Part shown: one piece after another, positions 1-64,000 of the stretch
How positions within the stretch are numbered: the stretch's first letter is position 1
Layout of the letters: each line of letters opens with the position of its first letter
Source of the DNA: Trichoplax adhaerens
Lineage: Eukaryota; Animalia; Placozoa
Assembly (NCBI RefSeq): GCF_000150275.1
Contig: NW_002060945.1
Span: 9,378,011 to 9,442,010 of the forward strand
Direction of reading: 5' to 3'
Length of the DNA stretch: 64,000 nt
Translations under genes and position numbers: made by a program
The notes under the pieces: generated by a model
What the model saw: the letters and a program-made list of their open reading frames with translations, nothing else
Databases searched by the model: none
Told to the model about the DNA's origin: nothing

Positions 1-28
1 TATATTTAATTTTTTCTTTTCGGTTTAG

Positions 29-5498
<5,470 letters not shown>

Positions 5499-7819
5499 TA
5501 TTAAAGTTTGCAAGATTCTTGTTCGTTTTAAATCAAATATGAAAATTGAAAAAATCATTTTAATTTTTAATATATTAGTACTTATGTTTATATTTTACTG
5601 GCAACTATTCCAATGACATTCTGCCGAATGATATATAGTAGCATTCATGATTTCATTACCAAATAAGTTTTTACGGCAATTTCAATTGCACGGAAGGCAG
5701 TTATAATTTGCAGATGGTTTTATCACTGTGTCCACAGGGCATTGTCATATTTATTTAGCATCCTTGTATTTGTGTATCATATATTACAGATATTTTAGCT
5801 GACAAACGAATTTATTACCTTTTATTATGCATCTATCGTGTAGTTTTAAATTTCGAGAAGGATTTTTTGTTGGTTTTGAACTGTGTTAATTATAAGACAT
5901 AAGCAGTATGACAGAGAATATTACACTACAATAATGGATATCTTTCGTTGAGCTACAATGGAAATTTTTAAAACAATTGTTGGTGTACATTTCTAAATTA
6001 AGAAAATGATGAATAGTTATTAAATTAGCGATAACCGTTGAGCTCTTTATGTACAGCCTATACGTATTCTTCTGATGTGTATGGTTCAAATCACTGGAAG
6101 ACATTTATAAAATTGACATTTAAGGCTTAAAATCTGGCCTATCCTAATCGGCAATCAAAAATTTTTACCATTCTGTTAGATAAAAATTTGTCGATGAGCA
6201 TTACAGTAGATATCTTTGTACGGTGATCATTTATAGCCTATCCGTATTTGTAATAGCAACCGTTTATATGATAATCATGTTGTAAAAAATGATCTATACG
6301 TTTTTTATTTGTTTGGTTGAATATATAATATTGACGAAGTGAATTTTTCTGTACTTAATGAAAGTATTGTACTGTATTTACACTATTAAATGATGAAAGG
6401 AAAAGGATGGCGGTTCCTTTTACTTTACAATCATTTGATAACCTTATATAATAAAATGACTGGGTGTCGTATACGAACGAAACCTGTTTGATTCCTGCCT
6501 GCTCTGACATTGAAGAACTGTATAATGATAGTGAACATACTGTATGAACAGTTATATCGAAAATCATTTTATGTATTGTGTTATTTTACCGGCGATTCTG
6601 AAGAGATCTTATGAAATTTTACCTCATCCTAATCATTTAAATTTGAAATGATGGTCATGCAGCAGAATCGATGCCAGTGCTCTGAACACATCTTCTATCA
6701 GTTTAATATATTCTCCTACCATACTTCACAGTGTGCTATAAATGCAATCGCAATTAGCGTATTTAATGTTATGCTTTACATAAAGTCAACCTCTGTGAAA
6801 AGAATTTTTAGGATAGTTTATTTTTAAAAAATATACAGGTATGTTATCCCAGTATGCCTAGGGATCGAATGAATTAGTGAAATTAATAACTACTAAGGCA
6901 TGAAATAAATTTGGATAATAGGTATCAGTCAAAAATTAATATAATAAGTGAAATAGTAATAGATCAATGACGAAGTTATCGTCATCACTGTGATATTCAA
7001 ATACATTAATATAAAACATATCGCAATGTGTAAAAACCATATACTACTGTAATTTAGCATCAAATTCCGTGTTAATCGACTGCATCGTAACATAATGAAT
7101 TATATATCTGTATAATAGGTATAAGTAATATCATCAAAATCAACTTTCATTTCTGGGTAATAGTTTTGGAAATAATAAACATATTTAACTTAATTTGTGA
7201 TAATGTCCAATCTGAACTACCTTCATTTTTATCATTCACCATAGACTATATTAGGCGTACTATTGTATATATTCGTGGTGAGAGTTTTTACGCTGTGTAT
7301 TAACATATAAAATATGCAGATACCTGAATAAGCAATTCATTAGAGTATAATCATAATTCAGTACAGTAAGCTTGACAACCAGAAGAAGTAATTTATCACT
7401 GATATAATCAATAATATTATCTGAATCACCCAGTCAGACACTACAGAAACGCGCACGTATTTAACTGTAATACGTACTCGGCAAGAAATCATTGATCATT
7501 CGTAGCAGGTACATTTTTCAAGCCGGAATTATTAAGTTGACAATATATGAGTCATTTAAATTTTACAAACGCAGACATAAAATGCTATCTTAAATTTTTC
7601 TTTCCTCAATTAAGAATTGCAACTAAAGTAAGCCAATTATTAATAGAGTAGTCATGTTACGGTTGTGAACTAAATTTCATAATAAGATAGATAATTATTT
7701 AATAATTAATGCACAGTTACCGTATGACTGCTATGAAAGATACCAATTAGAATGGTTAATTTTAAGCTGCAATTTTTACGTCCAGCTATTTATTAATAAT
7801 CTCTCAGGTTGTAGAATTA

Positions 7820-10800
7820 CTATTCTAGAATTCGACCGATGAAAGCCATAAATCTTTCGGCGTATTGCTTATGGTTAACAGTTGTAATTTCAGCACCAGC
7901 CTTGAATTAGAAGAAACAATGATGATCAAATTTTATCAGTTAAGTTAACTACATGTCATACTCTATAATAAGCAAATTAGGTGATATATCAACTACAGGA
8001 TCGAAAGAGTACTACTATAACTTACTCCATGCTTTGCAGTTTTTGCCATATGAGCTGCCTTTTTACGAGCTCCGTACTGGGTTAAAACGTCCACAATAGC
8101 TAGATAGTAAATCTCTTGATTTGTACCTAATCAGAAATTTTAGACAAGTTTGCTATAAGTTTCATTCCATATAAAATGAAATGATTGCTAATACCATCAA
8201 GTTAATTTCTATCATAGCAAAAAAAAATCAATTATATCATGAAATACCAACTTACAAGTTGTTGAACAACTTATAGCGTAAACGTTATTATCGCACACTT
8301 CCGCAGGTGACGGACTTGCAGCTGGAGAATCATCTACATCATCACCATTCGTGTTTTCGTCGGAAGAACCATCAGCTTCATCTAAGCAGTCTTCCTCATC
8401 TTCATGATTTCTTTCCTTGAGGCCACGTTCAATATCGTGTATACCAAGTAATAAGCTATAATCCATAATTCTAAATTTTACTAAAAACTACAAAAAAACT
8501 GCAGTTAGAATTTATCCAATAGTTGATCTCAAATACGCATATATATCTATCTTAAAAATGGTAACTTTTATACGAGTGTAAGATAATGCAAGAATCATAC
8601 TTCTGTGTCTCTTGTTAGTATTTCCATGATCTTAGCATTTCTATCGTCGCCAATGTACAATTTACTTTGATCTTTGGTAAAGTCGTTATCTTTAAAAGTC
8701 GGTAATTCCTTCGCCTACATGTGTGTATATATGCACATAAATATAGTGATATCTAACTGGTCTTAGCCTATTCTATAATTCTGTAAAATATTTACTTTCT
8801 CAGGATGATTTTAAATAATGCTTTACTATAGCCCTCATATCTCATAATCTAAATGATCATTGATCTACACTCAGTACCCGCCATCCAACCTCGCATCCAC
8901 TTTTCAACGTTAATCTTTCAAACCGTAAAATAAGTCAAACACTATAAAATCAGACCACGACACGAGATTATCCGACAGGCTGAACAGTTCTCACCATAAG
9001 GCATCAAATTTTAATCATCGGGCAATAATACGAATATCACTCTCACAAAATACACAAAACTAGACTTATTATAGGCGCAATAAATTTAGCAACTGCCTTT
9101 GACCTAAGATTGTGACAGGCACACTTCAAATGTTGTAAACTACACATCTTTTACAGACCTTTTCTTCGTTTCGAGCTACTCTTCCTACACTGGAACCTTT
9201 CAAGTCGTATTTCTTGTGGGGAGGATACATTGCGCTAAAAACGCTTCTCATAACGATTAAGTAATTTTCCTTATGATTGATTGTGATCCGATACATACCA
9301 AGATATTGGGGTAGAAGCGTAACACCTTTATTTTCGATAATATACTATAAAAAAATATGGAAACGCTTTCATTTCTTTGCAGACTAAGAATGATAGCCTT
9401 TGTAAATAATTATATAGTATGTTTTTATTAATCATTACAAAAAACATCGTTATCATTTCTATTGTCGTATAACTATGAGCTATAAGAGAACAAAAAATGA
9501 TTTAAAATATTATCTCTAATATATCAAATTAACAATGTCTACTAGAGAGAGTTGAGAAACTATGGTATACCTTGCTTAGCATTTAAACTGTAAAATCATA
9601 GATTCTCCATTTAATTTATTGAGAAATAAATACCTGGTGATAACCTTGTAGGATGAGGTGCATAGTTTCAACATCATAAGAATCAATAGTTTTAACCACA
9701 TACTGCTTATCGCGTGATACAAAGAATTTTCCACTGTCACCATATTGCATGAGAGGCGAAAAAGCTATAGATTGCTAATAATTGTATAATATAAAAAAAG
9801 AAATAAAATTATTAAATAGAAGTTTTTGTCACAGTTTAATAAGAAGTAATACCTGTAAATTATACTAATTAGCTCGTACAGCATTGAGTACACTTTAGCA
9901 ATACTTCACAATCAATCAATCAATAGAATAAAAAATAGCTACAATTGCCTTGACTTACTTTAAATTGTTCATCGTCAATATCGAAGCATTCCCGTAACTT
10001 CTTAAATACTTTAGGACAATACTCTTTATATTTAAAATGACCTGGAAGAGTTTCCCTGCAATAAAGTTATAAAATAATTACTTTGGTCACAGTATGAACA
10101 ACGCTAAGTTGATCATAACGCTTACAAGCTATCACAAAATTGAACTGATGTAACAGAAATAAGTGTTATTTTGTATACTCGTATGTGAGAATAGTAGTAA
10201 CAGTTTCCTAAATTCTGCAGTGAGAACAACTGTATAGTACAGTATGTTCAAAAGACAGACTAACACAGGTACACGTACATATACAAGATATAAAAAAAAA
10301 AAGTAGTCTACTATACACTAATAGACATAAGGTAGTATGTGTTTAAAATTATTTGTATGTCAGACTTTACGTCTTAAGGTACAAGATATCATTTTATGTC
10401 GCATAAATTACTGTATAATATATCTCATAGAGGAGAGTCGAATATTTCATTTTTTACATTTTCACTAGCAGAAGCTTAATTGTTATTTCAAGAGCAGGTG
10501 AAAGCAAGTTAAACTGTATTTTCTATTCCCTATTCAAAACGGTAAATAATAAATTACTACTAAAATTGTCTATATCTATTAATTAGCTTATAAGATTAAT
10601 GCTATACTGGAGAAAGCAATATGAAAATACAATCATTTTTCCTAATTCTAAAGATACGAACATATATATGTACAAGAACTTCTGGGATATTTATGTTACT
10701 CTAATATCTAAAATATATATCATTAAAAAACTAATTTTATTGCTACATTGCAAGCAATAATTTCCTATTATTTTAATTATAAAACTAATCCAAAATGTAA

Positions 10801-13800
10801 TCATAAAAATTAATGTTACCGTATACCGGGTTGATGCTGTTTGCATTTCGGAAATTTACGTGCTAATATTACGCACAGAATTAGCTCATTAATTATATAT
10901 TATCAGTTGGGATCGATCATTCCTCATTTATACTTATAAAAAATACCAAAAGAGAAGTTTATCTCTTGGTTATGTTAACATATTCTTACATTACAGTAAG
11001 TCATCTAGAAAACTATCACCCGTATTTTTTTGTTGCAAATATTAATTAATAACTGAATATGAATCATTATTAATTATAATTAATTACGACTGCTTAGCAA
11101 TTTATTTTCTACGGAGAATTTGGTCATTTATACGTAAATAAAGGTTGCGTATACACTGTAGATCAGCTGCTAGGAGTTCTAATGTACTGAGTACAGTATA
11201 CCATTGTGCAGCAAGGCTGCGGTGTATCGTACTACAGCATTATATTATATTTATTAAGATACTATTAGCATCTTGCTCACAATCGTAATATGGTTCTACT
11301 ATTACGAAATCCGTCGTTAAAATCAATAAAGGATATTTAAAATTCATCAAGTGTTACGTATGCCTAAACGTATTGCAGAATACAAATTTTTTAGTCATAA
11401 ATTGTTCACTTAAAATATCGCAATAGTTGAGCATCATTGACGACACACCGTACAGTATTGTACAGTACATACTATTGTTGTTTTAGAAGTTATTTTTGCA
11501 ATACTGCAATACATTTCACCGTTACATTGATCAACAACATTATAAATACAATAGTGAAAATATATCGTAGTAAATCAACAGCTTCGACTGATCCAGTAAA
11601 ATTACCAGTATCGTTTCTATCGACTATATATTTTTAATTATATAGATAATTATGTACAACTGTAAAAACATTTTAACAATACCATTCTTCTACTTTGTAA
11701 CATCAGTGAATATGAGAGAATCATCATTTGCCGTTGAAGCAATATTGTAACATAGCAGGTGCAGCAGGGTACACTGTACAGTGAACAGCCTATTACCCGT
11801 GTTTATGCATCATTAAAAGGTTATTAAATACTGTATAACTTGCAGAGTATCTTTGTAACATTTTTCAACTTTATACGTATAAACTTGCATACGATGATAT
11901 CAGTTTACTGTTAGTTAAATAGATGCATGATCCTGTAGGATTTACTTGGTGACAACAGCGACAATCTTTTGATTTTAATTGACTTGTCAACTAATACAGT
12001 AAATCACTGCGGTCTACACCAGAGTTGGGATACAGAGGAAAATTAGCGCAATGTTATTTCGCCCAGCATGGGACTGTAAAGTAGATGAATTCACCGTTGA
12101 AAAAATATATATTAATAATAAAAAATAATAAATATGCTGTACGTATACAATAATACTGCCCGTATTCTTGCATACGTACAGTACGGTAGATATAATATTT
12201 TACAATATTGCTAACCCTGATAATAATAATACTGTAGTAATATTAGCGTACCTATTAAATTCAATAAAAACGTAAAAATTTCAAAATATCGGCTGTGTTT
12301 GAGTTGTATTATGAATCTGTTGATGTCCTCCGCAATTCTTTGTTTGAAAATCATTCCTGTAAAACCGTTTATAAACGATGTATTCGAGTAGATAGTCAAA
12401 TACTGTGTCAAAACGAAATTGCGAGTACTTTTTTACTGTACAGTACTGCATATGTGCTACTTTTAACGCTATAGTAAATTTGCATTGTAGTAATTTACTA
12501 TACAGCAATTTCAGTTTGATGTTCAGGGTATCAAAAAAAAATTATACACTGACTACATCATTATCGAGTTAATACGTTATTTACCCATAAGTTCATGTTT
12601 TTAAGAACGGCAGTTTCTTTTCAGCTTTTTGATTCTTAGTGACAGTAAAATTGCTAGTTTAGCAGTTGTGAGACAAGACCCAATGCCTCCAATTAAGTAA
12701 GATTGTCAGCAGTGATATGGACTTTTTAAGATAAAAATATCGTATATTTATAAAATTTAAGATAGTAACAAACTGATTGACTTAGTAGCCAATGGTAAGA
12801 AGTTGTCACGTAATGTAGCTACAGACTACAGAACGTATCACATTTGGTGTGGAAGTCTGCAACTAGAGCACACAATAAGTATGATTGTTTTTACGTGCTA
12901 TTCAATCAATTTTATTACCCTATACAGTACTGTAATCCCAGTATAACCATCGCCAGGTGTACGTAAAATACAGTAGTGATTTGATAATGTGAGCAAGGAC
13001 TAAATCTAGTCCTGATGAACCGTAAAGAAATCAAATATGAATAGTTTAGGTACATGATATGATGATAGTCAATGTCGAAAAGTATTTAATTAGAGCTCAT
13101 ACTGTTATAAAGTACCTGTCGGTGAGTTTGTCTATCCAAAATAATCATGATTTAGCTATTGTAATATCATGAATTGATGACAACGTACTGTACATATATA
13201 CTCATACAAATGTACAGTGTACAGTATATTAATTTCGATATCTACGCATCTATGAATATAGGACAAGATAGGCACGTATCCGACTGAACAAAACAGCATC
13301 ACGCGAGTACCTATGGTTGATTTGCATGGAGAAATTGGATCGATACAAAATACAGTGCTAGATGTCCTGTAACATTTTGATCAACAATTGTAGGTAATCA
13401 CTAGATTGCCAAGCCTAACTACTTACATCACTAATCATTTTATTTTTTCACGGATGGAAGAAAACGTACTGTACACATTATAAAGAATATTTAAGAAAAA
13501 CAAATACCGTAATTGATTTTATAGAAAGTCAGAATTGCTATCATTCGTTGGTCTTTCAAATACCAAAACAAATCGATTGACATAACAAATAAGATAAAAT
13601 TGCAGTTGTTATATGGTGCTTGGAAATCATAATTGAAATCTTTTTTCAACTTGAAAAAAATAATTTGTTTCGTCTGTTTTTGTAATGTTTTTTAACTTAC
13701 TCGTTAAAGTAATAATTTTCCACCTTGGTTTTACTATAGGCTTTGAAGTCACCAGGTAGTAACATGACCGGCATTTCAACATGAGATAATTGTTCAATCT

Positions 13801-14970
13801 GGCATTTGTCAACAGTTATTTTTTATTTTTTTTTTTAATTTTGATTTTCATGACATCACCACGTTGATGGATACCGATTTAGAAATTAAATGTTGGGATA
13901 CAGAATTCGGCGATTTTTCAGAGGTGGTTACATCGTTGTGTCCACGTTGATATTAAGAGAGAGAAAGATAAAAAGAAAACTATCAGAAAATGTCAACTTA
14001 GCAATCAAGCTATTGGAATAAATAATGCTTCTATGTATTGGACTGTAGTTGATATCAGGGGGGGGGGGGGCGATCGATCGACAGACAGATACTGACTACT
14101 ATACGGTAACAGGTTTAATGTTATGTTTGTAAAGAAGAGGAGAGGATAGGATTGAGTTGGATGTAATTTCATTGACTATATTCACTGCCAACTACAGTAC
14201 TGCTATCGTCGGTAATAAGCACATGATCCAAAAGTACAGGATCAAGAAAGAGAGAAAAAGGCTAGGATATGATATCGAATCATTGCCATGGGCATCTTTG
14301 TTGGTAATTGATTAATTAATATGTATCTGTACTAAGTCTAGATAGAGTACGTTGGGCATTCAATGGGATCATTAACCCTACAGTAAAGTAATGGTGACTG
14401 TATAAAGACTTGTGACTCTATTGACATTTTTCTGCCGTTTCAGTGTTCAATCGTTCTTTTCAATCTAGCGTCAGAGGGAGAAAAAAGAAGTGATTTTCCA
14501 GTAGTTTCTCAAAAGGAGAAGATCGAAATGTTTTCGAACGACGGCAGCACGAGGCATTGCGATACCTGTATGGAGTAATTCTATGGTAATTGGCGCAGCC
14601 CCGTGGCCACTGCGCGTTGTTGAAAAGTGACTAACTAGATTGAGAGTGCGTATCCAGCAGCTCGTGCAGTCGATGGTGAAAAAAGTGAACGACCTACTAG
14701 ACTATACTAAATGGCTTGTACAACATGCTACTGGTTCAACTTTTTATCGTATCATTCCTTTGATAGACTAGGACTAGAAAGTAGAGCAAATAGCATTATG
14801 TCAAAAAACAGCAATAAGCAAAGATAATATCGACTTACAGAATAATTTAATCCCCACATAAAGACTGAGAGTAATTTGTTCTCCGAGCGAAACAATTTTA
14901 ATTTTTGCTTGACAGGTTTAATTTTTTTGACAGATTTACTTTTCTTCTTATTCACGGGCTTGGAAGACAT
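7820..14970 (-). CDS. PIP4K2: Phosphatidylinositol 5-phosphate 4-kinase type II, ~9 exons
   Basis: Exons: 14839-14970 ([22 protein letters not shown]), 13701-13798 ([20 protein letters not shown]), ~9959-10055 ([12 protein letters not shown]), ~9635-9775, ~9159-9345 ([10 protein letters not shown]...KYDLKGS), ~8601-8714 ([10 protein letters not shown]), ~8255-8487 ([11 protein letters not shown]), ~8027-8125 ([25 protein letters not shown]), 7820-7900 (AGAEITTV...). The KKAAH..KHGAGAEI activation loop is diagnostic of type II. Confidence 0.93.
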
Positions 14971-15254
14971 TTTCAATTCCTTTTCCTGTAATTGCTGCTA
15001 GCAATAACGTGTCAAAGATCTCCTTTTCCTTTCCAACAGGCCAAGCTAGGATCGATTTGCTAACCTATTTCTTGACTGCAATTTTCTCACTCCGTCTTAT
15101 CAATGTGGACTCCAGTCAATTTGTCATACTTCACTGACTCAGCGAAGTCCTTTTGACTGCTGTCCAAAGGGGAGATGAAGTGCAGTAGAACTTGAAGTGC
15201 TTGCTACACACCCGATTGGGTGTGAGGTACTCGCTTCACGCGCTGCATCCGTTC

Positions 15255-15600
15255 TGACTGTACTGTATACTACACGGTATTTGGTAAAACGTGTCAAGTG
15301 TGATAAACGTACGTACCACAATGGTATCACCCGTGCTAGTATCGTACCGTACAGTACAGTACAGTACAGTGCACAGTGGTGCTTCATACTGTAGGTAGGT
15401 ACTGTACAATCAGTGCACAGTCCAGTCCAGTATTAGTCATGCTGTACTGTACTGTAAAAATACCGTCCAAGTACTGTATGGTAAGCCAAGCGTTAGTAGC
15501 CTTGAAACCGTATACTGTATATTATACTGTACTGTATACTGTATTATACACAGTACTGTAGACGTTAACAGCGACTTTTAGAGTACTGTACTGTAATTGG
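15255..15600. promoter_or_regulatory. CTGTA/TACAG-rich array in the divergent PIP4K2-ZSWIM2 intergenic region
   Basis: For example GTACAGTACAGTACAGTACAGT (~15348-15370) and TACTGTACTGTATACTGTA (~15525-15543). The regulatory role is inferred from position only. Confidence 0.5.
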
Positions 15601-15653
15601 AGAGTCAGCTGACTGTGCTAAGGATGATGAAGGATGATTGTGTTGTATCCCTG

Positions 15654-15667
15654 GTTGCCAATGCAAC
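15654..15667. promoter_or_regulatory. Candidate X-box upstream of ZSWIM2
   Basis: GTTGCC-AA-TGCAAC; a second half-site-perfect motif CAAACCATGACAAC lies at 15972-15985. Confidence 0.38.
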
Positions 15668-16313
15668 CAAACAAATTTGATCAATGGCTCTCCTACACGC
15701 CTTTCTCCAGCATTCCCCATGGCAGTATACTGTATACTCCAGCATATTGCAGGAGCAATTGCATATCACAGTATGAACTAACAACACCAACGATGACGTG
15801 ACTTGCAAATGATGACAACCGTACCAATGACACTGCTAGTAGCAGTGACGGCCCAAGTTACGGTCAGCCCAACATTCAACTCACACTCGACTTTGGTTGA
15901 TACCCCATTGGATCGACACTACTACGCGCACGTCAGTAAGAAGTGATTGACACTCAGCCATTCTATATTAACAAACCATGACAACCGGCCATCTTGGCCG
16001 AACATGAGCCTAAGATGGTTTAAGAGATCAATTTCTCATCCCTTCTAGCAATATCCTACTGTTGCTCTTCTTCACCACACGATAGACAACTAGAGTATTG
16101 ATAGAGACTGCATTCATGGAATAAATGGAAAGAGAGAATGAATTCATTCCATGCCCAATTGCCTATTCAATAGAATTGCTACTCTTATGACGACCCTTTA
16201 GTCTCGCTCTTATGTCATAAACTACGTAGACATCGATCTGTTATTACTAGCCTTGAAAACAAAATATTTTAACTTGCTACCTTAATCCATTTTGAAATTA
16301 ACTCAACTCAGCC

Positions 16314-19300
16314 ATGTCCAGGCGTCGACCATGGCGACGTCTATGCCCCGATGTAGTCGATCAACGAATCAATCAAGCGATGCAAGCTACAATTTATATC
16401 GTTCATCAAACTGGACCAACAGGTTTCGTTATTAAAGAGGATGCAAGTGATCGAAAATATAAGGTATAAATTGCCCTTCATTTCACTCAAGATCAAGTAT
16501 TGCACAATTGTTAAATAACAATATCTTATTTATACAAATACAAAATTTCTCCAAACTAAAGTATACGTAAACGTATAGTATACTGTACACTTTAATAGTA
16601 TATTTACAAGTCCAGAAAGTAGAAACACACACAGTATCACAAGTGCAATAATCAATAATTATTCATAGAAGCAGTAAAAGTACAGTAGAATTGACGGCTA
16701 CGCAGGTTGGTAATATGATATACTGTGAACTACCCAACAGTAAATTATGACAGTACAATACGCCAGCGAACTCAAATAATCTACTTTCCAAACAAGTACT
16801 GGGTGTAAAGTATCACTGGCATAGGCTCGACTTGTAATAAGTGTTAATATTGTATATTAATAGCAATGATCATTACGAAGTACCAACCAAAGAATAGTTT
16901 AATAACGAGAGATATTGATCGCTTACTTATAGGTATCACTAGGGGAAGAACATTCATGCACTTGTAGGACATTTGAAAAAGAGAAAGAACTCTGTATCCA
17001 TATATTATGGTTTGTGCTACTGATGATAATGGTTCTTACTGACTGCATTTTTCCCTCTTCTTAATCGATCATTGTAAATGATACCCATAAAAATTATATA
17101 CTTATACCTCCAGATAGATTGCTTATTAGATAAACTTGTTAGTCTACATCAACTTCATTTGGATAGAAAAAAAACTCTTGCAGCACAGTGATCTATACGA
17201 AAGAAGATTTCACGCACTGATACCATAGAATATTAATATAAATTAGACTGCAAGATAAAAAGAAAAGTTATATTAATATTATTACACAGTACATTAGTCA
17301 TTGGTTAGTGTTAAGCGTCAGGTAAAATTCGTATACAGAAAGTACAGTGTAATATATTACGATTTTGAAATACTCAGTTATTTCATTACCTCAATCAGAT
17401 GTATACTTATATACAAATAATATTACAGTCCGGAATTGATCACAAACCAGTAGGATATTGCATCATAACTTCTTATGCGATGCTAATGTCCTTTCCCTAT
17501 ATACACTATATTGTGTTTAATAATAAACAAAATAGATCTGCTTAAACCATATTATAGTAACATCCAATGAGCAATGTCTTACATGTATAGACGTTTTACA
17601 AGTCGAGTATTTAGCTTCTTTTAAGCGTTTTATTCTTTATATATTCACAGGTTGCTGATACGAAAATTTCGTATTCCTAAAGAAAATCCTAGTAAGTTAC
17701 AAATCATTCACTACTTACGTATACTACTATTGACAATGGATGAATACCTATAGCCTTTCTATTTTAATAATAATTCATTATCTAGCGAGCATTCAGCGAT
17801 TACTTATGTATGTGTGCTGTTATAGTTGCATTTCAGTTGTCCTTGGTAGAAAGAGAAATTAATGAAATTTTAAGAGGAACTCATGTCTATACCAATACCA
17901 GTAGTAGTAATAAAGACAAAAAACTAGTAAATGATACCGATGATAAAAGAAAAACTATACAGCAACGTGAAATAACCAAAGAAGATGTCTGCCCAATTTG
18001 TCAAGAAGAGCTACTCGATACATCTGAACCTGTAACATATTGCAAGTATGGATGCTCTATCTATATTTGTATAATAACTTTCAACGTAACCACGGATACC
18101 TGTACTGCTCATTGATAAATTATTCTCATTTGGGTACATCTTGATAAATAGATACGGTTGTGGTAATAATACCCATATTAAATGTATTAAGATATGGGCA
18201 GAACATCAAAAAACAGTTGGTGAAGCAACAATCAAATGTCCACTTTGTAGAGAAGATTTTGGTTCTTTACAGGTACTTACTGGTGCTATTCAATTTTTCA
18301 GTTTCACATACAAACATAAATATAACTTGTATCATTTTATTGTTATTGTTTATTGTGTGCTTTAAAGACTCGTAAAGTACGGTCAGCTCAGTTACAAAAA
18401 TAATAAATTTCATATTACAGTATATCAAAATTACATATAATTTAAAAATTGTTCACAGTATTCAAAAATTTGCTTTATGGTTGCTATACGTTCTGCAATG
18501 TCATATCAATATACTGTTAACTAGCCTAATTGATATGCTGTCATCCCTTCTAGGCCATTAAGGAAGAAATGCGTCAATCATCGAAACTTAAAACCAGAGC
18601 TCAAAGAGGAAATTTCCATCTAGGTGTTACATGCAATAATTGTCGTCAATGTCCAATTGCAGGAAACTGTTATAGGTAAATTTCTAATTGATTATAATCT
18701 AGAAATTGCATTAAAAGTGGTTTTCAATACGTGACTGATAAGTCTATAAGAACTTAAATGATGCTAATTATCACACTTTAACTTATAGATGTGCAATCTG
18801 CTACGACTACAATCTATGTCATGCATGCTATGCGCAACAAATTCACAGTCAGCATTCCTTTAACTATAGAGAGGTAAATTAATTGATCACCGTTATAATA
18901 CTGCTTGATGTTAATACCTACACAAATATAGTATTGTCATATCTAGTATGCTAAAAGGGGAGACCAGCTGATAAATAACTTGTTGCTAAATTTATGCTTA
19001 TCCAGAAAAGTTCGCAACGCTGGAAACAAGCTCCACGAATAACTGGACAAACATTACCGGATGCAGTTATTGCTGACTTAGTTAACCGTGAAATTGAGAA
19101 TGAAGATTATGAATTATTGCTACAGTTAGATAGGTAACGATAATAAAATTGACAGCCTTAATTTATTAAAAAATAATCTTACATTAAATGAAATGGATTA
19201 CATAATTAATTAGTACCAACGACACATTCTGACATTATCAAATTTTTATAATTAACGACTTTCTTAACTTTGAATATCGTACAACCCCAAAACTTTAGTG

Positions 19301-20766
19301 CTATCGATCAAAATCAAGTTGATACACTACCTGAAGAAGTTATCAGACGCTTTCCGATTGAAATTATAAATTCTGACAACCCACTCTTAAATCAAGATAT
19401 TAAATGTAGAATTTGTATGCTGCCATTTCAAATTCGTCAATACGTACGAAAACTTCCATGTAGACATAAGGTAAAATTTTACTCTTCTTGTTAATTGTTT
19501 CTGGCATACACATATTGCCATATTTAAGTATAATTCCCGTAGGTAATCAATATCTTCTTTTCATCAATACAGTTTCATGTTCAGTGTATAGACCATTGGT
19601 TAATGCATGAAAGATCATCATGTCCTATAGATGGCGAAATTATAAACCCTGTCCTCGATGGAGCTACTAGTATTGGTAGATGTAACCGTAACAATCGACG
19701 TAAAGCAGGACATCATCATAATCGTGGCCAAAGACATCATCGTCAAGGTCTGCTAGGCAACTATTAATGATTAATTATTATAATTGCATAGATAACAGAT
19801 GTATGATCATTTTAATAACTAGATCCAATAGAAGCTCCATCTTTAGCAGTAACCGCCGTTCAAATTAATCAATCTGGGACGGATTCTAATCAACTACAAA
19901 GGCACCGAGCTGAAAATCTATCTCATGAACATGCATTTCATCAGCGCAGCGTTGTTCATCGCCATCGAAATAGAGATCACAGTGTAAGGCCAGATACCGA
20001 TTTAGATTTTACCTTAAGTGGAGCGGGTTTACAAATATCAGATACCGGGTAAGCAATTAGTGTCGATATGGTAGCTCATATGATTTAAAATTGAACGCTA
20101 ACCGAAAGTTATATAAAATTGTACAGGCCACATCGTGATAATGATCTCATTCAAGTTAGACATGATAAAAAAATGTCTCGGCCGCCGTTATATCCAAAAC
20201 ATAAGGAGAAATATGGCTCCTCTAAGCCTTTACAACGAGCCGGTAATATGGCCGTTGTAGCACAAGGGGTAGCAACATCGATTGAACATAACCAAAACAC
20301 CTTATCATCAAATAATAGTAGAAGTTTTAGTGCAGAAGATCGCCAAAAAAACAATCGCAAATCTTCATTAACAAGAAAGCTTAGAAAGGTATCTCAGTTG
20401 TAAATATAGGGCTGTAAGCAGATTCTAAACTACACATTCTTTCGTTTCTTTACTATTTATAGACTGGTCAGTTTCATAATAATCTGCGTCTTTTTATTCT
20501 TCTAGACAACATCATTAACATCGTTAACGGCACCTGGTTTACCTTCAGTACATGGAAATAGAGTAAGCCGCAGTGATGAAGGATCAAAGGCAATAATAAA
20601 TACTACTACTAGTGGTGAATTAACGCGATCTAATAATCGAGTTCATAAAGGCTTAGCCATTGCTACGGTTATGAAGGTCAATCAAACAAGTATGACTGCT
20701 AGTAATAATACTAATCAAGACAACGGTGCAGCAGGACAAAAGAGACTAATCTTACCTCCAATTTAA
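16314..20766 (+). CDS. ZSWIM2: ZSWIM2/MEX-like E3 ligase (SWIM, RING, ZZ, RING), multi-exon
   Basis: MSRRRPWRR...QTGPTGFVIKED; SWIM HSCTCRTFEKEKELCIHILW (~16933-17010); RING CPICQEEL...CGNNTHIKCIKIW...CPLCR; ZZ CNNCRQCPIAGNCYRCAICYDYNLCHAC..HSQHSF; REIENEDYELLLQLD; second RING CRICMLPF...LPCRHKFHVQCIDHWL...CPID. The low-complexity C-terminal exons and the stop at 20764-20766 are less certain. Confidence 0.88.
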
Positions 20767-22441
20767 TTGGTTATATTAATAGTATTATTCTGTATTTAAT
20801 AACTGTAATATAAATATGTAAAAGTAAAAGTCAGATGCAAACGTTATTAATGCGGGAGAAAGATATAAAAGATATTGATTAATTCTACTAACACTTGTAA
20901 AAATTTTGTACTCAATTGTACTCAATAGACTGAGAATAATCGATATCACGTAATTAAAATAACTTCTATACCCAATTAGATGATTCAGTCAAGTAACTTC
21001 GAATACATATAGTGTATGACATATTTTCTCTTAGTGACTAATTAATTTATATATATATATGTAATATAATTGAGTTAATTTTTATTCAATTTTATATTAG
21101 CTGTAAATTTGACATTGATTTATAGTTCGTTATTATGATCTTAATAACAGCAACAGTCTATCGCATTTGTTGCAATAAGATATTCCCAAATGGGATACTT
21201 GTATGCGATAAGTATATATTGTAAAAATGCAGTTGTATACTATGATATAATCATACATCAACTTTAATTATCTTTTTCATTCCTATCATTTATTACATGA
21301 ATCAACATCATGTTACCTTATGATGATTGGATTTATTATTTTATTTTAAATTCAGGCAACGTGCCTGTATTTCGACTTTTAATGTACTGTAATCCTAATT
21401 ATATATGTTACAGTATATTAAATTATTTTATTATCGTATATGTTATATAGGTATTTATTTCAAATTAAATTTTATATTTAGCTTAATTTACTTTATCGAT
21501 TTTATAATGAAAGATAAGATGGACTACATTCATGTCACTCATAATTGAGTTGTCGATATACCTTACATCAATCAGTACTATGACAAACAAAATTCGATCG
21601 TCGGGTCACAATCTATAACAAACATGTCGTATATTGGGATTAGAATCTATAATTAATGTGTTGGTAGCATAGTTATCAACGAGCTGGTGGGGTTTCGATA
21701 TGTTAAACTACTATAGTACTAACCTATAATTACAATAGTGTAAATCACAAATTTACAACTAATATAGAGCTACTGCACATTGCACTATACAGTAAAGTAA
21801 AAAGCACAAGTATAGTAAGCGAAATATGACGGGTTAAGGATCTACTAGTACGTATAATAATACAGTATGCATAGTACGTACGCGCCCTTATTAGTATGTT
21901 TTCGTCCAGTGGCAAACAGTGTTCTAGTCGAATCCAGTCAATTTATTGTATTGTACGATGATGTATGAGTAGTTAACAATTTTCCAATTAGTACAACTGG
22001 GCATTTATTGTTAGTTACTTACTTAATTACCTCTATTGTACTGTATGTTTATGTTTATTCGTAGAAGTGTTCGGTACATAACGAAATTCTTCATCTAGCC
22101 GCAGACCTGTAGTAATTGCTATATTTCTATTAAATGTATGTATTACATTGTGTCATCGAATAGTCTTTAAGGGTTGCTAACTTAAGATTTAGCATTCATA
22201 ATTACGAGAAATTTTCTATTAGCACATTCTACTAATATCATCAGCCTGTCATTCAGTCAGTCACAAGAAACGAAAAGTCCAATAAATTAAAACATTTGTA
22301 ATCGATTATTTATAATATTTCATCTCCAAGCAACATAACATATAAGCAAACGCCCAGTAATATGAATTAATTTATAAATTCTACCAAAATCTAAAATAAG
22401 GTGAAGAATAGACAGTAATCGTTGCAATAAGTTTATAAACC

Positions 22442-24416
22442 ATGGCTTACGGACCAAAGGCAGCCATCGATGACTACTTTGAATACACAAGGTGCGTTCA
22501 ATGGTAACTAAGTTCATTTTAAACAAATTTAAACTAACCGTTTGTAATGAGAATATCTGTTAAAGTAGCCTGATTTCTAAATTTTAATGTTTTATGCCAT
22601 AAAATAGCTATAACTATTAATAGCAGCTAGTCTATTTTTTAACGATATCTAACTCTTTGACCTATCATCATCAATTCTAAATCCAAGTACAAATCCTTTT
22701 AAAATTACATAAACATAAAATTTCAGTTTATCGTTTAAAAAGCTATATACAGTAGTTACTAGGATAAGTCAGCATGAAGCAATTACTTAGAGCGTTTGTA
22801 TCCTTTCTAAGCCAATGGAAGCTCTAAGCAAGTCATTATAACAAGTATAAGAAACAAAGTAAAATTTACAATTTCGATATATTTTAGTCATTGCAAATTG
22901 TTAATGAACTGTCGTTATAAGAGAAAGGCATTAAGCGAAATAACAATATAGACTTAAGCTGTATATACGAATAGATGAACCGTTCCATTAGAAACGAGTT
23001 TCAGAAGTTAATACATTTATGTATCGTTTCTTGTGTCCATTCCACTTCCATAGAATTGTAGGTGATGACGATGGTGGCAAGTTGTTTACACCTCAGGAGT
23101 ACGAGAAATATAAAAAAAGAGTTCTACCTATACGTGCTAAAAATCGGTTATACGTGAGTTGGACTTCCCCTACTGGCATCGATTGTAAATTGATTGGTCC
23201 AGAAACACCATGTTTTTGTACACATAGGTCAGAACAACACTCATCGTTGCTAACATTGGTTGCAATCTATTACTTTTATCATCGTGTTATGCTGTATCCT
23301 TTCCTCCTTCAATTTAGACATAAGGATTGTCAATAAATATTACAGCAGATCCTGAATTAGTTTTGAACTGACGACTATCCAATCTATTCTAGATATAAAC
23401 AACATAAGACCGATTTTGAAGTTATTCCATCTGAACGACCAATTGCGATGCCATGCCGAGCAAAAGGATGTTTGTGTAAATCATATCATTACATTCCCGC
23501 AATGGGCTCACAGCACATAAAGTGTAGCGCTTGCAAGCATCCATCGAATGAACATTCACCTAAATCTCCGTACAAGTGTGCCAGGAGCAACTGTGGTAGC
23601 AAACAATGTCAAGGTAAATAATATCACGGAACAAGTTATGCCGGATGACCAAATTTAGAAATATACTTTAATTAATTAGCCTCCTCTTTATGATGACTTA
23701 AAGCGGATAAATGATATTTATAAATATTATAATTAATCATTACATGCTGCAAAAAGAAAACGACAAGTAAGTTTACGTTAGTACACATCTTTGAAGATCA
23801 GATACTACTTTCAATACTACATTTCAGACCACTAACTATTGTCGGTATTAATATACTATTCCCATTTATAGCCTGATTTTCTGTAGGATATTAGCTTTAC
23901 AGTATTTGGTACCTTTCAATTTAGTACTAGTTACAATAAACGAATAACTTGTCGAGAATCAGCTCAGAGATAAATTTCAATTGTTGATTAATTTAGGATT
24001 TAAAACTTCCTATACATGCTTGTGTGGTGAACTCGCTAATAAACATCAGACAATTATTGAAACCAAAGAGGAAAGAGAAAATCGTGGCCACCCTGTTAGT
24101 AAAGACGACGTTCCGTATATTGCTATGGGAGGTTTAACAGGTAATAGAACTAATATTAGATTAATTTCAGTGGCCAAAACAATTCTCTACTATATTACTA
24201 AAATACATCCTAATATTCCTAGGATTTAGCTCTTTAGCTGAAGGGTATATACGATGCGATCCAAGTGGTGCTGGTCAAATTTCAAAGGAGCAATTAAATC
24301 AACCTATTACTTCAAGCGATCATCCTTTTCTTAGGACTTACGGCATCCCACCTATGAATAAAATAAAAGCTAAATCTGGCAAATCGTCAACTTGTAAACT
24401 TGTCAAAAAACAGTAA
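22442..24416 (+). CDS. FAM221A: FAM221A-like Cys/His-rich protein, 5 exons
   Basis: MAYGPKAAIDDYFEYTR|IVGDDDGGKLFTPQEYEKYKKRVLP...WTSPTGIDCKLIGPETPCFCTHR|YKQHKTD...|...ETKEER...PYIAMGGLT|GFSSLAEGYIRCD matches recalled FAM221A motifs. The exact 3' end is uncertain (stop 24414-24416 if there is no further splice). Confidence 0.88.
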
Positions 24417-25370
24417 ATTCAAACCTCATAATTCGAACTAATTATAAATAACGAGGCAGATATTACTATATCGTTTTCCAATTCGTAAAGATCGAATGCA
24501 TACTAAATTCTTCTACAGTCATCACAATTATATTCATTAGTTTATTAATGCAAAACAGAAGAATAAGTTTATTTTGGATTAAACATATAACAATTCTATT
24601 CCTATCTGCTAGGCTAGATTTATATGTTTTTTTTACATTGTACGCAATCTTTATTAAATAATAATAACATTAATGGAATTTCCGCATTCCTTTTCTAGGA
24701 AAATTTAATGTAGAAAGTTTTAAAACCGTAATTACTAATAAGTACTGGTGCAATTACGTCTATTATAGCTGATAGACAATAAATGTTGTGGAAGGTTAAT
24801 AATAATAACGCAATGATACAGCAATCATGACATTTACCCACTAGATATTTGCTATACGTAAACCGTTTCATTCTCATTTTTACAAAGCTATTTCTCTTCT
24901 GTACAGCGTACAATTTTAGTAAAATCTTTACGTTGTTTAGTAGGACAGATATCAAAGACACAAAGATATACTGTGTCGCTGTCAGGTAAACGATCGGCTC
25001 CTCAAATCAGAGTACAGAAGAACTTACTAATCCATCTTATAAATTAGTCAGCGATTTGTAAGCAGATAAAACACCATTTACAAATTTTAAGCTACCATTC
25101 TGGGTTTCAAAACCTTTTTCTCTTACCAGGATGCTGAACATATTAAGATATACGACATTTAGCAATGAATTTTCCATGCTTTCTTTTGAAAAGCGTAACT
25201 ATGGAAGACTACTTTTACTAACCTCTAACGAAGTCTAATGATGTAATACCAGCTTAACTATAATACAAGGAAGTCCAATTAAAAATGATAGGCTGAAGAT
25301 GTCGGTGGTAGCTTTACTGTTAAATTAAAATCTAAATGTACTTGCCGATACAAAATTGTTAATTTTCTGA

Positions 25371-25915
25371 TTAGGTTATTACGCATTGTTGATCTTCTAA
25401 CGACTCAGCCGTTTTCATATAAGCGATAGTCTGAATTAATTGAACAAATGCAAGTTCAGTTTTAGAGTACGTTGTTGCCGATGTTTCAATATATCGATGT
25501 TGAAATGAACTCGCCAATAATTCACCTTCTTGAAAGGTAATTTGCCGTTTGTAGCTTTTTGCATCATTCTTATTACCAACAATAATACAAGGAAAATCGG
25601 TTCCAGTCACTTGGCTTAAACTTTGATAGTAATTACCAATATCGTCAAATGATTGCCAGTCGTCAACGGAAAATACTAACATTACACCATCAATATCCTG
25701 TAAAATCGATTGGTAGCTAGATAGTGCTGAGTTTGCTGCTAATTTACTAACAATTATCTTTAATTTGATCGAGTACTGACCAAATTTTAGTATCTTTTTA
25801 AATTGACTGGATCTATATGAGCTTCTGTCAGGTGGATAACGTTTTTTACAATACTGACATGCTATTGCAGTCTTACCGACATTTGAATGACCAAACAAGA
25901 CAATCTTAACTGGAT
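25371..25915 (-). other. Ras-superfamily G-domain (degenerate G2/G3) plus CAAX within the giant ORF
   Basis: GxxxxGKT, NKxD and ETSA motifs occur in canonical order and spacing. The effector loop reads YPPDRSSYRSSQF, and the G3 position reads KIIVSKLAAN instead of xIxDTAG. Confidence 0.88.
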
Positions 25916-28900
25916 TTTTAGGTATGCTCGTTTTATGCGAGCTTTTTGATAACGATCTGATCCGATGATTTAAATGCTTTAATTTTATACGAAAAGATTC
26001 ACTTTCACCGCTCGTATTGTCTCCGTCCGGATCACTGTCAGATAGAAGGTTAAAATTAGATTCTAAGTAAACAGATGAACGCTCATCACAGCTATCTGTA
26101 TCTTCATAGTGAGAAAGACGTATATGGGCCTCATCTTGAACGTTTTTAGCATATGCTGAATCTACAGAACTGGTAGCGTGTGTATTTGCGTTAAGGTATT
26201 CGGATTCCTTACAAATTGAAGCAACTTTCTCTTGTTCCTCTATATCATAACGAGAAGAGTGTGCATTCGGATCCTCTCTATCTGAGAGAGTAAATTCTGA
26301 TCCTACGTAAGTTGGGGTTATTTCATTATGGCTCACAACATTCTTGCGAGACGAAAGCTCTTCTGAATCGTCATGGAGAGCAATACCGGTTGACTCTTGG
26401 TTCAGTGGAATGCTTCTATATAGGCAATCTCGATCAATGTTATCTTCTTGCAAAGGAGTATATTCACGTCCAGTGTCCTCTTCACATATTGAGCTAGCTG
26501 TCGATTCTAGACTATTTGATAGATTTACGTGCAGGACAGTTTCAATCAGGGGAATATTATCATTACAGTTAGATGAATGGTGGTTACAATCCATTTCATT
26601 GAGTAATGCCGGAAAAGTAGATTGAGACTGATTTCCTGATTGATAATTCGCGACTGACGGATCCGACAAGGATAAATTCAATATTCCAGGACTCTTTTGA
26701 TCTTCAATCGATAAACTTTCCATGCTATAAAACGTGATTTGGCTTTCATCTGATTGATGGTCGATTTTATTCATAGACTGATGAAGTTCATCCAAAGCTA
26801 CATTGTTTGCACTATAATACAACCGTTTAGCATAAATTTCAGATTTGTCGAAACCTTCAATTTGATTTTGGTACTTTATTGAAATGTTATCCATGCTATA
26901 AAACGTAAGTTTTTCAAGATGCAAGGAACCATTATTATCATCATGATTATATATGATTTCCGTTTCTGAAAAACGGCGTCTCGGCCGAAGTTTATGGGTG
27001 TCACGCGCTTCCATACTTGCAAAACTGGTGTTTGAATAGGACTTTAAATTATCAGCAATCACTTCCTGAATTTCTTCGGACACAATGCTTCCAACTGAAC
27101 TACAATCCAATTGATAGGATTCATCCTTATTACTGAAGCTATCACGAATCTCGTGTAGACTTTCATTGAAGCAGGCATTAGCTGTTAATTCAATTGTATA
27201 GCTCTCACAAATTTCATCTTTAATTTTATTGTCAGTTAGTTTAGATGTTAACTCCGGAATACCACCAGCGTTGCCATCCTTTCCAAATTTTGCTCCATCC
27301 AAATTAGACGTAAACCTTTCACTCTTATCGTCACACGCATTTTGTCTTATCAAACTTTCTGAGGAATCTACTAAGCTATAATCAGGTTCTTGACAAGTTT
27401 TTTCAACTTCCATTTCGACTATGCTAGCCTTTAGCTGACGTTTGATATCTTTCCGAATATCTTCTACAGATTCATGTTTAGTTGAATTATAAAGTAACGT
27501 ACTAATATCGTTCCCAACAATTTTCTCTCCACTGTCTTCTCCAAAAACCTCAGTATTTTCGTAATTATCATCTTCCTTACAGGTTTGATAGCCAATAACA
27601 GCTTCGGCTGTGCTCAAGTGAAACTTACAGTTATCGTCACCGTCATTGCTTTCCTTGATCTTTGCTCTGGACGAGGAAGTTGACAATATGCTATGGCCGT
27701 CATAATCATTATTTCCAACTAATTCAATTTCTTGATTACAATTATCTTCCTCGCTAATCTCCTCTGTAAACTTACCAAGATTTATTATAATATCTTTCGG
27801 TGTCAAGCTATCACTTTCATCTCGTATTTTCTTACCAACTTTCTCTGGGTTTGAATTTGTCAAGCGTGTGAATCTGTCATTCTTATAAATGTCCGTAACT
27901 GTCTCATTATCTGTCAAGTTTACAGATGGTTTGATGTGATCTAAACAAGCATATCCTAATGCACCCTTATCATTATGAATTTGTAAATCTTGTTCTAGCC
28001 TTAATTTATTGCATTTATTCTCGTAACAAATACCTACAAACTTAGAATTCTCCTTCTCTATTCTAGAAAGAATAGTTCGAACAGCATCTACTTGGTCTAT
28101 TCTTAATTGCTTTAACTTTTCCTGATAAGTATTTCGTAAGAATTCCGTTCCTTTTCTAGCTTTGGAATTGAAGCTTTGTAAAATACTCTCTTGTTCTATC
28201 CCTACAGTCTCTAGCTTCTTGCTACAATTATCACCGGCAGCTTCCTTTTCTTTTTCAAGTATTGCGTATAATTTCTGGATTATATTTTCCTGTTCTAACC
28301 TTAATTGACTCAACTCACCTTCATAGAAATGCACAGAAAATTTCCATACTTTTCTAGGTTGATAACTTATATTATTGTTCTTATATTCTTGTTCGATTCC
28401 CAACCGATTTAGGTTTCCACTGCAGTCACTGCCATCGTTTTCTTCTGGAAAGGTAAAATGCAATTTTTCGATGTCATATCTGCATTCTTGGCGAAGCCGG
28501 CTCAATTTATCTCCAGTCCGACTTATCAAAGCCTTCCACTCCTTGCTCGAATTTGATAACAGCGTTTGCAAGATGTGATCTTGCTCAATACATAACTGAT
28601 TTAATCTTTCATCATAATAACTAAGGAAATTCTCTTTCTCCTTTTTAAGCTCATAAAATAAATTCTTAACAATCTCTATTTCTTCTTTTTCAACTACATG
28701 TAGTATCTCTTGATACTGAGATATAATCGTTTCTTTCTCCGATTCGAATTGCTTATACAAGTTATCGTTGCTACGCTCGTATTCCAGTGTCTGCTGATTT
28801 AATACCTCTGCTTGTTGATTAGCCAATGCTTTCTCCCTAGCAATCAATGAGTGAATGCTTTCAATGGTCTCTATATCTCTTTGATGCTGGCTTTGTAGAC

Positions 28901-31900
28901 TTTTTATTTCTTTCATGTACTTATAATCCATCTTTTCCATTTCGTTTTGATGCTGGTATTGGGTATTTTTCAACTCCACTTGATAATCATTTGCATTCTT
29001 TGTCATTAAACTTTCAATTTCTTGATATTGACGATTTAAATCGTGTACGGCGTTATCATAACTCTCTCGTAAATAAGTAATCTGATGCTGAAATTCATCA
29101 TGAATGCTTCGTATTTCTTGTTGATAACAATCCTTAATGGTTTGAATTTCATGTTTATTTTTTGACTGAATTTCCCCAGTTGCTATTAGGTGTCGGTCAC
29201 GGATATCTTGTAATTCCGATTGATGTTCATGCATAAGAGTATTTACGGCATTCGTTGCCTTCAGATATTTATCTTCCAATTCACAAAGCTGGCGCTGATA
29301 AGTTTCAGTTGTATGGGCTATTGTGCTTTGACGTTCATTTATGATATTTATTTCATTCCGGTATTCCATTCTGATATTTTGCAGTTCCATTCCATGCTCA
29401 TTTCGGATTTGTAGGATCTCTTCTTCGTGTAAATTTTGGATATTTATTAACTTCCTATCACATTTTACAACTTCTTGCTCCTTTTCATTGTTAACCTTAT
29501 TACAATTAATAACGGCATCTCGTTCCTTTATATTATAACTTTCACTTGATACTTCCTGTTGATACTGATGATTAGAGCTGATTATTTGCAACTCATCTCC
29601 ATGCCCATCTTCGGTATTTCGCATTGTACATTCATAATTTTCATGATGCTTACTTTGAATGCATTGCAATTCTAACTGGTGTTCATTTTGAATATCCTCT
29701 ATCTTTTGTAGATGACTTGCTTTCATCCGAGCTAAGCTACTACGAAATTCTTGTTTCTCCAGCTCAGATTCATTCGCAATATTTGCTATCTGATAGCTAT
29801 ATTTATCTTTTAAAACTTGCACCTCTATACAATGTTTGCCCTGAATTTTTTGTAGTTCTTCTTGATGTGTATCATCAACACCTATCAGTTCCATCTGATC
29901 GTCATTTCGTACATCTTGCAACTCTTCGGTATGAATAACAGCACAACCAGACCTATTATAATTATCATTATATTCTCCGATTAACTCTTGAATTTTTAAT
30001 TCATAATTTTCAATTATATCGGATGCTTGACGTTGAGATTCATCTCGAATCTGTTGAACCTCTGCCTTTTGTTCTCTTATTATTGATTCAATTTGTAAAT
30101 TATGTTCACGAGATAAGATGTCTATCTTCTGTACTGCCTCATCTCGAACGCGTTTTACATCCTTTTGATGGGCTTCCTCTATAACTGTTAATTTTCTTCG
30201 ATAGTCCTCATCTTTTAATCGAAATTTATTTTGAAGGGATAATACTTCTTTGTCATGAGCTTCCTGTAATTGGCACAATCTTTCATCGAATATTCTCGCC
30301 TGATTGTCAATTTGTAGCTGGTGATTTTCTCTGGTTGTCGCCAATTTACCCTCATAATCTTTTTTTAAATAGTCTGATCGGTCGTCGTATGCCTTCTTCT
30401 GCTCCTCCAGCTGTAATTGATAACCATTGAAATTCATAATTTCTCTTCCCCGAGCTTCCTGTAATTTAATCGAATAACTGCTCAAAGTTGCTTCTGACTC
30501 CTCCAATTGCTTCTGGTATTTACTTTCAACTGCAATTAGCTCTCGAGCATGATCAATATGTATTTGACCGATATTTTCTTCAAAGGCTGTTTTCTGTTCT
30601 TGTAATTGAGTTTTGTGGTTACTTTGACATACGGCCATTTCTTTATCATAAGCTTGACGAGAATGATCTAATTTAATTTTAAATGCCTTCTCTTGCGTAT
30701 CGAATTTTATCTGATATACAGAATGCAAATTTGCTATTTCCTCATTTTGAGTAAGTTGCAACTGATTTAGCTTAGCATTCATTTTATCCTCTAGCTCATC
30801 CATTTTTAATTGGTAAAAACGTTGTGTTTCTACAATTTTTTCGTCTTTAGCTCGAAGTGTTTGACTTAAACCGTCTTCACATAATTTTTTTCGTTCTTTC
30901 AACTGCTGTTGATGATCATCGCGAATATTTTCAATTTCTCTTTCGTGGGATATTCGCAAATTATTTATAATATTATGCAATTCCTTCTCCTGTTCCTGTA
31001 ATTGCACCTTATGAAATCCTTTCAATATCTCCATTTCCTTTATTTGAATTATTTTCAACTTATTTATTTCTTCTTCATAAACATTTTCTTGCATTTTCAT
31101 TTGCATACGATAAACGTCTCGAGCCGTTGCTATGTCCAAAGAATGATTTCGACTTTGATCATTAATTCTTTCTATCAACGCTTCTCGTTGCCATTTTAGC
31201 ATCTTTCGGTGGGTCTTAATTGTTTTAGCTAATTCTTCATCATGACTCCGGTGTTTTTTCTTTAATTTATTTTCATACGTAAACTGCAGTTGCACCAATT
31301 GTAACTGTTGACTATTTTTAGCCGTAGCCATTTCTGCGCTATGTTCTTCCAGTAATCTATCTCGTTTAGTTTGGAAGTTCTTCTCCTGTTCCAGTATCCA
31401 CTCTTGATAACTACGTTTAGCTGTTACCATATCTTCCGCGTGAACATAATCTATATGCTTTAATTTCTCTTCAAAAAATTTTTGTTTTTTCTCTAATTCT
31501 TTTTCATGTCTATCTTTAACAGAAACTATTTTCTTATCATAGTCAGCCTGTAATCGTTTAGATTTTTCATCGGAAACTTTCTTTTCATCGTCTAACAGGA
31601 TTTGATAATCGTCTCGCAGTGCCGTAATTTTTTTGGTATAAACTTCATTAAAGTCTTTAATTTTATCTTCATACATTTTCTCTTGATTATTCAATTGCAG
31701 TTGGTAACTATCAGTAATCATCAACAATTGTTCGTCATAATCTTTCTTGCATTGATTTAAATCATCCTGGAATGCTTTCTTCCATTCTTCTTGAGCTAAA
31801 ATCATGTCATTATCAAAATTTCGTTTTAGGTGCTTCAATGCATCCTCTGTTACTTTATCTTGGTTCTTTAGTTTTACTTCGTAATTTTTTTCGGCTATAA

Positions 31901-34900
31901 CCATTTTCTCCTCGTGCTCCTGTAATGATTGATTCAAACTATAAATTAATTTTTCTTTCTTCTCCAATTCTTTATGATTTTCCTCTTTAAGTGTTGCTAT
32001 TTCTTTCTTATGAACTTGAACAAAGTAATCCGATTTATCTTTAAACACTTCATCCTTCGTTTTAATCTGTACTTCATAATCATTTCTAGCCGTCAATATT
32101 TCTTTATCATGACTTTGACGCAATAAGGTTATAGTATCTTCATTCATCAGCTTTTGCTGCTGCAGTTGCATCTGATAATTATGTGCAAGTGACGCAACTT
32201 CTTCGTCATGAGCTAATTTTAATTGCCCTAAGTTATCTTCAAACATCCTTTCTTCTTTTCTTAACTGTAAATGATACCTGTCCTTTATTTTTACTACCTC
32301 TAAATCATGAATTCGGCGCAAATCTAGTAAGTTTTCTTGATGCTCTTTTATCAGCTTTTCTTTTTCATTCTGATACTGTTGTGCTAATTGTGTATTATGA
32401 TTTTCCATTTGCAATTGTAGAACTGTCATTTGTTTCTTCAAACGTTGTTCAAATTGTGATTCGAGATCTATGATATTATTCTCGTGATGCTGTATCATCT
32501 CTTGTTTGTCTGCCTGAAACTTGCTTTCTTGTTTTTTAATTTGTTCATTACATTTCGCTTTCAAGACCTCTAATTCTACAGCATGGTTATCTTTTAAATG
32601 ACTTAAATTGATTCGCAGTGCTTCTTGCTGACGTTGCACCTCATTCATATAATCAAGACGATTCTGGGTAACTTTATTTTCAATGACAATCAATTCATTC
32701 TTGACTTTTTGAGCAAGGTCATCTATTTGGCGTTTTAATTCTTCTATCTTCAACCTTTGTTGATGGATTGTATTGGATAATGTTTGTTCATGCTGACATT
32801 TTAGTTGATAGTCACTTTTGATCATATCTCTTTCCATAGCTAAGACATCTTTTTCATGTTGATGTTTTTCCTTTAGCTCATTCCATTCCTGTTGCTGTTT
32901 CATTCTTTCATCATTAATATTATTTTCCAGTAATCTGATAGTTTCATTATGCTTATGTTGTAATCGCAGTAATTCATTATCATGCTGTCTCTGGCTCGCT
33001 GCTAAGTTTTCGTTATATTCCTCTATTGCCTTTTGTATCTCAATTTTTTGATCTTTCTTGACAGTATCAAAATGAATGTGCAATTCCTGGACGATTAACT
33101 CTTGCTTCAGTTGTAATTGATGGATCATACTTTTATGTTGATTACGACAGTCTATTAACTTATTTTCACTTTCACTTTTTAAATTTTCGAGCTCTTCTTT
33201 ATGTTGCTCATTTAAATTATTTAATTGTTTGCAATGTGTTAATTTATTATTTTCAAGCTGCTCCTCAAAGCTTTTAACCGTCATATCGTGTTGAGCTTGC
33301 AATTGATAGATAAAATCTTCTTGCTGTTTCTTGTAGGTGTCTATTAAATTTTCTTTTTTATTATCTAATTCGTTAATTTCAATGCTATGCTTTTCTTTAA
33401 GATTTTTTAATTGTAATTGATGTGCTATCTGACACCTTTCCAGATCATCTTCTAACTGTTTGATCGAGTTGTTATGATGTGTTTGTAACTGTTGGATGAC
33501 ATTATCGTATTTCTTTCTGCAAGATTCTAATGCTTTTTCTTGATCATCTAGTTTTACTTTATATTCGTCCTTAACTTCATTTAAGCGTTCAAGGTACATC
33601 AATTTACTGACTTCAATATGATTTTTCATTTCTTCGATAGTGTTATCATGTTCCTGCCGCAGCTGATTGCTAACTTTATCAAGTTGTTCCTTATTTGTAT
33701 CGAGCAACCGTTTCTTTTCATGAATTAAGTTATCAATCTCTCTTTTATGCTCATTCGCGATGATACTAATTTGCTTCTGGTGTATTGCTTGATCAGTATC
33801 AAGCCGATTAATCAACTTTTTAATATCTACGTCATGTTGTACTTTTAGTTCGTTGATAGCATCTAAATATTGCATCTTAATAGTGTCAATCTGTTGCTCT
33901 TTTTCAATAGTTATGCCATCGATCTTTGCTTTCTGTTCTTTCTTTAAGCTATTTAATCGTTCTTGATTAACAAATCTTTCAGTCTCAAGTTTATCAACAA
34001 GTTGCCTAATGGCTAGATCATGCTGAGATTGCATTTGTTGGATATTGCAAGCATGTTGCTGCTTACAATATTGTAATTGCTTTTCATTCTCCAAAATTAC
34101 ATCATTTAGTTCAGCTTTGTATTTCTTTTCCGTATCTTCTCTTAAATTTTGTATAGTTTTAACTTTCTTTACTATTTCATCATACTGCAATTGCTTTTTA
34201 TAGATAATTTTCGTTGACTCCTCTCTACAAGCTTTTACTGCTTGTTCTTTTTCCATAGACAAGTTATCAATCTCACTTTTATGGTCATCCATAATCTGAG
34301 CAAATTTCTGTTGATGTATGACCTGATTCGCTTCCAATTCACGCATGGCATCCTCATGCTTTTTCCTGTGGATATCAACTAGCTTTTCCTTTTCATTAGT
34401 CAAGGTATTCAGTTTACTTTTATAATCGGCTTCTAGCTGATTGAATACACTTTGTTGAGCTAATTTTTCATTTTCAAAATTTTCTTGCAATATTTTCTTA
34501 TCTGAATCATTCTCAGATTGCAATTGCGCCAGCTTGTCTTTATGCTGTTGTTCTAAAGCTACTATTGCTAATGCTTTATTCTGACGCAATTCTGATATTT
34601 TTATCTCAGATTCTTTCTTCAAATTATGGAGTTGATTTTGTAAAGTAGATATAATATCATCACGTTTCTGGATTTCTAGCTTATGCTGACATTGAAGCTG
34701 ATAAATGCTATTATCGTGCTCCTTTTTGGATGTTTCTAGTACAAGTTTCTTTTCCACCAATAACTTATCAAGTCGACGTTTATTCTCATCTTTTAAGCTT
34801 TTAAGTTCATGTTGATGCTTAACCATTTTATCTTCAGTTTTATTTTTAAGACTGTTTATAACTTCATTGTGCTCTAGACGTAATTTGTTCATTCCAGTCT

Positions 34901-37900
34901 CATGCTCATCATGTAAGGTGGCCATTATTTGTGTCTTTTCTGTATGATATTTTTCCTCCATCTTTTTCATTTGACATTGTAATGTTGATAGATCATTCTC
35001 GAGTTTCTCTACTGCCATATGATGCTGAATTTCGATTTGAGCAAAGTCATCATTATACTGTTTCTTTAACCCTTCTAAAAGGGTATCTTTCTCATTGATC
35101 AAATTATCAATTTGAATTTTACGTTCACTTTCGATATCATCAAATTTTCGTTGGTAATCTAACTCCTTCTTCTTAAATTCATCTTGAAGTAATTTTAGTG
35201 TAATGTTATGTTCTTTTTGTAATTTGTCTGTTTTATTAACGTATAGTTTATCTAATGTGATTACTTTTTGTTCACTTTCTTCATGTAATTGTTTTAGCCT
35301 CATTTGGTACTCCTCCTCTACGCTTTTGAGCTGATTTTCGAGATTCTTGATTTCTACATCATGTTGTAATTGTAGTTGATGTATATTAACTTCATAGTAT
35401 TTTTGAGAGTCTTTCAATTGCACTTCCTTTTTTTTAGCTAGACAATCTAGCTGTATTTCATGCTCACTTTTCATAGTGTCGATTTTACGCTGATATAATA
35501 GATCGGCATTTTCTAATTTCTCCCTGAGCTCATTTATAACTATAGTATTTTGACTTTGTAACTTATCAATTGTGTTCTTATAGTCCTTTTCTAAATTTGT
35601 TACCATCCGAATATTTTCATTATAGGTATTTTTAATTTCTATTTCATGCGCAACCTTAATGTTGCCAAGTTGATCTTGTAATGCCGTCATGATCCGTTCA
35701 TTTTCATCAAGTAATTGTTTTTTTTCCATTATATGTGATTCTTTCAAACTATTAAGTTGATTTTGTAACATGGTTAGCATCTCTTTTTTTTCATCATTTG
35801 CCAGCTTTATTTCTGTTCGATGTAATTCTTTTAAGCTATCAATTTCATCTTGCAATATTGTTGATATTTGCTCTTTTTCAGCAAACGTTTGTTTCTTCTC
35901 TACTTCATAAGAATCTTTCAAATTATCAAATTGATTCTGCAAGGTTATCGATATCTGTTCATTTTCTTCCTGTAACCGTTTTACTTCCCTTGCATGCAAT
36001 CCCTTCAAATTATTAATTTCATCTTGCTTTGCGGTTAACATTTGCTTCGTGTGATCACGTGTTTGTTTCACCTCTAGTTCACATTCTTCTTTTAGCTTCT
36101 CAAGTTGATCTTGTAAAGCTGATACTTTGCACTGTTTCTCGATATACAACTCCTTCAGTTTTATTTCATGTACTTGTTTCATGTCATTTATCCGACTCTG
36201 AAGTCTTGACAAATTTTCTTTCATTACAACAATATCACTTTGATGCTGACTATTTAATCTCTTGACCTCCTCAATGAAATTCAAACGATTACATTCAACT
36301 TTATCCATCCATTCCTTCAGAATTTGGTCATGTCCTACTTCTTGATCATGAATTTTATGATTATAATCATCTCGACAAGCTAACAATTTATTTTCTTTTT
36401 CTTTAATCAATTGTTCAATATTTGCGTTATGTTTTGCTTTTATATCTAATAATTCTTGCTGATATTGTAATCGGCATATTTGCAATTGATCTTGAAGGTT
36501 TAAATTATGTCTTTCCTCTAGATCATCAAACTTTACTTGCCACTGTAATTTTAAACTATTAATATCTTCTTCAAGCTGATTTTGCACGCTAGTTAATTTC
36601 GTTTGGCAATCTTTAACTAATTTGCTTCTTATATCTTCTTTTTCTTTCTGCCATGACCATTGCATCTTACTTATTTCTTCTTTATTTTGATTTTGTAAAT
36701 TTGTAATTCTAATCTTGCAATCTATTAACATCTGTCTGACCACATTTTCCTTCTCTTCAAGCAATGTTGATTTTAAGTTGTTTATATTGTCGTTGTATTT
36801 ATTTTGTAAGTTATTAATTTTAGCTTCATGCTCTTCTCTTATTTCTATCTGGATCGATTCTTTCTCTTTCTGCCATGATGCTTTCATCTCGTTTAGCTCT
36901 AATTCATGACGGTTTTGAGTATCGTAGAGTTTAACTTGATATTCATTATGTAAGTTTTCCTTTAATAATTCTTTCTCTTCTTCACATAGTCTATTTATCC
37001 TCTTAATTTCGTCTTCATGATGGTTTCTTGTGTTTACTAATTTGATTTTGTAATCTTGTATATCTCGCTCTATTACTTTCTTCTCTTCAAGTAATGTTGA
37101 TTTTAAATTGTACATATTGTCGTTGTATTTATTTTGTAAGTTATTAATTTTAGCTTCATGCTCTTCTCTTATTTCTATCTGGATCGATTCTTTCTCTTTC
37201 TGCCATGATGCTTTCATCTCGTTTAGCTCTAATTCATGACGGTTTTGAGTATCGCAGAGTTTAACTTGATATTCATTATGTAAGTTTTCTTTTAATAACT
37301 CTTTCTCTTCTTCACATAGTCTATTTATCCTCTTAATTTCGTCTTCATGATGGTTTCTTGTGTTTGCTAGTTTAATTTTGCAATCTTCTTGTATATCTCG
37401 CTCTATTACTTTTTTCTCTTCAAGTAATGTTGATTTTAAATTGTACATATTGTCGTTGTATTTATTTTGCAAGTTATTAATTTTAGCTTTATACTCTTCT
37501 CTTATTTTGTTTTGGATTGATTCTCGTTCTTCTTGCCATATCATATTTATTCTTTTAATTTCCTCTTCATAATAGCTTTTCATATTTGCAAGTTTAACCT
37601 TGCAATCTTCCTGCATATTTCGCTCAATTACTTTTTTCTCTTCCTGCAATGTCGATTTTAAACTGTTTATGCTGTTGTTGTATTCACTTTCTAAATTATC
37701 GATTTTAACCTTATGCTCTCTTCTCATTTTATTACGGATCGATTCTTGCTCTTCTTGCCGTAGCATATTTATTCTCTTAATTTCGTCTCGATGATGGGTT
37801 TTTATATTAGCAAGTCTAATTTTGTAATCTTCCTGCATATTTCGTTCTATTATTTCCTTCTCTTCCTGACACAATATTTTAATCTGAGCAATTTCCTTCT

Positions 37901-40103
37901 CATGATATTGGCGCATTTGATCGGTATTCACTTTAAACTCTTCTACTTTCATTTCTAGCCATTTTTTATCTTCTTGATATGATGTATTCATTTTTATTAT
38001 CTCCTTCTCATAGTGATCGCGTAAAGCCTTTACCTTCAATTGACAATCCTCTAGTAAGGCATCTTTTAACATTTTTTCAGCTTCTACTCTCTCCTCTTGC
38101 CATGCCCTTTTCATCTTACATATGTCATCTTTATGCTGACAACGAATTGTATCGACGTTATTTTGGTAATTCTCTAATAGTGTCTCTTTCAAAGTTTTCT
38201 CCGTAATATCCTTCTTTGTTTGCCAAGATACATTTATTTCATTAATCAATTTCTTATATTGAGTATGGATATTACCAATGTTAACTTGATGATCTTTTAA
38301 CATATCTATTTTTAGTCTTTCTTTTTCGTCTTGCCATTGCATTTTTTGCTGATTTATTTCTTTACAATAATCATTTTGATTGCTATCAATTTTGCGTTGA
38401 TAATCTTCATGAATTTGCTTTGCTGTTGTATTGAATGATTCTTGGTTCGACTTTATTTTATGTTGAAGTTCAGATATTGCTTGCTGATGTTGAGATCGAA
38501 TCGATTCTAGATTTTTACTGAAACTCAGTTCTAGTTGAAGAATTTTATCTTGACATGAGTTCTCCTTTAATTGTACATCTTTTTCATGCTGACATCGTAA
38601 TGCTATGTTCTGGTCTTGTAATTCTTGAATCTCCAATTGATGCACTTTGATATATCGTTTCTTATCATTTTCCATGTTTAGTAATTTCATATTGAAATCC
38701 TGTTCCATTTGCTCAGCATTCATTTTCAAATCTTTCAATTGTTTTTGATGATTTTCTTTTACAGTTAAAAGCTCAGATTGATATTTATTTTGAATTTTTT
38801 CACTTTTATCCATAGCATCTTGTAGCTGATTTTTCAATGTATACGTTAATTGCTGAGTTTCTCGTAAAAGTTGCTGATAATTAACATTTTCATGCTTGCA
38901 TTGATTAAGTTCATTCGTTAGCTCGGCTATATCATTATTCAATTGAATTGATTTACCATTTAATTCTTGCTTTAAATCTTCAACAATACCTTGATATTGC
39001 TTTTTTATTCGGTTATTTTCAGTATTAGCATTTGTTAATAATAGTTGTTGACTATCTAAGTCACATTTCATTTGATCAAGCAGGCTGGATAGTTTTAACA
39101 TTTTTAAGTCGTATTCAACTTTACTTTCGTTCAGTTCATCCTTTAGCCTGGCAATAGTAGTATCATATTGGCTTTTCATTTGATTTGTAGTAGTATTACT
39201 TTCAGCCAATTCTCGCTGATGATCATTTTCTGCTTGTTCTTTCTCGCTTAATACTTGCTGCAACTGATTAGACAATATTGTGACTTTCTTACTCTGATTC
39301 AGTCTTTCACTTTCAATCTGCTGCTGTAATTCTCCAACATTGATTTCATATTGAATTTTCAATTGACTACGATCATTGATAGCCGTTGCTAGTTCTTGTT
39401 GATGACGTTCATCAGCTTGAGTTTTGGCATGGCTCATTTCATCAAGCTGGCTAACCAAGTTGGCTATTTTATGGTTATATTCAGCTTTTTGATCATTGCA
39501 GTTTTGCCTTAAATTTTGAATTTCATTTTCATACTGATTCTTTAATCGATGAGAAATCCTTATGGCTTCATCTAGCTGCTGTCTAGATTGGCACTGTGAA
39601 TTATTCTTATCTTCCTCTAACTGATTTATTTGCTGATTTAATTTTGCGATTTGATGCTGATATTGAGTAGTTTCATTCTTGATTTGATGCTTTAATTCTT
39701 TGACGTTATTTTCATATTGATCCATCAAGCTCTTATTTTGTTGTTGGTATTCATTTTGAAAATCAACAACGCATTCATTTAAGCTATCAATTTGATCTTG
39801 ATATTGTTGACTAGTTTGCTGAATGATTGGATCAAGGTGTTTCAATTCTTCGACAATATTTCCAAGACATTCATCTTGAGCTTGATGCATGGATGTTGGT
39901 GTTTCATCTCCACCTCGAGGACAAACAATCATTTGAGTTAAATTCTCCACTCCTATTTGCAGATAACGTAAATTTTTTTCCATCACTTGACTCATTTCCA
40001 GGATATTATTGGTAATTGGTTGATGTTGCTGATTTCCAGTGGCCAATGGGATATCTAAACTTGATGTTAAACTATTCATTCTTTCAGTTTGGTTGGCATC
40101 CAT
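25371..40103 (-). CDS. Giant 4910-aa coiled-coil protein with C-terminal atypical Ras-like GTPase domain and CAAX box; single uninterrupted exon
   Basis: 14.7-kb open frame in AT-rich DNA. E/K/Q/L-rich helical repeats span aa ~80-4040 and an acidic linker spans ~4040-4730. Then VKIVLFGHSNVGKT (G1), DGVMLVFSVDDWQSF, CIIVGNKND (G4), YIETSAT (G5) and terminal CVIT*. A splice-acceptor-like TTTTTAATATAG lies 6 nt before the ATG, so an upstream exon is possible. Confidence 0.9.
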   Translation of the reverse strand: MDANQTERMNSLTSSLDIPLATGNQQHQPITNNILEMSQVMEKNLRYLQIGVENLTQMIVCPRGGDETPTSMHQAQDECLGNIVEELKHLDPIIQQTSQQYQDQIDSLNECVVDFQNEYQQQNKSLMDQYENNVKELKHQIKNETTQYQHQIAKLNQQINQLEEDKNNSQCQSRQQLDEAIRISHRLKNQYENEIQNLRQNCNDQKAEYNHKIANLVSQLDEMSHAKTQADERHQQELATAINDRSQLKIQYEINVGELQQQIESERLNQSKKVTILSNQLQQVLSEKEQAENDHQRELAESNTTTNQMKSQYDTTIARLKDELNESKVEYDLKMLKLSSLLDQMKCDLDSQQLLLTNANTENNRIKKQYQGIVEDLKQELNGKSIQLNNDIAELTNELNQCKHENVNYQQLLRETQQLTYTLKNQLQDAMDKSEKIQNKYQSELLTVKENHQKQLKDLKMNAEQMEQDFNMKLLNMENDKKRYIKVHQLEIQELQDQNIALRCQHEKDVQLKENSCQDKILQLELSFSKNLESIRSQHQQAISELQHKIKSNQESFNTTAKQIHEDYQRKIDSNQNDYCKEINQQKMQWQDEKERLKIDMLKDHQVNIGNIHTQYKKLINEINVSWQTKKDITEKTLKETLLENYQNNVDTIRCQHKDDICKMKRAWQEERVEAEKMLKDALLEDCQLKVKALRDHYEKEIIKMNTSYQEDKKWLEMKVEEFKVNTDQMRQYHEKEIAQIKILCQEEKEIIERNMQEDYKIRLANIKTHHRDEIKRINMLRQEEQESIRNKMRREHKVKIDNLESEYNNSINSLKSTLQEEKKVIERNMQEDCKVKLANMKSYYEEEIKRINMIWQEERESIQNKIREEYKAKINNLQNKYNDNMYNLKSTLLEEKKVIERDIQEDCKIKLANTRNHHEDEIKRINRLCEEEKELLKENLHNEYQVKLCDTQNRHELELNEMKASWQKEKESIQIEIREEHEAKINNLQNKYNDNMYNLKSTLLEEKKVIERDIQDYKIKLVNTRNHHEDEIKRINRLCEEEKELLKENLHNEYQVKLYDTQNRHELELNEMKASWQKEKESIQIEIREEHEAKINNLQNKYNDNINNLKSTLLEEKENVVRQMLIDCKIRITNLQNQNKEEISKMQWSWQKEKEDIRSKLVKDCQTKLTSVQNQLEEDINSLKLQWQVKFDDLEERHNLNLQDQLQICRLQYQQELLDIKAKHNANIEQLIKEKENKLLACRDDYNHKIHDQEVGHDQILKEWMDKVECNRLNFIEEVKRLNSQHQSDIVVMKENLSRLQSRINDMKQVHEIKLKELYIEKQCKVSALQDQLEKLKEECELEVKQTRDHTKQMLTAKQDEINNLKGLHAREVKRLQEENEQISITLQNQFDNLKDSYEVEKKQTFAEKEQISTILQDEIDSLKELHRTEIKLANDEKKEMLTMLQNQLNSLKESHIMEKKQLLDENERIMTALQDQLGNIKVAHEIEIKNTYNENIRMVTNLEKDYKNTIDKLQSQNTIVINELREKLENADLLYQRKIDTMKSEHEIQLDCLAKKKEVQLKDSQKYYEVNIHQLQLQHDVEIKNLENQLKSVEEEYQMRLKQLHEESEQKVITLDKLYVNKTDKLQKEHNITLKLLQDEFKKKELDYQRKFDDIESERKIQIDNLINEKDTLLEGLKKQYNDDFAQIEIQHHMAVEKLENDLSTLQCQMKKMEEKYHTEKTQIMATLHDEHETGMNKLRLEHNEVINSLKNKTEDKMVKHQHELKSLKDENKRRLDKLLVEKKLVLETSKKEHDNSIYQLQCQHKLEIQKRDDIISTLQNQLHNLKKESEIKISELRQNKALAIVALEQQHKDKLAQLQSENDSDKKILQENFENEKLAQQSVFNQLEADYKSKLNTLTNEKEKLVDIHRKKHEDAMRELEANQVIHQQKFAQIMDDHKSEIDNLSMEKEQAVKACREESTKIIYKKQLQYDEIVKKVKTIQNLREDTEKKYKAELNDVILENEKQLQYCKQQHACNIQQMQSQHDLAIRQLVDKLETERFVNQERLNSLKKEQKAKIDGITIEKEQQIDTIKMQYLDAINELKVQHDVDIKKLINRLDTDQAIHQKQISIIANEHKREIDNLIHEKKRLLDTNKEQLDKVSNQLRQEHDNTIEEMKNHIEVSKLMYLERLNEVKDEYKVKLDDQEKALESCRKKYDNVIQQLQTHHNNSIKQLEDDLERCQIAHQLQLKNLKEKHSIEINELDNKKENLIDTYKKQQEDFIYQLQAQHDMTVKSFEEQLENNKLTHCKQLNNLNEQHKEELENLKSESENKLIDCRNQHKSMIHQLQLKQELIVQELHIHFDTVKKDQKIEIQKAIEEYNENLAASQRQHDNELLRLQHKHNETIRLLENNINDERMKQQQEWNELKEKHQHEKDVLAMERDMIKSDYQLKCQHEQTLSNTIHQQRLKIEELKRQIDDLAQKVKNELIVIENKVTQNRLDYMNEVQRQQEALRINLSHLKDNHAVELEVLKAKCNEQIKKQESKFQADKQEMIQHHENNIIDLESQFEQRLKKQMTVLQLQMENHNTQLAQQYQNEKEKLIKEHQENLLDLRRIHDLEVVKIKDRYHLQLRKEERMFEDNLGQLKLAHDEEVASLAHNYQMQLQQQKLMNEDTITLLRQSHDKEILTARNDYEVQIKTKDEVFKDKSDYFVQVHKKEIATLKEENHKELEKKEKLIYSLNQSLQEHEEKMVIAEKNYEVKLKNQDKVTEDALKHLKRNFDNDMILAQEEWKKAFQDDLNQCKKDYDEQLLMITDSYQLQLNNQEKMYEDKIKDFNEVYTKKITALRDDYQILLDDEKKVSDEKSKRLQADYDKKIVSVKDRHEKELEKKQKFFEEKLKHIDYVHAEDMVTAKRSYQEWILEQEKNFQTKRDRLLEEHSAEMATAKNSQQLQLVQLQFTYENKLKKKHRSHDEELAKTIKTHRKMLKWQREALIERINDQSRNHSLDIATARDVYRMQMKMQENVYEEEINKLKIIQIKEMEILKGFHKVQLQEQEKELHNIINNLRISHEREIENIRDDHQQQLKERKKLCEDGLSQTLRAKDEKIVETQRFYQLKMDELEDKMNAKLNQLQLTQNEEIANLHSVYQIKFDTQEKAFKIKLDHSRQAYDKEMAVCQSNHKTQLQEQKTAFEENIGQIHIDHARELIAVESKYQKQLEESEATLSSYSIKLQEARGREIMNFNGYQLQLEEQKKAYDDRSDYLKKDYEGKLATTRENHQLQIDNQARIFDERLCQLQEAHDKEVLSLQNKFRLKDEDYRRKLTVIEEAHQKDVKRVRDEAVQKIDILSREHNLQIESIIREQKAEVQQIRDESQRQASDIIENYELKIQELIGEYNDNYNRSGCAVIHTEELQDVRNDDQMELIGVDDTHQEELQKIQGKHCIEVQVLKDKYSYQIANIANESELEKQEFRSSLARMKASHLQKIEDIQNEHQLELQCIQSKHHENYECTMRNTEDGHGDELQIISSNHQYQQEVSSESYNIKERDAVINCNKVNNEKEQEVVKCDRKLINIQNLHEEEILQIRNEHGMELQNIRMEYRNEINIINERQSTIAHTTETYQRQLCELEDKYLKATNAVNTLMHEHQSELQDIRDRHLIATGEIQSKNKHEIQTIKDCYQQEIRSIHDEFQHQITYLRESYDNAVHDLNRQYQEIESLMTKNANDYQVELKNTQYQHQNEMEKMDYKYMKEIKSLQSQHQRDIETIESIHSLIAREKALANQQAEVLNQQTLEYERSNDNLYKQFESEKETIISQYQEILHVVEKEEIEIVKNLFYELKKEKENFLSYYDERLNQLCIEQDHILQTLLSNSSKEWKALISRTGDKLSRLRQECRYDIEKLHFTFPEENDGSDCSGNLNRLGIEQEYKNNNISYQPRKVWKFSVHFYEGELSQLRLEQENIIQKLYAILEKEKEAAGDNCSKKLETVGIEQESILQSFNSKARKGTEFLRNTYQEKLKQLRIDQVDAVRTILSRIEKENSKFVGICYENKCNKLRLEQDLQIHNDKGALGYACLDHIKPSVNLTDNETVTDIYKNDRFTRLTNSNPEKVGKKIRDESDSLTPKDIIINLGKFTEEISEEDNCNQEIELVGNNDYDGHSILSTSSSRAKIKESNDGDDNCKFHLSTAEAVIGYQTCKEDDNYENTEVFGEDSGEKIVGNDISTLLYNSTKHESVEDIRKDIKRQLKASIVEMEVEKTCQEPDYSLVDSSESLIRQNACDDKSERFTSNLDGAKFGKDGNAGGIPELTSKLTDNKIKDEICESYTIELTANACFNESLHEIRDSFSNKDESYQLDCSSVGSIVSEEIQEVIADNLKSYSNTSFASMEARDTHKLRPRRRFSETEIIYNHDDNNGSLHLEKLTFYSMDNISIKYQNQIEGFDKSEIYAKRLYYSANNVALDELHQSMNKIDHQSDESQITFYSMESLSIEDQKSPGILNLSLSDPSVANYQSGNQSQSTFPALLNEMDCNHHSSNCNDNIPLIETVLHVNLSNSLESTASSICEEDTGREYTPLQEDNIDRDCLYRSIPLNQESTGIALHDDSEELSSRKNVVSHNEITPTYVGSEFTLSDREDPNAHSSRYDIEEQEKVASICKESEYLNANTHATSSVDSAYAKNVQDEAHIRLSHYEDTDSCDERSSVYLESNFNLLSDSDPDGDNTSGESESFRIKLKHLNHRIRSLSKSSHKTSIPKNPVKIVLFGHSNVGKTAIACQYCKKRYPPDRSSYRSSQFKKILKFGQYSIKLKIIVSKLAANSALSSYQSILQDIDGVMLVFSVDDWQSFDDIGNYYQSLSQVTGTDFPCIIVGNKNDAKSYKRQITFQEGELLASSFQHRYIETSATTYSKTELAFVQLIQTIAYMKTAESLEDQQCVIT
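36740..37500 (-). repeat. Recent in-frame tandem duplication, 330/333-bp period, ~2.3 copies, inside giant ORF
   Basis: TTCTCTTCAAG anchor at 36751, 37081 and 37414; near-identical peptide NKYNDNMYNLKSTLLEEKKVIERDIQ...HELELNEMKASWQKEKESIQIEIREEHEAK. Confidence 0.92.
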
Positions 40104-40499
40104 TATTTTCTATATTAAAAAAGTGATCAATACGTATTACAGTAACTCCCTTCATGGCATAAAATGTACAGTCGATTTCTATACGAGTAAAGTGTTGAAT
40201 AACTCTTACTTTTTTATGACGACTTGAAATGATTCAAGGAAAATCTAAGATTGAATGATGCGCTGACAATCAAATATCTATCAATAATTAATGATATATA
40301 CTGTCGTCTTATGAGAAATAGTTTGCCGTCTTAGCTACAAACTATGGAGTCATGATTTTATCTCCGTAGATACAAAGAAATACCTGTAAAATTAGAGAGG
40401 TAAAATATCATTAAAGAATACACTCTCATAAGGCATCCATGCTAGCTTATAATAACCCCAAAATTTCGCTTCTTACCCTAATTGCATGTTTTTTCTTGG

Positions 40500-41300
40500 A
40501 CTCGCTAGCGTAAGATAGTGTCAATGTGTCGTTGATGGCGACCTAAACGATATTTTAAGTCCAATTTTTAATCATCAATGGCAGAGAAACTTTATAGTAA
40601 GACATCAATAGCAGGGACTATTGATAGTCCTGTAGTCCCTGCGGATACTGATTTTCAGTCCGCCCATTTTCTACTTACCCTAGTGAATGTTCGCCTAGCG
40701 TTTTTGTTGCAGTCAGACAGTCTCAAAGTGTTGTTGGACTACGACCTAAAACAATATTTTAAGTTCAATTTTTAATCGTCTGTAGAAGAGAAACTGCATA
40801 ATAAGATATTGATGCTGATTTTCAATCTCCTAATTCTCTATACACCCTAAATTAAGGTTAATTATTTTTACAGCAAGATAGTGCAAACATGTAACAATAT
40901 CGACAGTGATCTAAGCAATATTTTAAATTCAATTTTTAATCGTTGGCGGCAGAGAAATTTCATAGTAAGGCATTGATGGTCAATTTCAATTGCTCCATTC
41001 TCTACATCCCTACGTTAAGATTAGCCTTGAATTGACTACAGTAAGATGGTGTAAAACGTGTAGTTGACAGTGGATTCGACGATCTATTGGTGTTTTATCC
41101 ATCTTTGAATTGTACATGATCAATGGACGATATCAATACTGGTTTACAGTATCCCCAAATTCTCCCACTTACCAGGAAATCTTACCTTCAGTTAATGCTC
41201 ACCTTCAACTTGCAACACTAAGATCGTCTAAGCGCGTTGTTGACAGTGAAGTAAACTGTTTTAAAAGTTCAATTTTGGGATGATCTATGATAGATAAACT
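40500..41300. repeat. Diverged non-coding tandem repeat (~165-205 bp spacing)
   Basis: Core TATTTTAAGTTCAATTTTTAATC...AGAGAAA recurs, with variants, near 40551, 40755 and 40919, and weakly near 41262. Confidence 0.7.
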
Positions 41301-41669
41301 CAAGGTTGGATGGTATTTAATCGGTTGTGGAAATAACCTTATCGAATTCCATTAAATAGTGTTCCAATTGATAGTGATGATGATGATTAATACGTTTTGG
41401 ACTTTCCCCTTGCCTACTGTCCTGTATATACTGTACAGCAGATAATGCAACATGGCGAAAGGTCAACATTTCTAAAAGTGAAAATATTTTATCTGTTTTA
41501 TTAATCATCATCGACCAAGTCGCTACGTCATATTCAAGAAAGAACGAGTCTAATAGTCCAAGATCCAAAATCATGTAGACTGCGTTGTCATTGCAATGAG
41601 CATGAATTTATAGATATAATCAAATGCTACAGATGATGGAGAAAATATGTAGAACAAAAATGGATTACG

Positions 41670-42475
41670 AATTGGAAAGTCTCCATGTTCATGTTAGCTT
41701 CTGGCTGAACATGCTACATGGACACTTTTCAATAACAGATAGAAACCGTTAATAAAAGATTAAATCTAACCAGTTGAACTAGATGAGGTAGATTAGATCT
41801 CTAAACTGATTGAAGCGATAATCTTTGCTTTGACTTACCGGCTATAAGTAGCCTGCTACCATTCAAATGGCGATTAAAATACCCTGGAAAGAAATGAGCG
41901 CAAATATCAGTAACTCTACAGTATAATATGGACTAGGATAGAAGTTGAAGATCTGTCAATTCATGTCTACGTTGTTTGCTTGTTTTACTTCCTAGATGGT
42001 TAGCTTTAAAACGACGTTTAGAAAACCATTTTAAGACGGAAATGAGTGCGAGAATAATTGTAGAAGTATCAAATAATCACAGTCTAACGTCTCCATATTG
42101 ATTTCAACCGGTTATGTTTGCTAAAACACTACAGTAGTTGTATACCTGGATAATGATATAGAATTTAGTGTACAGTTTGAGAAAAAGAGTGCAACAAATA
42201 TGGACTTATTTCAATTATACGGCTGTAGAAGGTCTCTACGTCGATTTCAACCTATTCCATTTGCTAGAGTTGCTCCTTTCAGATCTCCACATTGATTTCA
42301 GCCACATCTGTTTGCTAGACTTACTGCAGTGGTTGCATACCTGGTTAATTCATCATGACAGTTCGAAAGCTGTTGAAAGAAAAGAGCCCAAGAATATAAA
42401 CTGATCTAGATTACACCGCCGTACAAGGTCTCCATGTTGATTTTAACCTGTTAGGTTTGCTAGACTTACTTGTTG
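41670..42475. repeat. Diverged short repeat family TCTCCAYRTTGATTTYARCC...TTTGCTAGA
   Basis: Copies near 42089, 42232, 42284 and 42428; partial copy near 41679. Confidence 0.62.
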
Positions 42476-42674
42476 GAAACAGTAGTCTCTAGACGCATAA
42501 CACAACATGGCCAGAGTATTGCGTAGATAGCAAAGAAATAGCCTACTCCTTTTTTTTGGGGGGGGGGGCAGTTCTCTGCTAGTAATATTGCTGTGGCAGA
42601 CATTTTTGAACATTGCATGCTACATATAGTACCCCAGACTACTTCTTAGTGATCCCTGACACTGCTGACAGGAA

Positions 42675-44240
42675 TCTCTTTGCAAAACATATATCCAGGC
42701 AAAGAGCAAAGTGAAAAAGTAGTCCTTCATTTTTTGCTTATGGTAGCGACAAAGACATTCTTCATAGTCTCTTTCAAAGCACAATCTACTCAAGTAGATA
42801 GCAAAGTGAAAAATGGCTCTTAATTTTAATCCATTCTATGCTTAAGGTAGCGACAGACATCCTTCATAGTCTCTTCACAAAACTCTTGCCAGAGTAGAGA
42901 GCAAAATGAACAAATAGCCTTTCATTTTTACCCATTAACTTTGCTCATGATAGCGACAAAGACATTCTTCATAGTCTCTTTCAAAGCACAATCTACTCAA
43001 GTAGATAGCAAAGTGAAAAATGGCTCTTAATTTTAATCCATTCTATGCTCAAGGTAGCGACAGACATCCTTCATAGTCTCTTCGCAAAACTCTTGCCAGA
43101 GTAGAGAGCAAAATGAACAAATAGCCTTTCATTTTTACCCATTAACTTTGCTCATGATAGCGACAAAGACATTCTTCATAGTCTCTTTCAAAGCACAACC
43201 TACTCTAAGTAGATAGCAAAGTGAAAAATGGCTCTTGATTTTAATCCATTCTATGTTCATGGTAGCGACAGACATCCTTCATAGTCTCTTCGCAAAACTC
43301 TTGTCAGAGTAGAGAGCGAAATGAACAAATAGCCTGCCATTTTTATCCATTAACTTTGCTCATGATAGCGACAAAGACATCCTTCACAGACTCTTCACAA
43401 AACTCTTGTCCAGAGTAAAGAGCAAAATGAAGAAATAGGCTTTCATTTTAATCAATTTTTTGCCTTACTTCATAGTCTCTTTGCAAAACTCCTGTCTAGA
43501 GTAGAGAGCAAACTGAAGAAATGGCCTTCCATTTTTATCCATTAACTTTGCTCATGACAGCGACAACGATATCCTTCACAGTCTCTTCACAAAACTCTTG
43601 TCCAGAGTAAAGAGCAAAATGAAGAAATAGGCTTTCATTTTAATCAATTTTTTGCCTTACTTCATAGTCTCTTTGTGAAACTCTTGTCCAGAGTAGAGAG
43701 CAAACGGAAGAACTAGTCTTTCATTTTTATCAATTTTTGCCTTGCCTTCCTTCAAAGTCTCTTTGCAACAACTCCTGTCCAGAGTAGAGAGTAAAATGAA
43801 GAAATAGCCTTTCTTCATTGTCTCATTGTAAAACTCTTGTCCAGAGTAGAGAGTAAAGTGAAGAAATAGCCTTTCATTTTTATCAATTTTTGCCTTACTA
43901 TTCTTCAAAGTCTCTTTGCAAAAACTCCTGTCCAGAGTAGAGAGTAAATGAAGAAATAGCCTTTCATTTTTTGCTTGTGATAGCGATAGGCATTCTTCAT
44001 AGTCTCTTTATAAAACTCTTGTCCAGAGTAGAGAACAAAATGAAGAAATAGCCTTTCATTTTTGCATTCCCTTCCTTCATAGCCTCTTTGCAAAACTCAT
44101 GTCTAGAGTAGAGAGCAACTGAAGAAATAGCCTTTCGTTTTTTAACTCTTTGCTCATGGTAACGACAAAGATATTCTTCATAGTCTCTTTCAAAACACGA
44201 CCTACGTACATTCTGAATAGAGAGCAAAGTTTTGAAATAA
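42675..44240. repeat. Tandem satellite, ~90-105-bp monomers with a 207-bp dimeric higher-order unit
   Basis: GACATTCTTCATAGTCTCTTTCAAAGCACAA at 42754, 42961 and 43168 (207-bp period). The monomer core CATAGTCTCT..CAAAACTCTTGTCCAGAGTAGAGAGCAAAATGAAGAAATAGCCTTTCATTTT repeats with variants to ~44240. Confidence 0.92.
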
Positions 44241-44882
44241 CTCTTCAGTATTTTTTACTCATAGTTGTGGTAAAAGACATTGTTGATCATCTCAATGACT
44301 TCATGGTCTCTTCAGAAAGAAATGGCCACTTACTTTTACTGCTATTCTTTGCCTGACTGTCACAACAGTGTTTTAAATAAATTAATTCATCCAGTACTAC
44401 ATTTCTAGACATGAAAGAAGACTCATTTTTAATCGAGAATAAGCTCAGTGAAGATGGTAAAGTAACTCCATGGCCCGTCATTTTGGATAACAGTTCTTTG
44501 CTAGTTCGTTTTGCCTTTTCAGAACCAGGCCTTTGAGCAAAGCGTTGAAGTCTTTAAAAATAAAGCTTGTATACGACTCGTTGATTTTGCACCTCTTGTG
44601 CTATAATGGCAATTTTTCACACTACAACGGTAGACTTCTCAAGCAAGAGTATTTATTCTGCATTAACGTTAGACACTATATATTTTATTTTCACGATAGC
44701 AATAATTAACTAATCAACTGATGTAGCACTCAGCTTCGTCAACAACTAGTGACAAAATAATCAATTTTTCCGCTAAGTGTAATGAACTTTCTCAAGCGTT
44801 ATGGATTTTCTATCATTCTTTGCTTCCAATAACAAGCGCCTAAAGTGAGTCAACAATTGAAGATAATTTTTGCACTACGGTA

Positions 44883-45430
44883 GTGGACTTTCTCAAGCAC
44901 TGTGCATCTTTTCCAATTCTTTCCTAACCCCTAGAATTAGAATTAGTCAACAATTTCATGGCAATTTTTCACTACACACTACCAGTGGTGGACTTTCTCA
45001 AGCACTGTGCATCTTTTCCAATTCTTTCCTAACCCTTAGAATTGGAATTAGTCAACAATTTCATGGCAATTTTTCACTACACACTACCAGTGGTGGACTT
45101 TCTCAAGCACTGTGCATCTTTTCCAATTCTTTCCTAACCCCTAGAATTGGAATTAGTCAACAATTTTATGGCAATTTTTTCACTACACACTACCAGTAGT
45201 GGACTTTCTCAAGCACTGTGCATCTTTTCCAATTCTTTCCTAACCCCTAGAATTGGAATTAGTCAACAATTTTATGGCAATTTTTTCACTACACACTACC
45301 AGTAGTGGACTTTCTTAAGCACTGTGCATCTTTTCCAATTCTTTCCTAACCCCTAGAATTAGAATTAGTCAACAATTTTATGGCAATTTTTTTACTACAC
45401 ACTACCAGTAGTGAACTTTCTCAAGCTTGT
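44883..45430. repeat. 105-106-bp tandem repeat, ~5 near-identical copies with degenerate flanking copies (~44600-46100)
   Basis: GGACTTTCTYAAGCACTGTGCATCTTTTCC at 44885, 44990, 45095, 45201 and 45307; diverged copy at 45413. Confidence 0.95.
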
Positions 45431-46249
45431 TGAATTTTAGGTCATTCTTAGCTCCAATGGTAGGTGCCGAACAGGCAACAGGTATTAAAGTCGTTCTATC
45501 ACTCAGAAGACATTTTTTTATTACAGTCATAAACTTTCTTTCAACCCCTGAGGTATTAAAATTAGTCAGCAAGATCATTTTTTCATTACGGTAAGCTAGC
45601 AATGAATATTGTCAAGCTTGGTGGATTTTTACCAATCCTTGGCTCCATTGGTTGGCATCCAACAGGTATTAAAGTTAGTTAGTCAATACTGTAAATCGAA
45701 GATATTTTCTACTATTACGGTCATAAACTTTCTTAACCACTGAGATGTTAAAATTAGTTGACAAGGTCATTTTTTTTCACTTCTGTAGTGTGTGTTTTGC
45801 TTATTTCTATACTATAAGTAGTACAGAAATGAGCTTTCTCAAGCTTGGTGAACTTTTAATTCCATTGCTAGGCTCAGGTATTCGAGTTAGTCAATCACTC
45901 CAAGACCATTTTTTCACCGCGGCAATCAACTTTCTTGAGCAGTGTGGGATTTTTTTCCAGTTTTTCACTACAGTTATAAACTTATAAACTGGCTCAAGTA
46001 TTGTATCGATTTTTTTTTGTCGTTCTTTGCTTCAGTGGTAAGCGGCCAAGAAATACTAAAGTCAGTCAACAACTCCCAATTGCTAAGACAATTTTTTACC
46101 TGATGATTCAACTTGCCTGAATAGAACGTAGCAAAATGGTTCCGGCCAAGAATGGCAGTTCTTTCGCAATGGGAACAGCCTTCTTACAATAAAGTCTTCG
46201 ACTGCAAACGGTTCCCATGAAAATTTGTCATTTCTCTCCTAGAATAGTC

Positions 46250-46620
46250 ATGTAATCAAATCAAAAAAGTTCGTAAGCTTGAAAGTTTTGCAGTTCTTGC
46301 CTGCGTTAGATACAGCCATTTTTCAATGTTGTTATGGAGTTGCCACGGTTCCCGTCGATTTTACAGTTCTTCCCTACTGTAGACGCAGCCATTGAATCAA
46401 AATGATTCCTAGGGATTTCGCAGTGCTTTCCTCATCGGCGCAGCCATCTTTTCAATGCGGTGTTATTAAATCAAAACTGTTCCTAGGGATTTTAGCCTTC
46501 TTCTCACCGTAGAGTCCTTCCATTAAAATCGTTCCTAGAGATCTTACACTTCTTTCCTAATACGCACCGCCATCTTTTCAATGCAGTCGTTGAATGGAAA
46601 CCATTCCTGACTCTTCTCTC
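46250..46620. repeat. Diverged short repeat (GCAGCCAT..TTCAATG / TTCCTAGRGAT)
   Basis: CAGCCAT or CGCCAT near 46313, 46386, 46441 and 46568; TTCCTAGRGAT near 46406, 46480 and 46532. Confidence 0.55.
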
Positions 46621-47098
46621 TTACTACTATTTACAGTGCAGTGATCGAATCCAATCGACATTTTTTCCCCCAGGTCAATTAGAAAGCGAATTCTTGACAG
46701 TAGTCGTTGCAGTGTAGCACTACGGTGATTTTAGCAACGCACTGATTGAGCTATACGATCCTGTCAAGGAGATGCTTGCAGAGAGGGACTTGCTTGTAAG
46801 AGAAATTTCTTGCTGTAGATTGCAGGTATTTTTTACAAGTAGTCTAGCGCCATTCCGTCATCGTCGTAACGCAATCGCCATTGCAGGTCTTTGCACCATC
46901 TTCAACTTTAACATTCGACACAACAACTAAGCGCTTTTTATTAAAACTAGCATTTCTATCCAATTTATTTCAGTCATTTTCCTGGCAAAATACATACCAG
47001 TTGTTGATGAAGAATAGAAAATTGATGACCAGTTGTTATTCTATTTAAATAAATAAATAGTCATGCAATAACTTCAATTAAAATAAACCAAGCGCCAA

Positions 47099-47112
47099 GT
47101 TGCCATGACATC
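47099..47112. promoter_or_regulatory. Candidate X-box upstream of the RhoGAP
   Basis: GTTGCC-AT-GACATC, one mismatch to consensus, about 790 bp upstream of the inferred ATG. Confidence 0.33.
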
Positions 47113-47902
47113 GAGCTAGCAATCCAACTACTACTATCTACTGCATTCTATATCTTTTATATACACCCTATACGGAATGGCTATAGCTGAGCAAAGACTT
47201 GCTTATTTCTTAATTTAGATCGATAGAACAACTATAACGCGTTGTCTTTTCTATGCCATAGCGGCCATCTTGCTAGGGTGCCACCAACCAAATCGTCATG
47301 TAGGCCATCTACTGTATGTCAATCACTTGCTCTTTCGCCATTTTACTCCTTTCCATCATCAAGCACACGGTGGGGTAAACTCATACAATACCTCTTTCTT
47401 GACATGGCCAACTCAAAGTCCAAATAGAGCACAGTTAAAAAGGCTAAAAAGAAAATAAAATTGATGAGAATGTCCATTTAATGCTTGCCATGTTGATGGG
47501 GAGCCTTTTATGCTGTAGAACAGTCAAAAGACGACCTCGTGCCCTATAATAAAACCATGAGCGCTGGTATGCCTTATTGAGTAAGCATAGCCATGGCGCG
47601 ATCATTTTGACCCATGACTACTTACTATCCCATACAGTATTCGCTAACTAGCAATGCTGTATAAGCCAAGGTCGTAGGGCGCAAGGAAAATCTTCGTCAA
47701 CAGGATTTTTTAAAATTACAAGGATAAATATCGTCCAATTTTCACTTTATTATACCATTCCATTCGTCTACAACATTCCGAATCCATTGATCACCAGTCT
47801 ATCATAGCGAAAATTCTTTAAATTAAGCCTTGATAGCTGGCAGTGTAGGAATAAGTGAACGCAAAATCATCCAAGAACCCTAGAAAAAGCAAAAATCTAC
47901 AA

Positions 47903-50872
47903 ATGGCGAGCTCACTTTTCAACTCACTGAAACGAAAAGGTAGAGCAAGTAAAAAAAATCACTTGCAACACAGTCCTAAATACGTAGAAATAATCGATTA
48001 ACAGTAAGTTCAACGGTATGGGTCACAAAGCGTATTCGATCTTGTTATGATAGACCCAAGATAGAATTATCAATCATTTTACGCCATATCGACAATGTTG
48101 TCTATTTGAAGAAGAAGTAAAAGACTTTTTACTGGAAATATTGACCGTTCAATAGGGGCCAAGGTAGAAAGTAGCTAACATTTTCTCTCCCCTGTAAATG
48201 ATCTATAGGTTCTCGAAAATATCGAAGATCCAGGGAAGTAAATGACGATTCACTAACACGAGAACCAAGAAAAATTTCCGCTGCTTCCACTTCTGCTGAT
48301 GCTAAGACAGCCAACAAAGCTCGAAAAGGATATAAAAGTAAAGAAAGCCAGGAAGAAGATTCTCAACCACCTTCAAGAAAACAGTTAGCTAACGCCATCG
48401 GTGGCGGCTCAGATATACGATCTGTTCTAAGAAGACTCCTTTCCAATAGACCACCGATTGAGACATTACGAGAGAAAGGAATCTATCAAGGTAGCTTAAA
48501 TAAATCGTATTCTACTCATCGATTGAATTTCCATTTGATCAATTCATTATATTACATACGGACGCTATAACGCAGCCGCTTTCGCTTCCAAAAGAAATTC
48601 AAATCGCTTTCCTTCTATCACAATCATCACGCTTATTGTTGCTAGATACAGTATGATAATCACTTCTTGCAAATTTTATCTAAACTTCATCAGGATTTCT
48701 TCTATCCACCCTTTAGATCTAACATTTGGTGCTCCTTTAGAAGTAGTTTGCAAGAGAGAATGCCAACTTGTTCCCAAATTTGTGCAACAATGTATAAACC
48801 ACATTGAAAGTTGCGGTAAGCATTGGAAAAGGGCGTAGATACATATACCGTACAATCGTAAAAAATTCCACCTCAAGAATAATACAGCATAACTTGATAG
48901 GAATAATGTCTTTAAAACAGGATTGCAATATTTCTCAAATAACTTACCCTATCCCAACTATGTTTCAATATGAACACCATTATAAAACTCAAGATTGGAA
49001 AGCTATTCGATCTGTTATCATCTTATTTATAATGTACTTCACTACTGTTGAAATGATGTAAAGGATTAGTCAAGAAAGTTCTTTAAATCAAATCTCAATT
49101 GTCGAAAATTTGTTATGCGAATAGATATATTAATTGAATCCTCTTTTTCTGACACCCTAAACTGCCTCTTCTCCTGTAAAGTTTAAAGTGATTAGTGTAT
49201 ATCTCAAAACAGAATAACGTTAGCATCATAATGAGGCATTTCTCCAACTTGCGACCGATGATGATAAATTAAATGAATCATCAACAATTATACAGGCTAC
49301 AGTCGCCACTACACACAGAAATGATATCAAAGATGGAAAATGTTTTCTGCACTCATTTTCCATGTAATTTACTGTATTTGTATGCTTACATAGAGTTATT
49401 TTCATAAAATATATCTATATGTCCCATACCAATTATCACGAAGCTACTTATCAAATACGGTGTAATGCATTAATAACTGTTGCTGTATAGCTCAATACTT
49501 GGCCTGAATAGCAGCATCTACAAAAAATGAAAAAGATTTTCTATGAATTATAATTGTTTAGACGATCAGGCAATTACATCTTCTTCGAAATGGGTTATTC
49601 TAGCGAAGACAAATTTCTAATTAGTTACACAACGAACAGCTATTATCTTATATATTTATAAATAACTTTGTGTCTGTCTACAACTAGGTTTGGAATGTCA
49701 AGGAGTTTATCGAACTAGCGGAAATATGGCATCTGTAAATAAGCTCAAATATCAAGTTGATCATAGTTAGTAATAACTCACTGTAGATGTAATAGTACTT
49801 ACCTTTGGGACGTTACTAAATATGAATTGTATACCGTAATCTATTTCTTACTTGATTATAGATGCTCAGGTGGACCCAGATTTGTGGCATGATATTACCG
49901 TAGTTACATCGGCTTTAAAACTTTATTTCAGAGAACTGCCAACGTCGCTCTTAACAGATAGATTCTATAAGCAAGTTACTGCCTACATAGGCTAGTTAAG
50001 ATTTATGATAATATATTAACGCTATCACTATGGTTCGTTTAAAATTTTCGATGCCATAGACGTTAGTCCTTTTACATCACTACTTAGCAGCAATGGTTGA
50101 AACTGCTTCTAACTACTACTATATAGGCGAGGAAGATCTTGGTATCCTGATAACAAATTTAATTGACAGTATCAATCAACTTCCTAGATGTAATAGAGTC
50201 ACATTGGATCTGATACTTCAACATCTGCAAAAGTAAATATTTGTGATAATTTTACATCTAAAAGTAATATATTATTCTTAACATGTTTACCGCTCCTTGC
50301 GATTGCGGTTCAAAATTATGGTACGTTAAAATCAGTCATTTACAGTACTTGTTTTACAATACAAAACCTCCTATTGGTAGTTTGTAAGAATATAGTTATG
50401 AAATGATATATTCCGAAAGTGATGTCATAGGATTACATTCAGCGGGCACTATTATTTGTTTTTCTCCGTATAACCCATCGCTGTTATTTTAATTTTTTGT
50501 AGGGTAGTTGAGCAAAGTGCGAAGAATAAAATGACAGTTAGTAATTTGAGTATCATATGGGGCCCTACGTTAATGCAAGTTCCAGACCAGGCTGAGTTTG
50601 GACGATCGCTAATGGTGCAAAAGAAAACCTTAGATGTCATACTAAGGTATTATCAGTATCTCGACATTCAGGTAATTCTGCTTTTACATCTGCACTGCAG
50701 ATTGTTCTAGTCAAAGATAAATTATTAATGATACAATTACAACACTGTTTGCAAGGGTTGGAAATAGTAATCAAATTGAAATTAAGTTTGCTTTCAAGAT
50801 TCGTAAATTTAATCTTTGATTAAGCTACATATCTATTTTCTGCAGACTGGATCTGAGTCATTACCGAGATAA
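47903..50872 (+). CDS. ARHGAP15: RhoGAP of the ARHGAP9/12/15/27 family (RPEL-like motif + GAP domain), ~8 exons
   Basis: IRSVLRRLLSNRPPIETLREKGIYQ|DLTFGAPLEVVCKRECQLVPKFVQQCINHIESC|GLECQGVYRTSGN (Arg finger)...SALKLYFRELP...QLPRCNRVTLDLILQHLQK|VVEQSAKNKMTVSNLSIIWGPTLM. The start exon (MASSLFNSLKRK, 47903-47939) and last exon are inferred from splice phase. The symbol denotes the family, not a specific vertebrate paralogue. Confidence 0.82.
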
Positions 50873-52605
50873 AGTCTTTCTCAATGAATAATCATCAAAG
50901 CTGTTCAAGCAGAAGTTTTTACTAGTGGTAATTCTATAACAGGCTTAATGAAAGCGCAACGGTTGATATTGTAATATTCTCCTATAACTGGATCTATTGT
51001 AGTTTTTTTACACTCTACTCAATGGATATCAGTATAGAACAAGAATCATTTTTCAATGGTGTGATAGCAAATTAAAGGTCACGATATACTTTATAATTAT
51101 TTTTTCAATTTTTTGCAATGAATTAACTACTATATGATGTATCCTTACGTTATTATACTTAGACAAATCAGATTTATTAATTAAGTTTTATATTTATACA
51201 TACGCAGATACGTTACTGGCTGTATCTTATGAGTTTTTTATTATGAGACGCATTTAATGGATGTGAAATATTTGTATGTAGCGTATCCAACTGTATACAT
51301 TAATATATCTTCCTAAATAGAATAAAAATGATGGCATTATTTAATTTTCTAAATTTCCTTTGACTACCTATTCAGTATTTCCTAGCTGTAACCACATCGA
51401 TTACACTTATGCAATTGATCATACTCTACTAGAGCAATATCAGGATACCTGTAAGAGAAGATAAAGGTACATATTGTCTTTTTATTACCCAATGGAAATA
51501 TAAATGGAAAGATTCAAATTGCAATATAATAACGTAAAATCCACAAAAGAAATCAATTTCTATAAGACTATTTTGAGATGTTTAATCATGTAGACATGGT
51601 GATACAATATGGCTAAATAAAGAAACCATTACCCTAATCAATTACTAAAACTAATTATTATCTGTAAAATCCGCGAATATGCGAGTATTCTACGATACTA
51701 ATAAACTATACCATAAGACAGACTATAAAAAAAAAAAAATTTTTATCCTAAATCTTCCACCAGGATTAACTGTCATCATGTACAAAACCAATAATCATGC
51801 AAATATAACGCATAGAAATAGATTCGATAGCAGATAAACTATAATAATTGGCTAGACTAGACTTTTTTAATATGTAGCGCTGCCAAATAATGAAATTGAT
51901 TACGCTTAACCATTTACCTAAGCTACCGTAACCTGCAAAAAAGCCAATCATCATGCAAATATAATCCATAAATATATCCTATGTTGCAGATCAATTAAAC
52001 CAGCAAATTAGACACTTTAATACGTACTAGTGAATTTCCCGTTCGAATGAATGGGAATTTATTCTACACGAAGCAACACATTAAATGAAAATCCATAGCT
52101 AGATTATCATACTATATATGCTTCCTAAACGAAGAAATGATTGATCTGCCCTTCATGATTTACCATAATCAAGTATATGTGTGCGATTTCTATTCGCTTT
52201 TTCTAACTGAAGGTGTACTCTAAATTCATAAAAAATAAATAGTAATAATCGACCATTGTACTGTAGCCTCCAGATATATAGGATAGATAAAGTATAGTAG
52301 CACAATGTAGTTTTCGGTAATGAATTAATCTACCAGATCGTACGAGTGCAAGTACACGCAACATACTAAATCGACTGCCACTGATCTTTCAAATCCCCGG
52401 CAAATAAATTAAAGTACGTCAATATGATAATATTTGCAAAAATTATAATTAATTTATCTATTGCTATACTGTATACTATATAGGTATAATGCAAATTATG
52501 CAAAATAATACAACAGTAATATAGTTTACGTCATGTATCATACATTGCAGTAAGCAATAGTGGTAGTAGAAGCAAGCTCAGAGTAATGGCTAGAGTAGGC
52601 TAATA

Positions 52606-52619
52606 GTAGTCATGGTTAC
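52606..52619. promoter_or_regulatory. Candidate RFX X-box upstream of BBS5
   Basis: GTAGTC-AT-GGTTAC, about 80 bp upstream of the ATG, one mismatch to GTHNYY-AT-RRNAAC. BBS genes are established RFX/DAF-19 targets. Confidence 0.5.
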
Positions 52620-52698
52620 GTTAGCATGCGCAGTACTACGAGTTAATCATCATCCTCCATTTCTAATATTTAAAAGCAAACGATCTAGAGAAGTAAAA

Positions 52699-57106
<4,408 letters not shown>

Positions 57107-58613
57107 GAGAACTTGATGAAATATTTTCCCTCTAATGATAGTACAAAGTTGGTAACAATTCGATAATTGATAAACTGAATAATCAATCTCTCAAGTAGAA
57201 ATCAATACTGGTATATAAAAGTACATTACCACTGTATAAAAAAAAATGCTTGTAAGATTTATGTTGAATTCTTTTGTAAAATTTAAGTTAGTTACTTTAA
57301 AATGTTCTCTCCTCGTTAATTTGATCCTTCATTGTAAGTCACTTCCTAGTATAACACTCATTACTTTTCATAATTACATTCGTAATTAAGTTGTATCGTT
57401 AGCGCAACCTATAAGGCTTGATTATTAATTATTATGTATTATTTCTGTATGGAATGCAATCACATTACTGTTAAAGTACCAACGACATCAAGTCAATATG
57501 TGAGTGATCATCTATCTGGCGCACATTATTAATATTTAAGTAGGATCATTATTACTAAATATAGAATTTTAAACGTAGCGTGAGTACTACTGTACATTGC
57601 ATTGCACTGAAAGAAATAAAACGAATTGTCGAAAACGGCGATAACGAAAAAGCACTAATCACGGCTTCATCGACTACAGTTTCTGAATTATACACGCTAC
57701 TAATATAGTTGGTAGACTTTATTAGGACAACGCTGTAAAATTATATCCAATAAAATATTACAGCTAACGTCTTAATTCGATTCAATATTGACGATTATAA
57801 AGTCCGGAGGTGGTAATATCTAATAATAACGAGTTATCGATAATAATACGTAATAACAATTTACGCAAATATCTATTTCCCATGTACAAACTAAGATAGT
57901 TAGCAAAGGACGTATATCAACCACGCTATATCTAATTTTATAACGCTGAATGCATACAAATCGCTTTTAAATTTTTATATTATCCTATTTCAATCTGGCG
58001 ATTGCTTACTATCCTTTGCTACTATTACCGTAATTACTGATTGAACTGAAAAGTTGCAAAAAATCCATAATCAGTGATACGTAGGACATCCATAAATAAT
58101 AATACCTTACATAATATTTATGTAAGCTATGCAAAATCTAAAGTGGGTGATGCACAAATCAGTTAATGCAAAAGGAGAGACCAATAAATGCATGTCCTTA
58201 ATACATTCGCATTATCCGTACAAGGTTTGAACTTATCATTAAAGGAGATAATATATAGCAAATTAATAATTAATTCTTATCCTTTCAAGTCAGCATACAC
58301 GTACTTTAAACATATTTATGAATACAAGTGCATACCAAAATATTGGTTCCAGTATTGAATGTAGAAGTCAACAGTACAGCATGCAAATATCGAAAAAAAA
58401 TCTAACCGTAAATTTGTCATGTACATTAAATCAACCATAAGCGTGATTTAATTAAATAATAGAGAGAATGTTCATTCATGTCAGTCAAGTTGTTGACAGA
58501 CTCAATGAGACACGATACCAGATCAGTTGTTGTCTGCAGCCAGGTTCATCGCCACAATCTAGTCTGTCGTGCATACAAACGAGGTAAGCAAAGGTGCCAA
58601 GAAGTCGACTCTT

Positions 58614-61600
58614 TTAATCCATTAAGTTATTATACTTGTTGATGCCAAAAATGCGTACAGTATGCAGTGCCGGTAGCTTGGGTATGATCACAGAGCATAA
58701 CGTGGTGGCATTAAATAAGAAATGCTGGACTTCGTAGCGGGTGTAGAAACTAGTCAGCATAAACCTATCAATCATACATCAAAAGAAACTTCGTTTTATC
58801 AATCATGAACGCTTTCCTTTGGTATGTACAATTTTAATTCTTTATTTCTTGTTGATCTATCCTCATAAACTTACATTGCAATCGGTACCATAATTAAGAA
58901 TTTTCGGGTCCTAGTAAATTGTTCTCCAGAATCGATTTGTTCCCAATGTGTTAACTGTCTGCTTTTACCTTGATCAAACGTATCAAAGGGTGTACCTTTC
59001 ATGACATGGAATAGGAAGAAGGTAAACTGAAATAAAAAAAGCTCATTGTTAGTTCTTACATACAATAGCAATATTATATAAGCAATTTATTAGTTCCTAG
59101 GTGATAGGAGTAAGTTACTACCGTACGAGGAAATGTATATTGCAATACTTCGATGAATAGACGAGTATTCATTATTACAAGCATAGATAGATTGGATCAA
59201 GTTCACTTTAAACAACTTGATCCATCCAAATTTCATTGGTTTTACTACATGTATCGTAGTAGCGTGTCGATTCTTTTAACAGTCAGTACCGGTATAGAAG
59301 TCCAAAGCATACCCTGGTCAAAATATACTCGGGATGAAAGTAGCCTAGTCTGTTTTCATACCTCAGGTATATTCTAGATTAGTCCAGTTTATCAAAAGCA
59401 GTAGTAGAGCCAAATGCACTAGTGAGCGAGGTGAACTTATTTTTGCCACAAATGGAAATTGAATAAGTACAGTACTGTACAATTTTATTGATTAATTCGA
59501 TCTAGTACGATAATACTGCAATCAGGATAGTGGCAAACACTGCGCTCTTCATCAATTATCAAGGTTAAGGTAACCCCTAAGGTAAATCCAACAGTATGTA
59601 AACAAAAACAAACTTTTTTAATAATAATTAATTTTTATAACACGTCATAATAAAATTAGTAGATGATAACGTTGGAAAATGCTGTAGTCAACTTGAGAAA
59701 TATTGTACTGTATGAGTATTACAATGACCAAAAGCAAGAGTATCAAAATGACTCAGATGTTTATTCCTTCTTACGGAGAACAACACCGTGGATATAGTAC
59801 GTTCTACCGACTACTACAGCGCATAAAGTAAAAGTACGTTCAAACTAGCTACTGATGGTTCCGATCATGACCTATCTACTCAGTAATCAAGACTAGTTTA
59901 TTCAGTCAATTTGTAATTTCAAAACTCGTGAATAAGATATAATTTATTAATTAATCGACAGTCCAGTCAATTTTCGATATTCAAGGATTGAATTATTAAA
60001 CGATTAAAAAACAAGTAGTGACCCTTATTAAGGGTTAAAAACCACATGAATTATTGGGTGAATCTATTTACTAGACCGCTGATTCATTACCGTCAATATT
60101 GCATGTTATTATTTTGTAACTACCGGTTATTGCCTGAACTTGTCCCCACTGTCAATACAATCAACGTACGTTAGCTTAGTATCAAGGGAAGTCCCCCAAA
60201 ATGAAACAGTTTGTGACAAAAACAAATTAACATGGAGGGAAATTTTGATTACTGTTGTTGAAAAAAGTGCCGCTATAGAACATTCGATTAGTCATAATCG
60301 TCTTCCTTTTTCTTCAGTTTTCCACATCGATATTGTATGTCCATATTAGCTTAATGTCATTTCATCAGCACAACTAACATTCATTCTTTGTTTTATAAAT
60401 TTAGGCTTTTAATTGTTCCAGTAACAACTTGAATAATTATTTTTTTTTATTTGTTGTCAGCAAAGTTACTGTATCATCTTTTCAAATGACGGCTGTTTTG
60501 ATTACTATGTAGCAGGTAACATACTTTGTATAAAATATGGAGAAATTACGTTATCAGTAGAATAGCTAAATATGATGATTACTGTATGTGCATGCACTTT
60601 TACTCACGGCATTTTCATTTTTATAGCAATGATATTGGATTATTAATTATAATGATCACTGGATCGGTATAGGTCAAGTACTGAAACAGCTTATTCTATG
60701 TATAGTGTTGCAGTAGTTTGGAACAAAAAAAAAAAACATGACTGTACTATTGGAGTTTGAGCAAAACAATGATGATGATGCAATGCAAAAGTCCAATGTG
60801 GATACCAACTCTTTGTGATAGACCTGGATCGATCTATCTTTGCTTGATAGGTATTGTCATCGATAGGACATAAGATTGATCGATTTTATAGCATTCGATT
60901 TCTATTTAATGACGGCAAGTATTTTTTTAATACTACTACGATTAATATGTCCACAACAGATGAAAACAAATACAGTAGAACCAGATGATGATGATATCAT
61001 GCAAGTTGTCGGAATGGCTATGCAATACGTCATGGAATTGGATAAAGACTATATAAATCAATCTGTATCTTACTGCATTTCATCTGATAGTGAGCCATGT
61101 ACAAGATACAAATTGATGATCAATAAAGTCATTATTATTATATTACATATCGATCGATGTACAGTATGCTGTATCTATTCAATAATTAGTTGGTTGAAAG
61201 TTTGTTGCCTAAGCTGGATGATTGCTGCGGTATCTTGGGGCCTTAGCAATCACTAAGTAGTACTATGTACATTTGTTGAGAAAAAAATAACTCCAACTGG
61301 CCGTCAATGGACAATCGACTCATAATGAGTGTGATCATGAATTCATCAGAGACATAATTTGATCATTTCTTTTGGCCCTTTATAACGCTACAGCTGCATC
61401 CGTACGCTAGCAGGCGAGCTGCAATTTATTGCAAATCAACCTAGGCGTAGACTGTTTTCAGCTCCATTTTGGACACTATTTCCCATAGTAAGTTTTCAAC
61501 AGGATAAATTCAACATTGACTCACTGGCCATGATGGATCTAAAAGTGATCCATCATGGACTTGATCAACTTGATTAGACTAGGATGAATTGACGAGTTCG

Positions 61601-61819
61601 GCTGTTGTTGCATCATTGACGGATGATGGAAATGAAAACACTTACCACATTGTGAAAGGTAAACGTCAATGTCCAAGCTTGGGGTACCGTTAAAACAGGA
61701 ATACTTAGGAAGAAAAAATGTTCCAATAATATAAAGAGAACATAGGTTATCCAAATGCCTCGACTATTCAGCCATTCGACGTTTGGATTGGATGCTGATC
61801 GTGTTCGAGCGGCTTCCAT
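58614..61819 (-). CDS. ORMDL: ORMDL/ORM1-like serine palmitoyltransferase regulator, 3 exons
   Basis: Exon 1 ~61646-61819 ([16 protein letters not shown]...AWTLT...HNV), exon 2 ~58875-59026 ([39 protein letters not shown]), exon 3 58614-~58764 (LTSFYTRY...[22 protein letters not shown]). Confidence 0.95.
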
Positions 61820-61994
61820 ATTGGTTCATCGATGTCGATTGCAAAGTCAATGGAGTAGAACTGGAGCAAGCCGCTTTAACCAACAATAGCACTTCAGTCA
61901 GCATTGGCTACGTCCTCTCACTGTAGCACGTACAGTATAGTGTACAGTACATGGGATCCGATTTCGTCACACAGTCCACGTCACACTTTTGCAG

Positions 61995-62420
61995 TATTGT
62001 ACTGTACAGTACTGTACGTTCTCTTATCTCCACTGTGACCATGGAGATACGGTACACTGTAGCACTGGACTGTACACTGTACAGTACACTGTAGGGGCAG
62101 AACCTGGAAGCGTAACACTGTACTGTACAGTATGTACAGTACTGTACAGTACTGTACGTTCTCTTATCTCCACTGTGACCATGGAGATACGGTACACTGT
62201 AGCACTGGACTGTACACTGTACACTGTACAGTGTAGGTGTACACTGTAGGGGCAGAACCTGGAAGCGTAACACTGTACAGTACTGTACAGTACTGTACTG
62301 TACGTTCTCTTATCTCCACTGTGACCATGGAGATACGGTACACTGTAGCACTGGACTGTACACTGTACACTGTAGGGCAGAACCTGGAAGCTTAACACTG
62401 TAATGTAGCTACTGTACAGT
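61995..62420. repeat. 140-146-bp tandem repeat (3 copies) rich in CTGTACAG palindromes, just upstream of ORMDL
   Basis: GTTCTCTTATCTCCACTGTGACCATGGAGATACGG at 62018, 62158 and 62304; GGCAGAACCTGGAAGC occurs three times. Confidence 0.93.
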
Positions 62421-63669
62421 GCGCACTACTGTAAATAGAAATCGTATGACCCTGCTTGGACGATACTAGACAGAAGACACTATTCCGTGATTGGCTTAGC
62501 TGGTAGATCACGATAGCTAGTCATATGATCACTCACTCTTTCACACTCGCAGCTAGTTTCATTGATCACATTTGATGGTCGAGCTTACTGTACAGCACAT
62601 TGCTCGGTCCTCTACCAGTGTTATTAGCCAGGTCAATTCTTCAAAATGGATGCTGTCGATTTTCTGTCGCGGATCAACATGGATAGACGAGTGCTACAGT
62701 CCCTCTTTTTCTTTTCCTGAAAGTTGTCCTGCTGTACGGTACTGCAATGGATCCCTTCGTGAATCTACAGTACTCCAATGGCCGCACAGCCAAAGATTGT
62801 TCTTTTACCTCTATTCACTGCATTGTACTGTACTGTACTGTATAATGGACTGTACACGGTACAGTGGACACTCATAACTAGGCTTTAAAGTCATAATACA
62901 GTTATGGACTACTATCGGCATCTTAACGGTGCATCTACTAGACTGGTCGTTGATGACACAGTCAACTTATACCACAACTACAAAGTAGTTTTGATATTCT
63001 CCAATGGTCTACTAGACGCGTATAAAACGAGGATAGGACAATACTGCTAGTACGCGTATGCAAAATACGAAGACATTCCCAGTAATAACAGTAAAGCCTC
63101 AGATTACCGGTTCATCAACCAAAATGCTAGAAAAGCCTGTCAAAAAGGTCAAAAAAAGCGCGACCGGTGCAGTCAACGCACAGTACAGTCCAGTACTGGA
63201 AAGAAGAGAAAGGGACGAAATACGGCCGAAAGCTGCCCAAAAAGGAGCAGGCTGACTTTATTAGTGGTCATTTTACAATACGCTACAGCTGTAACCTTGC
63301 ACCGTACTGTGCAATAGCAACCTGGCAGCTAATTTGGTCGTGTAAGAAGTCAACAGTACAGCACAGTAAAAAAGATTGCCGATGATCACTCAGTAATTGA
63401 ATTCAATCAGGGACTTGTCGATTTGGGGGGTAAAAAAAATGGAAAAGTTCCTGATTATTAAATACGGGTCAGTGTCCTTTAAAAACAGTCAACCCGACTC
63501 GAGCGAGGGATAGGGGTTAAGTAATTTCGCGCTAATACAGTCTTTGTATAGCAATTGTACTCATTTCGGGCTTGAAAATCAACCGCTTTATCGGGTTGCG
63601 TTTTTACTCCATTTCATGGGTACCCTGACTGAGTGTCCGTCTTTGCTGATGTCTGTAGCACGACTAAAA

Positions 63670-64000
63670 GAAGTACAGTAAGCTACGATCGTACAGTACT
63701 GCACACTGTCACTGTACTGTACACTGTACAGTATGCCAAATTGCCAACACTACAGTAGTCCGCTACCGTAATGTACTGTATAGTACAGAAAACCCAGCCG
63801 GACGGACATACTTCTCCTCTATCCAAATAACCGTGAGGTACTTACAGTACTGTACTGTACTGAGTACGGTCAAGAAGAAGTCGACCATGTTCGGTTCATG
63901 CGCAGTTTGACTCGCAATCGACTTGGAGTCCAGCCGTGCCTTCTGACTATACTGTACTAACTGTAGTACGAGCGTTTGATACTGTAGTACTGTACTGTAC
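63670..64000. repeat. CTGTA/TACAG-rich low-complexity array, running off window end
   Basis: CACTGTACTGTACACTGTACAG, TACAGTACTGTACTGTACTG, GTAGTACTGTACTGTAC. Confidence 0.7.

Follow-up and report, generated by a model that had tools for sequence, protein, structure and literature searches.

The window analysed here is a 64-kb stretch of the Trichoplax adhaerens genome assembly (105.6 Mb in 1414 contigs), and one very long reading frame runs through the middle of it. Positions 25371-40103 of the minus strand, on which all features of the frame given below also lie, read as 4910 codons from an ATG to a sole stop at the end, based on the ORF listing and the translation. The single 14.7-kb frame described in the initial annotation is thus borne out. 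The listing contains no other ORF of >280 aa across the 64-kb window, and the remaining five frames of the same interval carry 221-666 stops. With a stop-codon frequency of 0.070 per codon in the flanks (six frames), the odds of a 4910-codon frame remaining open by chance are ~1e-155, and a chance ORF was rejected on that basis. The G+C content of the window is ~32% and neither Rfam families nor tRNAs were found in its 64 kb, indicating a eukaryotic, intron-rich context. No intron was detected in the part of the ORF that falls within 24301-30300. An in-frame TAG three codons 5' of the ATG adjoins an acceptor-like ...tatag at 40110, so that there may be an additional exon upstream of the annotated ATG. 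The canonical AATAAA is absent from the 300 nt past the ORF stop. The neighbouring ORF 37-873 was also looked up by exact sequence; it returned no match, a result that is uninformative on database coverage. We consider it likely that the locus is a real nuclear gene of the placozoan, protein-coding and restricted to its lineage, whose product is composed of a head, a rod, a linker, a Ras domain and a terminal CVIT, in this order.

The N-terminal head (aa 1-92, 39828-40103) contains five prolines and has no match in Pfam. It is followed by a helical rod of 3793 residues (aa 93-3885, 28449-39827), recognized from its composition and its periodicity. There is not one proline between aa 93 and aa 3885, and glycines are very few. 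The rod is rich in Glu (12.8%), Lys (11.7%), Gln (10.8%), Leu (10.5%), Asn (7.8%) and Ile (7.6%), with ~25% of its residues being hydrophobic and a net charge of -122. In a Welch-averaged spectrum, the hydrophobic power of the rod peaks at 3.65 residues with a value of 1.13, compared to maxima of 0.288 +/- 0.018 in 200 shuffles, which places the peak ~47 SD above the shuffled sequences. At 3.50 residues, the power of 0.19 is at background level (0.21 +/- 0.03 in shuffles). A canonical heptad coiled coil was rejected for the rod based on the missing 3.5-residue signal and on the peaks of the individual blocks, which fall between 3.59 and 3.70. The narrow seam, the 11/3-like periodicity and the long uninterrupted helix are instead those of a non-heptad, hendecad-type rod. 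The coiled coil of ~4000 aa in the initial annotation can therefore be kept as a long rod, with a length of ~3800 aa and in the hendecad sense only, and not as a heptad structure. The presence of a narrow hydrophobic seam on an unbroken helix leads us to infer coiled-coil pairing, and the periodicity of 3.6-3.7 residues indicates that the paired helices would be nearly straight. Since the seam periodicity is 3.59-3.70 residues, left-handed supercoiling is little or absent. As a single straight helix, the rod would measure 563 nm (3793 aa x 0.1485 nm), so that the arithmetic behind the earlier figure of up to ~600 nm holds for a fully extended rod.

Repeat lengths along the rod were obtained by BLOSUM autocorrelation and the registers by stacking the repeats. 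Repeats were found at 61, 37/74/111, 29, ~62 (and 113), 33 and 11 residues, distributed over successive blocks. The first block (aa 105-410, 38874-39791) has 61-residue repeats with a periodicity of 3.59 (61/17), and the second (aa 690-1133, 36705-38036) has 37/74/111-residue repeats with a periodicity of 3.70 (37/10). These are followed by 29-residue repeats at aa 1336-1510 (35574-36098; 3.63, or 29/8), by ~62-residue repeats at aa 1512-2440 (32784-35570; 3.64, or 62/17) and by 33-residue repeats, equal to three hendecads, at aa 2455-3345 (30069-32741; 3.66, or 33/9). In the 33-mer block, 68 of the 104 hydrophobic residues fall in nine of the 33 columns, and some positions of the seam are repeatedly occupied by His or Tyr.

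It should be mentioned that a periodicity of 3.59-3.70 residues and an 11-mer geometry are shared by helices that lie on lipid surfaces, such as those of perilipin-4, the apolipoproteins and alpha-synuclein. The rod, with its 33-mer made of three 11-mers, could accordingly be read as an amphipathic 3-11 helix coating a membrane or a lipid droplet, with the prenyl group as a second anchor. However, lipid-binding helices have a broad apolar face with flanking Lys, whereas the hydrophobic stripe of the rod is narrow, with ~3 positions per 11 and a calculated arc of ~65 degrees. One position of this stripe is often His or Tyr, and the rest of the helix surface is rich in Gln, Glu, Lys and Asn, with the net negative charge noted above. 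We regard a lipid-coating rod as very improbable, and paired helices are the reading of the rod followed below.

The repeats of the rod are old. A recent tandem duplication is present at 36750-37507 in the 37-mer block, with a 330-nt unit, 2.3 copies and 95% matches, and an older 222-nt unit lies beside it. Apart from the 330-nt unit, the repeats of the rod are visible at the protein level only. With a single recent unit of 330 nt, recent DNA amplification or an assembly artefact was rejected as the source of the rod length; the rod is built from old, diverged repeats. It matches only itself, and no paralogue of it was found in the Trichoplax genome. Between the two 111-aa copies of the recent duplication there are six synonymous and three nonsynonymous differences, and one codon is deleted in frame; pS is 0.108 and pN is 0.011 (pN/pS 0.10). 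Between the older 37-mer copies, dN/dS is ~0.17-0.45. The low ratio between repeat copies means that the sense frame has been under purifying selection, and the ORF is under coding constraint.

The rod end, or 'neck' (aa 3837-4049, 27957-28595), is marked by copies of the motif L-x-[IL]-[ED]-Q-[EDV], six of which are found in aa 3837-4040 with a spacing of ~33 aa and one gap of 64. This array is at present broken by Gly and Pro. A single-sequence AlphaFold model of aa 3780-4060 is uninformative, with a pLDDT of 48. The neck is followed by an acidic, Ser/Thr-rich linker of 681 aa (aa 4050-4730, 25914-27956), delimited by its composition and without a match in Pfam. The linker contains 129 Asp and Glu versus 67 Lys and Arg, has a net charge of -62 and is 19% Ser and Thr; the pentapeptide TFYSM is found in it twice, at aa 4400 and aa 4457. 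It is disordered, and its presence agrees with the acidic linker of the initial annotation.

The linker leads to a Ras-family G domain (aa 4733-4893, 25425-25907), which was identified by Pfam, PDB sequence search, AlphaFold and Foldseek. The Pfam family Ras (PF00071) matches aa 4733-4893 with an E-value of 1.6e-24 and a score of 86.8 bits, the curated cut-off being 21.6; the family Roc matches as well, more weakly than Ras. The AlphaFold model, computed with an alignment of 70 sequences taken from the nearest single-domain matches, has a pLDDT of 92.4 and a pTM of 0.88. Foldseek alignments of the model to R-Ras, KRas and RIT1 yield TM values of 0.82-0.90, and the six-stranded sheet and five helices of the G-domain fold are present in the model. 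Among PDB sequences, RhebL1, R-Ras, RIT1, M-Ras and KRas match best, at 61.6-55.0 bits, followed closely by Rab21 (56.2-55.0) and Ral; the structures of Rab21 and Rab8 are also among the good matches. From its sequence and its predicted fold, the domain appears to be nearer to Ras, Rheb and Rit than to Rab. There is no paralogue of it in the Trichoplax genome, the next best match having 27% identity and an E-value of 3e-10.

Three of the five G motifs are intact in the 70-sequence alignment, namely the G1 P-loop GHSNVGKT (25869-25892), the G4 motif NKND (25563-25574) and the G5 motif ETSA (25473-25487). In the switch I region (25806-25826), RSSYRSS is aligned with YDPTIED of the relatives and the G2 Thr is lost (RSSYR versus YDPTI), with the alignment being uncertain in this loop. 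At the G3/switch II position (25737-25751), VSKLA is found in place of the DTAGQ of the relatives. The G3 Asp, which is shared by at least 90% of the 70 aligned sequences, is lost here, as are the Gly and the Gln. The VSKLA and RSSYR substitutions thus leave the domain without its gamma-phosphate sensors (the switch-I Thr and the DxxG Gly), without the Mg-linked Asp and without the catalytic Gln. The Ras-type G domain of the initial annotation thus stands as a fold and as a family member, but without G2 and G3. Without the switch-I Thr and DxxGQ, the domain would have neither the loaded-spring switch nor hydrolysis, and it is probably a non-switching pseudo-GTPase. The intact G1, G4 and G5 motifs suggest that it could still bind guanine nucleotide. 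The role of anchor or adaptor suggested for the Ras fold in the initial annotation, as opposed to that of a switch, fits the loss of these residues.

The ORF ends with ...QQCVIT and a stop, as the initial annotation had read it, and CVIT (25374-25385) is of the CaaX type by translation and alignment. In the 70-sequence alignment, its Cys falls in the column of the relatives' prenylated Cys. Helix alpha5 of the AlphaFold model extends nearly to the C-terminus, with CVIT directly behind it. In a comprehensive yeast CXXX screen, restriction came mainly from D/E/K/R at a2 and from K/P/R at X; an Ile at a2 was favourable (PMC10320760). CVIT has a Cys at -4, an uncharged a2 and an X other than K/P/R, in agreement with these rules (PMC10320760); with the favourable Ile at a2, it is plausible as a predicted farnesylation site. 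Repeats of a prenyltransferase alpha subunit are found at two loci in the Trichoplax genome. A literature search for reports of CVIT being farnesylated gave no result. The stretch before CVIT is acidic, and a basic patch and a second Cys are both absent. A single farnesyl group preceded by acidic residues makes for a weak membrane signal.

To the 24301-30300 part of the window, we compared contigs from four public runs belonging to four studies; the contigs are unstranded. Run X1 (107 M letters, which may be DNA) contains one contig of 4211 nt over 24941-29151. It has 21 differences from the window and comes from an independent isolate. This contig links the 3' flank, the G domain, the linker and 1.2 kb of the rod. 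Since a contig from another isolate spans the junction, an assembly chimera at the linker, which the initial annotation had named as a way in which its reading could fail, was rejected. Among strains, the examined 4.9 kb of the ORF showed no indel, versus two in 1 kb of flank. Over the C-terminal 1500 codons, the 25 best-supported strain differences comprise 21 nonsynonymous and 4 synonymous changes, a ratio equal to the neutral expectation of 82:18, and therefore there is little amino-acid constraint in the C-terminal third. Constraint on the rod end, linker and G domain is weak at best.

Of the other three runs, X9 alone is on record as RNA; X5 and X6 were taken as RNA because GT-AG joints are present in them. 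Contigs of X5, X6 and X9 tile the G domain, the linker and the rod end, that is the 3' ~5 kb of the frame, with small gaps. No sense-strand splice joint (CT..AC) was seen in these contigs within 24301-30300. The only three joints, 27382>27580, 27982>28067 and 28258>28413, have their GT..AG on the plus strand and are antisense to the ORF. Spliced antisense RNA thus exists at the locus, and part of the RNA coverage may come from it. The depth of X5 is 5-6 over the G domain and 5-7 over the linker and rod, and this equal depth does not point to an abundant transcript of the Ras part alone. Contig coverage drops beyond ~29100, a pattern that the 3' bias of a 15-kb mRNA would explain, as would antisense read-through. 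RNA coverage had been proposed in the initial annotation as a check of the frame. The tiled 3' ~5 kb and the missing sense joints speak for the frame, while the antisense joints and the unstranded nature of the contigs qualify that support.

These transcript and strain data bear on whether the frame is used as one protein. It could instead be expressed as rod-only or short Ras-only isoforms, or be transcribed mainly in antisense with its C-terminal part drifting to loss. The three antisense GT-AG joints and the neutral-like ratio of nonsynonymous to synonymous changes in the C-terminal third speak for such a split use. The G-domain contig of X6 is deeper than the rod contigs, although it is merged with the 3' end of the neighbour. 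It may be added that the G domain occurs in no annotated protein of the searched collections, and that short isoforms are known from large Rab genes (PMC8303950). However, selection is needed to keep open a frame of 14.7 kb whose repeats are old and diverged, and the pN/pS of 0.1-0.45 between repeat copies points the same way. The even X5 depth over G domain, linker and rod and the absence of sense-strand joints in 24301-30300 are also contrary to separate isoforms. In addition, the G domain folds confidently in the model and has kept three of the five G motifs and the CaaX box. Split use of the frame is unlikely in our view, and the argument below takes it as encoding one protein.

We have searched for relatives at several size ranges. 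No protein of 2700-8600 aa shares the G domain, no relative of the whole sequence was found in the same size range, and no relative of the last 1500 aa was found among proteins of 825-2625 aa. The exact 4910-aa sequence is absent from a 15-billion collection. A HMMER search with the G domain against 1.84 billion cluster representatives of any length, a library that covers NCBI nr, UniRef and the EukProt eukaryotes, gave 9481 matches, none with >37% identity. A scan of JGI metagenomes with the G domain gave no match. The top scorers for the G domain are tandem multi-GTPase proteins or proteins fused to WW, ankyrin, VWA or Kelch domains, all of unrelated architecture. The nearest single-domain matches are scattered over fungi (Pneumocystis, Anaeromyces), an Asgard (Hodarchaeota) Rab, a kinetoplastid Rheb1 and others, and do not point to any one subfamily for the G domain. 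No EF-hand or other extra Pfam family was found in the whole protein at an E-value of 0.1, or in the head at an E-value of 1. A literature search found no paper describing the protein or its architecture. Judged from these sequence comparisons, the gene appears to be a singleton with no detectable orthologue in the searched collections. The statement in the initial annotation that no known family has this architecture agrees with the blank results of both the size-bounded searches and the search of 1.84 billion representatives. The architecture is striking and is unannotated in the searched collections.

Our best overall explanation, to which we give about even weight, is a giant lipid-anchored rod that acts as a golgin-like tether or a cortical scaffold, with a GTPase-type anchor built into the chain. 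The proposed mechanism, taken alone, is put forward more tentatively, at somewhat less than even weight. Two or more chains would pair along the seam to form a nearly straight coiled coil of up to ~0.56 µm. Farnesylation of the C-terminal Cys would give each bundle at least two lipid anchors and would seat it on an endomembrane. The G domain would bind guanine nucleotide with neither a GTP-driven switch nor hydrolysis, and would thus serve as a constitutive anchor or docking module and not as a timer. The flexible linker would allow the rod to swing, and the N-terminal head could capture a partner at a distance from the membrane. In its most far-reaching form, the proposal is of an undescribed class of cell-architectural protein. 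Here a half-micrometre, straight, non-heptad coiled coil with a locked Ras fold and a farnesyl group would act as a tether or spacer of fixed length in placozoans, for example from an endomembrane to the ciliary root or the cortex, without counterpart in other animals. We consider this possible but doubtful.

Small GTPases are usually free 20-kDa switches. To our knowledge, the few large GTPases known are all below ~1000 aa and are still true switches. If the tether mechanism is true, the Ras fold has here been reused as the built-in, non-switching lipid anchor of a structural protein, and the two-part arrangement of a golgin and its recruiting GTPase has been merged in one chain. Placozoans have few cell types and their cytoskeleton is poorly known. 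To their cell biology, the locus would contribute a structural gene that is very large, unannotated and lineage-specific.

The known proteins closest in the order of their parts are the large Rab GTPases Rab44, Rab45/RASEF and Rab46/CRACR2A-L, which have an EF-hand, a coiled coil, a Rab domain as well as a site for isoprenylation, and comprise 627-924 aa in the listed cases (PMC8303950), consistent with the earlier statement that these EF-hand-bearing relatives do not exceed ~1000 aa. In both cases, a coiled coil leads to a C-terminal G domain of the Ras superfamily and a terminal isoprenylation site. In contrast, the Trichoplax protein is ~five times longer at 4910 aa, is without an EF-hand, has a degenerate G domain and shows no detectable orthology to the large Rabs.

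The identical order of parts (PMC8303950), along with the good matches of the G domain to the Rab21 and Rab8 structures, would also be expected of a motor or cargo adaptor. The prenylated G domain would then be bound to a vesicle or an organelle, with dynein-dynactin or another motor being recruited by the coiled coil, as in CRACR2A/Rab46 and Rab45, the length being a lineage-specific elaboration. However, the head has no EF-hands or other Pfam domain, and the top sequence and fold matches are to members of the Ras subfamily (RhebL1, R-Ras, RIT1, KRas) and not to Rab, with all relatives at <=37% identity. The switch motifs by which a Rab recruits effectors in a GTP-dependent manner are lost, and a 3800-aa rod far exceeds any known adaptor coiled coil. 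An adaptor of the large-Rab type is thus decidedly unlikely, and the lipid-anchored tether or scaffold is the reading that we carry into the remaining comparisons.

The G domain resembles the pseudoGTPases in having a GTPase fold that has lost catalytic or switch motifs and is used for protein interaction. Among these, Rnd and RhoH bind nucleotide and are hydrolysis-dead, while AAGAB, CENP-M and the pG1/pG2 domains of p190RhoGAP are non-binding (PMC12490416, PMC5593906). Class i members, for example AAGAB, bind no nucleotide (PMC12490416), whereas the Trichoplax G domain would be nucleotide-binding as judged from its retained motifs. It differs further from the pseudoGTPases in keeping G1, G4 and G5 while losing G2 and G3, and in forming the putatively prenylated end of a giant rod.

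As to the rod and its anchor, golgins and giantin are long coiled-coil tethers whose C-terminal anchor is a transmembrane segment or a GRIP/GRAB domain bound to Arl1/Arf1. They have in common with the Trichoplax protein, as it is read here, a very long rod, a C-terminal membrane anchor and an N-terminal end that is free for partner capture. In contrast to golgins, the GTPase-type module is fused to the Trichoplax rod and is not a separate recruiter, and the rod is non-heptad. The C-terminus has no Pfam match to a GRIP/GRAB domain or a transmembrane anchor, and ends with the G domain and the CaaX box. Lamins, CENP-E and CENP-F also combine a long helical rod with a C-terminal CaaX, but they are without a G domain, the lamins are heptad-based intermediate-filament proteins, and no homology to any of them was detected. 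By analogy, the function of the Trichoplax protein may be nearer to that of a golgin or of a farnesylated rod protein, with homology to neither.

The periodicity of the rod has its own precedents among non-heptad coiled coils, such as SF-assemblin with its 29-residue repeats and hendecad types such as tetrabrachion. The 29-, 33-, 37- and 61/62-residue repeats of the Trichoplax rod are alike in giving 3.6-3.7 residues per hydrophobic position, whereas SF-assemblin and tetrabrachion are far shorter, have no G domain and bear no sequence relation to it. With its non-heptad helical periodicity of 3.6-3.7, the Trichoplax rod ranks among the longest such stretches known in nature, and should be useful for structural work on coiled coils.

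Three splice joints in the RNA-run contigs (27382>27580, 27982>28067 and 28258>28413) all carry GT..AG on the plus strand, opposite to the coding strand of the giant ORF (25371-40103, minus). These joints are part of a spliced RNA, at window positions 27359-28652, which runs antisense to the giant ORF and covers the acidic linker and the end of the rod. The plus-strand neighbour downstream of the giant gene is a FAM221A/B homologue (23019-24229, 3' end near 25077), recognised by a match to Pfam PF14753 with an E-value of 2.6e-34 in the exon at 23019-23333. The two genes are convergently oriented. In X5, a public sequencing run counted as RNA, a higher-depth contig stops at 25077, ~300 nt from the stop codon of the giant ORF, and the 3' ends of the two genes therefore abut or overlap. 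The antisense RNA may arise from read-through of this convergent neighbour, or else it may be a separate non-coding RNA.

Among the strain differences listed inside the ORF from the four public runs (window 25371-30300), 21 are nonsynonymous and 4 synonymous, a split that is neutral-like. In contrast to this recent polymorphism, the older divergence between the paralogous repeat copies within the rod gives pN/pS values of 0.1-0.45.

The rod (28449-39827, minus) is unusually rich in histidine, with 4.0% overall and up to 6.6% per 350 aa. These histidines recur at or adjoining positions of the seam, the narrow hydrophobic stripe of the rod, in the 29-, 33- and 37-residue repeats. Such histidines could make assembly sensitive to pH or to metal ions.

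Upstream of the giant ORF, at a distance of 2.6-5.3 kb from its ATG (40103), there are two arrays of tandem repeats, one at 42733-44142 with units of 207, 192 and 86 nt in ~4 copies, and the other at 44873-45426 with a 106-nt unit in 5.3 copies (96% matches). A unit of ~190 nt with 'gattaaaaattgaa.ttaaaatat', spotted by eye, occurs three times a short way upstream of the ATG (40540-41000, minus) and is absent from the TRF output. Elsewhere in the window, Cys/His-rich patterns resembling RING-type zinc fingers were noted, mainly from reading translations, in ORFs at 17810-19494 (plus); their sole Pfam support is a weak zf-RING_2 match (E 0.1) in the exon at 17810-18112.

Within the linker, the sequence [LI]-TFYSM-[DE] is present twice on the minus strand, at 26721-26735 (aa 4457) and 26892-26906 (aa 4400), with a spacing of 57 aa. 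An acidic Ser-rich stretch precedes the second copy. [LI]-TFYSM-[DE] could be a short linear binding motif, recalling phospho-FFAT-like motifs.

Follow-up and report, generated by a model that had tools for sequence, protein, structure and literature searches.

A Ras-like domain with erased switch motifs, best explained as a pseudoGTPase, at the end of a giant rod protein of Trichoplax adhaerens

The locus and its reading frame

We have analyzed a window of 64,000 nucleotides from Trichoplax adhaerens (contig NW_002060945.1), the minus strand of which carries a gene for a giant protein composed of a long helical rod, a Ser/Asp-rich tail and a Ras-family G domain that closes with a CaaX box. 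The coordinates of these elements, and of other features in the window, are collected in Table 1.

Table 1. Features of the window, with coordinates in the window and residue numbers in the giant protein
Feature	Position	Strand	Basis or remark
Giant rod-Ras protein gene	25371..40103	-	Single ORF, 4,910 codons + TAA stop
Helical rod, E/K/Q/L-rich, residues 93-3885	28449..39827	-	Composition
Ser/Asp-rich tail, predicted non-helical, residues 3886-4721	25941..28448	-	Composition
Twin motif TFYSM[DE]x[IL]SI, residues 4400 and 4457 (57 apart)	~26700-26910	-	In the Ser-rich tail
Basic stretch KHLNHRIRSLSKSSHK	25920-25979	-	Closes the tail, directly ahead of the G domain
Ras-family G domain, PF00071, residues 4733-4893	25425..25907	-	Pfam, AlphaFold2, Foldseek
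G1/P-loop GHSNVGKT	25869..25892	-	Alignment; GxxxxGKT intact
Switch I YPPDRSSYRSSQF	25800..25838	-	No Thr; Ras T35 position is Tyr
G3/start of switch II, VSKLAA in place of DTAGQE	25734..25751	-	Asp57, Gly60 and Gln61 all changed
G4 NKND	25563..25574	-	Alignment; NKxD guanine-specificity motif intact
G5 ETSAT	25473..25487	-	Alignment; ETSA intact, usual Lys replaced by Thr
CaaX box CVIT	25374..25385 (stop from 25371)	-	Putative farnesylation site; TAA directly after
FAM221 gene (PF14753), three exons	23019-24229	+	Convergent with the giant gene
Tandem ORF debris, e.g. GLSQALCIFSNSFLTPRIGISQQFHGNF repeats	43657-45305	Both	Upstream of the giant gene
GC-richer segment (0.44)	61908-62877		Overlapping low-complexity ORFs

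With the base composition of the window, a stop codon is expected about every 13 codons in a random frame, the chance of 181 open codons in such a frame is ~6e-7, and that of 4,910 open codons is ~1e-170. A likely polypyrimidine-AG splice acceptor, tttttaatatag, is located 6 bases upstream of the ATG of this frame, and because of that position we regard the ATG as a plausible start that follows an intron in the 5'-UTR. The coding sequence itself is a 14.7-kb exon without introns, which is unusual since the neighboring genes carry them. Between the last exon of the nearby FAM221 gene and the stop codon of the giant gene there are ~1.1 kb. On the other side of the giant gene, the intergenic repeats look like a satellite or repeat array. 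The GC-richer segment farther along the window repeats strings of the YSVQCTVQCYS type.

The rod and the tail

Composition divides the protein sharply. The rod, which extends over ~3,800 residues, has no proline at all and almost no glycine, and Pro and Gly together make up at most 0.02 of each of its 300-residue blocks. If it formed one continuous coiled coil, we estimate that its length would be several hundred nm. Near-identical internal repeat blocks are present in the rod at about residues 830-1130. The tail of ~835 residues has scattered prolines and is probably flexible. When the full length of 4,910 residues was scanned with Pfam, no domain was placed in either the rod or the tail, and the 800 residues that precede the G domain, when compared with the Trichoplax genome, matched only themselves, with no paralogue. 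The twin motif in the Ser-rich tail may be a linear docking motif.

The G domain

The Ras assignment is a strong one. The PF00071 match has an E value of 5.2e-27 and a score of 94.9 bits, where the cut-off is 21.6, and it covers profile positions 1-160 of 162; besides Ras, only Roc passed E 0.01 in the scan of the entire protein. The domain matches 584 PDB sequences, the best at ~1e-15 and 61 bits, with RhebL1, R-Ras, R-Ras2, Rit1, M-Ras and K-Ras at the top. Structure prediction, which had been suggested together with the original prediction of a pseudo-GTPase at this site, returned a canonical Ras-type G domain by AlphaFold2 (pLDDT 91.7, pTM 0.88), from an input alignment with 79 small GTPases (alignment A1) that would yield a Ras fold whatever the switch residues were. 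Since that input consists of ordinary GTPases, the model speaks for compatibility with the fold and for the register of the sequence on it, and is silent on nucleotide binding. The modeled topology is beta1-alpha1-beta2-beta3-alpha2-beta4-alpha3-beta5-alpha4-beta6-alpha5, as in canonical members, and the nearest structures found with Foldseek were R-Ras, H-Ras, K-Ras, RIT1 and Rap1 (target-normalised TM 0.85-0.91). We consider that the best explanation of the C-terminal ~170 residues, as judged from sequence comparison and the modeled fold, is that they form a true G domain of Ras-subfamily-like type, now turned pseudoGTPase.

In Ras, Thr35 serves both to hold the Mg2+ ion, along with Asp57, and to sense the gamma-phosphate, along with Gly60, and Gln61 places the water molecule. 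The roles of the G motifs have been restated in a study of dynein light intermediate chain (PMC4359372). Set against a canonical switch GTPase, the Trichoplax domain has G1, G4 and G5 and lacks both the Thr of G2 and the DxxG of G3 with its Gln. The 3 retained motifs, GHSNVGKT, NKND and ETSAT, which the original prediction had described as intact, all lie in the frame of the 4,910-codon ORF. Within the P-loop, the positions of Ras G12 and G13 are occupied by Ser and Asn, respectively. The aromatic residue that stacks on guanine is also present, as Tyr in place of Ras F28.

The register of the lost motifs was read from the HMMER alignment to RhebL1 and from the secondary structure of the AlphaFold2 model, and the two gave the same offsets. 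By both, VSKLAA falls in the DTAGQE register, as had been claimed from the sequence, with Val at the position of D57, Ser at T58, Lys at A59, Leu at G60 and Ala at Q61; between beta3 and alpha2, there is neither an Asp nor a Gly, and a Gln61 equivalent is missing. A displaced G3 had been named as an observation that would count against this interpretation, and none is found after beta3 in either the model or the sequence. The only DxxG strings in the domain, DIDG and DDIG, are both located away from the G3 site: DIDG occupies domain positions 82-85, equivalent to Ras 74-77, where alpha2 gives way to the start of beta4, and DDIG (domain positions 99-102) sits in alpha3.

The loss of the G2 Thr, also claimed originally, holds with a small doubt. 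A Tyr occupies the T35 position and YPPDRSSYRSSQF contains no Thr, but Ser residues are found at -2, -1, +2 and +3 relative to that position (SSYRSS), and switch I also holds an Asp. Because 4 Ser residues adjoin the Thr position, G2 has been lost less completely than G3, and a Ser beside the Tyr could partly stand in for Thr35. Remnants of the Ras effector loop can be recognized in this segment, and which of them lines up depends on the register chosen: in the one-residue-gap register of the original prediction, S-Y-R corresponds to Ras S39-Y40-R41, and the alternative is that the Tyr/Pro at the start corresponds to Y32/P34.

We also compared the domain with A1 column by column. It matches the alignment in 25 of the 36 columns with at least 70% conservation. 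With the start Met set aside, 24/29 non-switch columns were matched versus 1/6 switch columns, the latter being T35, D57, T58, A59, G60 and E62 (Fisher p = 0.004). Mismatches cluster at T35, D57, T58, G60 and E62, and of the 5 non-switch mismatches, 2 are conservative (Phe to Tyr and Val to Ile). This concentration of misses in the switch columns argues that the erasure of G2 and G3 was selective and not part of a uniform decay.

The CaaX end

The last 4 residues place a Cys in a column that holds Cys in 97% of the aligned GTPases of A1. A screen of CXXX sequences for yeast FTase (bioRxiv 10.1101/2023.02.06.527295) found Ile at a2 to be favorable; at the X position, no residues were excluded other than K, P and R and, when the Ras reporter was used, W. 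From its sequence, CVIT is likely to be farnesylated; a literature search on the string 'CVIT' itself returned nothing. In the AlphaFold2 model, alpha5 ends 2 residues short of the CaaX Cys and leaves a hypervariable linker of nearly nil, so that the G domain, if the model is correct here, would sit directly on the membrane or target that receives the lipid.

Relatives of the domain

We searched for relatives at several scales. A word search that used the entire protein and took its scores from the Ras region gave no relative among candidates of 2,700-8,600 aa; a search with the last 665 aa gave none among candidates of 366-1,164 aa; and a search with the domain only, among candidates of 115-365 aa, gave ordinary GTPases alone, at 33% identity or less. 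HMMER comparison with 1.84 billion representatives yielded 9,484 matches to ordinary, multi-domain and orphan Ras and Rab proteins, at about 37% identity at most, and the self match was missing from these as well. An exact look-up of the 4,910-aa product showed it not to be on record, and a scan of JGI metagenomes gave no relative. Since the searched sets may omit Trichoplax and its near kin, these blanks are no proof of a unique gene and carry little information on other placozoans.

In the Trichoplax assembly itself (105.6 Mb in 1,414 pieces), the nearest G domains belong to Rab9 (27% identity) and to a Ral/DiRas-like gene (24%), and none exceeds 31%. The degree of divergence can be gauged from the best database scores, which are 256 bits for Trichoplax Rab9 (to human Rab9B) versus 61 bits for the Ras domain (to PDB sequences). 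In a FastTree phylogeny of the alignment, the terminal branch of the domain is the fourth longest of 80 and has no clear sister. Rab-type motifs are lacking, and the CaaX box carries a single Cys. As judged from alignment and tree, the domain is a fast-evolved orphan that is Ras-subfamily in appearance. Many orphan Ras-like proteins among the database matches are also without T35, G60 or both; almost all of them retain Asp57, and among such proteins the further loss of Asp57 is, by these alignments, the rarer state.

Comparison with known systems

The domain shares with members of the Ras subfamily (R-Ras, H/K-Ras, RhebL1, RIT1 and Rap1) its fold, the order of its elements, the G1, G4 and G5 motifs and a single-Cys CaaX box. 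It differs from them in being only 24-27% identical, in lacking Thr35, Asp57, Gly60, Gln61 and Gly12/13, in closing a polypeptide of 4,700 residues, and in having a minimal linker before the CaaX box.

In the probable working of the domain, the closest known system appears to be the dynein light intermediate chain LIC1, by analogy with published descriptions of its motif pattern. Metazoan LIC1, including the human protein, has G motifs and lacks DxxG in its switch 2 loop; it prefers GDP, has been judged to lack a switch function and loses stability when the P-loop or G4 is mutated, and its nucleotide has been proposed as a source of structural stability (PMC4359372). However, LIC has insertions, is unprenylated and binds the dynein heavy chain. 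We do not place the Trichoplax protein in the LIC family, since only Ras and Roc passed in the Pfam scan and the likeness is one of motif pattern and probable mechanism only.

Rnd proteins are farnesylated, and both they and RhoH keep the Asp and Gly of DxxG as well as the switch I Thr. They belong to class ii, being nucleotide-bound, hydrolysis-dead and constitutive, with a degraded switch II region (PMC5593906, PMC11733253), but differ from the present protein in being small, free-standing members of the Rho family. Among the domain word-search matches were GEM-like proteins of Mytilus at ~30% identity, one of which has 'VVDNEE'. Proteins of the RGK group retain the G3 Asp (DxWE). This group (Gem, Rad, Rem1/2) belongs to the Ras subfamily and has non-canonical G2 and G3 motifs and no nucleotide switch (PMC11733253, bioRxiv 10.1101/2022.06.21.496996). 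RGK proteins differ from the Trichoplax protein in that they have no CaaX box and bind calcium-channel beta subunits and calmodulin through N- and C-terminal extensions; membership in the group is rejected, there being no G3 Asp here and the protein ending in CVIT.

With regard to overall architecture, the large Rabs offer a parallel in outline. They are roughly 700-1,000 residues long, and the rod described here is ~4-5 times longer. In Rab44, Rab45/RASEF and Rab46/CRACR2A, a coiled coil is followed by a C-terminal, lipid-modified GTPase domain (PMC8303950, PMC7645795). These proteins differ from ours in their N-terminal EF-hands, in their canonical, switch-competent Rab domains and in their Rab-type Cys motifs; the Pfam scan found no EF-hand in the giant protein, its best matches are of the Ras subfamily and its CaaX box has a single Cys, and it is not assigned to the large Rabs. 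Long coiled coils that are held at membranes or kinetochores through a C-terminal CaaX box or other anchor are found in CENP-E, CENP-F, lamins, Spindly and golgins. None of these is known to have a G domain adjoining the CaaX box, and no sequence relation to the farnesylated coiled-coil giants or to the golgin tethers was detected.

A proposed role and its alternatives

With Thr35, Asp57, Gly60 and Gln61 replaced, neither the loaded-spring switch nor hydrolysis of the normal kind should be available to the domain, which probably serves as a permanent end-piece anchored by lipid. On present evidence, which consists of motif retention and of the analogy with LIC1, we lean toward the reading that it is a nucleotide-holding, non-switching, prenylated piece by which the giant rod is fixed to, or docked on, a membrane. 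Guanine nucleotide, probably GDP or a weakly Mg2+-dependent GTP, would be held as a fixed structural cofactor; the domain would neither hydrolyze GTP nor act as a loaded spring; and, together with the farnesylated C-terminus, it would form a constitutive head for membrane attachment or docking of the ~3,800-residue rod, to which the flexible tail of ~835 residues would join it. From the retained Lys and Thr of the P-loop, the stacking aromatic, NKxD and ETSA, and from the known systems that keep them, we infer that nucleotide is bound, and the prenylation and anchoring role are suggested by the CaaX box. A class ii pseudoGTPase is one that binds nucleotide without catalysis (PMC5593906 Table 2). 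The degraded catalytic and switch residues of that class are found here, with substitutions at T35, D57, G60, Q61, G12 and G13, and with nucleotide binding predicted from motifs and analogy the domain would fit class ii.

The double loss of Thr35 and Asp57 may have lowered nucleotide affinity until the domain became nucleotide-free. It would then be a class i pseudoGTPase, acting purely as a protein-interaction and prenyl-anchor module, with G1, G4 and G5 either structural or left over from a recent loss. We regard this as unlikely. Both side chains that coordinate Mg2+ are indeed missing, the fungal LIC, which is without the G3 Asp, has a closed and empty pocket (PMC4359372), and p190RhoGAP pG1/pG2 and CENP-M provide precedents (PMC5593906). 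Yet the known class i examples are also without the P-loop Lys, the NKxD motif or both, the fungal LIC having replaced its P-loop Lys (PMC4359372), whereas the Trichoplax domain has kept GxxxxGKT, NKxD, ETSA and the stacking aromatic with its switch motifs wiped out, a pattern that would be hard to explain in the absence of selection for nucleotide contact. That the domain is, on the contrary, an active and regulated GTPase of a non-canonical kind, in which a Ser replaces Thr35 and the Lys at A59 or a partner protein supplies the charge or catalytic groups, seems to us quite unlikely. The 4 Ser residues of SSYRSS and the Asp in switch I would suit such a mechanism, as would the absence of T35 or G60 from many orphan Ras-like proteins and the history of the RGK group, which diverges at several G motifs and was first classed as active (PMC5593906 Table 2). 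But the beta3-alpha2 segment has no Asp, no Gly and no Gln61 equivalent, nearly all atypical relatives retain Asp57, and later work detected no hydrolysis in Gem or Rad either (bioRxiv 10.1101/2022.06.21.496996).

The divergence of the domain raises another alternative, namely that it is a decaying relic or a lineage-specific fusion without function, or that this end lies outside the mature protein. It is an orphan, with at most ~37% identity to 1.8 billion representatives and at most 31% to anything in its own genome, and its long terminal branch (fourth of 80) and its 61 bits as compared with 256 for Rab9 are what a relic might give. Against this, 181 codons have stayed open (~6e-7 by chance) with the stop exactly after the CaaX box, the core and nucleotide-contact columns have been retained selectively, and the failure to find orthologues is uninformative because the searched sets may omit the organism's own genome and its near kin; we hold this alternative to be quite unlikely as well. 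Errors of sequencing or assembly, or a hidden intron, that mask a normal switch I and DTAGQE are barely credible. Compensating frameshift errors had been raised at the outset as a possible cause of the altered motifs; both of the other frames of 25371-26010 are interrupted by many stops and contain neither a DxxG nor a PT, which excludes a compensating frameshift, and an intron is excluded by the alignment to Ras, which needs only single-residue indels.

Returning to the nucleotide-holding membrane end-piece, we note that a bolder form of it can be stated, which we consider rather doubtful. In this form, the protein would be an undescribed giant membrane tether whose farnesylated, Ras-derived end is locked on a nucleotide without the usual Mg2+ ligands and has been kept by selection as an anchor in placozoans, and not as a switch, with the Lys at the position of Ala59 possibly replacing the metal. 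If this were true, it would be the first Ras-subfamily domain shown to bind nucleotide after the joint loss of Thr35, Asp57 and Gly60.

PseudoGTPases are a young and thinly populated class, of which further members are expected, and how one works without canonical switching has been called an open question (PMC11733253). The kind of protein is thus already known. What is new is the combination of a Ras-subfamily origin, the retention of G1, G4 and G5 only, a CaaX box and a rod and tail of 4,700 residues, for which we found no published description. The domain is in effect a natural experiment on the use to which a G domain is put once switching is gone. Should it bind nucleotide without the T35 and D57 ligands, the pattern of LIC1 would be known from the Ras family itself as well, and from a domain anchored to a membrane; should it prove to be drifting and unexpressed, it would be a curiosity only. 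The protein is also the largest fusion of a rod and a GTPase that we found, and it may point to a structure of placozoan cells, cytoskeletal or tethering, that has gone unrecognized.

Other atypical Ras-like sequences

Atypical Ras domains seem to be common and unstudied. Several unnamed orphans among the sequences compared (P0049, P0074, P0133, P0158, P0167 and P0100) are without the switch I Thr, the G3 Gly or both, and have kept Asp57; in P0100, moreover, switch I contains 'YPPD' and the G3 site reads 'LDMAPDE'. The Trichoplax genome contains a further divergent Ras-family gene (L003, G000:C1413:9492327-9492797), which apparently has a single exon and among PDB sequences comes closest to RalB and Di-Ras2, at only ~1e-32.
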